A stretch of DNA of 63,994 bases, counting the filler, from Streblomastix strix (lineage: Eukaryota), in assembly GCA_008636045.1 (NCBI GenBank). It is 3 parts of 3 records of this genome, joined end to end, with 100 filler letters (N's around TTAATTAATTAA, not from the genome) between each part and the next. Parts side by side here need not be neighbours in the genome. Positions count along the whole stretch, not along the records: positions 43,239 to 63,994 come from SNRW01000415.1; 2 more parts are not named here. One strand, written 5' to 3'. Below, one piece after another: positions 1 to 63,994 of this stretch. Numbering within the stretch: the first letter of the stretch is position 1; every line of letters begins with the position of its first letter. A model generated the notes under the pieces. That model was not told the DNA's origin, searched no databases, and saw only the letters and a list, made by a program, of their open reading frames with translations. The position numbers and the translations under genes were made by a program.

Positions 1-3000
1 ATTATCTTAATTGTTTTCAATTTGATTGTTAGATTCTAATTATTAATTATTTTATCCTTATTAAGATGGTTATAATTGAGATTGTAATTAATTGGGTGTT
101 TATAATAATTGTGATTATGAATTCATTATAGGAAGAAGTATTTTTTCATTTTAGAATGCAAAACTTCCTTATGATCGAAGAATTGATTTAGCTTTTCCTA
201 AAATTGGTTTTTCTTTAATTTGAATTCTATTTTCATTATCTTATTGTGTTTATTTTACGTCAATTTATGAATTGCTTTCAATATGATTTAATGAAGAATT
301 TTGCATTTATTTATTCTCATCTAAATTATTTTATTATTTTATTTAATTTTATTATTTGTATTCATCATTCAAACGGGGAAGAATTATTTATTATTGTTAT
401 ATCTGTATTATATTTTAATCATTATTATCATTCAAATTAGATTTATCAATTCCATTCAAATCATTTGATTTTATTCTTTATAATTAAACTTTCCCAATTT
501 TAACTTGTGAGTAACTTTTTTCTGGAGAAATTTGATTATATTATTAATTTTATTGTATTCTGTTTTCATCTTCATTATTTGATATTCTTTATTTTGCATT
601 TGAAAAGTTAGCATCTGAAAAAGAATGTCTGTTTGAATTATTGAAAAAATTATTATTATTTAATTCTTTATTATTTCTTCTCTAATTCACATAATAATCA
701 TCTTCCTACTCAAATAAATTATTTTATTATTTCTCTATTTATTAATTTGGTTCTTAATTTTATTCTTAATTTTAATTTATTGCAAAATCAATAAATTCAT
801 CATAAATTAATTTAATCTTTGATTATCTTAATTTTGATAAGTGTTTCTAAGCTTGTCTTTATTTAGGTTACAATTAGGGTTCAAAGAACTGATTTTATTA
901 TTCTTACTAATTTTATATACTATTTTATGAATCATATTAATTTGCTGATCTTTTTCTATCATTTAATCGAATACCGGAACTGCTTTATGATCGATATTAT
1001 TATTTATGTTATTATTCAAATTGCTTCTGTGATTTTTGTTTTTGTTATAAATAGTTCAGTGTTTTGTGGGGAGAAAATTATAATAAATTAAATTTTGGAG
1101 GATATAAAATAGCTGTAGATTAATACATTCTTTGCTCTTTTAAGTAATTATCTTATTATTTATGTTTATCTTTATTAATTTAATTTATTTCTTCATTATG
1201 CAATTATTAATTTGATTTCTAATTTTTTTTCTTTTAAGTTTATAAAATAAGTGGTTTTAATTTTCTTGATTCTTTTTATTATTTTATTTATTATTCGCTT
1301 TATTATTATTTTATTATTTCAGATTATTTTTCTTTTAATGTTTCTTTTTCTTTATTATTTTCTTATTCATTATCTTATTTAGATATTCTTTTTCTTTCTT
1401 TTTTTGATTCAACTTTCTTTTCCAACATTTAGTCTTTATTTATTTCTTATTAATCAACTGGTTTTTTATTTGAAATGATTTATTTATTTTCATTATTCAT
1501 TTTGGATTAATATTTATCAAATTATTGATATTATTATTTCAAATCATTTATCTTTAAATCTTTTGATGATTCTACTAAACTATCACAATATCTTTCTGTT
1601 TCTTTATCTTTTTCATTATGAATTTAATTTTATTGTTCAATAATGTATGTTTATTCATTGCTTGTCTTCTATATATCTATATTTTCATTTATATTTTATG
1701 TTTCACTCTTATATTATTAATTAGTGTTTGTGTTAGCACTTGTTTCATTTAATATTTATTTATTTTATTCATCATATTATGCTATTTATTCATTATTTTC
1801 TATTAGTTATTAATTATTTTCTTCAAATGAGATTTTATTCTCATTACAATTATTATTAATAATATTTGGTTATATACTTTTAATTTAATCTGATTTTGAT
1901 TGATTTTTATTTTAATCTTCAATTTTCAATTCAGTTTATATTTCATCTTTAATTTATTCATTTATATCCTTATATTTAATTTAACTTTCTTCTTCAATTA
2001 TATCTTATTCTTATTCAATTATTACTAATTATTATTCTATATTATTTTATGTATTTTCTTTATTTATTATTACATTTTTTGTATCCAATTATTATTAGTT
2101 TTCAAATTATTTATTAGTTTCAAGATTATTTGTTTATTAATTTTCTTTTGTGTATAAAATTGAAAGAAGAATTTTTCCAACAGTTTATTCATTATTCTCC
2201 AATTAATCTTATTATTATTATTATTATCTTGAATTAATAAATGAATATAAATTTGTTTGCTTCTTATTTAAGAATGAAATAAACTGAAAGGAAATTAAAG
2301 AAATAAAAGAAATAAAATATTAATCAATGAGAAAATTAATTGATTTTAAATAATAAATATATAATTTCATATGAATTTATTCAAAAACTAGATATTATTA
2401 TTCAATTTATATTCATACTGGTATACTAAGGGTTCCTTTTAATTAATTTGATCCTTCCTAATCAATATTCCAAAGTTCTATTTAAATTTCTCTTTCTTCA
2501 GTTTCATCTGGATCAAATAAAAGTATAAACTTTTATTCAAATGAAACTTTGTTGTCATTAAAATATATTTCATCTTTGTTCATTTATTAATTTAATTATA
2601 TTTCAGTATTATAAATATTTTCATTATTAATTTTCTAATATTGATCCAATTATTATGTTTATTCTTATTAATTTTATAATTTCATAATAATATATGCATT
2701 TGAATATGAATCAATATTTTCATTTTCATTCACATTTACAAGTTCAAACCCAAATATTATTAATTCAATTTATCCTTTTTCGTATCTCGGTTTGGCATAA
2801 ATCACTTTTTCTTAACAAATAAAGTATCTTGAATTCTCTCGATCAATTTAACTCTATTTTTCATAGTAAGTTAATTATTTCGTTTATGCTGCTGTTGTAT
2901 CATCTTTATTATTTATTTATTATTTGTATTGTTATTATACTTATTATTCTTATTGTTAATGAACTGGTAATAAACCATAATATCCTCCTTATTCTAAATA

Positions 3001-5817
3001 ATTGAATATATTTTGTTGTTGTTTAGGATATTATGAGTTAATTATCTTTTTCTTTTTCTTTCCATTCAAACTTTGAGAAGTGTATTAATTATATTCATTT
3101 AATTAACTTATACTTTCCATGTTATTACTATTGTAATTATTATCTTTCAATAATTGCTATTAATTTAAACTATGATTTACTAATTCCTTTTCTTTCTTAC
3201 TATCATTTTCATCATCATTATTAATTTATTTGTTTTCCTTTTCAACGGTTTATTATTTCTTTCTTTAATGAACTTATTTTCGTGTTATTTTTCTGTCTTT
3301 TGTTTTAATTATCTCATCTAATTATTCTAATTCGTCTTATATCTCATTTATATAATCTTAGTTAAGCAAAAATTCAGTTTCATATTTACCTGTTTAATTT
3401 ATTTATTCAAATTCTTACAAATATTCGTTCAGTTAATCTAACTCATTATCATACTCGGATTCTTCTTGAATTACTTATAGTTTCAGTTATTATTATGATT
3501 GAAAATATTACTTTTGTAATTTTTCAATTGAGGATTATGATTATTTTTTAACCTTTTCTTTCTCTAAGTTTTATTGTTATTATTCAACATTTTCAGATTT
3601 ATTTAACTTTTATTATTCAAATTATATGATTTTTTCTTTTTCAATTGGAGATTATATTTAATTTTCATTCTTTTCTTTTTCTTAATTTTTTTGTTATTCT
3701 TTAATCCTATTTCTGATATTTTCAAGTTTATATTTTAATCTCACTTTAAGTCCAATTATAACACTGAAATATAAAAAATATCACATATATAAAAAAAAAG
3801 GTTGAACTATAAAAAAAATAATTATTAAATTAATAGATTAAAATAAATAATTAATATTAAATATTGAAACAATATATAATACTTTAAAGGAAGCATTGGT
3901 GTCAAAGCCGTATCTAATTCTCCTTTTGTAATGTTGACTTCATCCAACTATCATAATATATGAATTTAATTTAAATAATAAATCAAATATAAATTATTAT
4001 TAAAAATAAATTAATATTTATACTTCTTCAGGAAGAGGAAGAGTTCCATTGCATGTAACCCAAGGATGTTACTGTAATGCAAATGTAATTATATATACAA
4101 GAATAAATAAAATTAATATTTATTTAAAATAAGTAGTATTTAATTAATATAATTCTTCAATTTAATATAAGCATACTTTTAATTATTCAATTGTGAATCT
4201 TTTTTAAGGATCTTTCTCCAAAGTTCCCTTTAATATTATATTTGGTTATTAATATAACAGAATGAATATTATTAATAATAATCAAAATATATTAATTTAT
4301 TTTTATTTATTTTTAATTAATATAATATTATATATTAAATGAGCATTAAAATACTTCTAATAAATTCCTTAAATCAGATGAAATCCTACTTGTTATTTCT
4401 TTGTTTTCTTCTTTATCAAAAGGAATCGGATTGTTTATTACTGATTTATACAAATTATATTTATTTTCTTCATCGTATGGAAGATGACTAATTAATATTA
4501 AAAAGAATAAAAAGTATTTATATAAACTGTGCTATTTGAATATAAATTATAATACCCATAGATAAACATGAAAAGTGTCACTCCAATTGCATATATATCT
4601 GCAAGTGATGGTAAATATCCATTTTTTACGGTAATAGCTATAGTTATAATCAAAAAAAATATAAGAAAAATATAAAATGTATTAATAAATAAAAAAATAT
4701 AAATTAATAATTTTTTATATATTTAAATAATCAAACGATTTACAGCTTCAGGAGGAATAAATGGAGGAGTTCCTTTGACTGTTGTGATCAAAGTTGTCAT
4801 ATCTTCATAATATGACGAAACTCCAAAGTCACTGAACGAAATTAATTAAATATATTAACATAAAAAAAAAAATAATAAATACAAATTATTAATACCAGAT
4901 TTTAATAGTATCATCTTCTTTTCGTAAAATATTATCTGGTTTTATGTCGTGATGAACAATATGGTTCTTATGCACTTGAATAAAATAAATAAAACAGATA
5001 AATAATAATAAATATTTTATTATTATTTAAATGACTTTAATTATTGAAAATAAAATGTAATATAAAATACTGTATGAAATTCCAGCAATAATATCTCTAA
5101 TATCAGCACGTGCTTTATCTTCACTAAATGGTTCTTAATCTTCAATAAAGCATGGTCCACCTTTCACAAATTCAAGAACTAAATAATAATAATTAATAAT
5201 AATAGAAAAATAAATAAATATAATAAAAATAAATAAGTTTTATAAACAAACTCATATAAAGTTTCTTTTTTGAAGTATCATCAATGACTTCGCGTAATTT
5301 GACAATATTTGGATGCCTCATCTTCTTCATTATGGCAACTTCCCTGTTTATCGCTAAAGGGTACAAATTAGGATTAAATTATTAATTAAATTTAAATAAA
5401 TTAAACAATAAATTAGAACTATTATTATTAATAATAATAAAACGTATTATTTTCATACTTTCTTCTTATGTTAAAGCTACTTATTTTCGAGGGCCTCTTT
5501 AAGGAGCAATAACCCGTTTCTTTTATTCTTTCTTTATGACCTTCATCGCATAAAGTTTACTAGGATTACTTACTATATGAACAAGCTTAACTTTACCAAA
5601 TGCGCCTTTACCAATCATTTGATGAATAACATATTGATTTATTGTTCGAGTTCCTGACTCTGAATCCCTTTGTTTAAGCAATTAGTCAGTAAAAACTACG
5701 CTCTTGAATAAACTCGAATGTTTCACTGGAAATTGGCAACATGATTATACTTAAATTAGAGATGTGGAAAAATAATTTCAAACCCATTAACTATCTACGT
5801 AAAGTTGCGTCTGACAT
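1..5817 (-). CDS. CaMKK/GRIK-like Ser/Thr kinase with long low-complexity C-terminus and possible C2-like segment; multi-exon, 3' end outside window
   Basis: With TAR=Gln: MSDATLRRQLM, 34-nt GT-AG intron, then ...TINQYVIHQMIGKGAFGKVKL, HHDIKPDNIL (~4930-4960), DFGVS, GTPPFIPPE. Segment FEQKFILLFDPDETEEREIQIELWNID...KGTLSIP (~2420-2545) resembles a C2 strand pattern. Confidence 0.85.
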
Positions 5818-6576
5818 TTTCAGATTTTCTAATCAAAAAATATATATAAATATAAATTCAATAATTATGAAAAGTGAATAATATAGAAGTAATAATAATA
5901 AAAAATGTAAAATTAAGTTAAAAAACAGTGGAAAATTATACTAAAATATATCTAATTGAGTTTTGTAATATTAAAGAGTTATATTGCAGTTAATCTAAAA
6001 ATAAAAAGTGTTTTTTTGAGTTTTAATTTGCATAATTCTAATTTTAATAAAAAAATTATATTTGTGTTCAATTTAATTGCAATTACGAGTCAGGAATGAA
6101 TATTTTTCGGGAAAAAATGCAGATGAGTTCAAAAATAATGTTACTATAGTTAAGTATAATATGTTTCATATATTTTTATGATTAAAATATTAATTTTATA
6201 TAATTTAAAGAAAAAGGATAATTAATTGCTCATGAAGTATCTTGTTTTCGTTAAATTAATCTAAAATTATTATTTTAAAATGTTACTACTGTAAAAAATG
6301 ATTGAAATTTTAAATATTACTAATAAATATATTATTAAATAAAAATAAAAATAATAATTTTAAAAATTTAACTATTGAAGCGTAAGAAAACAGCAAAATA
6401 ATAATATATTAATTCATTTTCTCTATAAAAGGTGCAAATGAGATTGTATAAAAAATATATTATTTATAGATCAAACGCAATTTCTTATTCAATAAACTTA
6501 TTTGTAATATAAAAATATAAATACTAAAGCAAATTAAACATGCATTTTATTAATCAGTACAAAAATGAGTATAATT

Positions 6577-7483
6577 TCAGTGTATAACAATAAAAATGAC
6601 TATCACTAATATCAGAATATACACAGTGACATCCCTAACTGTCTAGAATTTCGTCGACGGCAAACTTTCCTAGCTGCTCATTGTAGAAGAGCTTGGTGTG
6701 TAAGCTCGTGTACTCACACTAGTCTACTATAGTATCGGATACAAAGGCGAGTTCTCGTCAAGCGCAGGCGCGCCCACGCGGAACTGCGGATATGCAACTC
6801 CAAGGATACTGAGCTGGCCTTAGTCGTCCCATTGGAATCTGGCTGCTTATTAATTGTGCTGGTTCAATTGGTCTGGTGAAACTTGTGGTATGCGTGCAGC
6901 TGGGCGGGTGGGTATATTGCGCGTGCTATGCAGGCATGTAATGGAGATATATAAATACATAACACAAATATAAATGAATAATATAAACATATATTATAAA
7001 TGTACAACACGTAATTATAAATAAACAATTAATTTTATTAATATAAATATGTTTAAGATCTAATTTTATAACTAACTATAAATAATTTTCATACCGTGGG
7101 TCTATTTATTCTTTACCTCGTCCATAGATTGGTGTAACATAATCGCGGTTGCATGCAGCATTGCAAACTGGACATGCGCTTCGTGTTTACATCCACTACA
7201 TAAATATATATAGATAGGTAAATAAGTAAATAAGCAAGTAAATAAATAAATAAATAAATATACTTCGTGTAGGCAAGGCCAGCAGAATAAATGTCTGGAA
7301 ATAGATTATATGAAAATATTTAATAATAGAAGAAAGAATAATCTGTATATACCCGCAAGCTGTAAGTACTGGATCTGTTGGTAAATCTAAGCAAATACAA
7401 CATGAAAATGCTGCTTTTTGCTCTTCTGTATCAAATAGAGGTTACACAGATTCTATGCAAGAGTTATCTAATTCACTTTCCAT
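6577..7483 (-). CDS. RNF5/RMA1-like C3HC4 RING E3 ubiquitin ligase with C-terminal transmembrane anchor
   Basis: FSCCICLDLPTDPVLTACG|HLFCWPCLHE|WMQTRSACPVCN...VTPIYGRG; ends VTVYILILVIVIFIVIH-TGA; GT-AG introns. Confidence 0.9.
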
Positions 7484-8299
7484 CTTTAAATATCGTATAA
7501 AATTTAAAAGAGATAATAATATTATTAAAATAAATATAAGTTAATAATAAATTATAGTCAAATACATCTAAAGAGTGAAATACCAAGGAATAAAAATATT
7601 TATATTGATTAATTTAAAATAGGATATGAATAAAGCGGATTTTAGTGTTTATTAAAAAAAATAATATTAAAAATTTAAATAAAAAGTATTAAAATGAATA
7701 TGCAGCAGTGTTAATCATTTAAGTATGCATATAATTACAAAATTTCTACATATATAATTGATAAATTAGTCGATCATGAGGAGTAAAATTCAATTTATAG
7801 AGATTTGGTGGATTGTAATTTAAATCGATATTGGGTTTGTTGCCAAATATCAAAATATAAAATTATTAATATGTAATACATTATAATGATATTTATTTAT
7901 CAAATAATAATAAAAGCTTATCATTTATCTGTTGCAGAAAGTAACTGGTAAAATATCTTTACTGCAATACCATATATTGTATTCAAAACATTTTTTAAAA
8001 GCAATTAACTAATATTTACAATAAAAATGTCCTTCTACAAAAATTAAATTTTAATCAATTTTATAGGACAGATCTTAGAGTGCAATACATTGTATGTTTT
8101 GATTTAACTTATTATTTGAAGCTGAAATACATTTATCTACAAATTCACATACAAATATTCTACTTTTACTATCCTGCTCGTGAATTCTAGAACAATATTT
8201 TAAACCTACGCTAACTTATTTACTGCTTTCAAGCTATGACTTCTAAAAGTAGAATATAGTTTAACAATTTTCAAATGCTAATTTATAAATAACTAACAA

Positions 8300-8383
8300 T
8301 GGTTTACGACTGCCGGACACTGGTTTACGACTGCCGGACACTTGTTTATGACTACCTCAAACTAGTTTTCCAACTGGTGCACA
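8300..8383. repeat. 21-bp tandem repeat (TGGTTTACGACTGCCGGACAC x2 plus degenerate copies) in a divergent intergenic region
   Basis: Exact copies at 8300 and 8321, degenerate copies at 8342 and about 8363. Confidence 0.85.
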
Positions 8384-8624
8384 CCAATTTAAAACTATTA
8401 CACTTTTAATTTTTATCATTACATACTTCCTAGAATCTGTTTTTTATCATATTATTCTTTTATAACATTTTATCTTCAATACTATATATAATATTTACTA
8501 TTATATTAATTATCTTAAACCAATAATTTTAAATTCAAATTTCGATTTATTTTTAACATAACTTTTCAAGAATAACTTTTTATTATTAATTTATTTAATT
8601 TTTCCATATTTATTTTTATTTAAG

Positions 8625-11600
8625 ATGAATTAATCTAACGTTCAGAAATAAGAAATTGACTCAAATAATTAGATTACAATGGATAATAGAAATTTGGATT
8701 AATTATAGAATATTGTTGATAATACATCTGGTATATCTATTTAATTAATTATATGCAGCAAATAAATTAGATAATTATTAAACTATTTAATATATTATAA
8801 TTCATATTTATTAAATCTCATTATTATTATGATTAATTTGTAAGTATTATAAATAAAAACTTTTAATATATTTCTTTTTTTTTCACAATTACAAATATAT
8901 ATATTTTTTTTTCTTTTATTCAACAACAGAGTTCAACATTATTGATCAATAAATATCTGCATTTACTCCAACTTAATTTGATTCAAATGGAAATTTGTAA
9001 GGTAATTAATTTAATAGAAAAATATCAAATTACTGAATAGTAACAATAATATTTTTTAGTTATATATTTATTTATATTTAATATTATTTATATTTCTTTT
9101 TAAAATGCATTATTTTCATTAATTTTCATTTTAATTTATTAGACAAACCTTTCAGTAATTCTTCAGATCAAGTAAAAAAACAATCATTTTAAATTCAGTA
9201 AGGTTTTTAATTTAATATTTTATTTATTGATATAATTATAATATTTCATAATGCAATATATTTAAGTATTTAATAATTTACTTAATTATAATAAAATAAT
9301 TAAAATTTCATTCAATATTTTTAATTTTTCAATTAATTTTAAACATAATAGAATTCAATATTATTTAGACTTTGATACCTGTAGAAGAAGAATCAAACAT
9401 TAGAATAAATAATTAACAAAATGGTAATTTAATTTTTATTAATATATTAGAAAGTTAATAAATAATTATTAATGAATATTTATATATTTAAATTATTTAA
9501 TATTTATATTATTATTTATATCTCGTTCTTTAAATATATATTATTTAGATTATTAATATTATTCATTATTTATTTATTTACTATTTCTATATATTAAAAA
9601 CCCTCTATAATATTTAATCTGATTCAGCTATAAGAAAAAATGTTGAATATTCTTAAGGTTAATTACTTCTATTTATTTTATTTAATTAATATATATTATT
9701 AATAAATAAATTTTAATACTATTTCAATATTCTTTGATTGTTTAATGAAATATTAAATAAATATATTTAATTATTATTTTAATTTTTATTTATTATTAAT
9801 TTTATTCTAATTTATATTTTAATTAATTATTTTTGTATAATTTTATAAATTTTAGAATCCAATATTATTTAGACTTTGATACCTTCAGAAGAAGAATCAA
9901 ACATCAAAATGAAAGAAATACACAAAGGTTTTAATTTTTATATAAACTTTTTTTAAATAATTGAATATTAAAATTAATTAATAATTATTACTTTTTGATT
10001 TTATTCATTTTATTTATTCCATATCAATTATATTTCTTATTCATTTAAATTTTAATTATTAGAATTGCATCAACAACCTTTAGTTACCATTGGAATTAAT
10101 GACACACTTGGCAATCCAGATTAATAGTAGAATTAATAATAATAATAATAATAATTAAGTGATTATATTTAGATTAAAGATTAATTGATTTAAAATTCGG
10201 AAATTTTAATAAATGAAAGATAATTGAATTAAACTAATATTTAAATTGATTAAAATTATGACATTATTGGAATATAAACTGATGGTTTGATAAATATTTG
10301 TTAGATTTTATTTATTAAATATTAATTTTTAAATTAATTATCTTTTAATAACTAAATATATATATTTATGTTTTTATATATTAAATAGAATCAATAAAAT
10401 AAAATGCCGTTAATAACAATCAATTATAATTAATAGAAATATCATAATAAAATAATAATGAGAAAGAAAAGATTATTAATAAATTAAATTCAAAAGCAAA
10501 ACCGTTTATTCCAAAAAAAAATTCAAACAAATCTGAAATTAATTAATAAATTTAATAAACATAACATTCAACATATGATTCTTAGAAGAAATAATCATTA
10601 TTACCAATAAACGACCAAACATAACAATAAAATTCATCATCATTTCAATCGTCATCTTCTTTTCCAATAATGCAATACCAAACAAAATTCAATTCATTAC
10701 CACAAACTCCTTTAATATAAAATTAACTTAACTTTAATCCTTCAATATTGAATTTAAATTTAAATCAATATTAATAATTCAATCCTTTTCCTTAATTATT
10801 TATTTAACCTGCACAAATCTAATAAAATAATATAATATCAAACTAATTTAATCTCAATATTTAATAATAGTATCCTATTTAATAAAATTCAATATTTTAA
10901 TAATAATAAATATAATAATAAATGCAACCTTACAATATTAATATGAATAATTAAAGTCTTTATTAGTAATAAAATCTGAATTAGAATCTATAAAATAAAA
11001 ATAATCATACATATCAAATTCCAACAATATTTGGTTCAAAGATGTCTGGAGGGATGTTTGGAATTTAAGGTCTGAATAATATATAAATATTTATATGAAA
11101 TAATTAATGAATATTTAATTTTAATAAAAAATTATTTAATTTTAATAATAAATATTAAATTGATTATATTATTATATTCACTATTTTTTTATTTTTAATT
11201 TAATATTTAGATGCACCAAAATATTAATTAGATTAATTGCATTAAATAATGAAAGATATTCATTCTATTATTGAATCAAATACAATAAATGATGAAGTGA
11301 AAGAAATAAAATTATAAGAAATATATTATGAATTGAAAAAGAAAGAAATAGATGAATTAAAAAAGATATTTAATATCGAAGCATTTAAATTAATTCAAAC
11401 TTATATTAATGATTGTATAACTGGAATAGAGAAAATATTATTAGATATGATCGAGTTAGTTGCTGAAAAAGGATAATAAGAAGATTATAATTAATTCTTC
11501 GATTCATTTCAATAATCTGGAATCATTAATAAGATTTAACAACTAATTAAAGATAAGATTAAGATTGAAAAAGAATAAAAGAAATATTCAGAAGAAACAG

Positions 11601-12769
11601 AATAATTATCAAGAATTAATATTCAATTAATGAAAGAAAGAGAATCTGATTAATCAATGATTGATATTTACACTAAAGTTATTGAAAAGAATTTAATAGA
11701 TTTATTAAATATAATCAATAAATTAAAATTAAATAATAATGAAGCGATTAATAATTAAATGAATAAAGAAGAAATAGAAAGTGAATTAAAATAATCAGCA
11801 AAATTAATTAGAGTAATTTCTTAAATTAGAGAGAAAAATCCGAAATATGATTGGATAGGAAGAATTCCAGAATTGATTATAAAGATTCTTAAATAAAAAG
11901 TATCTCCTATGATTCATCTAAATTGTCCTGAATACATAAATTGTAATAAACTCATCATCATTCAAGCATCTCCTGCTTTATAAGAATTAAAAGAAGCTAT
12001 ATTCTAAGCTCTTGTTGAAGTTTATAACAATAATTCTGAATTCGTGGGCATGTTAATTTAAGATAATAACTTCCTTCCTCATCTCGCACAATTCATAATT
12101 TCATATTCAACATAATTTCAACTTGAGTAGAAAACAAACATTAATTAATAATAGCATTAATAATAATCAGAATATTCTTCTTCTCCAACTTTTATTTCTT
12201 CTTCTCTTTAAATCCTTTATGATAAAATCAGGAATAATTATATATAAAATTCCAAATAAATAATATAAATTCCAAACTTTCTTCGTTCACTCACTATACT
12301 TATTAATTATAAGTGCAACATACACATCAACAATGAATAAGATTAATAATCATAACAAATTAGAAAATGGAGCAGATAATGTCTTAATTAGATTCAGTCA
12401 TATGGTGATGAATAAGATTAATCTGAACTAACTAATGTTGGATATGGAAGAGCGCTAATTATATATATTAGTACTGCAGGTGGGACAGAAGAGTAAAGAG
12501 ATTGGGAGATCTTTAATGGATTAAATAACATCTCCAGATTCATCTGTTAACTTCGTAATGGGAGAAATAATGATAATGATAATAATTAACCATCCTTCCC
12601 AACATAACCAGCTCTTTCTAAAAGATGCATCGAATAAATAGAAGAAGAAGGAGGAAATGAAGAAATTGAATCATAATTAATAAATAAATGGAATGAAAAA
12701 GATTATTATAATAATATCAAATATTAAGCGTATTAGGCCATAATAAAAATAACGAAAATATAAATTTGA
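8625..12769 (+). CDS. Hypothetical protein: small N-terminal exons, PAM2-like motif, Q/N-rich region, C-terminal helical domain of a lineage-expanded family (paralog of 55992-58469)
   Basis: ATG 8625; KLNSKAKPFIP at 10481-10513; last exon DAPKYQLDQLHQIMKDIHSIIES...GDEQDQSELTNVGYGRAL...IEEEGGNEEIESQL; TGA 12767-12769. Confidence 0.75.
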
Positions 12770-13300
12770 AATTGTTCTTCTGTATCCGAATAGATAATTC
12801 TTAATGTAATTAAACTATTAACAAATAAAGGAATATAAGAAGATGCACTCTTCAAATTTATGCAAAAAAGATCAATTTCCGTCTTAACTTTCAAGTTCGT
12901 ATCAGAAATTTCTACACCACACCTAAAAATGTTTTCAATTTCTAATAAAAAATATTCATGAAAAAAATGAAATTTGTTCAGTGATATTTTTATTATAAAT
13001 AATATCAATTTTATCATGTAATGCTTTTAAATAAATTAACAAAGAAAATAAATAACAATCAATAATTAAAAGTGCGAGAATCAGTTTGATAAACTAAAAA
13101 GAATAAAGATAATTTGTTCTATAAAACAATATTAAAAAATAATGAATGATCAAAATAAAAAGAAAGAATCAAATAAAAACTTGTTCAAATTGAACACAAT
13201 TTGCAAGAACGAAACCTATTCATATAAAAATCAGGTTGTATAATCGACTAATCACAAACAAAATTACATTTCCCCATATTATTATGTGCACGAATCACTT

Positions 13301-16300
13301 TCAGCTCCACCTTCTTCCCCAGTAAAGAGCTTTAGATCCAACTGGGTTTCTTATTGAGGATTGTGTGAGACCAAATAATCTGGACACTTGGAAAAGTGAA
13401 GACGGGCCGTTGATGCAGCACTGCACATTATAATAATAGAAAATATATATAAATATAATAAAGAATGAATGAAAAGTAATGATCTATAAATTGATTAATA
13501 CATTTATACATAATACATTTTTTAAAATCATATTATATTAAATACACATATATTGCGCGAACCCAGAATCTGATTGCAGCTGGTATTCCGATCACAAAGT
13601 TAGGTTGCTCTTCATTATTTACATAGAAGGCAACTTTGTGTGGATTTGATACCATGTCCACCTGAAATAAATAAAATGAACATAAATTTTTTAATTTAAA
13701 TTAGAAAAGCATTAAAAGCTCATATTTAATATTATAATATATTAGTTATTATATATAACATACTTCTGCTGATACACGCTAATTGTCTCTGAATTCCGTA
13801 TTTCCACTTAAACCGTTTGTAAGGTGCTCAAGTTTGCCACTATAAGGGAAATATAAGTTGATTAGAAAGAATTAAATAAAATAAGTTATATACAAATATG
13901 TTAATATATAAATATTAATATTAATATAAATATGATATATACCAATTCCAGAAACGAATAGTCTTTGAATCGTCTTCAAATGATACAATGAACAATGCAA
14001 AGTGTTAAATATAAAAAATAAATTTGAAAAATAAATCAAATAAACAAACATTATTATTATAAAAATAATTTTAATATAAATTTTATCAATTAATTAATAA
14101 TAATACTTCCAGCTTCCCAAGGTCCATTGTTTGCAGAGAATGTACACTAAGCAGAAGCTATTCCCATACCTAAAATATAATATTTATTAATTAATTAATT
14201 AATTAAATAAAATATATAAACATATAAATACGTATAATTAAGTGTATAAATATATATAAATAAACATAAATATTCCAATATATTCTCGTATATTTATAAT
14301 CCATATAAACATACAAAATCCGAATCTTCCATTCCTATCAAAGACAACATCGAACCTCACATATCCATCCTATACTACAGGATCAACAGCAACTGTGCAA
14401 TACTTGTCAGTGTCATTTGTGTGGATGAACTTATTCCCTTCAACAAAACCTGCTATACGTGGAGGGAGGATAAAAATGGGCGTGTTGGCGGTAGCTGATG
14501 TTATTGTTTGGTAATATTATAAGTAGGATTATTTGTGTATGAATAAATTGAGTGAATTTAAATATTATGCGTAAAATATATTAATTTTCATATACTAATA
14601 AAATAATTATAATTATATTCTATCTATATATTCTCAGCAAACCTGTAGCATAAGCAAACTGATCACTTTATTTATCATTATTAATTCCCTCAATTGGTAC
14701 AACCTAAGTAACCGATCTTGTTTGGCTAAGAGGAATCTGTGCTTTTGATTTACTCTACGATAATGGAAGTTATACACTCGATTTTGATGACTGTTATGAC
14801 AGAGGCAATTATATATTCGATTTTAATTGTGTTAATGGCAGTGCACCAAATGACTTAGATTGTTGTAATTGATTTTATATCCCTTATTCATCAACTGGAG
14901 TCGCCATATCGTTCAAATACGACAGATCCTGCGAATTCCTGCAGCACTTCAATGATGCCGCACTTTCTGAGTTATTATTATTTTTCTCGTTGGTATTATT
15001 CTGATATTCAGACTGAATCATCCTCAATCTCTATTCATTGAAATCTGCTCTTTTCTTCTCCCTTTCGCGAAGTCTTTCAATATTCATATTTTTCTGCTCA
15101 AGTAACAATATATGGTTTTGTGCGTCCATTTTCTGTTTCTGCTCATTTTAAGCCCATTCATGAACAGAGGCTATTTTGTCTTTGCATTCTTTCAGCTTCT
15201 GTTCTAATTTATTTGCTCTTTCTTCTGCGATTTACAATTAACTAATCTAATCTGTGTCATTTCCATCAATGTTTATATTCTCATCATTCAGAATAAGGAG
15301 AATTGACCCAATCACTCCTCTGATCTAGCGAGGTGGGTTCAACTGCCACACTCTCATTGAGCTTGTCTTCAACTTCTTCGTTTTAAACAAAGAGTTTTGA
15401 TCTGAGCTCAACATTTTCTATACAATTTCAAGGACATTACTGAGTACGTCTAATGAGAATGCAGGCTGTGAGTTTGAAGATTGCTATTGTGCATTGTTAG
15501 GAAATGCCTAATCTATTGCACGCGCTGCACGGTCATATATATTAAGCTCAATAAGGCTTGGAATTGTTACTGATTTTTTATCAATCGCTTTTTGTAGAGA
15601 TTGTTTGGATTGCTCGGAAATCTTCTGGTCTTGATTCTAAAAATTGTAAAATAAGAAAATAAATAAGAAAATATAATCATTAAAGTGAATCATACAAAAA
15701 GGAGTGTAACAAGAGGGTTGTACAACGATGGCCAGTCAATATCATCGCATGATTCAGTTCCAATTTATTATATTTGTAGCATAACTGTGCCGCACAATGA
15801 CTATTATAAATATAAATTGATTATAGATAATAAAAATATGAAGACATTTCATACACGGATTCTTGGATTTAATGTATCTAACAACAGCTAGGAAACAGCT
15901 TCAATAATTCCGCAAATTTACATTATCTCATTCCACTCCCTAACAACAACTAAATAAAATGATATAACTGGAAATATACAGTTAATTAAAAATATTCATA
16001 CAATTAACATTAACTTTTAATATTTCGCAAAGAATTTCAATTTTATCAAAATCAGATATCTCCGAAATCCTTAATCGCATCGCGTATTTAGCCAACTCTA
16101 TTTTAAGCTATAAGAAATTATAAAAATATTTGAATAATATAAATAATCTAAAAATTAAATATAAAAAACTAAATTTAATAAAAGAAAATGGAAAATTTTC
16201 AAAAAATCAATCATTTTCTATCCACACGTCATTTCCTAACTAAATTTATGCAGCATGGCCTCGTCCCTTTGAACTTGATTTATGATGATGGTCAGGCTTT

Positions 16301-16400
16301 TACTATTGCATAGACGATGTTGTTCAATTGCTAAATTATCCGAGAGCTATTATTTTTATTGTTGTTATTATAATTGAATGTTTTAAATATAAATAAATAT
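13301..16400 (-). CDS. Hypothetical protein with helical N-terminus, coiled coil and C-terminal SPRY/B30.2-like beta domain; start uncertain
   Basis: Exons give FIHTNDTDKYCTVAVDPVVQDGYVRFDVVF, GIASA, VDMVSNPHKVAFYVNNEEQPNFVIGIPAAIRFW, and end GSKALYWGRRWS-TGA; similar to the C-terminus of 59729-63136. Confidence 0.65.
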
Positions 16401-16751
16401 AAAAAATTCTATTAATGCATCTCACAATTTCTTAACAATAATATTTTTCTCAACATATTTTTAAGCTATTCTAGCAATTGAAATTGCTATATATGTTATT
16501 AATTTATTGCGAATTGTTTTTATTTAATGAGATTTAGCTTTTTTATCGACTTTTAGCTCTTTATTGGCAAGAATTTTATATTTTTTTAATTTTTTTTATT
16601 ATTTATTTTTTCTGAACTTCTGTTTATATTTTTTTAGTAAATAAATTCTTAACTAATAAATTTTCCCAAATTTAATTCAACTTTATCAATTTCATCATAT
16701 ATAAACCTTAATTATGTTTTTTTCATTTCTTTCCTCAACAGCATCATTTAA

Positions 16752-19700
16752 ATGATGGATATGGATTACAAACGTTTCATTCGGCTAAATGGAATTGCTG
16801 TATGGTTTTTTATTTTTAATGTAATTTTAATGTAATTTTATATTTGTTTTTTATAGCCAATTCGTCAACTTGGTATGAAAAAAATAAATATTAAATATTA
16901 ATATTATTTAAATATATTTATTTATTTAGGAAAAGGATCATTTGGCAGGTATGAAAATTGACTCTTTTGATTTAAAATATGTTTACTTGAATTATTATAG
17001 TGTTTATCTAGCTTATGATATTAAAGATGGAATTATTGCCATAAAAATATTTTAAAAGGAAGAATTTGATATTAATGAGTTACTTGTTTCATAGGAACTT
17101 TAAACGTTTGAATGTTTTTTATAATTAATCAGTTATTTTTATTATTATTATTAATATTATTTGTATATAGAAATCAAATTCAAAGTAATTTTGTTTTGAA
17201 ATATTTAAAATATAATGATTTAAAAATATATCCAATTCTGTAGATGGAATATGCAAATATGATGGCTTATCAACTTTTTTTAATTATTATTTTATTTTAT
17301 ATTAATAATTTGTAATTTATTTAGACTCTTGATATTATTGCACGACAACCAGATATTCCACTCCCAACATATACACTTTGAGCTCTTATGAAACAAACTC
17401 GTATTTTTTTTATTTTTTTTTATTTTTTAAAATATATGTATTTACATATCATAGTTGAAGGCATGAGGGCATTTCACTCCGGTGGTTTCATTCACCGGTT
17501 TACTTATTCAATAATATTTTTATATTTACTATTAATACTATCATAATTATGTATAAGTGATATCAAGTGCAATAATATATTGCTGCACAGTCCACTTGGC
17601 TCTGGGCGTGTTCATATCAAGATTTCAGACTTTGGTATTGCATAGAAAGAAGATCTTAGTTTAGAGAAAAAACGCCCTCCGGGGTTTGATTTACTTTTTC
17701 CAATATATATATTGTCACTCGTTTTATTTTTTTAACTCATTATGTATTTTTACTATTTAGAACAACTCCTTATTTGGTATAATTTAGATAATTATTCAAT
17801 TTAATAACTTTTAAAGAAGAAATATACAAGGTTTATTTTTATTATATTACTATTTATAAAATTTATTCAGGCTCCCGAGTTGTTTTCAGATGTAAGAGTA
17901 GTAACTCAGAAAGTGGATATTTATGCTCTTGGAATCACATTCTGCAAACTTATTACTCATAAATATCCTGTGGATGAGTCAACATTTTAAGAACAGAAAA
18001 AGTTTGGGTTTACTTAATTTTATATTTTATTATTATTATTGTAATAATAATTACAGGAAGATGGCCGAATTGAAATGTTTTAAAAGATCATCAAAAATCA
18101 AAGATAATCTTCTTTGGGATCTTCTTTCAAAATTATTGGAGTTTGATCCAGATAAAAGAATTACAGCTGCTGAAGCACTTCAACATCCATATTTCACATC
18201 ACCTGAAGCAATTGCTGATATTTCTGCAGAATAAAAGCAACTTGCAGGAATTTCAATTGTAAAGGATCGTTTGAAAGACCAAAATATACAAGAATTTGAT
18301 AAAGATCCTACTTTCATTGTTGCTGAATCTGTTATAAAGTAATTCATATAAAAGTAAATTTAGAAAAATTAATTGATATAATAGAATAGTGTGGAACAGA
18401 AAGAATAAGGATAAAACTCTTAGAATTATGAATTCTAAACTGTTTATAAAGTTGAAGAAACTGGAAATAAATAAGATGAAATGAAAAATGCATAGCATGT
18501 ATCTCTTCAAACGAGCAATATCAATATTGAAAATATATAATAAAATGAATAAAAATCATCATCATAATCTAAATTTAGTAATTAAACTATACAAGATTTA
18601 GAATTTGAATCGCCATATGAATAATCCTACAATTAAGGAAATTTTCTAATCTAACCAGAAGCAGATTTATCTCTATAATAAATTTAATCATTATCTTAAC
18701 AATTAACTGGATATACGACATCAATTTACAGTCACCACAGCAATAATATTTTAATATAGAGAACAAATCATGTTTCATTGTCATACATAGCTACAGAAGA
18801 TGAACTTAAAATTGAAAGAGAATTTATTAATTAGAACATGAATATAAATTAAATATTGAAAAAATTAGAAAATTTTGATAATTTATCGCTGATTGAACGT
18901 GATATTATTCTTGTAAATAGTTATAAAGAATTTTTGGGAATTATACGAAATTTTATAAGTGATTAATAACTCAAAGTCTTTGATAAAATTTTATCAATAA
19001 TGAATTCATATTCGTTGGAAAATATATTTCCTATATATACATATCCATTATTTGTATGTATTATGCAAAATCCTAAACTTGTTAGTAATAATCATATACT
19101 TGGAGAGATTTTAAGATTTACAAGAAGAATTCTTAAAAGTGATAATGAAACAATATTAGAAAATTAGTTATCGCATATCACATAAGTTATTGGAGTAATA
19201 ATTGTTATTGAATATAATGAAAATCATCATCAATTTCGTAATGAATTTATAAAAACTAGAATGATAGAAAAGACTGTTGAAATATTCAATGATAATAAAT
19301 ATAAAGATTATAAAATTGTTGAATATGCAGCATGTCTAATTGGATATATTTATTATGCTCTTGAAATTCCTTAATAATTTGGATCTGACATCATAAATTA
19401 TCTTAAATCATTTACAGAAAGTAAGAATTAGAATGAATTATTCAATTATACACTGATTGCACTCAAAAATCTTGCAATGTGCAGAAAAAATCATGATCTA
19501 ATAATTGCAAATGGATTTATTAAGAAATTGAGTGAGATTCTTCGCTCCTTTGAATAAAGTGAATGATTTTCAAATGTCATTATTCTTCTTACCACACTAC
19601 TTGATGCTGGATCTGAATAAACAAAAAAAATTATTTTGAATGAAATTATAATTTACAGAATTATGGTTATATCTAGAAGTAATGATTAATATTTAGCAGA

Positions 19701-21527
19701 CAAAGCAAAAATATTCATATAAGCTTGGAAATATTTTAGTAATAATGATAATATTAAGAAACAATAATAAAAATTTGAATAATAATAGCAGAAGTAATAA
19801 TAATATAACCAATAATAATAATGCAATTAATTCACAACATTAAATGACTTTTAAAATATTATTAAAATGACTTTATAATTAGATGAAGAAAAAAACATGC
19901 TCTAAAAATAAATTTAAAATAATAAAGATGAAGAGCAAAAATAAGAAATTGAATTTAGAAATTAAGAAATTAGTAGAAAAGCTGCTCAGATTTAAAATTC
20001 TTTATTTGGAAAACCATTGTTATTTGTGAGAGATGAAGATAAAAGTGTAATTGATAAAAATTATAATGTTATGAATGATAAGGAAATATTAATAAAAGCA
20101 TTTTAATAAATATTATATTAAAAAGAATAATCTGAAGGAGCTAACGAAAAGGAATTATTATTATAAAAAATAAAATAAAAATAATAATAAATTGATCAAA
20201 TTGAAGATGAAAACGAAAAATAAAATTCTGCTCTTAAACATACATTACTTTTATTTGAAATAATGTTTAATAAAAATGATGGAACAATAGAATAAGAAAA
20301 TTTGAATTTAAAAACGAATGAAAAATTTAATCAATAAGAGAAAGAGATAGATAAAGATGATGATATTTCTGATGAAGAGAAACTTAGAAATGAACATTAA
20401 AGTAAAATGAAAAATAAATTGGAGTAGTAAAAGAAAGAGTAAGAAAATAATATAGAAGATTAGGATGATTCTCCAATAGAATGTGAAGTTTGCCACAAAT
20501 ATTTCCCGTTCTTTCTTTATAGTAATCATCTTTAAACTCATAATTTATTTCTAAATCCAAACAAAGATAATAAGATTCAAAAAGAATAAGAAAACAAATA
20601 AGAAAAAGAAAAGGAAAAAGAATAATATTTAGATGATGAAGAAAAATTGAATTATTTAATTGAACAATAATATAAATTAGAAAGTTATAAACCTTATCTT
20701 AAACGCAGCATATAATAAGAGGATGAAATGTAAATTAAGGAAGATAATATGGAATTGAAATTGAATTAAATTGGAGATGAGAAAGATAAGAATTGCTTGA
20801 ATTAAAAAGTGAAAGTGAAAATATAAGGGAAAGTTAAAACAAAAATGAAGCTAAATGTTGATTAAATTTAAAATTAATTAAAGAAGTCAACTGATATTAA
20901 TTAATAGAATGAGAATTAGTAAAAGGATGAAAAAGTGAATGCGATATAAGATAATTCGATAAATGATAACTAATTAAAGAAATAAAAATATTTCTCAAAA
21001 GAAAAAGATATTTCCAAGGTTAGTGAACAGGATGTAATGAAAGAATAAGAGTAAGAGTAAAAATTAAAAATAGAAATTCAAAATTATAATTATAATTAAA
21101 AATAGAGTTAAATTATATATTCGAACAGTTAGAAAATGAAAAAATAAATAAAAGGAATAAAGATTTCCAAAGAAAATGAAAAGAATAATTTAGAAATTGA
21201 TTTGAAAGAAAAAAAGGAAATGGATGAATAAAAGAAAGAATAAGAATAAGTATAAAAGAAAGAATAAGAGAAAGAATAAGAATAAGAGAAAGAATAAGAG
21301 AAAGAATAAAAACAAGAGAAAGAATAAAAGAATAAATAATTGAAAGAATAAGAATAAAAGAAAAAATAATAGAAAGAATAAAAATAACAGAAAGAATAAT
21401 AGAAAGAAAAAGAATAAAAGAAAGAAAAAGAATAAAAGAAAGAATAAGAATAAAAGAAAGAATAAGAGAAAGAATAAGAGAAAGAATAAGAGAAATAGAA
21501 AGAAAATGAATAAGAATAAGAGAAAGA
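16752..21527 (+). pseudogene. Ser/Thr kinase with ARM-like region, C2H2-like zinc finger and KEQE repeats; two in-frame TGA; truncated by the gap
   Basis: GKGSFG, IIAIK, HRDIKCNNILL, ISDFG, APE, DIYALG, FDPDKRITAAEALQHPYF; in-frame TGA at 17379 and 19564; apparent GC donor at 17265. Confidence 0.75.
21229..21527 (+). repeat. Coding minisatellite of about 12 bp (AAAGAATAAGAG-like) encoding KEQE/KEQK
   Basis: Repeated aaagaataagag/aaagaataaaag units running into the gap. Confidence 0.85.
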
Positions 21528-21627
21528 NNNNNNNNNNNNNNNNNNNNNNNNNNNNNNNNNNNNNNNNNNNNTTAATTAATTAANNNNNNNNNNNNNNNNN
21601 NNNNNNNNNNNNNNNNNNNNNNNNNNN
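21528..21627. other. Artificial contig-join linker N44-TTAATTAATTAA-N44
   Basis: Exactly 100 nt; identical to 43139-43238. Confidence 0.97.
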
Positions 21628-21648
21628 CAAAATTATTTTATCCATAAA

Positions 21649-24600
21649 ATGAGTTTTCAGAATAATTCGAATTGATCGAAGTTATGCTTATCCGACCCAA
21701 ACTACGACGCTGAGCTGATGAATCATCTTCTTTTTCAATTGCAAGCTCTGAAAGGATCTTTTGGTATACAAATTATATTTTTTTTTCATTTTTATTAATG
21801 GTTATATAGGAGTTGTATTTATCTGTGAAAGTTCCGAATCAAAGAAACTTTATGCGACAAAAGTTGAAGTTTGATCATTTTTTTATTTAATTTAATTTTA
21901 TTTTTTCATATATATCTTATAGCTAGCACGAAGTCGATCACCTAAGCTATAGAAAGAGTTTCAAAGATACTAAGCATTGATGGGAAATCTAGGTTTCCCT
22001 GAAGTGAGATATTTCTGGAACAATAAAGACTACAATGCAGTTGTGATGGAATTATTGGGAGAGTCTCTTGATGATCTTCATAAACGCGCATTCAGACGAT
22101 TTAACATCATCACCATTATTCTTGTTGCTATTTAGCTAATCTAGAGGATATAAGCAATGCATAATATGGGATATTTACATAGAGACATCAAGCCAGAGAA
22201 CTTCCTCATTGGCTAAGGAGATAAGACAAGCCTAATATATGTGATTGACTTTGGGTTGTCTAAATAATTCAGAGATCCAATGACAAAAGCACACATACCT
22301 TTCGCATAATAACATGGACTCGTTGGAACACTTCGCTACATCTCAGTGGTTTGTATTGCCATTATTTATCCAGATACATTTACTATTATATTATTTATAA
22401 TCTTTTTTATCAATCAGAATGTTCATCAAGAGATGGAACCAAGCAGAAGAGATGATCTAATATCTCTTGCTTATCTATTTGTATATCTATTTAAGGGTAT
22501 TTTGCCTTGGTAGTTTAAGGATCGCATGTCTCCTGAGGAACGATGTGCAAAGATATTGTTTGTTGAATGTTACTTATTTATTTATCATATAATAATAATT
22601 AATATCTTTTTCATATAAACAGTATGTTTAAGATGAAGTATCCAGATACAAATCTCTATGATTAGATGCCACAAGAATTTCTTTAGTTCTACAGGTATTT
22701 AGTAATATATTTATTATTTATTATTGTAATTATATTATATATTTATTTGATTAGATCTGTATCTGCACTGAAATTTGATGAAGAACCAGATTATGATGGA
22801 CTCAGACGACCATTTGAGTTTCTTCTTCAACGTTTCCCACCATACGAGCGAGATTTTGAATGGAGAGTATGTTTATAATTTAATTTCATATATAATAGTT
22901 ATTATTCATTTTATCTAATTTACTAGCCAAAGAATTACAACAGTTCTTTGCAAGAAGCCAATTCTTCATTCAACTCAAACGTTACAGGCCAAATTACAAC
23001 TAACACCAACACAACAGCTGGAACAACACTTTAAGCAGCAAATACAATCAATTCAAACAGTCCGGAATAAAGATAGTCAGGAATGATTAAAGATTTAGAT
23101 GTAGGAAATGCAATATAGAATCTTGATTAATAAATGAGGCAGAAGAATTTATAACTTTAGAACATCAGCTTTCAACGGGATCAATTATTGAAATGGCAAG
23201 AATAGCAATTCGCTCGTTAGTAACAACAAGCATAAGACCTTCAGAGAATGAGCATTGATGAATAAGCAGCATCTCAACTATAGCAGCAGAAATTTTGGTC
23301 TCAACAACAAATTAAACTTGAATAACTACAAAAAGCAATATTTGAATTGTAAAATCAGATATTGTCAGACAGTAAAATTATGCAAGAATTACAGCAGCAT
23401 CATAAATCGATAGAAAGTTAATAAAAAGAGAATCGAAACAGTGGAAAAGCGATGTCTAAAGACACCCAAAGTGGAGGTAAATAACCAAATGGAAGTGTTG
23501 GTAAAAGAATGTCAGATATTGACAATTTTGATGATGAGGAGGATTAATTAGAACAGGAAGATGATGAGAATCACAAGAAGGCAATAGAACGTGTGGTAGA
23601 GAATGAAGTAAACTAAGCTTATATTGGAGCTAATAAGAATAAAGCTAAAAAAGATATTAATATTTTAGATTAATATCCAAATCATTAAACATAATCCTAC
23701 TCTCTATATTTCAAAGAGAATTAATTGGGGAAAAAACCACAAAAGCCAAGTTTAAGTTAATATAAACCATTCCTCTTTGAAGAGAATGATATCAAGAAAG
23801 ATGAAGTTAACAAATCAGACACAATGAGTAACATAACACAAAAACCTCTTGATAAGTTTGTTTCAAAGCCATAAATTGTACATAGCAATGAAAGTGATAC
23901 TTAAACTGAATAATAATAATAATCATTATTCAATCCATATCCTCCTTTACCTCCCAGTTAATTATTATTATCTCTTGAATCAGAGACTGAAACTGAGAAT
24001 GTGAAATCTAATTCAATATAATATCCTGTATTAAAATAAATACGACAAACTTCACTTCCAGTTATTCCATCTAATTATCCTATTCTCAACAATAATCAAT
24101 CAGAAGGAAAAGGATATAAATATGTAGGAAATTAAGATGAACTTGAATAAGGAATTGTGAGATTCCTTCCAGAGTAGATTGTGCGCCATGCAACTGCACC
24201 ACCTTCTGACAATAATGAAGATGAAATTGGATAATAAAAACATTTTGGTTCATTACTTTAAGTATCTCCAGGAAAGAATACCCAATAATTACCAGGTCCC
24301 ATCTAATTATCTCCATCATTGTCTGAATAACTCAGATCTCATTAACCTCCAATTCCTCGTAAACCTCCTCCTCCTCTTCCAAAGGGTATACAAAGGAGAG
24401 CCATTTCTGGGTCAGTTCTAAGGGAAAGATCATCTCTATAAGAATCCAACTAATAATAGATTGTATAATTGAATAGAGATAGTAAAGATGAATGGTAATA
24501 AGATTGGGATGAGAAGAGCAGTGAAGAAGATCTTATTAATACAAATCAAACTAATTAGACTGGAAATGGGTAATAAGATGAGCAATAAGAAGGAATTGAT

Positions 24601-25737
24601 AAGACTCCAGTTGATTGTGAAGTCTGTGGTAGATAAATACCTTTCTACAAATTCTTGAAACACGTTCAAAGGCGTCACCCATCTCGTACTATTAAGATTG
24701 ACGAAATAGAATAATAGAAATCTCTACCTTTAATTAACTCTGCTGCAATTGCTTCATTAGATCGAATTACTATACTCCCTCCTCCAGTTATTACTTCTAA
24801 ATTAATCTTGACTGATGCTGATTCATCATTAATATCTTCAAAATCACGTTCAATCTCATCTTAATAATCAACTAAATTAAGCCAGATAAATATTAATTAG
24901 TCTCCAGTAGTTAATATTTCATCATTAACAATAGAAGAGAGAGATCATCATTCATCATAAGATAATAATAATAATAATAACAATAACAATAATGTAGAAA
25001 AGATTGTATTTTTGCCACCGATTATCACAGACTAAGAAAATAATAAAGCATAATAGGAATCTGTAGAGAAATTGGATTAGAAACCAGTAGATACTTAATA
25101 ATCTAATTAAGATAATTAAGATGCCACATTAATTCATGACGAAGAGAATAGCAACAGTAATATTTCATCGAGTTCAATGCATGATTCGATGTTTGTCAAT
25201 CACTCACGAGCAACAATAAGGTTTATTAAGAAAAATGAAAATAATGAATTATCACCAAATAAAAGCAAAACCAATAAAGACAGTTGGGGTCTTTCTCAAC
25301 GTATTAACAAAAATAAGTAATAAATAACACCTCTTATTTCATTTGGCTTTGGAGGAAGGAGATTATAGCAGAGCAAATGGGGTATTGGATTCAACACAGC
25401 AGTCCTTTACACATAATAATTTAGTGTACAATTGCATGAATAGCCTGTTTAGGAGATTAAAATTGAAGATGAAACATTAAATAAAGATCCAATTCAAACT
25501 TAAGATCAAGAAGAGCCTCCACCACCAGAATCACCTCGTCCAATTAAACAGTCAATTCAATTAGTGAATAATCATTCATAATTAAATCACACTTAATAAA
25601 GTAAATCCAAAATCACAGCCAATGCACAAAAACCTATCCGTATAATTGCATCAAAGAAGATTAAATCAGGTAAAATTAATTCTCCACCGCAGAATACGTA
25701 ATCTCCACCACCACCAGAGTCACCAAAGTTTGGTTGA
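21649..25737 (+). CDS. Casein kinase 1 family protein with very long low-complexity C-terminus containing a zinc finger; start is 21649 (through an in-frame TGA) or 21718
   Basis: KGSFG, VVMELLGESL, HRDIKPENFL, IDFGLSK, VGTLRYISVNVH, SRRDDL, LPWQ, LKFDEEPDY; TGA 25735-25737. Confidence 0.9.
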
Positions 25738-26021
25738 AGTGCAGTTTTATTCTTACTAATGTGAATTTAATAGTTTTGTGATACATTTTTTGAGAAAAGA
25801 TGGTCGTGTATCAATATGACTCTTTTTTAGTAAATTAAATAATATGATTTATTAAATCATATCCATCATATATTATATTTAATATAAATACTCTCAATAA
25901 TTTTAATTTGCTCCAGATTTTTATTTTCTGCTTAAGAAAAAGATGTAGAAGCTGAATTATTAAATTAGTTTTTTTATACTTCACAAAATACTCCCTGGGA
26001 AGCGATAAAATCTGTAACTAC

Positions 26022-26973
26022 ATGGCAGAACATAAAATAGTATGATTTCATGTATATTTATGAGTTAATCATTATCTTTTCCCTACAGGTTGTGATGGGC
26101 GGAGGGGGCGTTGGAAAATCGGCTCTTTCAATTCAGTTCATAATGGTTTGAAGATATTTTATTAATATTTAATTGTAGTTATAATTTTTATTTTTATATA
26201 TTGTATCAACTTTAATACTTTATGACTGCACACAGAAAAAATTTGTCTCTGAGTATGATCCAACAATTGGTATGCTTCGCGCCTCTGAGAATTATTATTT
26301 TATATATTCCATTATTTATTATTATTTTTTTATTTTATCAAATTATTATCTTTATATTTTTTTTATCTGCAGAGGACCAATATCGTATGTAAACGACAGT
26401 TGATGATCAAACATGCTATCTCGACATTATAGACACTGCTGGTTAAGAGGAGTTCTCAGCCATGTAAGACTAGGTATTCTTATAGTATATACATTAATAA
26501 TTATATATTAAATTTATATTATACTAAACAGTACATGATCTCTGGCGATGGTTTTTTGCTAGTGTATGCAGTTGACTCGCAACCATCCTACTAAGAAGTT
26601 AAGAAACTCCGAGATAGGATTCTCACCGTGAAAGAAAAGGACAAAGTTCCCATTGTTGTCTGTGCAAATAAGGTTGATCTTCCCGAAAATTATCACCACG
26701 TTAAACCATAGGATGGAAAAGATTTAGTTTGAAATCAACAATCTTAGAATATTTTTATTATATTAAACTTTAAACAGGCCAGATAGCTTGGAGTTCCCGT
26801 GCTTGATACATCTGCTAAGGATAGGATCAATGTTGATGAGGCCTTTCACAAGTTTGGGATGAATTTTTTATTAGAATTTATCTATTTTATATCATAACAA
26901 AATTAGGCTTGTTCGTGAAATCAGGAAAGAGAAATAGCCAAAGTAGAAGAAATCTAGATGCGATATAATCTGA
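26022..26973 (+). CDS. RAS: Ras-family small GTPase
   Basis: VVMGGGGVGKSAL, EYDPTIED, DTAGQEEF (Gln = TAA at 26444), NKVD, TSAK, CAAX-like CDII-TGA; six GT-AG introns. Confidence 0.95.
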
Positions 26974-27214
26974 GTAAATTATCCAGTTTAATAAGACTGA
27001 TTCATTGAATATAATCTTATAATAAAGAGTAATTCTTAACATGAAGCCAGTTAGATGCACTTCGAATAAAAATTAAAAATGTTGAATAAAAATTACATGA
27101 TTATTTAAACAGATATATACTCAAAAAATAAATAAATTTGTGTAAAGCAAATAAATATTTATTTAATACACATTTATTAAGTGGATATAAGTGAACTTTC
27201 AAATCGAGTTTATA

Positions 27215-30200
27215 TCACTAGTTGGCAATCGACTTTAACTTTTTATTTAAATCACTAACCAGTGTATCATAATCCTCTGAAAGTAATATATATGTTCAGA
27301 GAGAAAAAAAATATTCATTAAATTATTTAAATGAGTCATTTAATAAAAAAATAAATATACATTTGATGTTACAATACGCCATTATTTCCGCTTTCTTGTC
27401 AGTAAGTTTAGCCTGACAGTTCATACACTCACCAGCTGCACCTATATCATTCTGAAGAGCTATGAAAAGATCTGGAAGTTTGTTCCTGAAAAGAGATTTT
27501 GGAGCCCTGTTCAAGAAAGAATCGTCTGTGTAGGCCTAGATTATTTATTTGTCAGTAATTATGGTTGTCATAATCGGCAAAGCTAATTTCTGGTCAATTC
27601 CAAGTTCTTTAAGATCCTTCTAGGTTTATTACATAGATTAAGGTGAAACCATACCCGATTTCGATACAACATCTTAATCTTTTTCTTCTCCTTCATTTTA
27701 GATTTTCTGATCTTAAAGTTTTGTTTAAGGTTTAGAATTCTGCAGAGATGCTATTATGTTCAATAACACTTCTGTTTATTCATGGAGACGCTGAATTATG
27801 TTCTGAATTGGAGGGTTTTGCACAACATCAGCAGAAACAGCAACAACTCTTCGACAGATGGTTGGAAGAGGCTCTTCAACGCGAACAAATGTGTGGGTAA
27901 TCCAATATTGTTACAGTGCAGGAATCTTGGAGCCGTACAAAGACGTGACGTTTGCCTGAGTTGAAGCAAAGTAAGATTTCTTTGCAAACATCATTTCATG
28001 CAGTTTCTATTCAGGAGTAAGTTGAGTAGTTCGCTTAGGAGGACCAGCGTTTTCATATGTAGGTTATGATGTATATATAATTGCATTTTCATATTTCCCT
28101 CTAATTTATTCATACAGATCTTCTGGTACAGGTTCCATATTATCTGTAACTATTATATATTGCATTTTCTCATTGTTTTCTACATCAAATGGAATCTAGC
28201 AAAATGAAGATTAAGAACTTCCACTAATTGATGGATTTGCAGAGTTACCAGATATAGATGATGATTGTGAGCGTGTTGATGAAATACTTCCTGTTCTATT
28301 CACAGATTATGAGTCAGAACTTGAAACACTTGAAGATCTGTCATTTGAGTTAATGCCTACTGATTCTGTTGTGGTCAAAATATTGCTTTAATCATCACTC
28401 GATCCTCTTCCACCCATACTTCCAGTTTTTGTATCTGATTCTCTCTGTGATTCTGAATCCATTAACAGACCACACAAGACAACACTTTCTCCTCCATATC
28501 CGCTGATATTATTTCTTGGTCCAGTTACTGGTTAATTTATTCTTGTTGATGTTTGTTATGATAATTAAGAAGAATTAGATGAAGAAGTTTATTATTCTAT
28601 TTATGAACTTGAATTTTCTTGAGATTATTATTAATGTAATATAGTTTATTTAGCACCAGCGCCTTTATTGAATATTAAATCAGCAGGAAGAGTGAAAGTA
28701 ACAACTTGGGTGCTGTTATACACTTAGGCATCTTAGTATCTTCTTTTTAGTAAATTAATAAAATCATTTATTGTTTTATTACCTTCCATTTTATAAATGA
28801 ATGCACGATTAAACAGATGATATAATGGTTAAAATTATTATGAATCATTTCCTTGCTCGTTTGTTTGTATATTATTATTCATGTTTCCTTATTCCTTGAC
28901 ATCATTCTTCTATTTAACATTTGAATTGATCCTATTTCCATCTCTTATATGTTTCTTATTCTCTCTTTTAAATCCTTTTCCAAGGAATTAAACATAAAAA
29001 TATTTCGCATTTTAAGTACTTCCTTTCTATTAAGAGATATTATTATAGAATTATGCTTATTTTTTCTGAAATTAAATACATATTAAAAAAGATAAGAATA
29101 AAAACACAACAATATATTTTAATTTATTTTTAAATTTACCATCTCAATAGCAACTTAATCATATTTAATATCCTCTTCTTTAAAATGAAATATTAATGGT
29201 TATATCACTTCTATTGCTCTTTCCCATTATCTATCCCTACAATTAAATAATGATAATATTAATATATATTTATAAGAATCATGTATAAAATACTTGCTAA
29301 AGTAATCAACAGCTTTTGAAACAACTGCTTTCTTCCTTTCTTTCATTGATTCCTGATAATATTAATAAACATGTAAAGAAAAAAATAATAATATAAAACA
29401 AAGAAAAAAATAAAATAAAGAAAAAAATAAAATAAAGAAAAAAATAAAAGAAAGAAAATTTCTTCTCTTAATTTAATATTTCAACCACTTTTCTTTCAAA
29501 CCTATTTAAAACAACCAGAAATAGCTGGAAGAACAACATCTGAAAATTAATATTCATTGCTTATTTAAATTAAACACTCTCCAGCTTCTGCATTGTGCTC
29601 TAATAATGAATGCAATTTCTATATTTAGCATAAATTTAAATAGGATACAAAATTAGTAATAAAAGTGAATACCTATAAACTGAATAAATATTCAACTTTT
29701 AAATCTGTCCTATTTGTGTCTGTAACATAATCAATTAATCTAAAATAGGAAGTAAAAATAAGAATTTCAATAAAATTGATAAATAAAATACCTTAAATAA
29801 CAGTATGCTAATTCATCTTCATCTTCTTCACAGGGACTATATTTTCTAATTATTTAAAATAAAAAAATAATAACTTTCCCAAATAAAAAAAATTCCTTAT
29901 ATTCTATAATTTTTATAAAAAAATTCTATAAAATTAACACCTTAAATCTTACAAATGACCAATTAATTTTTTAACATCATTAACAAACTTGGTCATTCTA
30001 ACTTTATCTAACTATATATTAGCTACATTTAAAAGTGAATTATATCTTTTATTTGGAATCATTTTTTATTTCTCGTTTTATTAACTTTCATTTTAATTCT
30101 CATATTGAGATGGTTCAAGAATTATTTCTTATAAAAGTCTTTCTAATCTTTCATCAAAGAATTCCATCATTCTTTTTCCATCTTCTTCGTTTTTGCATAA

Positions 30201-33200
30201 AAGTCTATGTTTGAAATATAATAATATTATATATGAAAATTATTTTTCTATTATCTTCATTTAAATTGCATACCTGACACCCACAAATGTTTTTGTCTCA
30301 GATCTTGGAGTAACTTTGCTATAATCCAATTCTCCCTCTACTTGATCTTACTCTAATAAATATAATTATTTATTTTATTATTGTTGTTATTAAGTCTGTT
30401 ATTTCACATTATTTGATTCTACTGATATTTAAGATGATATTGTAGATTGTTGAGCATATAATTTAAAGTCTGTTTTTATCAGGTATGAAAATAAAATGCG
30501 AGCTCTCTAATAAAATGTAAATACAATTAGATTAAATAAATGAATATATAATGTTAATATTTAATAATCTAATATTTAATCAATTATTTTTATCTCTATC
30601 ATAATAATATACATACATTTAACATTTCTTCTCTCTTTGATCTTAAAGCCATCTTAAGAACAGGGTGAATCATTTGTAAATAATATATTCCAACTATATT
30701 ATGCCTTGCCATCCTTTCCCAGATCTATACAAATAATATTATATGAATAAATGAAATAATACTTTATATCTTTCAAAATTGCATAAAATACCTCCTCGGC
30801 TGAATCTCCAATATATTATTAGGCAATTTTAAATACTTCCTTCAATTGTTTTATATATTTTTGATATTTTACTTTAATAATGTATTATTTCTTCCATCCA
30901 TTCTCTTTCTATAATACGATAGAATTCTATTCAATTGATTACAATGATTGGATTGAATTACTAGTTGTTGAATTTGATTATAATAATTGTTATATTCCAC
31001 TGTTTGATGTTTATGACATATTATCATTTATTTATTCGTACTTCTCCTTATTTTTCTTATGATCTTTTTGATGATCTTTATCAGTCTTTATAGAAGATTA
31101 TGATGCAGTCTTTATTATTAATTCTTGATTCTTAATCTAAGACTGAGCTTATAGTGTAGGAGATAAATCTAACTGCTTATCTTTATCTTTCTTCTTATCT
31201 GAATTCTTTTCATCTCCTTTTTCCTTTTCTTTCTTTTTTTCTTCTTTTTTTCTTTTCCTTTCATCTTCTCTTTCTCTTTCTTTAACTAAATATTACTTAG
31301 CATCTTTTTCGATCCTGTTATTTAACTCATCAAATTACCCAGATTTAATTATATATTATTATATCATTCTTTTGTCGGTTTATGGCCAATCAAAATTAGT
31401 TAATAATATTATCACGCTGAATAATCTATTTGAATGCGAATGAAAAAAAATTATTAAAATAAAGTAGAAATAAATTAATTAATTCGGAATAATTATTGTT
31501 AATTTAACCTCCTCAATCTGAATTCAATCTTATGAATGCGTTCTACAGGAGTCTTGATATTTATAATAAAATATAAATCTATAGTTTATATAATAAATAT
31601 TTTCATACCTACAAAACTTCATCATTATTATTTAAACCTAATAATCTTATATACTTTGAAATATTATCTTGTATTTCTTATCCTGATATTTCGATATTTT
31701 ATTGTTATTACGATGAATCGCCTGTATTGTCATATATATTCTACGCATTTGAAGTTAATTACAATTAATTGTCTTTATTTGTTGTATTTGAATCAGTTTG
31801 AGATTATTATGAAAAAGAAGGAGATACAGATTGAATTGGAGAATGAGGTTATTATTATGGTGAAGAAGAAGAAATTTTTTATTATTAACTTTGATCTAAT
31901 ATAATACTTGTTTTATTTAAAGCTAATTATTGTTATTATTTAGTCGATGTTTATATAGAAGGAAATGTTTGTTTCTTAGGTAATGAAGGGGTAAAAGAAG
32001 TAGTCTTTGGTTATCCAAACATTGTTTATGATTATTTTAATTTTATCTAAAATCCAGCTCCTTTCTATAAATCATCAGCATTCTTCTAAGGAAAGAAGCA
32101 ATTAAACCATAAAGGTCTTTTTAAATTATTCATTTTTGAAATAGCTGGATTAAGAGGTATTATAACATGCTTAAATGTTCTTAATAGTTCAATATGAAGA
32201 CCAATCCAATCTGATGGAAAGAAATGAACCCTTTTTAATGACTTGGCTAAGAATAACAATTCATCTAAAAACAATTGAGGTAATGGAGTTCTTATCAGAT
32301 CTTTGCCTTAACTCTATATTTCATATCTTTTTTAATATTATTTATCCCCAGATTATTATTAAGAAGAAGATTAAGCTAATAAAGATGGTGATATGAATTT
32401 AGATTATTTTTAAGTTACTTATTATTATACTGATGGTGGATAGTGAAGTCTTAATTCTTAATCATTTAATAATAACCTTTGTAATTAGTAATGATCAATT
32501 AGCTCAAGTAATATAACCAAAGATCCCATCAAATCTGTTTTTAATGCACCATGACACCCTTTGTTATTCATTTCTTACATATATAAAGCTCTTTATATCT
32601 CTTCTTAACTTTGTTTATTAATTTCTTTCTTTATTTATTTTATTTTTTCATCTTTATCATCTTTATCATCTTCTTCTTCTAATACTATTTCATCATAATC
32701 ATCATCTTCTCCAATTTCATTATTATCATCATTCACTTTTTTATTTGATTCTAATACTTTAATTCCAGAGAAAGTTTATTTTTATTCTTTCATATTTGCA
32801 CTCGTCTTATCATCTATATAAAATTTCTTGGAAAATGTTATTTCATCAGCTGCAATAATGCATAGCCATCCAATAATAGGATTTAATAGTTATAATAATT
32901 ATGGTAAAATTGCAATTAATTTTTATATATAATCACGAATTGATAATCTATACTTTAAAACTTTTTCTAACTTATCTATTAAATAATATTTTTCTTGTTC
33001 AGTATCTTTATTGATATTTTATTATTGCCCTTAAAAAGACAGTAAACTATTGTAGAACCAAGGCTCAAATTATCCTCCTGATATATTAATTACAGAAATA
33101 GTTGTTAATAACTTTGCTGATACAACTGCTGCTTATTAAAACCTCCTTTATATCTGTTCAGATAAAATTATGCATATTATATTTAGCAATCTATTTTTTC

Positions 33201-36200
33201 CTTCCAAAGGAACAGATAATATCTCATTCTACTGTTACAACTAAGATTAAGTTGATGATTATTGAAATGGATCGATTTCTTTATTTTCTTTGTCATTGGT
33301 TTTATTTTTCTCTTTTTCTTTTTCATTCTCTTTAATTTTTAATTTTATTAATTCATTCTATTTTTTTTCATTAAGCACAAAATTTGGAATGAACCAGGGC
33401 TATTCTACGATTACTGATATAAGAGACATTTGATTAGCAAAATATGTTCTAATTCAAAGAAAAAAGATGAATGAAAATATTAATTATTAATAAAAAAATG
33501 AAAATTAAATATCTATAAAAAATTAATTTGTTGCTTTAATTCAAATTATATCAAACTTATATTTATCTATTGCGTGCCAAATACAATAAGTAGCAGCTAG
33601 CTACTTTTTCTATCTAACTTCCTCTTATTACAAATATGTTTACTGTTACATTTATTTTGATACAGCGACTTCATCCACTGCTTTGACAATTGACTGACAT
33701 GCAACAGAAAATAAAGAACGAAATAAATATGAGATTAATAAAAAAAATAAAATAATTATAATATTAATATTAATAATTATAATATATTAATATATTCTAT
33801 GTATTTACATCCTATTATTCAGGAACAGGAGGAATGGGAGCCATTCCTTTACTTTTATATGGAGAATATTATTTGTTTTGTATTAAAGGTTAAGGTGGCT
33901 CAAGAATAGGAGAACCTTATGAAGATTGTGAATACCTTCTTTAATAATCATATCTTGGTGACGATGGATTTGAAAGACTTCGATCGTATTATTCATCAAT
34001 ATCATCATATACTTCATCCTCTTCGTCCTTAGATATGAAATTATCTGGTTTATTGTAGCTTTGATGTTGACCATCTTGTGCTCCAACTCCTTCTTATGAT
34101 GTGAGTTCTAATTAAGACATCAAATGAGTTGATTCAAGAATACGAGCAAATAAATCAGATAATTTATCATCTAATTAGAATTCATAAAGTGATTAAGGAT
34201 AGGAAGAAGATTCTTATTCTGATGTTTACTTGTGTTGTTTATTTCTCTTTTTAATCTCTTTTCCTTCTTTTAACTCATCTTTATTTATTTTCTTCACAAA
34301 TTTCTTCATTTCATACAAACATTCACATAACTCTTATAAAAGGAATATTTGACTGAAGAGCGTTTCTTATTGAACGCTTTAAAGTACTTCACAGATTGAT
34401 TATATTAAATTCTCAAACTTTTCAGAAAGAATATTTGGATCTGGTTAAGTGAGATATAATATATTATATTATTATTTATCCTTTTCTTTAATCTTATTTT
34501 TCTTCCCATCTTTTTCTTTTTCTTTCTCCTTATCTTTCTCATTTTTCTCTTTCTTTTCTTAATCCTGTTATTTTTTCCACAATAAAGATCTAAATTCATA
34601 TGATCTTAAAACCATAACTAATAATAATCTTAATGATTACATCATTTCTTTACCAGAAATCGATTATTTTTATTATTATTATTTTTCTTATTATTGTTTA
34701 ATTTCAATAATAATTAATTATTATATTTATTTAGTTATAATATCCAACAAAGGAACAAATAAATCTTTAAATGGAAATAGAACTGAAGATGTGAGTGATT
34801 GAGAAGATTAATGAATTATGGTTTAATTTATTAAAGATTCGGGTTTTGACATCTCTTTCAATAGTCTTTCAAACATATATATGTATCTTTAATCATTTTT
34901 AATCATTGCTATTATTTTAATAAGCAAATTAAAAGCATTTTCTTCATCATCAATCATTTTTTATTCAACTTAATTAAAATTATCTTTTAATTATTTTCCT
35001 TCTTTTCCTTCTTTCTATTCATTTTTCTTTATAGGTGCAGGATTGGTTTGTTTATTTTGATCTTAAACTTATTTAATATATCTCGCTGTTAATACAAAAA
35101 CAATTGTTTATAATATAGGACCAAGTGAAGGAGCAATTATATTAATTGGATTGTATAACAACTTTGACCAGAATTAGGTTGAATTAAATTTTTTGAATTA
35201 AATTAATGCTTATTAGATTTATTGTGATGATACAATTGTTGAAACTAGTCGAGTTCAAACCTAAAAAAATTAAATAATAAATAATAAAAGTGAAAAATAT
35301 ATGGAAAACTTGAAAAAAAAACTATATGAATATAAAAATAAAAATTAATCAATAATAATAAATACTTTTATTATTGATGATTTCTTTTAATCGGGATCTT
35401 TTTTTAAGTATTCCCTTTAATCTAAAATAGATTCTTTTTATCCTTCTTCCCATCTATTATTATATCAATATAAATATAATAATAATATTGATAAATGAGT
35501 TATAAATATAAATATAATAGAAATGTTGATAAATGAGTTAATAATCTTATTTCTGATTAAGTTAATATGCTCAAAATGTTTAATACCTGAAGATCGTCAA
35601 TTCATGTTCTCCATCTTTGATATAGAAAGCTAATTATTAATAATAAAATTATGAATAAATAAGAATGGTTAAAATAATTAATAAATAATAAAATTAATTA
35701 ATTTTTATACCTTTATTTACAATGTTTTTTTCTTTATCTTTATTCATTTCATTAGAAGCTTATTATTAAGATTAAGAAGATTAATTATAATTAATACCAA
35801 ATTCTTAAAATGGTTCATCTGACCATAATGGAAGATGTCCATATCCCATTAATATGTCATCCTGAATAAATTTAATTAATATAAAATAAAATAAATATTT
35901 ATTCACATATATTCACACTATATTTTTCAATATTTAATTTACATACTTTCTTCTTCTTTGTAGTTCTATGGTACACTTTGAATAAAAGATGAGCTTTTAA
36001 AAGTTCTTCAGGAGGAAGTTAAACAGTGAATGTTTCATTCCAATGAGGAGATTTGTTGTGATAGAAGATAAAAGATTAATAAACACTATTATTGAATCCT
36101 TAAAATTAGTCACTAGAATTCGGAAGTGTGAAAATGTCTACTTCTTTTGTATCTTAATTGATCTTATCTTTATTGTCATTACTATCTATGCTATCTTTTA

Positions 36201-37705
36201 AACTAGTGTTTTATATTGGAGATTCTTATAAATTAACAGATTTCAGTTTCATCTCTCGTTCATACTTCATTTATGATAAAGTCTGAGCTTAAGTTGCCCA
36301 TAATGGTTTTGCATTATTTGTTTCAGAAACTATTTAATTACCTTTTCCAATACAAATAACAGGTCTATCATTTGTAGAGTATATAACAGGACCATCAGAA
36401 CTAACAACAGACACCTCTATGCAGAGATTTGGATCTGAAGATTTACTTCCTTTATCAAACTAACCATAATTAAGAGTCACATATAAATCATTTCTTTATA
36501 ATAATGGATTGAATGGTGAATCTTCTAATGATAATTTATTTATTATTATAGCCTGATTTTGTTAAATTGCTTAATATTACTCTTACTGATTTTATTTCTA
36601 TGAATCTAATTAACTATCTATCAGTTCAAATTACTAATCCTGGGATTATTATACACTCTAGCTCTTAATCAGTTATGTTTTGGAAGATACTGTCATTCGT
36701 TACTTCTATGTTAATTGTGCTTAAGTTGATGATGTGTAAGGTTGAGATAAATTATCATCATTGTTATTCATTTTTAAAATATTATTTGGTATTTGGAGAA
36801 TTCTCTTTGTTAATTCACCAGATTAAATCCAAATTGAAAAATTTATTCCTGTTATAATTTTTAATTATTCAAAGTTTTTCTTTTCTATTTTTTATTAGAG
36901 ATATGCAAAATCATCATCTTTCTGAATTAAATAAATCTTTTAATCTTAAAATTAAATTCTTTCTTGTCCATTTTACTCATACAAATACCTCAGTGGATGA
37001 TCATTATAATTTGTATTAGGATATTCCTTCTCTTTATATTCTTATTTATAATCCAATATTAGCTTCCCAAGTAACACTTAACCTCCTCCAAAGGCCACAC
37101 GACAATCTTTTCTTACTTATCCATCACCTGTCTTCTTCTCTTCTTCTGTATTCAATGATCCAACACTGACTATCCGATAATATAATGATATCTGCCTCTC
37201 AAAATCACTAACTGCTAAATCTTTAAATATTGCTAATATTTAATCTTTAATTGGATTTGATCCTTCTCTCATTGGACCAACATTTATTCTAAATTCTTCG
37301 GTTATTTATTTTTCATTCTAATACAACGAAAAGAAAATATCTAGTATGTTGTCAGTCTAAAATAAATAAAAAATAAAGGAATTGATTAGTTAATATTAAT
37401 AAGAATGTAAAGTAGATATATAAGTAATAAAGTTGAAATAATAATACCTATATTTAAACTTGATCAATTAGAAGGCATAATTGAATGAGCTTATCTGAAT
37501 TTGAAATGTTTTTATTGACTTGAAACAGAAGTTCTTTAGATTACCTCAAATAAATCTGGTGTGGAAAGGGTTTAATATATTCATTATATTGTTTTTTAGT
37601 TGAAGATTCATAAGAATTATTTTCTATTTCTTCATCAAGACGAATCATGCGGTATGCAGCAAATGATTCTGCAATGCTGTCATTCTCCACTTATTCCTTC
37701 GCCAT
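27215..37705 (-). CDS. DOCK-family Rho/Rac guanine nucleotide exchange factor (DHR-1 C2 plus DHR-2), multi-exon
   Basis: RNDLYVTLNYGQFDKG; HNKSPHWNETFTVQLPPEELLKAHLLFKVYH (DHR-1); FYVQFLGKGF and FIYK; YWITHTFVRVEEPLPTICRRV...NPPIQNII (DHR-2). Confidence 0.85.
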
Positions 37706-38282
37706 ATTTTCACTAGTTATTCCCTGAAAAACAGCATAATTCAATTTTTATGTGTTTTTCAACATTTTAATGGAAATCTAGTAAAAAAAATGATATTATA
37801 AAGAAAATAGACTATTGCAGAAAAGAATTGTGTTATTAACTTATATAGAATATAAATCAGCAAATTGTATATAAAATCATGCAATCTATTACTAAATGAA
37901 ATAAATATGACTATTTCATACAATTTGTAAAGTTTGATGTGAAGTTGCGCAGGATTTATTTGAATGAAAAAATTCTGAAGTTCTCAATGGTGAAAATATA
38001 ATAATAATATGTACCATTTAATAAAGAATATAAAATATATAGCATTTATAAATTTTACAACCAACTATAAGTTTAAGTTCAGGAAAAACAATACAATAAT
38101 TGTTTTATTATGAAATGTGAGAAAAATTTCAGAATTAAATTCGCTCATTTAGGCGTTCCCTCCTTTTCGATGGGTTTTCTGCATATCAAAACATATGAAT
38201 GAAAATATAAATGAGGGAAAATAATAAAAAAGGAGATAGAATTAATAAAATATAAATCATTTAAAAGTGAAATAAAATGAAA

Positions 38283-38756
38283 TCATACTCCATTTCTGGA
38301 ACCATTATTGCTATATTTGTTCCGTTCAGCAAAACTTAATCAATTTCTTTTGTTCTAATCTCTCCCTATAATAAAAATAGATTATAAAATGAAATAAACT
38401 TCTAAAAACAAACATTTGGTAATCTATCAATTTCCTTAACATTATCAAGTACCATATCTATATATAATTATGAGCGAAAAAAATGAAAGCGAGAAAAATA
38501 AAAATAAAATAATGGTGAGTTTAATTATTAAATACTGAGAAAATCATCAAATGCTGTTAATGTTCCTTCAATTTCTTTTTCACCTCGCATAAGAATTTAA
38601 AGGCGTTAACCTCTACAACGTTCAACTAGTTCTGTATAAAAAAGTTTAATGATTCTACATTATAAAAAAATTAAAAACAAACATACCCAATGGCAACGTT
38701 TTTGTGGATGTTTCGGGCTTTGAAATCGGTTTTTCAGCTACTTTTGTAGAAGTCAT
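38283..38756 (-). CDS. LSM5: Sm-like protein LSm5
   Basis: LPLELVERCRGQRLQILMRGEKEIEGTLTAFDDFLNMVLDNV...QVLLNGTNIAIMVP; three introns. Confidence 0.9.
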
Positions 38757-38923
38757 CTATTTTACAATTAAATTCACAAACAATAATATCAAAATATAAA
38801 TAATTGAGATTTTAATAAGAAAATTTGTTGCAAAATTGAGTCTGGCTGTTAAACATATAATTAGTAATTTTTCCTATATTCCAGTTTCAATTTGTTAGAA
38901 TTATATACGAATTTCAATAAATT

Positions 38924-39412
38924 ATGAAAAAATATATTGCCTGTGCTGATGATATTGAACCTACGCTTACATAAGTTGTGGAAGCGAAAATAAACCTGCT
39001 TTTTGTCTAAACTCCGATTTGGAGCTCTGTTTCTGATTTTGACGAGTTACAGGAAAGAGCACAAAGAAAAATATAGAATAAATATGAAAAGCTTATAAAA
39101 GAATTGGATTAAGAATTAAAAAAACTAGTTTGCGAATTATTTTTTTTTAGTATAAATTTCATTATTCTATAAACAGGAATAGAGTTATAAACATGTTTCT
39201 ACGTAAATAATAGATCGATTAGATGATTTAAAATAACTTTCCAAAGATTTTAAGATGAGATAAGCAATCATAGCAGACATTCCTTAATGTATTGATCGCA
39301 ATGTATTTGTTTTTCTAATTTCATTAATATTATGATTTGATAATTTTAATGTTAGGTACTTGACATCTATCTTTCTGCTTGGAGTATGGCTCCATTTCTA
39401 CCAGCTTAATGA
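38924..39412 (+). CDS. Small helical protein, possibly CINP-like
   Basis: Three exons with GT-AG introns; C-terminus MRQAIIADIPQCIDRNVLDIYLSAWSMAPFL recalls the CINP C-terminal YLSxWxxxPY/F pattern (from memory, not searched). Confidence 0.55.
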
Positions 39413-39551
39413 GGATGTGAAATTTAAGGATTCTTTGCAATTTCTATTATTTGATATTAAAATTTAATAAAATAATGTGAATCACAATTTATTTATACCA
39501 TCTTTATCATAAATATGAGATATTATTCTGTGGGTAGATTTTTTTGTTTAA

Positions 39552-39630
39552 AGCGCCATAGCTCATCCGTTCAGAGAGCCGAAAACAGCTGCTTCATCGG
39601 GTATGTTTTAACCAGTCGTACGGATGCATT
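39552..39630. ncRNA. Candidate structured ncRNA (GC-richer intergenic hairpin), family unassigned
   Basis: CATCCGT (39564-70) pairs with ACGGATG (39620-26); internal AAAACA/TGTTTT or CCGA/TCGG stems. Confidence 0.3.
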
Positions 39631-39892
39631 CTTAAAATCCCAATACTATTCATATAATCGATAATCATTGATTGGATGTGTAGTATCGATCGTTTTAATT
39701 TTTTTAAGCGCTCTTAAATTCTTGCGTGTATTTTTATTTATTTATTTATGATATGAAATAATAATTTATTAATTTTATTAATTTCAATCACTATAATACT
39801 AATTAAAAACCCGAAATACTTAAAAACAGCTAAAAATTCTCTCTTTCAACTCTTATTCGATTTGATTTTATGCAGAATTATATAATTTGAGG

Positions 39893-41169
39893 ATGATTAC
39901 TGCAATTCTTTTCCTCAACGAGAAGGGCGAGATCGTGCTGGTTCGAAACTACCGTGGAGACATTCGGTATGATCTACTGCTGCTTTGCGTTATATTTTTA
40001 AGAGTTTTTCGTTTTATTTATTACAATTTTATTAAACTTATCTCAGTCGTTCAACTGCAGAGGCATTCCGCAATGCAATTATCGTTAAAAAAGAGACAAA
40101 GTAACCTATTGTCCAAATTCAAAAATCTACATTTTTCTATATTCGCGAAAACAACATTTATGTTGTAGCCTGTGCAAACGGGAATGTCAATGCAACTGTA
40201 ATATTTGAGTCATTATACAAACTTGTAGCTGCCTTCAAGGCGTATTTTGGTGGAGTTTTTGATGAAGACGCAATCCAAAAACAATATGGACTGATATACG
40301 AACTAATGGATGGTTAGGATCAAATTGAATCTTTATTATTTATTCTAATCTACTTAATTACATTCTTTCTGTTTAATCACAGAGGCATTTGACTTTGGAT
40401 ACCCATAGAACATTGATCCAGATGTACTCAAAGCATATATCATGTAAGGAAAACCGCTAAGTGTTCAAAAAGTGTTAATTTTTATTATTTAATTTTTATT
40501 ACCAATTTTTTCATATTTTATATTTTCAGGCGTAATAAGTATCAATGCATGTAACTGGAGCTTCATCTCGTCCACCAAATATTGTTCATCAAGTAAATTA
40601 GTTGTTCATTGATGTGATAGAATAAGTATTTATTATAATACAATAATTAAGAAGTTATTTCATTAAATCTATTTCTTTTTTGATATATAAAAACAATTAA
40701 GGTTAATCTTTTAGTTTCATCAAAGCAAACTATTCTTAATGCAGAAGTTATTGGGCAGATAAATCTTAAAGTTCAATTATCAGGTCTGTATTTAATATAA
40801 TTCATATTTATTTTTATATTTATTTTTTCAATGTTTTATATTCAGGTGATCCCGATTGTATATTTGGCTTCAATGATAAACTCTTCCTTGATCAGCACAA
40901 TGACTCATAAGGACATGTTAAGCGCAAGAGTTTGAATAAGAAATAAATTTATTTTTAGTTCAAATTTTTCTTTTTTATATTAAATTTTATTTCAATTAAA
41001 ATTCTTTATTACTTTTATTTTTATACAGCCAATCGTGATACATTAGAACTTGATGATATTAAATTCCATTAATGTGTGAAATTGAGTCATTTCAGTAAAG
41101 ATAGAACTATCTCTTTTATTCCTCCTGATGGAGATTTCACCTTGATGAGGTAATCTAATAAATATAATG

Positions 41170-41209
<40 letters not shown>

Positions 41210-42279
41210 CATTTTATATTGTATTTATAATTATTTATAATAGATATCGTGTATCTGAACGTGTAGTGAAGCCTCCATTCCACGTTGTTCCAATTATCAT
41301 TGAACACTCTCGAACAAGATTTGTTGTGCAGGTTTATATTAATTCATATTTTATTATAATTCTTATTCAAAAGTTTAAAAGAATAAACATAAGTAATATT
41401 TAATTTTATGCAATCTGTTTGTTTCTTAATATTCAGGTCACAGTCACATCAACATTCTCAGCTCACTTTATTGCAACATCTGTTGTTATCAAAGTATAAA
41501 ATATTACATCAACTATTAATTATTTTGTTCTTTATAATTTAATTTGTATAAAAATAGATACCAATTCCAACTAACTCTGCACGTCTTTAGAGTGAAGTTT
41601 GTATTATTATTTATTAGCAATTCATTTATTTATTATATTTATTATATTTTCAGGTGAGTGTTGGATCAACCAAATATGAACCAACCCAACACGCAATTGT
41701 TTGGAAGGTTAAGAACTTCCCAGGTAATATAATATATTATTACCAGAATGAGAATAAGAATGATAATATATACATCATTATATTATATTATAATATATAT
41801 CTATTATCTTGTTAATATTAATTAGGAGGGTCATCCAATCAATTCAGAGCCAATGTTCAGCTTCTTGCTTCAGTAGTTTAAGGAGCTCCCTGGTCTAAAC
41901 CTCCAGTATCAATGCAATTCTTGGTATTAAAGAATAGGAATTAAATTATTATTATTAATTGATTAATATTTTCATTATATATCATAATACAGGTTCCAAT
42001 GGCTACATCATCAGGACTTGAGGTTCTATTCATGAATGTGAGTGAATCAAAGTATTATCTTTTTACTTATACAATATTCAATCATCAATATTTACTATAT
42101 ATAGACTCCATTATCATGCAGATAGATTCATACGCTATGTAACAAGGGGAGGTAACTACTTAATTAGATATCCAGATAAAGTAGGAGTTGGGGAAGATAG
42201 AAGAACAGGAACTGGTGGATAAGTTGGATATGGAGGACAGGCAGCTGGTCAGTTTGGAATTGCAGCTCCAAAGAAATGA
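39893..42279 (+). CDS. AP2M1: AP-2 complex mu subunit
   Basis: MITAILFLNEKGEIVLVRNYRGDI, LIYELMDEAFDFGYPQN, LFIDVIEQVN, LDDIKFHQCV, ISFIPPDGDFTLMRYR, WSKPPVSMQF, FIRYVTRGGNYLIR. Confidence 0.92.
41172..41205. repeat. (AT)n microsatellite in an AP2M1 intron
   Basis: Direct observation. Confidence 0.95.
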
Positions 42280-42599
42280 ATAAATGAAATATGATGAAGA
42301 AGCATTTATGATGATGGAGACTAATAACAAACATAACAGAATAGAATGAAAATTAATTATATTCATATCATTCTCATAAACACTTGAAACTTCTTGTCCG
42401 ATAAGACAGAGCTCATTTAATTTGATACCACGTCAATTTTTCACTATTAAATAGTTTATAAATAAAAAATATATATTAATATAAAATAGCACATTCAGTT
42501 ATATTATGAAAAATAATTGTTATTTTGAATGTGAATAACAATAATTAATAAAAAAAATGAAGTGAAAGAGATATAAAATATAAGATAAATAATTGATTC

Positions 42600-43138
42600 G
42601 ACTTTATTGAAGTGTTTATGCTATTCTGTTTTAAATAATATCAATCTATTTAGTGATAGATTATATGCTCAAAGGATTTTATGTTGTTCCATTTGTTTAG
42701 TTAGGAGAAGAAGGTATCAATGTTGGCTTTACAGTTTGATTTACATTAGATTTTGAAGATGTTGATTCATATGGATAATATTAATTATTATCTTTATATT
42801 AATGAGATTAAGATGATGAATTAATTTAAGATGGAAAAAATTAATCTTTCAAAGATTTTGATTTGAAGATTATGATTCTTATTCTGTATGGTGAGATTTC
42901 TCTTATTTTTGCAATAAATACTGATTTTCTTCTTAAATTCTATTTTATTATTCTCTCCTTTTATGAATTTTCTTTCTTATCCAATCCAAAATCCACCATT
43001 TCTATTTAACTTCTTAATTTTCATCCGATTGTCTTTGATACAATCCATCCAATCGGTTTGATGGAGGTTTACTACATTTCCTTTATTTTTCTTTTATTTC
43101 TTATTTGTCTAATTATTATAATTATAATTTTGAATAAA
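42600..43138 (-). CDS. Partial low-complexity coding fragment at a contig end
   Basis: Q/S/E-rich coding-like composition on the minus strand under TAR=Gln; boundaries unresolved. Confidence 0.35.
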
Positions 43139-43238
43139 NNNNNNNNNNNNNNNNNNNNNNNNNNNNNNNNNNNNNNNNNNNNTTAATTAATTAANNNNNN
43201 NNNNNNNNNNNNNNNNNNNNNNNNNNNNNNNNNNNNNN
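43139..43238. other. Artificial contig-join linker N44-TTAATTAATTAA-N44
   Basis: Same 100-nt structure as 21528-21627. Confidence 0.97.
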
Positions 43239-43239
43239 T

Positions 43240-43554
43240 TATATGAAGGTAGATGATAAGGAAAAAATAAAATTAAAAGGTGTTAATCAAAATACTAATA
43301 AAATTACTAAAGACTAAATAGTTGATAATATAACCAATGGAACGATTACAAAATGCACAAATATGCGGTTAGGTTAAAAGAATTACCAAATGAGCAAATT
43401 AGCTACAGAAAAAAATGGAATTACGGGAATACACACAAAAATGGTGGTACTAAGTGATTAATCATGTTGTCCTTACATTTATGGTTTGAAAGCAAGTGAT
43501 TATACGGTCTCTGAGCATTAGCGTGAAACCATTTTTGATAAAAAAGTTTAATGA
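43240..43554 (+). CDS. C-terminal fragment of a protein-primed family B DNA polymerase
   Basis: YMKVDDKEKIKLKGVNQ...KNGITGIHTKMVVLSDQSCCPYIYGL; KxKGV motif and a terminal PY/F pattern typical of pPolB ends; viral context. Confidence 0.65.
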
Positions 43555-43570
43555 GCCAAAAATAATAAAT

Positions 43571-44242
43571 TCAATTCTTGGATATGATTATTTTTATGAC
43601 CATGGAACCATCAGGTTATTTATCTATATCGCACAAAATGCCTTTATGTTAATTTTAATCAATTTCTGGCCCTTTTACCCATTGCAAATTCTCCAATCTA
43701 TCATCTAAATAATTTTTATTTATGTGTTCAACAATAGATAAATTTTAAGGATTAGGTAAAAAATGTGTTGCTATTATTTTATCCAAGAAATACACCTAAC
43801 CATCTAATTTAATTTTGTGAAAACCATCTACTATGTCAATTATTTTAATATCTTTACTGTCTATTATTTTTATATGATATGGATATATAGTTTCTATCGT
43901 ATAATTCGGATGGTCTCGTAAGATATCACACAAAATGCCTTTATGTTAATTTTAATCAATTTCTGACTCTTTTACCCATTGCAAATTCTCTAGTCTATCA
44001 TCTAAATTATTTTTATTTATGTGTTCAACAATAGATAAATTTTAAGGATTAGGTAAAAAATGCGTTGCTATTAATTTATCCAAGAAATACACCTAACCAT
44101 CTAATTAAATTTTGTGAAAACCATCTTCTATACCAATTCTTTGAATATCTTTACTGTCTATTTTTTTTATATGATATGGATATTATGTTTCTATCGTATA
44201 ATTCGTATGGTCTCGTAAGATATGCGGATTATCAAATCCCAT
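43571..44242 (-). CDS. Protein made of two tandem HNH-endonuclease-like domains (223 aa)
   Basis: Twice IATHFLPNPQNLSIVEHINKN(N/Y)LDDRLENLQWV, matching the HNH_3/NUMOD-type pattern AxxFIPNPxNLPxVDHINxxxxDNRxxNLxW; 297-bp in-frame duplication. Confidence 0.8.
43627..44223. repeat. 297-bp tandem duplication (99 codons)
   Basis: Copies begin at 43627 and 43924 and are similar throughout. Confidence 0.95.
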
Positions 44243-44270
44243 TTTATAAGCTAATAAAAAAATAAAAAAT

Positions 44271-44639
44271 TCATACCGATTATTTTTATGGCTAATTTAA
44301 TAGTTTAAGATATAAAATATATCTCCAATGAGTTGCCAGTTCCATATCTTTTTATTAAATTGCATCATTCAAAAATTGTTCGATTTGTTATACGGTTAGC
44401 TAAGACCAATTTATTTACGGTTCATTCTTGCTCATTTTTCTTTTATAAAAAAATTATATAACATAAACCGTTATATTTAGTGGTACCAGCACTATATCAA
44501 AATATCCCCATAACTTCTTAATTAAATTAACGGTATCGGTCAGCTGCTCAGGAATAGATACAGACAAAACAGATATAATAAAATTAACACCATAAAATAT
44601 ATAATTCATTAGACTCATAAACAAATTCAATAAGTTCAT
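44271..44639 (-). CDS. Viral hypothetical protein with hydrophobic N-terminus (or two small ORFs, the second starting at 44435)
   Basis: MNLLNLFMSLMNYIFYGVNFIISVL...VIQFFYKRKMSKNEPQINWSQLTVQQIEQFL...QSV-TGA. Confidence 0.55.
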
Positions 44640-44657
44640 TTTATTATTTTTAAAAAC

Positions 44658-45674
44658 ATGACACTGCAAGAGATATAGGGCATAACATTTTCAAACTAGG
44701 ATTTACTAAACGAATATAAAACACGACCACTAACCAAAAACTCCTTATTCCTCGTTAATGGAAACCATTATATTGTTGGAGCTGTTGGTTCAGGTAAAAC
44801 AACATTAATGTCCAAGCTAATAGTTATATACTAAAAAGTAATCAATCCATACATATTATACTTTTCAAATTTTGGTGCTGACGAGACAATGGCATTAAAT
44901 CTTAATAGTAAAAACATATCACTAACCAATATAACATATGGGGAAGCAATGTTGTTTTTACCAGAATTTGATGAAATAAAATATTCAACAAAAGAAGTAT
45001 ATACTTGGTATAAATTGCATGAGTAAGGTTTTAAATATACCAGTGATTTTATAAAAAGAGTCGAAGAAAAAATAATATAATAAAATGAAGCTAAAACTAA
45101 TGAAAAGTCAGAAGTTTATTTAAAACGAATAGCTGATTTGTTCAAATAATATGTTATAGAAACCATAAATAAATATAGCTAGCCATTTAAAATATTACAG
45201 TTTGATATTCCAGCACTTATATAAAATATTAGCTATGAAAAGAAAATGAAAGTAATAGATGATAAACAAACAGCTGATATAAAAATAATGAAAATACCAG
45301 TACTTTTTAAGGCATAATTGTTAAATACACTAATGCTTTTTGATGATATTGGAAGTAATGCCGATATCCAACGTTTTAATTCTTCACTTGCTAAATCAAT
45401 TACTCATTTGGTTAGTGATTCAAGGCATTCGAAAAATACGATATTTTTTATAGCTTAACGTCCAAGTTATTTGTTTAAGACTGCAAGGATATTATCCCAT
45501 GTAATAGCTATAGGGGTTAATCTTGGAGAGAGTGATTTCAAACAAGTATATGAAGAAAACACGATATAAAACCTTGATTTTGAAGAGTTTTTACTGCTAT
45601 ATTCCACATTATAAAAATATGAATTTATTATTTTAAATAAGCTTTTCAGCAAGTATGAAATATTAAGAAATTGA
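44658..45674 (+). CDS. A32-like (FtsK/HerA) genome-packaging ATPase, 338 aa
   Basis: Walker A IVGAVGSGKTT, Walker B LMLFDD, SRHSKNTIFFIAQ (RH...Q motif, Gln = TAA at 45456), KTAR; intronless. Confidence 0.92.
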
Positions 45675-45693
45675 TAGTTTTGTAGGTAAATAA

Positions 45694-46086
45694 ATGACTT
45701 CGTGCTAAGGCTCTCCGAAATCACCGTGTGATCCTTCAGCAATTCCTGATGGAATGGATTAATTGTATTAATTAGCCACAAACATTGGCCTATAATATAA
45801 TGCTACGGACTATGAAATTTTCAAAATATTTGAAGCATTAAAAGACGGAGGCTTACGACTTCCTACGGAAAGCCCCCATTGCGGACAAACTGGAGTAGAA
45901 AATAATGATATGAATGAACAAGAAAAATAAATATATCAATAGTTTAAAAGCCACTTTTTTTAACAAAAAATGCCGCAAAGCGACTATTGTTTTTAAGAAT
46001 CTTTGCAGGATAAAACTGTGTAAATATTAGAATATATTTAATACCTCAATTTATTGATGCGGTTAAATTCATCAAATAATAATTGA
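45694..46086 (+). CDS. Viral hypothetical protein; 3' end uncertain
   Basis: TAAATG start; MTSCQGSPKSPCDPSAIPDGMDQLYQLATNIG...; open to TGA 46084, overlapping the convergent ORF by about 40 nt. Confidence 0.55.
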
Positions 46087-46522
46087 CCAATCCACTATTT
46101 TATGTATCATTAACAAAGTCATTATATATTTATTTTTCCTGCTCATTAGCTTCAGATATAATGTACTTTTTTATTTGTTATGGCTAGTTATTTTAATCTA
46201 GTTGTTTTTTAATACAATTATATTTATTTTTGAAATATTTTTCTTACTCGTTGAACAGTTTATTTTTATAATCTTCTGCATCAACATACTGCTTTATTTG
46301 TTGTAATTTGTTTTACTAATTCATGAACAACTTATTTATTCTGGTTAGTTCTTAGAGTAATGGGTGCAGTATTATTTCTTTATCTTTTATTAATAATTTT
46401 TGCAGTGCGTCAATTGTTGCCTTTATTGAATCATCACTTTCAAAATTTTATTTAATTACTTCATTAAACAATTATTTTATAGGGTTTTTATTATCAATTG
46501 CTATAGGTGTTGGTGAGGACAT
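46046..46522 (-). CDS. Viral hypothetical helical protein (158 aa)
   Basis: TAAATG start; MSSPTPIAIDNKNPIKQLFNEVIKQNF...; no TGA until 46048. Confidence 0.65.
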
Positions 46523-46597
46523 TTATTTAAAAATAAATAACAATTTATAACAAAATAGTCCAATAATTAATGACTGCATTAGCATGAATGAAATGAA

Positions 46598-48649
46598 TCA
46601 TGGAGGTACTGACACCAAAGTAATAGGTTTAGCACGCTAATATACTTTTGCCCCATCGCTATAAAATCCCCCTTCTGTGCCTATACTATTTACACCCCAT
46701 AAAATAGGATTCCCTGCTGAATAATTAACTGACCCAGCCGCAGGCGGAGTCTATGACATTGTTGCTCCATTTGTTGCACCAGTGCCAGCTATAACTGACC
46801 CATTAAATGTTAAAGTATTTCCATCAGCGGATATTTATAAACCTTTACCAGATGTATTTTAGCCAGCTGTACGCACTATATTTAGCGTTCCGTCACCCTT
46901 TTTATATATTGACCATTATTTATCTATGTATCCAGAAGTAGTATTTGGATCACAACCTAATGATATTAGGCATAAATTATTTGTTGTATTAGCAATTCGT
47001 AAACTTTCACTATAATTTCCAGTTTAAGGATTAATTTAAAATGGAGATTAAAACATATTCGCGAATAATTAAAACCTAGTTGTGTAATCAGTAGGTAATG
47101 CATCAACCATATCACTATTTAATACATTTGATATCAAATCTGGAAATGTATTTTATCTCGATAGTTGTATATCAACACTATTACTCCACGCGTTCATATT
47201 ACACCATAACTCTCCATAGCCTGTAGTTCCTGACCCATAATATAAAATATAAGCTCTTTTTAAAAATGTGTTAGATTCAAAATGATAAGAGTATTGACCA
47301 ATTCCATTAGTGATATAATTTTAATTGAATTGTATTAATCCAAACGCATACCTGCAATTAATGTAAAATTCAACGGAAACATTATTTGATTAATTATATG
47401 GAATAAATTAACATAATTTAATATATTTTTCTGTAGTTGATACATAATAATTATTTTTAGCTAAAGCTACTTTTTTAGTTGTCCCATCAGCTAGTAGTAT
47501 TTCATTATTTGTGCCATTTGTCTTCTTAATTGTATCAAATGTTTTTATATCAGTAATGGTTTAATCAGATGCTATATCTACTACTCCGTTTATTGCATCA
47601 CCATTAGCGCAAAGTATTTCCGTAGCCAATCCTCCAGTCTTAATAAATTTGGTCGCGGTAATGTTTCCATCATATGTTAATTACTATGGATGGACATGGT
47701 CATTTCTACTATAAAAATCACTCATACCATTAGCCGCAGCAGTAGCATTTACTAACGGAACATTTGCAGTTGTTGGATCAACATTTAATGGGTGCTAATG
47801 TGTGGCACTGGCATATATATTAGCAGTGCCTGCTGTTCCTGTTCCCGTATCTTTTAGTGGTACGTCATTACTTAGATTTACATGATGCGTATGGTCAGAC
47901 CTGACATAAGTGGTAGCAACTCCTGCCTCACCATTTGCAGTATCTTTTGCAGGTAAAACAGTTGAAACTTACAAAGGATGTTAATGGTCTCCTCTTGCAT
48001 ATTCATTACTAGTTCCTGCATTACCATTTACAATAGAGTTTGATGGTATTGCATCACTGGCAGGGGTTACCTAATCAGGGACCACATCTCCACTCTTATA
48101 CCAATCAGCCGCAGGTGGGGATCCTGTCATATCATACATCCATACTGTTCCACTTTCTGTACTAAATGCAAAATCACCACTTGCTGAATTAGGCAAATTT
48201 TATATGACACTATTCAACAAATAATATCCACGGAAATGTATTTATCTCGCTAGTTCTTACTAAATAGTTAACACATCATTTTTTAATCCATCAATATCTT
48301 ACTCTACCCCTCCAATTGATGACTATAACTAGTTTACTTCATTAATTAACTAGTTAATTTATGCAACAAAATCAAAGTTTATTACCTTTAAATTCTTTAT
48401 TGTAAGAAGCCCATTTGGTGCTATTTTGAGTGCATAATCAGCAGCATAACCATCAACTATTTAGTTATTAGCTGCATAAACTAGTGCATTGTCATTATCT
48501 ATAAACAGTTAGTATTCATCATTTTGCAACATGCCACCGCTAGAGCTTCCCCTTTTCTAATACTGTATATAATACGCTATATCATTAGTGATAAGCTGGC
48601 GAACTGTTCGGATTTGTTGCTGTGTTAATGGATTATTTTAGGTAATCAT
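46598..48649 (-). CDS. Tail-fibre-like virion protein (683 aa) with coiled coil and HxH repeats
   Basis: YARGDHQHP, YVRSDHTHH, YASATHQHP, YSRNDHVHP; GGLATEILCANG, QTITDIKTF, GTNNEILLADG. Confidence 0.8.
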
Positions 48650-48700
48650 TTTAATTTTGCAAAAATAAAAAGTTTTACATGCAATTATTGGATATGGTTA

Positions 48701-48907
48701 TCACCGTTTATTTACGAGTCGATCTACGGCTCCTGCAAGATTAGCCCCAGCACCTAGTGCTCCACCAATTCCTGGGTGTATCATTCCTACAGGGCCTGAT
48801 ATTGTTGATAGTACCTTATGAAGAGTTGGTGCTACCCATTAAGCTGCATGCTTAATACCTCCCAAAATTTTACTTCCGATGTTTGCTATACCACTGAAAA
48901 ATCTCAT
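48701..48907 (-). CDS. Small Gly/Ala-rich amphipathic protein (68 aa), candidate membrane-penetration or core protein
   Basis: MRFFSGIANIGSKILGGIKHAAQWVAPTLHKVLSTISGPVGMIHPGIGGALGAGANLAGAVDRLVNKR; divergent from the MCP gene. Confidence 0.75.
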
Positions 48908-48931
48908 TTATTTATTTTTAAAAATATTAAA

Positions 48932-50924
48932 ATGTCGTTCTCAGCATCTGACTACCTTTAAAGACTATCCAAAATGCAACACTCCGACTACATTAGTGGA
49001 TACATGCAACTTGGTGAGGTGTTAAAAACACTATCAATTCATGCCTAATCCTTCGCAATTTCTAAGCAATAATTTTTTGACTGACCAGTAAATTAGCTTA
49101 CATCATCAGGTGTTAGATATACACGTGCGCCGTTGGCTGCTAGAGGTACAGCAACTTGTTCAATGGTATAAACCTGCTAAGTAAATTGGACTATAACAAT
49201 CCCAGCAAATATATTAGCTGTATAACTAAATAGATGTGAAGATTCAGGAGGTGACGAAGACGAATTAAGAGCAAGGGTTAATTTTAATGCAAATAATGAC
49301 CTTGCAGAAGACCCCAAGATTATGACATAATTCTACAAAAAATATTATGGTAAAACTGGTGATGGTGAAGAAAAAAGTGAACATCTGAAGTTTTGGCTTG
49401 GTTTCTCCACTGCTTGCGAACCCTTTAATTAGTTTGCAATATTACGAGATGCTTAAAACTTATAGAATACAGCAATATATGCGAGAGAGTAAGCAGTTAT
49501 TTGTTCAAATTCATTAACAGATTTATGCACCAATAATTCCGTCAGTGTCTCACCACTCGAGTCCATCATTGCTGGCAAACGTCATTGTGGTATTTTTATG
49601 GATATTCCACTTAGTGATATAGATTTATAAGCTACAGTAGCAGATGGATAACCAAGAACACCATATTATTTTAGAATACCATATGATATAAAATTTAGCG
49701 GTGTATTAGATTTGAACTAATTAAATCCAATTTTTAACTCATTCCCAGTACTGACAAGAAACTATGCATCATTATACTTATAGCTATGGGTGTAGGATTT
49801 CCTTTAAGATTTAAAAAATTGTGTGGCTAAATAAATCAGATGTTATGTAAAATAATCATCTTGCATATGCAATGATTCCACCAGAGAAGCCAGACGTCGT
49901 TTATCTATTAAGTAAAGAAGAGGATGAGGACCCACAGGCATATTCATTGTATAATGTTAGGCTCGTTAATATGTAAAATGTTGCGAATAACGCAAAAGTA
50001 CCATAAAATTCCATTAGTCAAATATCAGATTCTAAATTCGAAGAGCAAGAAATATAAAATGTATGTTTTAATATAGAAAATGAAGAGGCAATTATTCAGA
50101 TGATATAAGCCTAAAGAATAATAAATTTCCCCACACAAATCATAAGGTCCTAATCTTCAAATTTTCCCTTCAGTGGTTTTTAGGCTGTTTCTGGTAGTAT
50201 GTAAAGTATAATGTCATTTGCTAATATAAAGGCACTATTCATGACATTTGCCATGCCACAATATCCTACTTGGTTTTTCCCTGTATTATTTTATAACTTT
50301 AATTTAGTTGTTGATTAAAAGAATTTAATACCATAACCATATAAAGCACTGACCCAAACAACTAATAGCTAAATGTTTGATTGTTTTGTTGATTAGGATG
50401 TTGTAAGTGCTCCATCAGACCTATACCATTCACTTACTTTTGAAAATGTAAATGTTGATGATAAAAACAATTTTTATGGATATGTTGACCCTGCAGGTGA
50501 TGTAGGAACTACTGCTAATATATTTTATAATACAACATTATACAATGGAAGCAAAGCCACAAAAACATTATACCCAAATAAGTTTATGCTGGCATGGAAA
50601 ATGGCAACTGATGACTCATTTATGAGAGGTTAAAACTCTTCAAAAATTGGTGCTAGGACAAATATTTAAGTGATTTTAAACGGAAATTTGACTAAAGGAA
50701 TTGTAGATACTACAAAATTATATCCATCATAGAATTAAAACGATTTTAAGCAATTTATTGGTATGCGTAGCTATCTGGATCCTCACCAGGTAGCACTGAC
50801 ACCTATCATGCACTATTTATGTGATGCATTTATTCGCATAACTTTTGATGTTAACCCAGACCCATAAGTATTAAGCATGGATGTTATTGGAGAAATAGGC
50901 GGTTCATCAATTAGAAGCGGATGA
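48932..50924 (+). pseudogene. Probable double-jelly-roll major capsid protein (about 660 aa) with one in-frame TGA and one +1 frameshift
   Basis: Long intronless beta-rich ORF near the ATPase and fibres; VLDLNQLNPIFNSFPVLTRNYASLYLQLW; TGA at 49082; extra A in the run near 49813-49818; span 1993 nt = 3n+1. MCP identity rests on size, context and composition. Confidence 0.65.
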
Positions 50925-50984
50925 GGTGATTAATGGGCTAAAAATAAAATTGGTTTATCATTATTTTTGTTTATTATTCCTTTC

Positions 50985-51036
50985 GGCCTGCTTTGCAGCC
51001 CTTACTTTTTTAACAAAAATGCCGCCTCTGGCGACT
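50985..51036. terminator. Bidirectional hairpin plus T-tract element between convergent viral genes
   Basis: Plus: GGC(C)TGC-TTT-GCAGCC then CTTACTTTTTT; minus: GTCGCC-AGA-GGCGGC then ATTTTTGTT directly after a TGA; related copies at 45955-45985 and 54220-54246. Confidence 0.5.
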
Positions 51037-51176
51037 CATCCATGTATTGAATTCCTAACCTCTTCGCTAATTTCTTCGCTATCCATTTTTATTTAAGCTA
51101 TCACCAATATACAACCAAGCAAATTATTACAAGCTATAACTATTAATGATATACTAGTTATTATTTCCCAAATCAT
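51036..51176 (-). CDS. Small viral single-pass membrane protein (46 aa)
   Basis: TAAATG start; MIWEIITSISLIVIACNNLLGCILVIAQIKMDSEEISEEVRNSIHG. Confidence 0.55.
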
Positions 51177-51201
51177 TTATATAAAAATAAAATTAAATTT
51201 T

Positions 51202-51327
51202 TCACCGGCAAATTTTCGATTCGCAAGCATATTTGATTGCTGCATCCCAAATAGCCTTAAAGATTGCATGCCAATTTATATTTAATTATTCAAGCGAATA
51301 TATTACTGTTTCATTAAATCCGTCCAT
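51202..51327 (-). CDS. Small viral ORF (41 aa)
   Basis: TAAATG start; MDGFNETVIYSLEQLNINWHAIFKAIWDAAIKYACESKICR. Confidence 0.5.
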
Positions 51328-51345
51328 TTATTTATTTTTAAAATG

Positions 51346-52251
51346 TCAACCTGATTAATTATAAACAGCATATGAATCACATACTTATACACAAAAATCA
51401 TTTGGCAAATTAATTTGGCACTACGTATTTATTACAACATTACCGTTAGGATTAATATAACAATCCATAGCAATTGCACCGGTCCAATCTATTGGATAGC
51501 CATATACTTTTTACGCAAATAAAACAGCATTAAGGGGTATGTTATGTGTTGTGCCAGAAAATTTTGGTTTTATGTCGTTATTGAAGATAGAAAATAATGT
51601 ATATCCCCCGTAGCATGATGTGCTTGGATCTGAATGAGTTATTTACAGAGATATATATGCACGTTCTTTTTAAGATTTTACGGTACCCCAAATTAATTAT
51701 TCATACCTACCATAAGCAATAGACCAATAAATTGCATATTCGATAGGGACAGGAGGAAGAGGTGATACAATTTAATTGTTAAATTTAAGTGTTGAACATT
51801 CGAAATCGATAATTATACCCTTATAATCATATGCTTAATCTTCTTATTTTTATATCCTAAATTACGATGAAGTTGAACCCATTTTCCATACCCCGTCCGT
51901 ATCTGTGGGATCAACGTTGCAACCAGTGAGCACAAAGCTATCCCAATTCGCTTTATTTTTCATTATCCTTATGCCTTAATTACGTATGTCATCATTTGGT
52001 TCTATAGTCAATTAACCCATCGCGTGAGGAAAATATTTAGGCAAAAAATTCCCTGTGTCTGTAGTATCACCATTAGCGAGTAAAATTTCATTGCTTGTAC
52101 CTTTATTTTTAATGAATTTTTATGCAACAATAGGCTATAAAAAAGTCTTTACTCCGTCTATTATTTGACTAGTTCGTAAATTTACGTAATCAATTGAATT
52201 TCTGAAAAATTGACTTAAATAGTTAAAGTATTTAATAATTTCGTTATCCAT
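51346..52251 (-). CDS. Second fibre-like protein (301 aa; in-frame upstream ATG at 52392)
   Basis: YVNLRTSQIIDGVKTF, FIKNKGTSNEILLANG shared with the first fibre; beta-rich C-terminal head-like region. Confidence 0.75.
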
Positions 52252-52416
52252 TATTTATAAAAGAGTATTTTTTTATCTAGTTTAATTTTGTTATTCTTCT
52301 TGTATTTTTTATAATCGTTTTTATTCTTCCTACTAGTTTTTCAAATCATCATCGTCTAACAGCGATAAATCGCTAATTGGTTAATCAATCATTTTATTAT
52401 CCAAAAATAAATCATA

Positions 52417-53082
52417 TCATTCGTTTTACATAATAATCAATACAAAATAATTTTCAAAAATCATTTTCTGTTATTTCCATCTCTGGTGCTTCGCTTGAAC
52501 GGATGAAATCGCAATTTACTCGATAAAGTTTTTCAATAGAGTTATATATAGCACATTATCCAACACTTTTACAGACACATTTTTTATTAAAATATCTTAT
52601 ACTCTAATAAGGTCCTTTTTCTTGAATTTCTTTGATATGCAAGTGTGTGGTTATATAATTGCTTCCTCAAGCACTATTTCAACATCATTTTCATCATTCT
52701 GCGTGATCAGTGCCCAAAATTTTATAAAATTATCAGATGAAAAAACAAAATCATCTCCGCGTTATCTGTGGGTAATGGTGCGCCAGCACGTATCAATTAC
52801 AAACTTTTATACTATGAGATTAGGATGTGATAGGTATATACTTTTTGGTTATTCTTCTGCTAACTATTAAAATGCCTCTTCCGGTAATACTTATGCGGTT
52901 GTTCTATCAACCTCTTTATACTTATTTATGTTATATTTTTTATGTGGTATGTTTTCATTCTAATTTTATTGTGCTGTTTCTTAGTCTGTTGGCATTGTTT
53001 TTATACGATTAATTGCTTCATCGATTAGTTAGAGTCTAATTTTATCCTCATCTGTAAGCTCTTTTTTCTTGATATCCGACAT
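52417..53082 (-). CDS. Viral hypothetical protein (221 aa)
   Basis: TAAATG start; MSDIKKKELTDEDKIRLQLIDEAINRIK...; open to TGA. Confidence 0.65.
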
Positions 53083-53160
53083 TTATTTTTTACTCTTCGA
53101 CATTCTTACTTGATTTCTTTCAATACCCTTAATCATTTTATTAATTTTTAAAATATTAAA

Positions 53161-53826
53161 ATGGAATTATCGCATGCTCTTAAGAATTTGATAGAAAATG
53201 GAACAAATATTGAATACTTTGATAAAGATTATGTGGTATAGATTAATAAATAAATAAAGGTATATGAAGACGGCAAAAAACAACTGCGAAAATTGACACA
53301 AACATAATAAAATAAGCTATTGCTATAAGCTCGTGGAGGGGGATAAATAAATAAAAAACCATCAAAATAAATAGTTTAAAAATAAGCTGTGGATGAAGAA
53401 GAAGATTTTATAAATTATGAATAATAGGAGGAAAGACACCGAGATATACAGGATGATATAAATGAAAGCGATGATGAAACAATTAGCCAAAGCGAAAGAC
53501 CCGAAAGGCCAATAAAACATTTCCGTGAGGCTAAACAACCACATAAAAAAGTTATAAAAGCATCAAAATAGCCATAAATCAATTATACAAATCAATAGCT
53601 TAATTTGGAAGAATTAATACGTTTAAGAACTGAAAATAATTTTATAAAGTAATAGCATTAAGACGCTATAAAATAAATAGAGAAATACAAGCAAAAAGTA
53701 AAACGTTATAAACAACCAAAATAAGACATTGAAAAATAGGAAGAATAACAAGATTTATAACAAGAGCCTATATAATAAAATTATTAGCCTGAATAAAAAT
53801 TTAGCGAATATGATTTATATAATTGA
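53161..53826 (+). CDS. Viral hypothetical acidic/coiled-coil protein (221 aa)
   Basis: MELSHALKNLIENGTNIEYFDKDYVVQ...; upstream TTTTAAAATATTAAAATG as at the MCP gene. Confidence 0.7.
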
Positions 53827-53854
53827 AAGAATTATTTTTTTACTAATTATAAAA

Positions 53855-54142
53855 ATGAATATTAATATTATCGATATAGACGAATAGGGTAAAATATGTG
53901 CTATTGGTAATATTCCATGGAATAATCTACATAAATTTTAGTTATCAAATAATTAACTACTTTTAACAATGAACCAAATAAATGATTACTAAGAAAAAAT
54001 AAAAACAATTAACGGCGATGAACTTTTTAATTATATTAGTGAAATGCGGGTGCTTAGTGAAAAGTAAAATAAATTACGTAATGAATATGTAAAACAAGAA
54101 AAATAACGCTATCGTTAAAAGCTAAAAGAAATGGATGATTGA
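53855..54142 (+). CDS. Viral hypothetical protein (95 aa)
   Basis: MNINIIDIDEQGKICAIGNIPWNNLHKF...KEMDD-TGA. Confidence 0.6.
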
Positions 54143-54428
54143 CTTTTTGGCACATTGGCGGCTCGACTGGCTTTTTTTATGACAATTTTTTACCCGGAAC
54201 ACTCGGAACACCTGGAACGGTCCACGGCTATGGCATTTTTTGTTAAATCTCCATGCTAAAATTATTATATAAATTATGTGTATCCATTATTTGTTGTTAT
54301 ATATTGTTATAAATTGATGTGGTGGCTTATTGGAGATATTTTTTTAAAAAGCATTTTTTAACCGTTATTTATTTATTTTAATTATTTTATATAAGGGGTT
54401 TATATTCATTATTTATTTTGCACATTAA

Positions 54429-54677
54429 AGTAGTATATGATGGTTATTTATGCAATAACTTCAAAAGGTATTAGAATTTATAAAAAACCACGCAAGTTCT
54501 TTTTTTTAAGTTGATGGTCTAACAAATGCAATAATATTTTCGAACAAAGGCGTTAGCCAGCTGTGAGAAAATTTTATAAATTTGAAGGCCAAAAATCTTA
54601 AAAAATGAAGGAGTGGAGATTTTTTATAAAACTGAACACTTTTGAAGTTGGGGCATAAATCACCATCATATACTACT
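54429..54677. repeat. 249-bp imperfect palindrome with AGTAGT...ACTACT ends
   Basis: Outer 39 nt of the two arms match at 35 positions; similarity continues inward to a GGC-GTTA-GCC centre at 54549-54558. Confidence 0.9.
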
Positions 54678-55991
54678 GACATAGCCAACTCATGTTGTTC
54701 ATATTTTATTCTTATATTGTTTTAATTATTTGTTATAATTTTACATTTACAAAATTTTATTTTTCATTCATTTTTAACTTAATTTATTTTTACAATTTTT
54801 TTTTCGTTGAAAATCATGTGTCCTAAGTTATGGAAACTTAAATATATTGTTTTAATAAATTATCTAATATATATAGATTTACTCACACAATTTTTTATTG
54901 ATGATCAATTTTTCATTGTAAACAAAACTACAAGGTATATAAATTCAAAAACTATAAAAATCGTTTACGATTTACGAAAAATCGAACTGGTTGTAGTTAT
55001 AATGTGGTAGTATCAATTAAATTTTCTAAAGATTGCATAATATAAGACAAAATTTTTGTTGTATTTCACAGAAATGACCTCAATTCTTTTGAGAGCCAAG
55101 AAATAAAGGAGACGAAATTTACTGTGATTGTGAGCATATCATAAAAAATTGCTCTAGTAATTCTACTTTAAAGAGTAATTTCCATATTTCAGACACAAAT
55201 TTAAATCTTGTACTACTTCCTATTCATTTGATCTGCACTCGAAAACTCCTAATTATTCCACACCGCTATCTTTTATTTAAATTATTTATTTTATTATGTA
55301 TTTTGATGTTTCTTCCAATATTTTGTACAAATATATTTATAATTTCCTACATTATTACTGTTTTAGTTGGACAAAAATATGCGAGATTTAAATGCTTCAT
55401 TTCTCATAATCGACATTATTTAGATCATTTCCAATTGTTCATAATTAAATAATAGTTTATTGTTCACAATTTATTAATATAAATTTTTTTGATCATATCT
55501 TTTCAAAGATGTTATGCTTCTGGGAATTCATTTCATTTTTCCTACATATTTTTTTTATCCTTTGATTTTTTTAATTATTTTGTTTTTTAATTCTTAATTT
55601 AGAACATCCGTCTTATGCATTTATCAATTATAAAACTATCATGTCCAAGTCAGCAACTGCCGTATACTTGTTTATAATTGCCAGAAATAGGTTACAACTG
55701 CTGCACGCTGGTTTGCAACAGTCACAGACTTGTACATACTGGATACTGATTGATGGCTGAAAAGCATTTATTATCTATTAATTTGTATATCAAATACTTA
55801 ATTTTATGACTTCTAAGCTTCGCTCCTCAATTTATTACTCAATTTTCATATTTCTTTCCAAATAATATTTGATATTATTTATCTATAATTTTAAAACTAT
55901 CAAAATATTACATTTCTTTTCATATTCAACTTATTTTTATTATTAATTTATTTATTTAATATCTTAATCCTCGCGTTTGCTCAGTTTATCA

Positions 55992-58469
55992 ATGTCAACC
56001 ACTGAATAGTAATTTGAAGTTATTTCTGATTATGCTGGAGTTAAAGGAGATACAAATTATATTGCTGTTATGAAAGGAGATGTGGTTCGATTGATAAAGA
56101 AGGATAAAGAATGATTCACAGTTAATAAGGATGAACGTATTGGAAAAGTACCTAAAAGAATATTAATTTAAAAGTAGAACTAAATTTCTTAGATTCTGAT
56201 GAATTTTCCAATATAAACAACATAAATTGTTCCAAAAGCAAAATAATAAATGAAGACAAATAACAACAGTAAATCGAAATCCCCAATAAAAGTATAATAA
56301 ACTTCTAATTAAAAATAATCTAATAATCTTAATTCATTAACTTATTCTCTCATAACATCAAATAAATAAAAGCCAAAAATCTTTCCTCCACATCCAAAAG
56401 CACAAATCAAACTTCAATCTGACAATTAAATATAAACAGTATACGAAATCAAGTCGCAGTCTGAATCTAATATTACAAAATAAGAGATAAAACAATAAGG
56501 TAATTAATTTAATATTTAATCTGTTTCTCCATTAGACAATTAATAATCATAAATCAAATCTGTCATTCAAATAGATAAATAATAATCATAAATAACTCCA
56601 CTTCACTCTAATGCACAAATCAAACTACAATCTGACAATTAAATATAAACAGTATACGAAATCAAATCGCAATCTGAATCTGATACTACAAAATTAGAGA
56701 TAAAACAATAAGGTAATCATTTTAATATTTAATGATGTAATAATTATTATTCTAATAAATAAATAAATAAATGTTTATTATTATTTATATTTTCATTAAA
56801 ATTGTATTTTTTTGATATTTTACTATAATTAAATTACTAAATTAAATTCCTTTCATTCGTATTCAAATTTATATCTTTTATTTTCATCAAATATTTTGCA
56901 GCTTCAAAATATTAATTAGATCAATTGCATTAAATAATTAAAGATATTCAATCCATTATTGAATCAAAGACAATTAATGATGAAGAGAACGAAATGAAAA
57001 TTAAAGAAATATATACTAAATTGAAAAAGAATGATGAAGATGAATTAAAAAAGATATTTAATAATGATGCATTCTAATTAATTCTAATTAACATTAATGA
57101 TTGCATCTCTGGAATAGAGAAGATATTGTTAGATATAATAGAATTAGTTGCAGTAAATGGAGTATAGATGCATGATGATGATGGTTATTATGAAGATCCT
57201 ATCTTCGAAGATATTCAGACATCTGGACTCTTAACTAAGATTAAATAGATAATATAATATAAAACTGAGAAAGAAAAGGAATAAGAGAAATATTCAGTTG
57301 AAACGGAACAATTAATAAGGATTTGTATTCAGATAATGAAAGGAAGATAAATTGAATAATAAATGATAGATATTTCTGTTAAAATAATTGAAAAGAATTT
57401 AATTAATTTATTAAATATAATTAATAGCATAAAAGAAGATAATAATAAAGTTATTAGTGATGAATAAAACAATGAAGATACAGAAAGAGAAATAAAATAA
57501 TCAGAATAATTAATAAAAGTAATTTCATTGATTGGAGAGGAAAATCTGAGAAGTTAGATGAATAAAGTAAGAATTCCAGATCAGATCATGAAGATTGTGA
57601 AAGAAAGAATATGCCCACTTTTTCATTTAAATTGTCCATCTAATATCAATTGCTAATAATGCATCAAAATTCCACAATCTCCTGCTTTAATAGATTTGAA
57701 AACTGCTGTATTCTAAACTCTTTCTGATGTATCATTGAATAATTGGTTATTCACTAACATGTTAGTGAGTGACCATAACATCATCCCCCATCTTTCTCCA
57801 TTCATAATATCATTTGCATCCTAATTTCAACTTGATAAGAAAATAAACTCATAATAATATCATAATTAATTATAAGAATAATTCACTTCTCTTTCACTTA
57901 TATCATCTTCTCTAAATATCCTTAAAAGTCTAATTAATAATAATAATAAAAGTAAAGAAGTTACTAAGATATCTAACAATCTCTATTCACTTTCCATACT
58001 TACAATCTACAAGATCAATATTCACATCAATTAAGAATATGATCTATAAACATTATCTATCAGAAGCAGAAGTAGAAATTGTCTGTGGGTTATTCAAATG
58101 TATAGTGATGCATCTGCCCAATCTGAACTTGTGGACGTTGGATATGCTAGAGTGTTTACCGTTGCAATTAGTGCATCAGGTGGCCATGGTGAATAATAAG
58201 ATCAGGAGATCTTTAGAGGATTGCATTCAATCTTCTTCTTCCTCAATTATCTTCAAGGTGCTTATTCAATGCCACTTCAACCTCTTCTTGTACGAAGATC
58301 AGTTGAACAAATTGAAGAAGAAGGAGCAATTGAAGAAATTGATGCATAATTAATAAATGATGGACATTACAATTGTAATATCAAGGAATAAACAAACAAT
58401 GTCAAAAGAATGATTTTGAACTACTTTATTAATAAAAGTAATCGAAGACCATTTTAATTTAACCGTTGA
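55992..58469 (+). CDS. SH3-domain protein with internal repeat and the same C-terminal family domain as 8625-12769; in-frame TGA in the SH3 (possible pseudogene)
   Basis: FEVISDYAGVKGDTNYIAVMKGDVVRLIKKDKE*FTVNKDERIGKVP; intron 56713-56901; ASKYQLDQLHQIIKDIQSIIES... Confidence 0.75.
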
Positions 58470-59146
58470 ATTTAATCCGATTCACACATGCTAATTAATT
58501 ATCTCCTTCTTAATATTCAATATTTAAACCTTTTCAACTTTGAATAATACTTCTAATCACACACTTTATCATCTACATTATTAATTTATTTCGTAATGAT
58601 TAATTAGAGTGCACAACACTGTATAATTAGAGTGATACCTTATTTAAATTTTTATTATTATTATTATTTATCATTTATTCATCATTCACAACACAACATG
58701 AGTTCTTTTATTCTTTTTCTGTTATCTTCACACATTCATCTAATTTATTTTTAACTTCCATATATATTTGTATTTTTTAATTATTATTTAATTATCTGTT
58801 ATATTTAACATTTAATATCACTTCGTGAACATATTTGTTTAGTTGAGTGTATCTTATTATACAAACTGACAGTCTGAAATAAAATAGAAATACTGATCTA
58901 TATATGAATAACTTATTTAAATTACAAACTAATGTTTTATTTCTTAATCAGCGAAAATGAATCATTTTAATGATATTATTAGTTTATTGAATATATGAGT
59001 AAAGTTTAAACAATAAATAAAGTCTATTCTTATATTAAATACATTAAAATCGTATTTTCTTTCTCAAAATTTAATATTATAAACCATAATTAGATATAAG
59101 TATGTTCGTATAATACTAAAACCATATAGCGCTCTTGGGCTGACCG

Positions 59147-59209
59147 GAAACTTTGATTTATTTGAGTGAAACTTTGATTTATTTAGTGGAAACTTTGATT
59201 TATTTGGTT
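59147..59209. repeat. 21-bp-period tandem repeat, GAAACTTTGATTTATTT core x3
   Basis: Copies at 59147, 59168 and 59189. Confidence 0.9.
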
Positions 59210-59728
59210 TGTAAATTTAAAATTAATTTGTCTGTTTATTACATAACTTGGATGTTTTAAAATTATAATTTATTTCTATTATTTTATAAATAAAACATTA
59301 AACTATTATTTAGCTATAATTTAAACAATTAGCTAGTTATTGCAACAAAAAAATAATTTTTCACATTTTTCCGTTTTGAGCCACAAAATCAAAAATTATT
59401 TCTTTAATTTTTAACATTAATAAATATTAATTATCTATTAGAAATATTTTAATTTTCAATTTCAAATTATAATGGAACTCTGGTCCAAAAAACGAATTAA
59501 AAATTTTTTTAAATGAAAAAATATTTTTTTACTCCATTTTCACATTAAACTAAATTTATACAACATTACAAAATTTATTTTTACTTATAAATAAGCGATA
59601 AAATATTTTTTTGTAATGATATATAACCCCTTTTTTCTACATACTTAAATTAATTTTTATTATAAATATTTCATTAAACAATCTTTTTATTATATTATTT
59701 ATAACAGAGATAAATTTCTCTGCAGGTA

Positions 59729-62700
59729 ATGGAAGACGAATCAGACAGAATTCCGCTTTCAACTCCAAGAGCTAATATTACAATCAGGACTTTACGATAG
59801 AACAACGAGGTCAACATTTTATTTTAATTGGAAGAAATTTTAAATTATATTCTAATAATATTTAGATAGTAAATGAAGATGAGGAAATTAGAAAGAACGA
59901 AATGAATCGCATTTTGTAAATTGAGAATGATAATCTTCGAAGATAGAAAAATGAAATTGAAAAAAATTTTAGGGAAAATATTTCCAATCTTGAAATTTCT
60001 CTTAGAGAAGAAAAAGAATAGCATGAAAAACATTATAATGAATTAAAAGAAGCCAAACTTTAGCTTTAAGAAAGGGTAAATGAAAAAATGAGGAATGAAA
60101 GCAAAATAAAAATACTTGAAGAATAACTTAAAAATGAAAAATCAATTTCTGAAAATGCTTCAAAGAAATCTGACGAAGAAGAGGAGAAAAGAAGATAAGC
60201 AGATGATCAGAAGAAGAAAGAAACCGAAGAAAAAGAAAAATCTCTCAATTAAGCAACAGATTTATAATAAAGGTTATTTGAAAGTGAAAGAAAAAGTGCT
60301 GAGATTGAAGTTTAATTACGCACAATCAAAGATTAATACAATAAAGAACAATAAAAATCAAAAAAACTTGATGATAATCTAATTGAAACAACTGAGAAAT
60401 TAAGTACATGTGAGAAAGTCTTGAAAAGGACTAAAGAAGAAAAATAATTAGAGTAATCAAAATTAAAAGAATAAAATGAACATGATAGAAACATTTTAAA
60501 TGAAAGAATTGAAAGTTTAGAAGAATAACTTGCTAAATCTGAAACATAAGTAAAAATTAATTAAAATAAATATGAATCTTTTGAAAAATAACTTGAATAA
60601 GAGAAAATTTTGAGGATTGAATTTGAAGAAAAAGAAAATAAAGTAACAAAATAAAGAGACAACGAAAAGCAAATTAAAGAATAATTGGATATTGAATTGA
60701 AAAAAGAAAGAAATCTGAGATAATAATTGGAAAATGAATTAAAAATTACATTAGAAGATAAGAAAAAAGCTTAAGAAAGAGAAATTCAGACATAATTAAA
60801 ATTTGAAAGAAAAGAAGAAGAAAGAAGAAAAGCCGAAGAAAATATGAGATTTGAAATATCAAAAAAAGAAGATGCAATTTATGAAGCAAAAAATGCAGAA
60901 GAAAATCTAAAGATTTAAATTGAAAAACGAAGAACTGCAGAAAAAGAAACTTCAGATTTGAAGTGGGAAATTGAAAACTTAAGAAGGAAATATGAAAGTC
61001 TTGAAAAAGATTTTGTTTCCGAAAAAAACAATCGAATGGTTTTTGAAGTGAAATTTAATGCAGAAGTTTAAGGATAAGAATAAATGAAGATTGAATTTGC
61101 AGAAAAAATTGAATAGATGAATATAGTGCATAATAAATAAATTGAAAAATAAAAAGCATTTGTTGCATAAAAGGAATAGTTAAGATAAGAATCAGAATTA
61201 TTACAAAAGAAAGAAATAGAATTAAGAGAAAAATCTCTAAAACGAGCAGAAATAGCTGAAAAAACAATCGCAGAAAAAGATGAATAGATTCGAATTGCAT
61301 AAAATGATTCAAAAATAAGAAATGAAGAATTTGAAAAAATGAAGTAAATTGTTGAATAATTAACTTAAAAAGCAAATGATGAAGAAAAAAGAAGAAAAGA
61401 ATCGGAAATTTTAAAAGGAGAAATTGAAAGGGAGAAGTTTATTTTAAAATAATAAAATGAAAGGATTTAATATGAAGTTTGGAGACTATTGGAAAAATTT
61501 GGAGAAGAGAAGTTTGATGAAGTTAAGAAATTGATTGAAAAGAAGGAGAAAGAAAAAGATGATGAAATTTAAAGATTGAGAACAGAGAATGAAAAAGAGA
61601 ACTAAAGAGCTAATAATGCTGAAGAAAGAATAAAAATGATTGAATAATAAAAAGAATTATTGAATGAATAATTAGAACAAGTAAAGTAAGAGAAATAATA
61701 AGAATAAATTTTGAAGGAAAATGAGAAAATTAGGGCTGATTTTGGTGAATAAAGGATTCTCATAATTGAATAAGAAAAATAAAGAGAAATTAATGAGAAA
61801 AACAATGAAATGAAAAGAGCAGATAATGCTGAACAAAGAATAAAAAAATTGAAATCAAAAAAACAAAAAGAAAAATAAAGACAGATAAAGGACTTAGGAA
61901 AGGTAACAAAAAAGAAAAATAAAGAGAAAGTTCACAAGGAAAAAGATAAACATCATAAAGAAAAAGAATAAAGAAGGCCAAAAGATGATGAAGGAGAAGT
62001 ATAAAATGAAAAAAATGATAAAGGAAAATAACATAAAAGAGAAGAAGAAGAAGAAGAAGAAGAAGAAGAAGAAGAAGAAGAAGAAGAAGAAGAAGAAGAA
62101 GAAGAAGAAGCAAGAGTTCGTAGATTAGAGAAAGAATTTTAGAAGGAAAAATTAGAGAAAGAAAAGAAGGAATAAGAACTGTAGAAAGTAAGAGATGAAA
62201 TTGAGGATATATAATACAAGATTGCATATTGTTATTGTTATTATTTATTTAATTTATAATTATTATTTTTTATTTTATAATTTTTGATATAGATCTTCCT
62301 ATCGCAATTATTAACCCAGATCCAACATATATAAAAATAATTGATGTTGAAGGAAAGATGAAAAAGATAAGTAAAATACAATAGAAGAATAATATTATTT
62401 CTCTTGCTCAAGTTCTTGAGAATGGAGTATACCAAATGGAAGCAGTTTTCACAGAAATTGGTAATAGATGGATGGGTATGAAATCTCTTTTATTAATTAA
62501 GTATAGCAATCATTATATCAATTATTAATTATATGATCTTTAATATTAAGGTATTGGAATTGTGAGAGACTCATTCAACATTCTTGATGATATTTTTCCA
62601 TTCAGCAGTCCTTGTATGAATATATTAAATAATTGTTAATATTTATTTATTTAATTTTTCAATATTTTTAATAGATAAAGAATAAATGATTGTGTATACT

Positions 62701-63136
62701 GGAGCGTATGCTTATCATTTGTATATTTTTAAATTATTAATTTTATATTTATTTATATTTATTTTATACTTATTTATATTAATTTTTAGTGCAAAAAGTG
62801 GATATATTTGCTATAAAGGAAATGAAATAATGGGAAATACTTAAATTCAAAACGATAAGATTGTAAGAGCTGAATTTGATTCATCAAAAGGAACTTTGAT
62901 CTTTTTCCTTGATAGCATTCAATAACCGGTTTATATTACTGGAATTAAAGAGAAAGTCCGTTTCATGGTATACAAATCTATATAAAAAAGAAGTTTTCAT
63001 ATCATTTATAATTTATTTGATTATTTGATAGATTTATATGTACTCAGCAAATTCATCTTGCATTATTCGGTCTCTGAAAAAACTTGCAGCCCCAACCTCA
63101 GTTCATGTGCCAAATGAGAAAGCGATATAGTGGTGA
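59729..63136 (+). CDS. Long coiled-coil protein with poly-Glu and C-terminal SPRY/B30.2-like domain
   Basis: MEDESDRIPLSTPR...; E/K/Q-rich exon; IGIVRDSF, VRAEFDSSKGTLIFFLDSIQQPVYITGIKEKVRF, ends EKAIQW-TGA. Confidence 0.8.
62041..62109 (+). repeat. (GAA)23 coding microsatellite (poly-Glu)
   Basis: Direct observation, in frame. Confidence 0.95.
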
Positions 63137-63856
63137 AAAACTCAAGTGAAAAAATGATAAAAAAAAATAAAATCTAATTGAATTTTCTAAACTCATTCCC
63201 AATATTTTTCTGTTTTTTTCTCTTTCATACACATTAAACATTCACACGAGTGATTTTTATTAACATCAAAATTAATATTTAACAATAAATTAGCATCTGA
63301 AATAAATTGTCCAAATATTTTCAAAATTGTTGGAAATTTAAAGGAAGTTTGCATTACTTCATTTAGTTCCTTCAAAATTTCTATAAAACTAAATTTATTC
63401 TACCACATTTGAATAATAATTTTAAACAAATAACTCTGATATATCAATAATCAGAATAAAATTATTTTTTCATGAAAAATTGCTAACATCAGCACTAATT
63501 TAGTGAATTATTGTATTTATTTTAATTATTTTCAATAATTTGTATAAAGTATTTTAAAATAATACACAAGTTTAAACAAATCTAATTTCTATCAAGTGCA
63601 TTTTCCAAATTAAAAAAATTCATTTATAATAATTTTTTCCTAAGTTTTTTCTACTTAATATTTAAATTTTAATCATTTTTTTATTTTTTTAAACACTATT
63701 TTATTTTAATGAATAAAAGCAACAGATAAAATACAATTTTTGTCTTATAAAATTTATTTCATTTCCCACGAAACTATAATTGATCCACTTAGAAAACCCC
63801 ATCTTGGTTGATTTTAAGTCCACGAATTTGCTTAATTTATTTTTTGCTTTATAAGA

Positions 63857-63994
63857 ATGAGTTAAGACTCCAATAACCGCTTTAACGCTTATCAGTTGAT
63901 AGAACAAATTGCCGGAGACGCGTTTGGAACAGTTTACAAAACAAAACGCACGTATGATAATGTAATGTTTGTGATAAAAGAAGTAGAATTTGAA
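63857..63994 (+). CDS. N-terminus of a protein kinase (NEK-like), truncated by the window end
   Basis: MSQDSNNRFNAYQLIEQIAGDAFGTVYKTKRTYDNVMFVIKEV: degenerate Gly loop plus the VAIK-equivalent lysine. Confidence 0.7.

What the first reader, a model, noticed from the sequence alone, without database searches (positions are those of the whole stretch)
43239..54677. Endogenous Polinton-like virus fully rewritten in the host's TAA/TAG=Gln code
Seen: about 14 intronless, tightly packed ORFs that open only with TAR=Gln and end in TGA, inside an intron-rich host. Even the conserved Gln of the A32 ATPase RH...Q motif is TAA (45456). Known: pPolB, A32 ATPase and a jelly-roll capsid define Polintons/PLVs. 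Inference: a virus lineage adapted to a recoded host and invisible to standard-code annotation, with an unusual morphogenesis module (two fibres, an amphipathic peptide, small membrane proteins). No integrase, protease or penton is recognisable in the visible part.
Basis: partly seen in the sequence, partly recalled or inferred. Interest (0 to 1): 0.93.

Follow-up and report, generated by a model that had tools for sequence, protein, structure and literature searches.

The report
Integrated oxymonad virus using host's code
This is one end (11 kb) of a Polinton-like DNA virus, likely integrated in the genome of the termite-gut protist Streblomastix; its genes read TAA and TAG as glutamine, as the host's do, a match already published, but its capsid protein is likely a second, undescribed family, and in this copy the capsid gene is broken.

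Summary
Observation mostly confirmed. 43239-54677 holds 14 packed, intronless genes that open only with TAA/TAG=Gln: the C-terminal end of a protein-primed polymerase, an A32-type ATPase, a capsid gene whose intact relative models as a double jelly roll (Z 21.7 to PBCV-1), an HNH nuclease, two fibre-like genes and small ORFs. It ends in the Polinton motif ACTACT-like (TACTACT) at 54677. Corrections: the left edge is a contig start, not host DNA; the capsid gene and two others are broken; the genes are already in NCBI under Streblomastix strix. The headline is published: Bellas et al. 2023 state that S. strix endogenous viruses use the host's code, and this scan noted code-matched viruses in two other genomes. 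Gln codon use equals the host's (74.9% vs 75.6% TAR), so this looks like long residence, not special adaptation. What may be new: this roughly 650-aa capsid family (258 hits) appears distinct from the published Metamonada group (0 of 64 members hit DUF4106; no positive control), has 21-28%-identical relatives in unnamed records, some on 20-22 kb contigs, and ends in a 249-bp palindrome. Integrase, penton and protease were not seen.

The parts
43139..43238 (.). Artificial spacer between two contigs (N44-TTAATTAATTAA-N44); not biology. The element is cut here.
   Evidence: an identical spacer at 21528-21627
43240..43554 (+). [quoted passage not shown]
   Evidence: 46 longer relatives, 68-94% identical; 5 of 10 relatives scanned pass PF03175, E 1.5e-8 to 2e-7
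43571..44242 (-). HNH nuclease with two tandem 99-aa (297-nt) units
   Evidence: PF13392 E 5e-10; PHROG 959 E 5e-21; repeat 94%
44271..44639 (-). 122-aa ORF, weakly hydrophobic N-half; role not shown
   Evidence: best 19-residue hydropathy 1.65
44658..45674 (+). A32/FtsK-type packaging ATPase, 338 aa, intact; Gln of RH..Q is TAA at 45456
45694..46086 (+). 130-aa ORF, no family
46046..46522 (-). 158-aa helical ORF, no family
46598..48649 (-). 683-aa fibre-like protein: coiled coil, four 31-34-aa spaced (D/T)HxH repeats, motif shared with the second fibre-like gene; fibre role inferred
   Evidence: no family or PDB hit
48701..48907 (-). 68-aa amphipathic, Gly-rich peptide, head to head with the capsid gene, 75-97% conserved in other copies; membrane-lytic role inferred
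   Evidence: no PDB hit
48932..50924 (+). Double jelly-roll major capsid gene, broken in this copy (TGA at 49082; one extra base near 49813)
51036..51327 (-). Small gene with one strong hydrophobic segment, apparently frameshifted near 51205-51220
   Evidence: three-frame reading, hydropathy 2.45; break not checked against other copies
51346..52392 (-). 348-aa second fibre-like protein (coiled coil, shared motif, beta-rich C-terminal part); fibre or vertex role inferred
   Evidence: no family or PDB hit
52417..53136 (-). About 230-aa ORF; two extra bases at 52543 relative to other copies
53161..53826 (+). 221-aa charged, low-complexity ORF
53855..54142 (+). 95-aa ORF
54143..54428 (.). Non-coding subterminal region, likely the inner part of the terminal inverted repeat; 44% GC patch with three 9-bp tandem repeats at about 54192-54218
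   Evidence: its partner at the left end is not in the window
54429..54677 (.). 249-bp ungapped imperfect palindrome, AGTAGTATATGATGG at both outer ends; right terminus of the element (TACTACT, 54671-54677)
54678..63994 (.). Host-like flank on the same contig: SH3-like piece, multi-copy ORF family, coiled-coil gene, a gene with apparent GT-AG introns

Best explanation
This is the right-hand 11.4 kb of a Polinton-like DNA virus, likely integrated in the Streblomastix genome, whose genes read TAA and TAG as glutamine at the host's own rate, whose capsid protein is predicted to be a double jelly roll of a likely undescribed family, and whose capsid gene is broken in this copy. Shown: gene set, code, fold of an 87%-identical intact relative, AGTAGT-type end, hundreds of related copies with shuffled gene order. 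Inferred mechanism: the linear genome is copied from its ends by the protein-primed polymerase, pumped by the A32 ATPase into a double jelly-roll capsid carrying fibres, and inserted by a retrovirus-like integrase that would lie in the missing left part or be supplied by another copy. The virus has no translation genes in view, so host ribosomes read it: TGA as the only stop is obligatory, and Gln codons then drift to the host's ratio. The consequence is a host-range lock, since a standard-code cell would stop these genes within 4-12 codons. Genes are expressed from very short T-rich/A-rich start elements, three of them shared by divergent pairs 18-24 nt apart (inferred). The terminal palindrome most likely arose by fold-back or template switching at the end and puts a second copy of the conserved 25-bp end signal 249 bp inside (inferred). 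This copy is most likely defective and could be packaged only with capsid from another copy.
For: Capsid: AlphaFold model of P0003 from 64 rows, pLDDT 83.4, pTM 0.87; all 22 listed Foldseek PDB rows are double jelly-roll capsid entries, best E 6.6e-11; VIA Z 21.7, rmsd 4.1 over 350 residues to PBCV-1, top 16 rows all viral capsid or scaffold proteins, 4-10% identity; ESM Atlas features 0.95 to Capsid_N, Capsid_NCLDV and Sputnik_MCP clusters. ATPase: Pox_A32 above cut-off in 4 of 14 aligned sequences. Polymerase. Code. End motif matches (AGT)2//(ACT)2 of Mavericks (PMC8097293). Multi-copy: 258 capsid, 39 ATPase and 46 polymerase clusters, every listed row labelled S. strix (120, 39 and 46 rows); summed contig depth in run X1 is 1,087-21,420 in 22 of 23 bins over the element and 139 and 125 in the next two bins (not a copy number). 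Linkage in other copies: neighbouring labels on equal-length contigs (P0293/P0336, P0303/P0052, P0100/P0346, P0027/P0357) and 29 gene models that span two or more of these genes. 16 S. strix capsids form one side of a long branch, SH-aLRT 100, quick tree only. Distinct family: 0 of 64 aligned members hit DUF4106 at E 10; the published S. strix hits all fall in one cluster whose seen members align over about 550 aa and are about 32% identical to Trichomonas; none of the four labels seen there is among the 120 rows listed.
Against: No integrase, penton or protease seen, and the left end and target-site duplication are missing. The window's own ATPase does not reach Pox_A32 by itself. The fold is of a relative, and a first model from 29 close rows had pLDDT 40.6 and no fold match. 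The contig across the join has only 28 bases inside the element, under the tool's 31-base bar, and X1 may be the source sample. DUF4106 had no positive control here, 138 of 258 hits and 63 of 213 profile hits were not listed, and the supplement is cut before the S. strix rows, so the family may already be inside the published 820. Stops and frameshifts in short-read assemblies of such elements are often artefacts (PMC10120064). The start motif (12 of 13 starts, 8 of 471 other ATGs) was drawn from those same starts.
Confidence: 0.8

Rival explanations
1. Same kind of element, but simply one of the 820 Metamonada-group capsid hits that Bellas et al. 2023 already counted in S. strix; nothing here is new.
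For: Same host, same code, same fold. ESM Atlas puts Preaxostyla and Parabasalia clusters first, 0.96-0.97. By eye the printed cluster-40 sequence has the same order of strands in the first jelly roll.
Against: No DUF4106 hit in 64 of 64 members; length about 650 against about 550-560 aa; four cluster-40 labels absent from 120 listed hits; three short motifs of the cluster-40 sequence absent from all proteins fetched.
Confidence: 0.3
2. The copy is intact in the cell, or the contig is a mosaic of several near-identical copies; the breaks are assembly errors.
For: Published caveat for multi-copy elements in short-read assemblies. Contigs of all four runs lack the extra base at 49813 and the two at 52543; at 40 listed places most depth shows another letter.
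Against: Those contigs are mostly 90-99% alike, as other copies would be. Many deposited relatives are also fragmentary. Several independent breaks lie in three genes.
Confidence: 0.3
3. Free viral DNA was joined to host DNA by an amplification or assembly chimera.
For: Only 28 bases of the bridging contig lie in the element, and it comes from one run.
Against: The join falls exactly at a canonical AGTAGT-type end; the 312-nt contig has no mismatch and depth 45.7, like its unique neighbours (31.5-36.6); relatives lie on many contigs up to 41 kb.
Confidence: 0.07
4. A standard-code virus decayed after insertion, and its TAA/TAG codons are tolerated nonsense mutations.
For: The copy shows decay in three genes.
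Against: 200 TAR against 1 TGA in 3,347 codons; TAR columns are Gln-enriched in distant relatives; TAR share equals the host's.
Confidence: 0.02
5. The 249-bp palindrome is a separate miniature element made of two ends, inserted beside a truncated virus, so the true end lies left of 54429.
For: Both outer ends carry AGTAGT; arm identity falls from 24 of 25 at the ends to 10 of 24 at the centre.
Against: Its flanks (CATTAA, GACATA) are not a direct repeat; no other terminal motif was found nearby.
Confidence: 0.15

Closest known systems
Metamonada-group Maverick-Polintons/PLVs of Streblomastix strix and Trichomonas vaginalis (Bellas et al. 2023, PMC10120064; passages and supplement searches)
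   Same: Same host species label, same TAA/TAG=Gln table, double jelly-roll capsid, hundreds of copies.
   Different: Capsid about 650 aa, no DUF4106 hit, labels do not overlap with those seen; gene map, terminus and codon counts are not given in the passages seen. A 2026 preprint (10.64898/2026.06.19.733378, passages) says Metamonada elements remain ungrouped.
Maverick-Polintons (Polintoviricetes) (PMC8097293, PMC4028283, PMC11071308; passages)
   Same: Protein-primed polymerase, A32-type ATPase, double jelly-roll capsid, AGTAGT-type end.
   Different: Integrase, penton and Ulp1 protease not seen in the 11.4 kb present; gene order varies between copies; capsid 4-10% identical to solved ones.
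Tlr elements of Tetrahymena thermophila (PMC4028283; passages)
   Same: Capsid-coding integrated element in a host that reads TAA/TAG as Gln (the host's code is recalled, not from a call).
   Different: Tlr has a superfamily 1 helicase instead of the polymerase, and a recognised penton.
Palindrome-ended virophages and PLVs of Halocafeteria seosinensis (10.64898/2026.07.28.741278; passages)
   Same: Palindrome at the very end of an integrated element.
   Different: There 52 nt in the subtype drawn and tied mostly to elements without the protein-primed polymerase; here 249 bp, imperfect, AGTAGT at both ends, in an element with that polymerase.

Membership tests
Polinton-like viruses (Preplasmiviricota, broad sense) | [quoted passage not shown] | tested here: met
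   Model of an 87%-identical intact relative
Polinton-like viruses (Preplasmiviricota, broad sense) | A32/FtsK-type packaging ATPase | tested here: met
   Pox_A32 above cut-off in 4 of 14 aligned sequences, not in the window's own; motifs conserved
Polinton-like viruses (Preplasmiviricota, broad sense) | [quoted passage not shown] | tested here: inconclusive
   No profile hit; unassigned ORFs were not folded; left part missing
Polinton-like viruses (Preplasmiviricota, broad sense) | 14-40 kb genome with terminal repeats | tested here: inconclusive
   11.4 kb and one end present; contig starts inside the polymerase
Maverick-Polintons (Polintoviricetes) | Protein-primed family B polymerase | tested here: met
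Maverick-Polintons (Polintoviricetes) | Retrovirus-like (RVE) integrase | not testable with these tools
   Not in the visible part; no genome held
Maverick-Polintons (Polintoviricetes) | Adenain/Ulp1-type protease | tested here: inconclusive
   No hit in the visible ORFs; left part missing
Maverick-Polintons (Polintoviricetes) | (AGT)2//(ACT)2-type end motif | tested here: met
   TACTACT at 54671-54677, read inward as AGTAGT; one end only
Maverick-Polintons (Polintoviricetes) | 6-bp target-site duplication | not testable with these tools
   Left flank is not in the window
Metamonada (MMN, cluster MMPC_40) capsid group | Capsid of the DUF4106 family or about 30% identical to the Trichomonas capsid | tested here: inconclusive
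   0 of 64 members hit DUF4106 at E 10, but no positive control and no direct alignment; leans to not a member
Metamonada (MMN, cluster MMPC_40) capsid group | In S. strix, uses the host's TAA/TAG=Gln table | tested here: met

The most novel reading that the evidence does not exclude
A family-level lineage of capsid-coding DNA viruses that no profile or published group covers: it radiated to hundreds of copies inside one recoded oxymonad, where it shares the genome with the known Metamonada group; it has distant relatives on 20-22 kb contigs, possibly whole free genomes from other hosts; and it combines a protein-primed polymerase with a 249-bp palindromic end and fibre-like proteins in place of a recognisable penton and protease. 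That would give a recoded branch and sister branches in which to trace how a virus crosses a genetic-code barrier.
Probability: 0.4. Interest if true: 0.62.

Novelty: new member of a known kind. Interest (0 to 1): 0.42.

Why it matters
The code match itself is known, so the value lies in the lineage. A 2026 framework preprint left Metamonada elements ungrouped for lack of genomes; a second, very divergent capsid family with relatives in other samples would help place them and would mean the viral share of the S. strix genome was undercounted. The equal Gln codon ratio in virus and host gives a simple measure of long residence, and predicts a hard host-range barrier. The palindromic end in a polymerase-coding element does not fit the proposal that such ends go mainly with other replication genes.

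Tried and rejected
No genome is held for the window, so other copies could not be mapped. Pattern scans for relatives found nothing: alignment A1 in metagenome and viral contigs, the terminal motif in both, four distant capsids in viral contigs; these scans back-translate and may miss recoded genes. The first capsid model (29 close rows) failed. Sequence searches of the PDB gave nothing useful for capsid, ATPase, peptide or fibre-like proteins. Pfam, PHROG and NCBIfam name only the HNH gene among the window's own viral ORFs. The absence of integrase, penton and protease hits is not evidence of absence. No RNA holder listed. Frames in 54100-54700 were read as a possible polymerase and rejected. 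The maximum-likelihood search did not finish; only the quick tree is used, long branches meet in it, and no root or order of events is claimed. No ATPase or polymerase tree was built. The fibre-like proteins were not folded and no complex was predicted. A closer look at contig ends around the join is lacking, so whether other copies stop at the same base is inferred only. The egovirus preprint had no relevant passage; the original Polinton paper was not held under the id tried. Look-ups of earlier scan notes by sequence and by place were empty.
Full report
Layout of the window. The window is three contigs joined by 100-base spacers at 21528-21627 and 43139-43238. The finding starts at the first base of the third contig. 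P0011, labelled Streblomastix strix by its source, is 100% identical to the capsid query over 65% of its length and lies on a 20,756-nt contig, which is the length of window 43239-63994. The adaptor-subunit gene left of 43139 (Pfam E 1.2e-14) is therefore on another contig. No whole genome is held.

The observation. Fourteen intronless genes lie between 43240 and 54142. The 13 tallied cover 92% of it and hold 156 TAA, 44 TAG, 54 CAA, 13 CAG and one internal TGA in 3,347 codons. Five segments tested under the standard code stop at codon 4-12. Open frames are cheap when only TGA stops, so I tested the code on distant relatives: with the window's Gln codons masked, ten unnamed capsids have Gln in 51 of 298 cells at TAR columns (17.1%, the commonest residue) and 212 of 5,216 (4.1%) elsewhere. 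The ATPase Gln at 45456 is TAA and invariant in 14 of 14 rows. Nine long host-like ORFs of the window, chosen from 23 by low content of F, I, L and Y, use TAR for 462 of 611 Gln (75.6%) against 200 of 267 (74.9%) in the element, Fisher p 0.86.

Identity of the genes. Polymerase: the first 104 codons are a C-terminal end with 46 longer relatives, of which 5 of 10 scanned pass PF03175. ATPase: 39 relatives; Pox_A32 passes in 4 of 14 aligned sequences, not in the window's own. Capsid: 258 hits, the 120 listed all labelled S. strix. A model of P0003 (81-86% identical to the two halves by tblastn, 87% by blastp) from 29 close rows failed (pLDDT 40.6); with 64 rows including 16 distant ones it reached pLDDT 83.4 and matched double jelly-roll capsids: Foldseek E 6.6e-11, VIA Z 21.7 with rmsd 4.1 over 350 residues to PBCV-1, 16.5 to mavirus, 16.2 to Sputnik. 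The ESM Atlas agrees. An HNH gene carries a 297-nt tandem duplication. The two fibre-like genes share a motif and the longer has four spaced HxH repeats, but nothing in Pfam, PHROG, NCBIfam or the PDB names them, the 68-aa peptide or the small ORFs. The likeness of the peptide to adenovirus protein VI and of the repeats to phage tail fibres is recalled, not tested. Phage-like fibres are common in PLVs (PMC12220804, passages).

State of this copy. The capsid gene has TGA at 49082 and changes frame at 49815-16. Contigs from all four runs laid lack one base at 49813 and two at 52543. The small hydrophobic gene at 51036-51327 also changes frame. The copy is probably defective, but Bellas et al. 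show that such breaks are often assembly errors in multi-copy elements.

The right end. The element ends in TACTACT at 54677, matching the (AGT)2//(ACT)2 end of Mavericks (PMC8097293, passages). The 15-mer AGTAGTATATGATGG occurs perfectly twice, inverted, at 54429 and 54663-54677 (3 matches at up to 2 mismatches in the window, 0.18 expected). The 249 bases between form an ungapped palindrome, 24 of 25 matching at the ends and 10 of 24 at the centre; folding z -11.7. Its flanks are not a direct repeat. In run X1 a 312-nt contig covers 54650-54961 with no mismatch at depth 45.7, and summed depth drops from over 1,000 in 22 of 23 element bins to 139 and 125. Only 28 of its bases are inside the element, under the tool's bar of 31, and X1 may be the source sample, so the join is supported, not proven. 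Contigs from two other studies also lie on the element at 90-99% likeness. To the right lie host-like genes, one with apparent GT-AG introns. Terminal palindromes are described for Halocafeteria virophages and PLVs (10.64898/2026.07.28.741278, passages; lead from e1-7220831), mostly in elements without this polymerase.

The family. Mis-spliced gene models of other copies join the same genes in other orders: polymerase beside ATPase, ATPase beside either fibre-like gene, peptide beside capsid (29 models). Sixteen S. strix capsids form one side of a long branch against 13 unnamed rows (quick tree). The unnamed relatives are 21-28% identical, 8 of the 10 looked up are 599-696 aa long, and four records lie on contigs of 20.0-21.8 kb; their hosts and codes are not known. 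Twelve of 13 starts share a T-run then A-rich context against 8 of 471 other ATGs (motif drawn from the same starts), and three divergent pairs are 18, 24 and 24 nt apart.

How it likely works. Shown: parts, code, end, copy family. Inferred: end-primed replication by the polymerase, packaging by the ATPase into a fibre-bearing capsid, insertion by an integrase outside the visible part. Host ribosomes translate it, so TGA stops are forced and Gln codons drift to the host ratio; in a standard-code cell the genes would fail at once.

What is known. Bellas et al. 2023 (PMC10120064; passages; supplement searches) state that S. strix elements use the host's table and count 820 capsid hits, all in one cluster seeded by the Trichomonas DUF4106 capsid. 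Tlr elements of Tetrahymena are an older case (PMC4028283, passages; host code recalled), and a code-6 giant virus genome is reported (PMC13524828, passages). This scan noted code-matched viruses in two other genomes. The present capsid looks different from the published cluster: about 650 against about 550-560 aa, 0 of 64 DUF4106 hits (no positive control), no overlap with the four labels seen. The supplement is cut before the S. strix rows and the figshare files were not seen, so this is likely, not shown. A 2026 preprint leaves Metamonada elements ungrouped (10.64898/2026.06.19.733378, passages; supplements closed). PMC11071308 and PMC4196379 were read as passages for defining features. Ten paper searches found no other paper holding both Streblomastix and Polinton, and none on oxymonad Mavericks; subscription journals are largely outside the library.

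Verdict. A real Polinton-like element in its host's code; the headline is known; the capsid lineage and palindromic end are probably undescribed. New member of a known kind, interest 0.42.

Noticed in passing
window 44640-44657, 48908-48931, 53137-53160: Three divergent gene pairs are separated by only 18-24 nt around a T5A4-5 core; candidate minimal two-way promoters.
   Followed up: partly
window 55992-56192 (+): Host SH3-like piece (Pfam E 0.008) with an in-frame TGA where SH3 domains usually have Trp (recalled); probably a pseudogene.
   Followed up: partly
window 11182-12769 and 56870-58469: Two 75-84% alike copies of a long intronless ORF family on different contigs; no Pfam hit for the second; raised contig depth over it.
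   Followed up: no
window 39893-42035 (+): Intron-rich adaptor complex medium subunit gene, on the preceding contig.
   Followed up: partly
window 62250-63117 (+): Host-like gene with apparent GT-AG introns, no Pfam hit for the two frames scanned.
   Followed up: partly
window 54192-54218: Three 9-bp tandem repeats in a GC-rich non-coding patch of the subterminal region; possible protein-binding sites.
   Followed up: no
P0199, P0272, P0213, P0223 (unnamed records): Distant capsid relatives on contigs of 20,640, 20,007, 20,667 and 21,847 nt, the size of whole Polinton-like genomes.
   Followed up: partly
P0356: A deposited model named elongation factor 1-alpha contains an 82%-identical piece of this polymerase, a sign of false splicing across viral inserts in the annotation.
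   Followed up: no

Follow-up and report, generated by a model that had tools for sequence, protein, structure and literature searches.

A four-copy hairpin and T-run motif at the ends of gene runs in an endogenous Polinton-like virus of Streblomastix strix: a candidate transcript 3′-end signal

The window, that is, the whole stretch of 63,994 nt analysed here, contains an 11.5-kb endogenous Polinton-like virus of the oxymonad Streblomastix strix, a termite gut protist, together with 52 kb of host DNA that served as the host comparison. The virus uses the genetic code of its host, in which TAA and TAG stand for Gln, and its capsid gene family suggests that it belongs to the S. strix endogenous Polinton-like viruses. 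Its right flank is host-type sequence. On the left it is truncated by a contig gap, and in the portion present no integrase, terminal repeat pair or RNA polymerase gene was seen. All motif and junction counts given below come from this single element copy, in which the following genes and gene runs were recognised.

43243..43554, plus strand: C-terminal piece, truncated by the contig start, of a gene that we take from resemblance to be pPolB-like
43571..44242, minus strand: HNH endonuclease with two tandem domains (Pfam HNH_3, E 5e-10; 297-nt repeat)
44658..45674, plus strand: P-loop ATPase (Walker A and B-like motifs in the translation; weak PHROG match)
45694..46086, plus strand: orfA, 130 codons, with homolog P0121
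46046..46522, minus strand: orfB, 158 codons, with a 41-nt overlap onto the 3′ end of orfA
46598..48649, minus strand: 683-codon ORF with no family match above the cut-off, presumably fibre-like by resemblance
48932..50924, plus strand: major capsid protein gene, 258 homologs
51036..53136, minus strand: head-to-tail run of orfC, a second fibre-like ORF and the 41- and 46-codon ORFs, ending at copy 2 of the motif
53161..54142, plus strand: head-to-tail run of orfD and orfE, ending before copy 3

The pPolB-like piece had no family match, and the P-loop ATPase is likely the packaging ATPase. The capsid gene is broken in the present copy by an early stop and a frameshift; the best 120 of its 258 homologs are all from S. 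strix, several of them labelled major capsid protein. No PDB or Pfam match was found for the capsid protein, and its fold model was poor (pLDDT 42.9) and without a fold match. Word-index searches returned no homolog for orfA or orfB, P0121 being the sole homolog found for orfA, and an exact look-up of 10 window translations gave no match.

The head-to-tail gene runs of this element end at a virus-specific sequence present in four copies. It consists of a conserved core, CAT(5-6)G(A/T)TA(3-7), preceded by a short hairpin.

43506..43547 (core 43530-43547), plus strand: copy 4, hairpin and CATTTTTGATAAAAAAGT, at the convergent pPolB/HNH junction, within the final codons of the pPolB-like ORF
45953..45985, minus strand: copy 1, GTCGC-TTT-GCGGC hairpin and ATTTTTTGTTAAAAAAAGT, 61 nt past the orfB stop
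50984..51011, plus strand: hairpin and T-run after the capsid gene
51004..51036, minus strand: copy 2, GTCGCC-AGA-GGCGGC hairpin and ATTTTTGTTAAAAAAGT, abutting the stop of the 46-codon ORF
54219..54247, plus strand: copy 3, weak hairpin and ATTTTTTGTTAAA, 77 nt past the last plus-strand gene

The original prediction comprised copies 1–3 and the hairpin after the capsid gene, all of which are present in the sequence as described, with coordinates correct apart from small shifts (45984 for the start of the copy 1 hairpin, 54247 for the end of copy 3). Copy 4 had been overlooked, and the T-tract of the capsid-gene hairpin is the reverse strand of the copy 2 A-tract, so this hairpin is not an independent site. 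Each copy had been placed after a gene end. Copies 1–3 do follow a stop codon in the orientation of the motif, copy 1 behind a minus-strand gene, but copy 1 also lies inside a plus-strand ORF, where it forms 10 in-frame codons of orfA with a T7 run ca. 120 nt before the orfA stop. The T-run of copy 4 ends 15 nt ahead of the pPolB-like stop, and its reverse T-run begins 25 nt past the HNH stop. Better folding on the sense strand, attributed earlier to U-G wobble pairs, was confined to copies 1 and 2, the opposite strand giving the better fold in copy 3, copy 4 and the capsid-gene hairpin.

Hairpin energies ranged from −5.8 to −9.2 kcal/mol in three of the four copies but were as weak as −1.1 kcal/mol in copy 3; the intrinsic-terminator arrangement of a GC-rich hairpin directly before a U-run was likewise found in three of the four. 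Stem sequences vary among the copies, which all retain the core and the base G-C pair. Copies 1 and 2 each form a unit of 30 nt bordered by AGT repeats (8/9 as an imperfect repeat in copy 1), and copies 3 and 4 are flanked by TCCA and GT repeats, respectively. Copy 3 sits in a GC-rich cluster of 8–9-nt repeats (54147-54236). It alone lacks a reverse T-run, being one-directional because its A-run is short, and it has no supported opposing gene.

Four cores occur in the viral element and none in the 52 kb of host DNA. None of 300 shuffles reached four cores, the pattern having been defined after the sites were seen. The string GGCATTTTT occurs exactly three times in the window, every time within the viral element, and an unbiased word search (11–14-mers, homopolymers capped, at least three G/C) returned it as the sole word with three far-apart copies. 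Markov simulations yielded such a three-copy word in 0, 1, 4 and 0 of 150 runs, and the same search on four host chunks found none. A loose 13-mer with one mismatch allowed occurred at chance level, and a generic terminator scan showed no enrichment (6 vs. 4.6 ± 2.4 in shuffles). Motif scans of viral contigs gave no match, those of metagenomes gave just two exact matches, both at one non-homologous bacterial locus, and no related loci were found in the viral or metagenome contigs searched. An adapter or assembly artefact was ruled out, copy 2 being present in a contig of another study with five differences in 89 nt and no gap; the seven contig records aligned over copy 2 yielded no covariation data, and gaps in their coverage there carry no evidential weight. 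A known structured RNA family was also ruled out (five weak Rfam matches, all far below the gathering score), as was a spliceosomal intron, whose GT..AG reading would span 31 nt on the strand opposite orfA.

The placement of the motif is highly structured. It occupies all three convergent (head-to-head) junctions and none of the 11 tandem or divergent ones (Fisher p 0.003), and at the three convergent junctions each strand shows a T-run; copy 3, the only copy elsewhere, closes the last gene run. Copy 4 was found via sequence similarity alone and was then seen to lie at the remaining convergent junction (chance ca. 0.02), with a hairpin of −5 kcal/mol or lower, which only 4 of the 134 other T-runs of the element possess. 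The count becomes 4/4 if orfF (54406-54771) is included; orfF was left out of both the gene list and the junction tally, since its coding score was that of non-coding sequence, whereas small1 was kept as a gene although its score was slightly negative. These coding scores are weak evidence, since one of the six training segments had been taken in the wrong frame.

T-runs are also distributed differently in virus and host. Host exons avoid runs of T5 or longer (4 vs. 15.7 expected, in an exon set trimmed by eye, which may bias the contrast), and viral genes do not (28 vs. 20.9 expected), a hint of different transcript processing. The vaccinia early termination signal is UUUUUNU. Neither TTTTTNT (9 vs. 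8.9 expected) nor T6+ (9 vs. 8.3 expected) is avoided within viral coding strands, unlike what a poxvirus early or ASFV signal would imply. A bare poly-T or TTTTTNT signal was thus rejected, and the TTTTTNT analogy drawn in the original prediction fits poorly.

The reading that we favour, with a probability of roughly 0.55, is that the motif is a family-specific 3′-end signal common to gene blocks, which would act in the manner of the hairpin/U-tract terminators known from yeast virus-like elements. Each viral gene would have its own compact promoter, TATTTTT 5–14 nt before an A-rich ATG, and transcripts of one run would finish at the motif with a common 3′ end. There the hairpin might pause the polymerase, the U-run with its fixed tail might trigger release or nearby cleavage, and the T-N3-A core could let converging runs use one common site. 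Transcription would depend on a polymerase of the virus or of a helper virus and not on host RNA polymerase II, which is the least supported step. The 3′-end role had been proposed from the outset, and the junction placement, the absence from host DNA and the hairpin-bearing copy 4 at the remaining convergent junction all argue for it. Against it, release inside the U-run would truncate the orfA and pPolB-like frames (copies 1 and 4), and the copy 3 hairpin is negligible.

Because copy 1 is an in-frame 30-nt extra within an ORF, the units could instead be tiny mobile or copy-inserted hairpin elements without a role in transcription, surviving only at promoter-free spots (convergent junctions, gene tails, a dispensable ORF). 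We regard this, the main rival reading, as possible but rather unlikely. Relative to other copies, orfA carries three extras of about 60, 54 and 30 nt, the last being copy 1, and the optimal gap against P0121 deletes precisely the 10 codons of the motif; P0121, however, may have lost the unit via slippage between repeats or, as a gene model, could hold a false intron. The first two extras are GC-rich, and DNA joints among those listed show that contigs of three studies lack them; a joint that would remove copy 1 is not among the best-supported ones listed, which is a weak argument against insertion. One contig, again among the joints listed, joins 50981 to 51036 without both hairpins, its shorter side being just 21 nt. 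The 30-nt length and the AGT/ACT repeats are common to copies 1 and 2, and the 8/9 repeat of copy 1 is matched at 104 of 11482 random positions, but a 3-nt repeat at fixed boundaries arises by chance at 1086 of 11482 (9.5%). The tandem and divergent gaps are mostly 18–28 nt of promoter-like DNA, so insertions there would be purged. Yeast mitochondrial GC clusters, in the accessible portions of their descriptions, are likewise 30–80-nt GC-rich hairpins in AT-rich DNA that have AG or ACT flanking repeats, enter coding genes and vary in presence among copies (PMC4478555, PMC4464245). Such clusters are many and near-identical, whereas the window holds four divergent copies with a common AT-rich tail, one per gene-block end; the hairpins of copies 3 and 4 show no sequence relationship to those of copies 1 and 2, contrary to what recent copies would show, and the 52 kb of host DNA contains none. 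If true, this explanation would mean that a viral genome in the nucleus carries a mini-element of the GC-cluster type.

It is improbable, in our judgement, that host RNA polymerase II transcribes the element with cleavage at ordinary AAUAAA-type signals, the motif acting as no more than a pause site or barrier where transcripts converge, or as an accessory U-rich element. In Monocercomonoides, a related oxymonad, the poly(A) signals are AAUAAA/AAAUAA with U-rich regions around them (PMC8767320); the virus has the same code as its host, and such hexamers occur near the orfB stop (−10), after the 46-codon ORF (+60, +69) and past the capsid stop. Hexamers are, however, common in the coding strands of both virus and host, so their presence near stops is little informative; orfE has none within 120 nt past its stop, and the motif itself is missing from host DNA. 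We give even less credence to the T-N3-A dyad as a DNA-level site (protein binding or recombination) for cassette shuffling, or to the other strand (T-run, AAC, AAAAATG) as promoter and start context for antisense transcripts. Contig joints at 46480-51176, 51193-46598 and 54197-51004 (among the joints listed, which do not show orientation) indicate cassette rearrangement among copies, but both flanks of copy 1 are colinear with one homolog, and copy 1 is therefore no crossover point. The reverse strand resembles the viral gene-start pattern, but for copies 2 and 3 the ORFs that begin at this strand's ATGs look non-coding by the weak scores noted above.

If the motif is a 3′-end signal, it and the promoter pattern would give a sequence handle on Polinton-like virus transcription and on the need for a giant-virus helper, one searchable in giant-virus contigs from termite guts. 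More speculatively, and with considerable doubt, oxymonad Polinton-like viruses might have a transcription grammar of their own (18–28-nt promoters, pox-like TAAAT starts and two-way hairpin/U-run terminators), pointing outside host polymerase II to a giant-virus helper not yet discovered, or to a polymerase that the virus itself encodes, within a gut protist that lacks mitochondria; cassette shuffling may in addition spread the terminator as an insertion of 30 bp. A literature search, with most subscription papers outside its reach, found no earlier description of such a motif.

The element resembles the Metamonada-group endogenous Polinton-like viruses of S. strix in host, genetic code and capsid family (PMC10120064); the words 'hairpin', 'terminator' and 'promoter' are absent from the main text of that paper. 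Like bacterial Rho-independent terminators, including two-way ones, the motif is a short GC-rich hairpin followed by a U-run between convergent genes, and the unrelated bacterial locus that matches the string exactly is itself a hairpin/T-run of terminator-like design between convergent genes. It differs in a U-run of just 5–6, a preceding A, a conserved G(A/T)T-A tail and two U-runs that overlap between two outer hairpins rather than flanking one, and its bearer is a eukaryotic virus. Mimivirus and Sputnik likewise have a structure-based viral transcript 3′ end, borrowed by the small dependent virus, but in the portions of those accounts available the palindrome is not conserved in sequence and ends most transcripts (PMC4402537, PMC6723459); with a conserved core and one motif per gene block (four block ends), the mimivirus analogy in the original prediction fits poorly. 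The poly-T terminators of ASFV are also coding-strand T-runs common to several genes but, according to the part of the source available, need no hairpin (PMC10965686). For the yeast virus-like elements pGKL1/2, the accessible part of the account describes transcripts ending at a stem-loop and U-tract, a function shown there and proposed for the present element; an RNA polymerase is encoded there, and no common sequence motif is given in that part, in contrast to the fixed core here (PMC6211774). As far as that account extends, both are AT-rich, compact linear-DNA elements with TAAAN-like starts and modest hairpins near stops, often within neighbouring coding sequence, followed by U-rich ends (PMC6211774).

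The three motif copies (a hairpin followed by ATTTTT(T)GTTAAA) and the additional hairpin after the capsid gene, first noted downstream of viral genes, were all present in the sequence. A fourth copy, with its core at 43530–43547, was found by a similarity search using copy 2.

43506–43547, plus strand: copy 4, at the end of the pPolB-like ORF
45953–45985, minus strand: copy 1, after orfB and inside the plus-strand orfA (45694–46086)
50984–51011, plus strand: hairpin after the capsid gene
51004–51036, minus strand: copy 2
54219–54247, plus strand: copy 3

By the word test used, only the motif recurred at three widely separated places in the element, and simulations yielded a word of this kind in 0–4 of 150 runs. 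The core CAT5–6G(A/T)TA3–7, a pattern defined post hoc once the sites were known, occurred four times in the element and never in the host DNA of the window, and 0 of 300 shuffles reached four. A looser pattern (T5+N3A3+) also matched host DNA, and a generic terminator scan revealed no enrichment. The motif is real and virus-specific within the window. Judging from four sites in a single copy of the element, a single protein homolog and contig joints among those listed, its most likely role, with a probability of about 0.55, is that of a putative 3′-end signal common to gene blocks and similar to a hairpin/U-tract terminator.

Under the standard code, the 64 kb contained 9 ORFs of at least 80 aa, and reading TAA/TAG as Gln opened long ORFs in the window. 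The window consists of several contigs joined together, and the contig carrying the element begins at 43239. A compact run of viral genes extended from there to about 54700, near which contig depth dropped. Contigs from four runs and three studies covered 30 of 30 bins across 45600–55000, with many variants. The capsid ORF had 258 homologs, the best 120 of which were all Streblomastix strix proteins, several annotated as major capsid protein. The pPolB and fibre labels of other ORFs reflect a presumed resemblance, and family searches with these ORFs returned no match. In the first fibre-like ORF, GC-rich stretches at 46733–46759 and 48100–48129 both contained CAGCCGCAGG, and loose contig ends suggest that the former is missing from many copies. 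Contig joints connected the stretches that follow the two fibre-like genes (46480–46598 and 51176–51193), suggesting cassette exchange among copies. A 68-codon ORF (48701–48907, minus strand), divergent from the capsid gene, had an amphipathic-looking start and may resemble membrane-lytic virion peptides. The right edge of the element carried a 250-nt imperfect palindrome (54429–54677; 71% self-match, −95.7 kcal/mol), which could represent either a structure of the terminus or a small foldback element. The capsid homologs of the element fit the Metamonada-group endogenous viruses reported from S. strix (PMC10120064). The main-text literature searched contained no description of the motif; the supplement of PMC10120064 may bear on element annotation.

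The 15 genes formed 14 junctions (3 convergent, 8 tandem and 3 divergent), and a core lay within about 100 nt of all three convergent junctions versus 0 of the 11 others (p = 0.003). The three cores at convergent junctions consisted of T5–7, N3 and A5–7, giving a T-run on either strand. Copy 3 closed the last plus-strand run, with only three A and no opposing gene supported by a coding-score test, itself a weak one. Because copy 4 was found by sequence alone, adjoins the remaining convergent junction and has a hairpin of ≤ −5 kcal/mol upstream of its T-run (found before 4 of 134 other T-runs), it is a partly independent check of motif placement. A GC-rich cluster preceding copy 3 (54147–54236) contained repeats of 8 nt (TGGC) and 9 nt (GGAACAC) as well as T-runs (T7 and T6), and it varied among copies. 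A 33-nt inverted repeat (45913–45945 and 46115–46147) flanked copy 1, and orfA and orfB each encode NEQEKQIY there.

TATTTTT occurred 5–14 nt upstream of 7 of 15 candidate starts, compared with 8 of the element's 479 remaining ATGs. Divergent ATGs were 18–24 nt apart (44639–44658, 48907–48932 and 53136–53161), with a common T-rich/A-rich spacer, and these spacers are likely extremely compact two-way promoters. Several viral genes started with TAAATG, resembling the TAAAT/TAAAN initiator reported for poxviruses and yeast virus-like elements (PMC6211774). This likeness may be taken as a hint only, since oxymonad genes ordinarily have A-rich start contexts as well (PMC8767320).

Because spaces free of promoters occur at convergent junctions only, the placement by itself is also compatible with harmless insertions of a mobile mini-hairpin, an explanation that we regard as possible though clearly less probable. 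P0121, an S. strix gene model and the only orfA homolog found, aligned on either side of copy 1 minus 10 residues, and the best gap placement removed exactly the motif codons 45955–45984. Because P0121 continues on both sides without these codons, copy 1 is, judging from this alignment, an in-frame extra within the coding region. Copies 1 and 2 were each 30-nt units with AGT repeats at both ends, as in a mobile unit, and yeast mitochondrial GC clusters have AG/ACT repeats and enter genes (PMC4478555 and PMC4464245); however, chance alone produces a 3-nt repeat at 9.5% of positions. Also favouring insertion, orfA contained two more GC-rich in-frame extras (45694–45753 and 45843–45896), whose sequences bear no relation to the motif and which contigs from three studies lacked, and one contig lacked the entire double hairpin at the copy 2 site (shorter side 21 nt), which a contig from another study retained. 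Slippage loss, however, would produce identical empty sites, and copies 3 and 4 had hairpins of unrelated sequence.

A further difficulty for a 3′-end signal is that the T-run of copy 4 ends 15 nt upstream of the pPolB-like stop and the reverse T-run of copy 1 falls within orfA; such a signal must therefore be leaky, directional or cleaving slightly downstream. An accessory role in host processing is unlikely, and AATAAA, frequent in both viral and host sets, was uninformative. A DNA site or antisense promoter is the least probable of the roles considered.

When proteins and codon usage were kept constant, T6 was not avoided on viral coding strands (9 observed vs. 8.3 expected), nor was TTTTTNT, the poxvirus early signal of the proposed analogy (9 vs. 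8.9). Because neither was avoided, a bare poly-T signal, as described for ASFV (PMC10965686), or the vaccinia early signal is unlikely. Host exons (eight stretches, trimmed by eye, from ORFs between 11249 and 62211) strongly avoided coding-strand T-runs (T5+: 4 vs. 15.7 expected; T6+: 0 vs. 3.7), which may indicate that different machinery handles the RNAs of virus and host. An exact match to the motif string formed a bacterial hairpin/T-run in two metagenome records (L001 995–1016 and L002 1501–1522), between genes for an RNA-binding protein and a sensor kinase, at a locus unrelated to the element. Among known viral systems, the mimivirus signal lacks sequence conservation (PMC4402537), and Sputnik borrows it at 16 genes (PMC6723459). 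Yeast virus-like elements, with their stem-loop plus U-tract, offer the nearest working model for the motif.

Follow-up and report, generated by a model that had tools for sequence, protein, structure and literature searches.

How does the genome of a protist come to hold two genes that resemble bacteriophage fibres, on either side of a capsid-type gene? Both lie on a contig of the oxymonad Streblomastix strix, a protist of the termite gut, in the stretch of DNA analysed here (the window; 63,994 nucleotides, filler included). We consider it likely that the products of the two genes form trimeric fibres on the surface of a Polinton-like virus, and that the shaft of the long fibre was captured from a phage of gut Bacteroidales. 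Coordinates are collected in Table 1.

The element and its genes

Reading TAA and TAG as glutamine (table 6) opens the long reading frames, with 33 such codons in the 683-aa ORF. A table 11 translation of the window yielded no long ORF. We found 339 homologues of the long fibre, 111 of the short fibre and 258 of the capsid-type gene. The named rows among those listed are all from S. strix, including 120 of the 120 listed for the long fibre. The element is integrated, multi-copy and written in the host genetic code, features looked for in a Polinton-like virus, and it is likely one copy of an integrated element of this type. Portal, terminase and tail genes were not found in it, and no terminal repeat was seen in the element as assembled (the left end is cut at 43239). 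Its P-loop ATPase is likely the packaging ATPase, a putative enzyme of the A32/FtsK type.

Locus tags of long-fibre and capsid-type homologues lie at most three apart in 10 pairs, the window's own pair included; 2.0 pairs are expected and the maximum in 300 random draws was 8. Short-fibre and capsid-type tags form four such pairs, which is not above random (maximum 7).

The initial annotation described two fibres flanking a capsid gene. Both fibre ORFs are real under table 6. The gene between them is broken, and its capsid label comes from motif likeness judged by eye and from automatic UniRef names (12 of the 120 listed homologues are called 'Major capsid protein'). Its profile matched no entry in PDB, Pfam or NCBIfam. 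As assembled, this copy of the element is unable to make a capsid. With the capsid-type gene broken, fibre genes that are still open would be remnants of recent date or would serve in trans. PMC10120064 tabulates 820 capsid matches for S. strix, in the MMN capsid group. These endogenous viruses share host and code with the element described here; the capsid given there as an example, EZS28_010462, differs in sequence from the capsid-type family of this element, and six locus tags of this family are absent from the supplement rows available. The words fiber, fibre and tail do not occur in the main text of that paper.

Table 1. Features of the element, with positions counted along the window
Feature	Position	Strand	Basis or remark
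Multi-copy element on contig	43239..54740	.	Left end lost at contig start 43239; right end approximate
HNH endonuclease ORF	43571..44368	-	Internal 297-bp duplication
P-loop ATPase	44667..45674	+	Walker A GAVGSGKT and Walker B; otherwise weak generic P-loop matches alone
Long fibre-like gene, 683 aa, table 6	46598..48649	-	ORF, S. strix homologues and predicted fold
Long fibre residues 621-683, conserved C-terminal tip	46601..46789	-	Conservation among relatives
Long fibre residues 534-620, beta-rich module	46790..47050	-	1-3 copies in relatives; also in short fibre
Long fibre residues 396-533, variable beta-sandwich cassette	47051..47464	-	Predicted fold like WceF and Pa193 tail-fibre C-terminal domains
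Long fibre residues 327-395, KFIK-GG / EILxAxG / QTIxxxKTF linkers	47465..47671	-	L001 and L002 phage proteins have them too
Long fibre residues 196-326, four HxH repeats	47672..48064	-	Similar tandem repeats in non-Streblomastix P0331, P0366, P0362
Long fibre residues 112-228, coiled-coil end, HFRGY domain and first HxH	47966..48316	-	44-54% identical to prophage repeats
Long fibre residues 10-90, conserved N-terminal domain	48380..48622	-	Without non-Streblomastix match in comparison set
68-aa amphipathic, glycine-rich ORF	48701..48907	-	Kept upstream of long fibre
Capsid-type gene, ~650-codon frame	48932..50924	+	Broken: TGA at 49082-49084, frameshift at about 49815
Short fibre-like gene, 348 aa	51346..52392	-	First ATG; 301 aa if second ATG at 52251
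Short fibre residues 218-347, predicted fibre-head (receptor-binding-type) domain	51352..51741	-	Predicted fold
Conserved ORF upstream of short fibre	52417..53175	-	Apparent frameshift near 3' end in this copy

Anatomy and predicted folds of the two proteins

The coiled coil, the four regular HxH repeats and the QTIxxxKTF and EILxAxG modules originally noted in the 683-aa ORF were all found under table 6. A helix is predicted at residues 92–138 and scores against coiled coils. The HxH motifs (three DHxH and one THxH) begin at residues 222, 253, 284 and 318, with gaps of 31, 31 and 34 residues, and this set of four was matched in none of 20,000 shuffles. QTITDIKTF begins at residue 363, and EILxAxG is present twice (at 344 and 383). 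The N-terminal domain likely serves as the capsid anchor.

The second ORF had been described as 301 aa long with two modules shared with the first. Both modules are present, as QII-DGVKTF and EILLANG, and a third was overlooked: residues 127–208 match residues 534–620 of the long fibre over about 85 residues (E = 2.9e-8 in a set of 716 sequences). The shorter length counts from the second ATG. Because three homologues open with the same acidic N-terminal stretch as the longer form, the protein is probably 348 aa long, and we rejected 301 aa as the likely length.

The monomer models are mediocre, with a mean pLDDT of 59 for the long protein and 53 for the short one, and values under 50 in the HxH region. 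A Foldseek search of the PDB with both models gave nothing at E<=0.001. In the VIA search, the last 130 residues of the short protein (pLDDT about 45–79) best matched the head of bIL170 (2fsd) with a Z of 7.9, which is within the range that the search tool calls common (rmsd 3.1, 108 of 110 aligned). All of the top 16 rows are viral, and 15 are titled fibre, attachment or tailspike proteins. The heads of bIL170, reovirus sigma1/sigmaC and adenovirus share this predicted fold and its C-terminal position; the identity of the short-fibre head to lactococcal phage, reovirus and adenovirus heads is 4–11%. This predicted fold agrees with the fibre-like nature first proposed for the short protein. 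Since phages and eukaryotic viruses both have such a fold, it names no donor.

The long-fibre cassette has a predicted fold close to the C-terminal domains of tailspikes; it aligned with the one in WceF (Z 10.8, rmsd 3.4, 128 aligned) and with that of the Pa193 tail fibre (Z 7.5). Most VIA rows for the long model were taken up by the coiled coil, and the N-terminal, HFRGY, HxH and tip regions were therefore hardly probed. A BFVD search with the long fibre returned mostly phage tail fibres among the named top rows, at TM-scores below 0.2 over the query.

Phage relatives of the shaft and variation among copies

A profile from 46 S. strix copies matched 2,776 proteins at E<=0.001 among 1.84 billion searched. 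Twenty of these were looked up: three are from Bacteroides/Tannerellaceae and six from S. strix. The 14 non-Streblomastix loci comprise six from Bacteroides, one from Tannerellaceae, three Clostridia MAG contigs and four viral contigs. The coiled coil, HFRGY domain and HxH of the S. strix protein are common to a prophage fibre family of Bacteroidales and Clostridia (P0240, P0286 and P0371; L003–L016). For 20 S. strix representatives, the 110-residue module is 44–54% identical to the phage repeats, and that of the present copy is 51% identical to L013. At the level of sequence, these values uphold the suggested link to phages, here those of gut Bacteroidales. The prophage proteins carry the whole module one to six times with long coiled coils, whereas in the S. 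strix long fibre a single module is accompanied by three additional HxH repeats, and the N-terminus, cassette and tip are its own.

At L003 and L007 the phage gene sits amid head protease, portal and holin genes (plus tape measure or amidase), and at L013 it lies downstream of tape measure, baseplate hubs and collar fibre. PHROGs gave a virion gene-block context at L003, L007, L013 and L015 among the six of 14 loci scanned; the gene's own role, as head or tail fibre, is judged from this context. The Pfam phage tail tip PF24243 ends three of the 13 scanned phage proteins, above cut-off. ESM Atlas gave leads for the phage module below 0.9 only (phage fibre repeat PF22337, 0.86; head fibre PF11133, 0.83). 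Word-pattern scans with S. strix sequences found L001 and L002 alone. Neither fibre protein had a match in Pfam, PHROGs, NCBIfam, PDB sequences or 50,697 cultured phages, by single-sequence or profile search.

In both trees, which are unrooted and have 110 columns, the S. strix modules group together as a single clade (100/98 and 99). The sister of this clade is L011 in the first tree, from which 68 of 88 full S. strix modules were omitted (clustered at 85%), and L013 in the second, where 12 more S. strix rows and 15 other rows were left out.

Among the genomic copies of the long fibre, variation in the middle cassette does not follow that in the HxH shaft. Identity in the shaft shows no correlation with identity downstream of it (Mantel r 0.026, p 0.11) in the 96 of 120 long-fibre proteins with a usable junction, all automatic gene models from a fragmented assembly, whose false introns are able to fake mosaics. 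Of 587 pairs at least 85% identical upstream of the junction, 461 fall below 30% downstream. The break is at one and the same junction across copies, the C-terminal tip is conserved, and all three shaft types are found joined to a small set of recurring cassette types (34, 12, 8 and 7 members). Short-fibre heads are one homologous domain, with head segments that are mosaic and cross-assort. The comparison of head regions proposed in the initial annotation thus reveals module shuffling. It contradicts exchange of heads as the mode of variation: the long fibre keeps its tip and swaps its middle cassette, and the short-fibre heads are all one domain.

Interpretation in the light of known systems

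In the proposed virus, element-specific N-terminal domains would fix the fibres on the capsid. The chains would trimerise as a coiled coil and a needle, with metal ions on the axis held by HxH pairs in the manner of T4 gp37. Surface glycans or proteins would be bound by the variable beta-sandwich cassette in the long fibre and by the head of the short one, and recombination among hundreds of genomic copies would put these binding parts into new combinations while the shaft stays fixed. The adjacent 68-aa amphipathic product, possibly a membrane-lytic peptide, may help the particle to cross a membrane.

Evenly spaced HxH pairs are described for the shafts of the T4 gp37 needle and other HxH fibres (PMC11705849). 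The long fibre is like gp37 in its regular pairs and unlike it in its 31–34-residue repeats. Searches of PDB and PHROG with the protein or its 46-sequence profile gave no match to gp37 or gp12, and we rejected membership of that family. The fibre-like anatomy, the phage link, the head fold and the shuffling are supported; the exchangeable heads, as originally worded, are not.

Phage-like fibres are already published for Polinton-like viruses and virophages, and the Ltf of Gezel-14T was detected in particles (PMC12220804; bioRxiv 2022.07.28.501842). As in the S. strix element, modular fibre genes of phage type sit there within the structural block of an endogenous virus of protists. The domains listed for those fibres are peptidase S74 chaperone, laminin G3, collagen, PTR, BppL_N and gp36. 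None of these was detected in the S. strix fibres, which differ also in having no Pfam match and in having close phage relatives (about 50%). The virophage DSLV2 is a further likeness in that its fibres are related to phages of habitat-sharing bacteria; its tails bind Synechococcus LPS, as assayed, and phage transfer is proposed for it in PMC12724248. DSLV2 has three short gp37-like genes that form a heterotrimer, whereas S. strix has two unlike genes in an endogenous metamonad element. We found no published description of this fibre family or its phage link. The fibre pair is a well-traced new case of a habit already known in such viruses.

The shared shaft could have an older or indirect history, by way of other eukaryotic viruses or a common wide pool, with no capture from a Bacteroidales phage. 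The module is also found in Clostridia phages, HxH repeats occur in further non-Streblomastix proteins, 2,626 of the 2,776 library matches are outside those listed, and the short, unrooted trees have an unstable sister. However, an old split would be expected to leave less than the roughly 50% identity seen, the S. strix copies are a single clade from one genome while the phage copies span several phage types, and Bacteroidales supply most named homologues (7 of 10 genome loci). We regard such a history as unlikely, though it deserves some weight. The fibres might also attach to the host's coat of Bacteroidales ectosymbionts, on which the virus would ride to enter. S. strix reportedly engulfs its symbionts. 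The shaft modules trace to prophages of Bacteroidales, the order of the filamentous ectosymbionts in the deep furrows of Streblomastix (PMC2717939), and the tails of DSLV2 provide a precedent (PMC12724248). Yet the phage sequence relatives are limited to structural shaft modules; the long-fibre cassette, shared beta module, tip and short-fibre head have no match among the 714 non-Streblomastix sequences of the comparison set, and the head fold is also found in eukaryotic viruses. Such docking seems to us improbable.

The module swapping itself could be spurious, produced by chimeric amplification products, by collapsed repeats and by false introns in the gene models. The database model EZS28_003193 equals the long-fibre gene letter for letter apart from predicted introns; two introns in it look false, an upstream ORF is fused to it, and most contigs with long-fibre matches are short. 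An artefact would have to account for the same junction and the recurring cassette types across three shaft types, and for the cross-assorting segments of the short-fibre heads. In runs X1, X2 and X4, though not in X3, related contigs also cover the cassette more thinly (a weak sign, as depth is not copy number). We think an artefact quite improbable. That a bacterial prophage or contaminant was mis-binned with the protist is barely credible, even with a phage-like shaft and an assembly of metagenome type (PMC10120064). TAA and TAG are both needed as glutamine, the contig continues into host-type repeated genes, the element has no portal, terminase or tail genes, and its hundreds of copies are from S. 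strix only among the named rows listed. These points exclude bacterial contamination unless there is a chimera at about 54.7 kb, where run X1 has identical pieces (54650–54961 and 54957–55608).

The preferred reading, capture of a phage shaft by a Polinton-like virus, provides a close and traceable instance of a eukaryotic virus carrying a fibre module of phage type; the host of this virus is coated by the same bacterial order as the phage hosts. It is a doubtful further step that the virus took its fibre from a phage of the host's own symbionts, that more than 100 reshuffled copies track a changing Bacteroidales coat, and that entry takes place on carried bacteria. The copies are a natural series of shaft-cassette combinations, and therefore the question of whether the binding parts recognise the protist or its symbionts is directly addressable. 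The database models of S. strix viral fibre genes are shown to carry false introns and fusions. The finding points to an unannotated phage fibre family and bears on how Polinton-like viruses enter cells.

Element organization and gene models

The window consists of three contigs with N spacers between them, and the fibre genes sit on the third (43239–63994, 20,756 bp). Under translation table 11, no ORF exceeds 145 aa; long reading frames appear once table 6 is used. Bellas et al. (PMC10120064) count 820 capsid hits in S. strix and describe endogenous DNA viruses that share the genetic code of their host. From left to right, the element carries the HNH ORF, the P-loop ATPase, and two small ORFs, followed by the long fibre gene and a 68-aa amphipathic ORF; next come the capsid-type gene, then the gene for the short fibre, and finally more conserved ORFs. 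The cover by aligned related contigs drops near 54.7 kb. The HNH ORF contains an internal tandem duplication (297 bp, 94% identity). One related contig (run X1) skips 43508–44258, so this ORF may be a mobile insert that is missing from other copies.

Coordinates of the fibre genes, their neighbours, and other genes in the window
Feature	Position	Strand	Remark
HNH ORF	43571–44368	−	PF13392, E 5e-10
P-loop ATPase	44667–45674	+	
Long fibre, 683 aa	46598–48649	−	
68-aa amphipathic, glycine-rich ORF	48701–48907	−	24 bp from capsid-type gene, head to head
Short fibre, 348 aa	51346–52392	−	
Conserved ORF 5′ of short fibre	52417–53175	−	
SH3-like stretch	55806–56114		by eye
Kinase fragment (host)	17890–19566	+	
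DOCK-type C2 domain gene (host)	35857–37272	−	
Adaptor complex medium subunit gene (host)	40422–41258	+	

Related host-type genes with 75–82% identical DNA and no Pfam match are also present on two contigs (11182–11795 and 56870–57501).

All the motifs named in the initial annotation were found in the two fibre ORFs, and none of 20,000 shuffles reached the four HxH motifs of the long fibre. The short ORF, given there as 301 aa, is better read as 348 aa. Both fibres have a third module of 85 residues in common. The closest database match to the long fibre is an S. strix model whose letters are the same, except that two introns are predicted in it and an upstream ORF is fused to it. The models EZS28_003193 and EZS28_003194 fuse neighbours and have open-frame stretches spliced out (in the long fibre, 32 and 22 residues), thus suggesting that S. 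strix viral genes of this type are probably mis-annotated across the genome. The 68-aa ORF has no Pfam or NCBIfam match and is kept in relatives; there it is joined to the long fibre in the database models. It may be reminiscent of the helix with which adenovirus protein VI lyses membranes. It can also be likened to the cupiennin-like genes of adintoviruses (PMC8502044). Part of the conserved ORF 5′ of the short fibre is included in 16 of 110 short-fibre models; its homologues switch frame near 52531–52582, where related contigs are 2 bases shorter.

Intact homologues of about 650 aa match the capsid-type gene across two frames. The window copy has a TGA at 49082–49084 and a frameshift near 49815. 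Related contigs in four runs read through both sites, which places the lesions in this copy or in the way it was assembled. An automatic capsid name is carried by 12 of the 120 homologues listed, and profile searches with the family gave no match in PDB, Pfam, or NCBIfam. By eye, its motifs look like those of the S. strix capsid for which Bellas et al. report a match to Sputnik (PMC10120064). S. strix may have two distinct capsid types. EZS28_010462, a capsid example in the supplement of that paper, lies 8 locus tags from EZS28_010470, a member of the window's capsid-type family.

Relation to phage proteins

Neither fibre protein has a match in the curated libraries (Pfam, PHROG, NCBIfam, PDB sequences) or in cultured phages. 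A profile built from 46 long-fibre copies gave 2,776 matches at E≤0.001 among 1.84 billion representatives. We examined 20 among the 150 matches listed: 6 are from S. strix, 3 from Bacteroides or Tannerellaceae, and 11 have no taxon name. A unit made up of coiled coil, HFRGY domain, and HxH is repeated in 10 of the 14 non-Streblomastix proteins, with pairwise E values against the window copy down to 2e-25. A profile of these proteins identified 10 genome loci (6 Bacteroides, 1 Tannerellaceae, and 3 Clostridia) and 4 viral contigs. PHROG scans covered 37 ORFs from 6 loci. In L003 and L007 the gene is surrounded by those for head protease, portal, holin, amidase, and tape measure; in L013 the genes for baseplate hubs and for a collar fibre precede it.

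The 110-residue module of 20 S. strix representatives is 44–54% identical to its best outside match (51% for the window copy). Within a 716-sequence set, the tandem HxH part matches three further non-Streblomastix proteins (best E 7.6e-22), and the N-terminal domain, cassette (residues 396–533), shared module, tip (residues 621–683), and short-fibre head have no match outside S. strix. For the KFIK-GG linker, there are matches to proteins of the phage contigs L001 and L002. The S. strix modules form one group in both trees (110 columns; support 100/98 and 99), with a sister that differs between them. Since both trees are unrooted, only the single S. strix clade, set against the wider phage spread, bears on the direction of transfer.

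Two side observations concern related repeats. In the database protein P0362 (1,699 aa, no Pfam match), HxH repeats like those of the long fibre form a very long array. In a phage-like block of L002 (67–1530 and 4647–6770), a protein in which KFIK-GG is repeated six times has a reverse transcriptase (phrog_1423, E 5e-87) close by; the two are possibly a diversity-generating retroelement.

Modularity and predicted folds

Among the 120 long-fibre proteins listed, all have the HxH segment and 97 the shared module (one to three copies); the cassette (56) and tip (55) counts are lowered by truncated models. The junction was usable in 96 proteins. Their three shaft types (50, 32, and 12 members) each pair with the main downstream types, and shaft and downstream identity are uncorrelated (Mantel r 0.026, p 0.11). 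Upstream identity reaches 85% or more in 587 pairs, of which 461 are less than 30% alike downstream; the window copy and P0011, a homologous database protein, are 91% alike upstream and 4% downstream. The 26 downstream clusters overstate the number of true types, since some represent a single cassette in offset or distant form, and the apparent swapping could be inflated by chimeric assembly and false introns. The short fibre varies more in its head than in its shaft (mean column identity 0.70 versus 0.88), and two head segments cross-assort (52 of 60 rows). Exchangeable heads as proposed initially are not supported: the long fibre swaps its middle cassette but keeps its tip, and the short fibre has mosaic surfaces but keeps a single head fold.

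Confidence in the monomer models is mediocre (mean pLDDT 59 and 53), as would be expected of intertwined fibres but also of poor models. In the predicted model, the last 130 residues of the short fibre resemble the heads of viral fibres, namely bIL170 (Z 7.9, rmsd 3.1, 108 aligned), reovirus sigmaC and sigma1 (Z 7.0–7.5), adenovirus (Z up to 7.2), the Dettilon tailspike (Z 6.7), and Zamilon Zav_19 (Z 6.2). Single Z scores are middling; what carries the case is that the top 16 structure matches are viral throughout. Residues 378–533 of the predicted long fibre resemble the Pa193 tail fibre (Z 7.5) and, more closely, the C-terminal part of the tailspike-like WceF (Z 10.8, rmsd 3.4, 128 aligned). 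In BFVD, 134 entries matched at E≤0.001; TM-scores are low, and those top rows that have names are mostly phage tail fibres.

Possible function

We infer each step from sequence to function. The element-specific N-termini likely anchor the fibres to the capsid, and the coiled coil and the probably metal-bound HxH repeats, for which T4 gp37 is a precedent (PMC11705849), likely stiffen the shaft. The cassette and the short-fibre head likely do the binding, and recombination among genomic copies would vary these parts. Filamentous Bacteroidales ectosymbionts are described on S. strix (PMC2717939), and binding to Synechococcus is proposed for DSLV2 (PMC12724248). Binding of the fibres to the ectosymbionts would therefore be a testable option, unsupported because the fibre parts traceable to phages are structural ones.

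Literature on Streblomastix or oxymonad viruses and on Polinton-like tail fibres, with subscription journals mostly outside the search, yielded no paper that deals with these fibres. Polinton-like viruses are described as a group in which phage-like fibres are widespread (PMC12220804 and PMC8502044; Gezel-14T). The S. strix fibres join this known kind, with a phage link that is unusually close and a shuffled family that is large.

Follow-up and report, generated by a model that had tools for sequence, protein, structure and literature searches.

A 249-bp fold-back at positions 54429-54677 very probably forms the outer tip of an endogenous Polinton-like virus (PLV) of Streblomastix strix, an oxymonad protist of the termite gut, rather than a stand-alone MITE, because in the listed contigs homology between copies ends at 54677 and continues inward. 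Given a virus tip, a replication role of an end-regenerating kind is somewhat favoured, and the full reading, that the fold-back is the virus tip and acts as an end-regenerating stem in protein-primed replication, has about an even chance of being correct.

The window (the whole stretch of DNA that was analysed, 63,994 nucleotides with filler) contains two N-runs, at 21528-21627 and 43139-43238, which carry the all-frame stop motif TTAATTAATTAA and are by appearance contig linkers, with no contiguity across them. The fold-back lies in the segment from 43239 to 63994 (20,756 bp), which the provirus enters from the contig start at 43239. The GC content drops at 54677, from 0.29-0.30 before this position to 0.24 beyond, and TAA and TAG are read as Gln in the window. 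The features of the provirus and its boundary are as follows.

43240-43554, plus strand: C terminus of a DNA polymerase of family B (PF03175), 72-94% identical to named pPolB records; the contig start cuts off the remainder.
43571-44368, minus strand: ORF for an HNH endonuclease (PF13392, E 5e-10), in which 297 bp are tandemly duplicated.
44658-45674, plus strand: P-loop ATPase, from a Walker A motif (weak AAA matches only, E 0.02).
46598-48649, minus strand: 700-codon ORF from the ORF scan, putatively fibre-like by composition, with no family match.
48974-50924, plus strand: major capsid protein gene with a frameshift near 49816 (named relatives; Atlas features at 0.96 to Capsid_N/Capsid_NCLDV clusters).
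53855-54142, plus strand: last small viral ORF, 95 aa in code 6, multi-copy in contigs.
54132-54349, plus strand: subterminal region, present at high copy in the virus family; 54192-54218 holds three 9-bp direct repeats (contig depth; a diverged 690-nt contig).
54350-54428, plus strand: AT-rich linker of variable length from the subterminal region to the hairpin, shorter by about 49 bp or more in other copies (loose end matching at 28/30).
54429-54551, plus strand: inner arm of the terminal fold-back, beginning AGTAGT (folding, self-BLAST); it abuts virus subterminal DNA in other copies.
54552-54555, plus strand: GTTA loop of 4 nt, closed by GGC/GCC (folding).
54556-54677, plus strand: outer arm, ending ACTACT, with 54677 as the very probable virus-host junction (7 listed contigs depart at 54677 or 54682; depth drops to the single-copy level past 54677).
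54678-54683, plus strand: GACATA, the first six host bases, a predicted target-site copy (sequence at the exact end).

Several traits of Polintons and PLVs are present in the provirus. A pPolB is indicated by PF03175 above cut-off in four of the five related records tested, a double jelly-roll major capsid protein by named relatives and Atlas features, and a short terminal tandem repeat by (AGT)2 at the junction end. The capsid gene has relatives named 'Major capsid protein', and 250 protein clusters among 1109 candidates are related to it. The capsid fold model is poor (pLDDT 41.7), and its top rows are jelly-roll capsids, all with E > 0.001 or Z < 5. A public gene model spans the capsid frameshift near 49816 as though it were spliced. 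From its sequence, the P-loop ATPase is probably the packaging ATPase. At 43626-44219, the two units of the 297-bp tandem duplication are 94% identical and double the HNH domain of the viral ORF. No rve integrase or tyrosine recombinase was found among the 22 ORFs scanned, the part of the provirus on this contig starting at 43239; nor did that part yield a Rep/NS1-type protein. Capsid and polymerase queries gave no confirmed loci in any collection searched. The subterminal region 54132-54349 is probably the inner part of a terminal repeat. Within it, 54132-54239 is a GC-richer motif whose summed depth is very high, reaching 38,000 in contig set X1; this motif may serve the whole family as an origin or as an array for protein binding. 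Loose ends before 54173 carry other short GC-rich repeats. In the host flank, 54719-54803 and 54942-54980 are multi-copy (X1 depth ~1150 and ~870) with unrelated loose ends and represent a host repeat. The host gene adjoining the provirus, which is SH3-like, contains a direct repeat at 56334-56733 (213-bp spacing, 82%), and host paralogues at 11077-12685 and 56753-58358, on separate contigs, are 70% identical members of a helical protein family of ~550 codons.

An earlier note on this DNA had described 54429-54677 as an end-to-end fold-back with a GGC-GTTA-GCC turn at its midpoint. Both of its 39-mers sit at the coordinates it gave, DNA folding produces one stem of 99 bp, and the turn closes this stem at the pair 54549-54558. 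The single stem comprises 96 Watson-Crick and 3 G-T pairs at -57.2 kcal/mol (-52.2 for the opposite strand), compared with -19.7 +/- 3.45 kcal/mol for shuffled sequences (z -10.9), none of 200 shuffles equalling the native fold. When every tile of the window was scored half against half, the fold-back tile ranked first of 6305 (117, or 124 for the exact element; 94 at the next locus). The window holds one copy of the 249-mer. No Rfam match at E 0.1 was obtained in 53800-55800, and a 24-mer had no matches in metagenome and genome contigs; 76 loci in viral contigs that matched a 16-mer were rejected as chance matches, all ending within ~30 bases.

The two arms are 71% identical by self-BLAST, and their similarity is concentrated at the base of the stem. 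The outermost 16 bp are perfect (16/16), and over the outer 38 columns the arms match at 34, versus 57 of the inner 90 columns (63%; Fisher p 0.003), where the differences comprise 18 transversions, 8 transitions and 11 gap columns. The inner part by itself nevertheless exceeded all of 2000 shuffles.

Evidence on the boundaries of the fold-back comes from assembled contigs of public runs that were aligned to the window, sets X1-X4 (four of five runs listed) in a first comparison and two of these, X1 and X2, in a comparison of loose ends, for which 12 of 54 loose-end rows and 16 of 263 pieces are listed. The window itself may derive from X1, X4 is from the X1 sample, and X2 is the sole clearly separate study; X3 (organism A) contigs cover parts of 53700-54347 and leave out the hairpin, although a lack of cover carries no weight as evidence. 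Past 54677, in the loose-end rows listed, five X1 contigs with a median loose length of 255 agree with one another at 0.57, and five unrelated host flanks used as a benchmark agree at 0.56 (range 0.50-0.62). Two X2 contigs also depart on this side, with loose ends of 179 and 190 nt, one of them leaving at 54682, five bases beyond the junction. Long right flanks thus occur in seven contigs, whereas none of the listed rows has a long left flank that resembles host DNA. Instead, eight contigs (four listed rows) depart before 54427-54428 with short loose ends (medians 11-26 nt) that agree at 0.98-1. The 30-nt X2 loose end matches window positions 54350-54379 at 28/30, the runner-up on either strand of the window being 21/30, which indicates that those copies link the hairpin to viral subterminal DNA through a linker shorter by ~49 bp. 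An 11-nt X1 loose end represents the same junction as the 30-nt X2 row, being of low complexity and weak alone, and loose ends at 54427 represent a still shorter linker, also weak alone; a 16-mer among these short left rows matches elsewhere at 14/16. A 690-nt contig of ~82% identity matches 54229-54319 and 54525-54634 colinearly and in the same orientation. Among the junctions listed, then, the inner side is viral DNA or compatible with it and the outer side is unrelated sequence, rather than the two host flanks of a MITE.

These unequal flanks, on contigs from two studies, support the view of the earlier note that 54677 is the true end of the large element. As to what the note had said would refute its reading, the fold-back is multi-copy rather than single-copy, listed copies adjoin viral DNA on the inner side, and in the listed contigs homology does not run on past 54677, where they diverge. 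In X1, the summed depth of the hairpin is ~2300-3100 at its thinnest, versus 31.5 and 45.7 for two exact single-copy contigs of the right flank; this depth is no copy number, and it points to tens of copies. The window-type linker is also multi-copy, with a depth of 844-1011 in X1 and 22-32 in X2, positions 54400-54429 included. A dip in depth on the inner side, at 54340-54390, was considered as a MITE boundary and rejected, being a stretch skipped in the contig alignment.

Pieces of the main family differ from the window at 3 of 214 letters (X4) and 5 of 163 (X2), so that copies are ~97-99% identical. Because this divergence is far below the 29% that separates the two arms, the mismatches between the arms are inherited across the main family. 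When 34 listed variants were placed on the fold of the window, 16 broke a pair, 6 changed a pair to G-T and 12 were unpaired; no compensatory pairs were visible among these variants, which are unphased and for which registers may shift. Among the joints listed, neither contig comparison contained a strand-changing joint, and no listed outer loose end resembled the viral linker above the AT-rich background, so all listed hairpin junctions share a single orientation. Likewise, no flip/flop isomers were found among the listed joints and loose ends, contigs being a form of data that drops rare forms.

The polymerase of the virus family bears on how such an end might be replicated. The pPolB of the window is a C-terminal fragment, and the regions discussed here are known from sister copies that are 72-78% identical to it. 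In the sister proteins that reach further towards the N-terminus, an alpha/beta region is conserved, and behind it, where vOTU would lie, come Cys and His motifs, an arrangement that matches the TP-vOTU-Exo-palm order given for pPolB in the available text of a published study (PMC11161782) and that makes a terminal protein (TP) domain likely in the family. The structural model of the N-terminal region is weak (mean pLDDT 48.9), with pol eta residues 391-491 as the best relevant row (Z 3.6, rmsd 3.4, 74 aligned) and an adintovirus protein as the best Foldseek row (E 8e-5, at a low TM of 0.11); a PDB sequence search by the pPolB profile gave no significant match. An endonuclease VII-like insert (phrog_1035) was matched by all four of the long family pPolBs tested, at E 6.5e-13 to 8.3e-11. 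These four records (P0123, P0143, P0151 and P0156) extend to an oxymonad family an HNH insert described in nematode and oomycete pPolB2 (PMC10748475). A further record, P0163, named elongation factor 1-alpha, contains a C-terminal piece of pPolB (82% to the fragment in the window), so that its gene model was likely fused over a provirus.

The fixed orientation of the junctions, the retained TP-like region and the conserved base of the stem fit protein priming with local rebuilding of the end, and short terminal tandem repeats have been cited in favour of protein priming (PMC4196379, in its available text). In the mechanism proposed here, the fold-back would have originated when the last ~125 bp of the virus were copied by snap-back. 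With the terminal protein, the polymerase would initiate at the AGTAGT end, and the hairpin would be copied without inversion. Once a single strand has been displaced or excised, its 3' end could pair with the inner arm, 249 nt away, and this local pairing would rebuild a double-stranded AGTAGT end with no need for the far end of a 15-20 kb genome. The need to rebuild the end may keep the base of the stem near-perfect while the interior drifts, and mismatches in the arms may lower cruciform instability in the host chromosome.

Other readings of the fold-back differ in what they make of the inner arm. It may be a functionless relic of a single ancestral snap-back duplication, in which case the origin and the integrase site would lie in the outer arm alone, with the inner arm as a passenger; the drift of the interior to 63%, with its transversions, transitions and gap columns, and the lack of compensatory pairs among the listed variants agree with this, and accidental annealing is the alternative offered for similar palindromes in the available text of a preprint (bioRxiv 10.64898/2026.07.28.741278). 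Neutral decay is expected to be even, yet the matches are concentrated at the termini, and at least one copy that is ~18% diverged retains the loop-spanning part at the virus end, so a relic is judged unlikely, although the stem base could alternatively be homogenised by occasional fold-back repair. Less probable still is the satellite that the earlier note had entertained, a MITE-like unit with two inward-facing AGTAGT ends that is moved alone by viral enzymes and lies beside the virus by targeting or chance. The fold-back is short, non-coding and multi-copy with terminal inverted repeats, carries the two ends that a minimal element needs and belongs to a homogeneous main family; one X4 contig ends exactly at the branch point 54429; and the window-type linker has only about a third of the hairpin depth, leaving about two-thirds off that linker, which may conceal stand-alone copies or flop isomers. 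However, no junction among those listed supports such a unit, although a minority of copies may be of this kind. Three linker variants account for the branch point at 54429, the four left loose-end rows listed are short and mutually consistent with the informative one viral, and the lack of a 6-bp TSD that the earlier note reported was borne out by a scan for 3-10 bp at the exact ends, which found none.

In a further alternative, rated distinctly improbable, replication would be hairpin-primed in the style of parvoviruses and poxviruses, with self-priming by the 3' end and nicking or resolution of the hairpin or cruciform by the endonuclease VII-like domain of pPolB. The fold sets the 3' end of the top strand (54677) on 54429, directed into the virus, and the endonuclease VII match recurs in every long family pPolB tested; T4 endonuclease VII cleaves cruciforms. 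Flip/flop is the usual outcome of terminal resolution, and neither a strand-changing joint nor a linker-like outer loose end is among those listed. The family pPolBs also retain TP-like and vOTU-like regions. The same model was put forward for Halocafeteria elements (bioRxiv 10.64898/2026.07.28.741278, available text). The HNH inserts that occur also in nematode and oomycete pPolB2 (PMC10748475) are interpreted, in the text available, as homing-endonuclease or intein invasions (PMC11161782). A hybrid virus, in which each foot of the hairpin has an AGTAGT origin for protein priming, the hairpin can also prime itself and the endonuclease VII-like domain of pPolB is the resolvase, is slightly more doubtful again; if real, such a virus would stand, still living, midway between ends of the Polinton type and those of the parvovirus or poxvirus type.

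The terminal hairpins of parvoviruses and poxviruses are long, AT-rich and imperfect, with an inward-pointing 3' end, and are made by terminal resolution, mostly with flip/flop. The S. strix hairpin is likewise a long, AT-rich, imperfect fold-back with its 3' end facing inward, but no flop joint is listed for it and no Rep/NS1-type protein turned up in the part of the virus on this contig. MITEs and fold-back non-autonomous elements are short, non-coding, multi-copy and self-complementary; unlike them, the S. strix fold-back is without a TSD, and where they would have host DNA on the inner side too, it adjoins conserved viral DNA. The available texts describe Polintons as ending in simple TIRs, the two ends of the genome pairing with each other to give a racket, whereas the S. 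strix tip is a hairpin. To our knowledge, the racket model is the sole standing proposal for how a Polinton-like provirus exits and restarts replication. Against this background, a long imperfect hairpin on a multi-copy pPolB family provides experimental work with a defined substrate and with a candidate nuclease, and the hairpin tip sets a boundary motif for delimiting S. strix proviruses in a fragmented assembly.

According to the available texts, Polintons/Mavericks and the endogenous viruses of Metamonada, those of S. strix included, share with the provirus analysed here pPolB, ATPase and capsid genes, use of the host genetic code, a short terminal tandem repeat and hundreds of related copies, 250 capsid clusters in the present case (PMC10120064, PMC10748475, PMC4196379). 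Endogenous viruses of S. strix that use the host code have already been published (PMC10120064); the word 'hairpin' does not occur in the main texts of PMC10120064 and PMC10748475, an earlier mention in supplements being possible. Terminal palindromes are reported, in the available text of the preprint, for virophages of Halocafeteria seosinensis (subtypes 1, 2, 5 and 6) and for PLV subtype 4, and hairpin priming or accidental annealing is proposed for them (bioRxiv 10.64898/2026.07.28.741278). As far as that text describes them, the palindromes in Halocafeteria, like the fold-back in S. strix, are at the extreme end of an endogenous Polinton-related protist virus and adjoin the host junction. 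The palindrome of subtype 5 is 52 nt, compared with 249 nt (about five times as long) and 71% self-complementarity in S. strix. The Halocafeteria palindromes occur preferentially with non-pPolB replication genes, whereas the S. strix provirus carries a pPolB fragment, and both arms of the S. strix hairpin begin with an AGT tandem, unlike the Halocafeteria palindromes. The Halocafeteria screen allowed at most 4 mismatches and a gap of at most 10 (bioRxiv 10.64898/2026.07.28.741278), and would likely miss the S. strix fold-back, which suggests that screens for near-perfect palindromes miss imperfect ends of this kind. Terminal hairpin tips have so far been reported mainly in related viruses without pPolB; compared with the known terminal palindromes, the S. 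strix tip is longer, imperfect and linked to pPolB.
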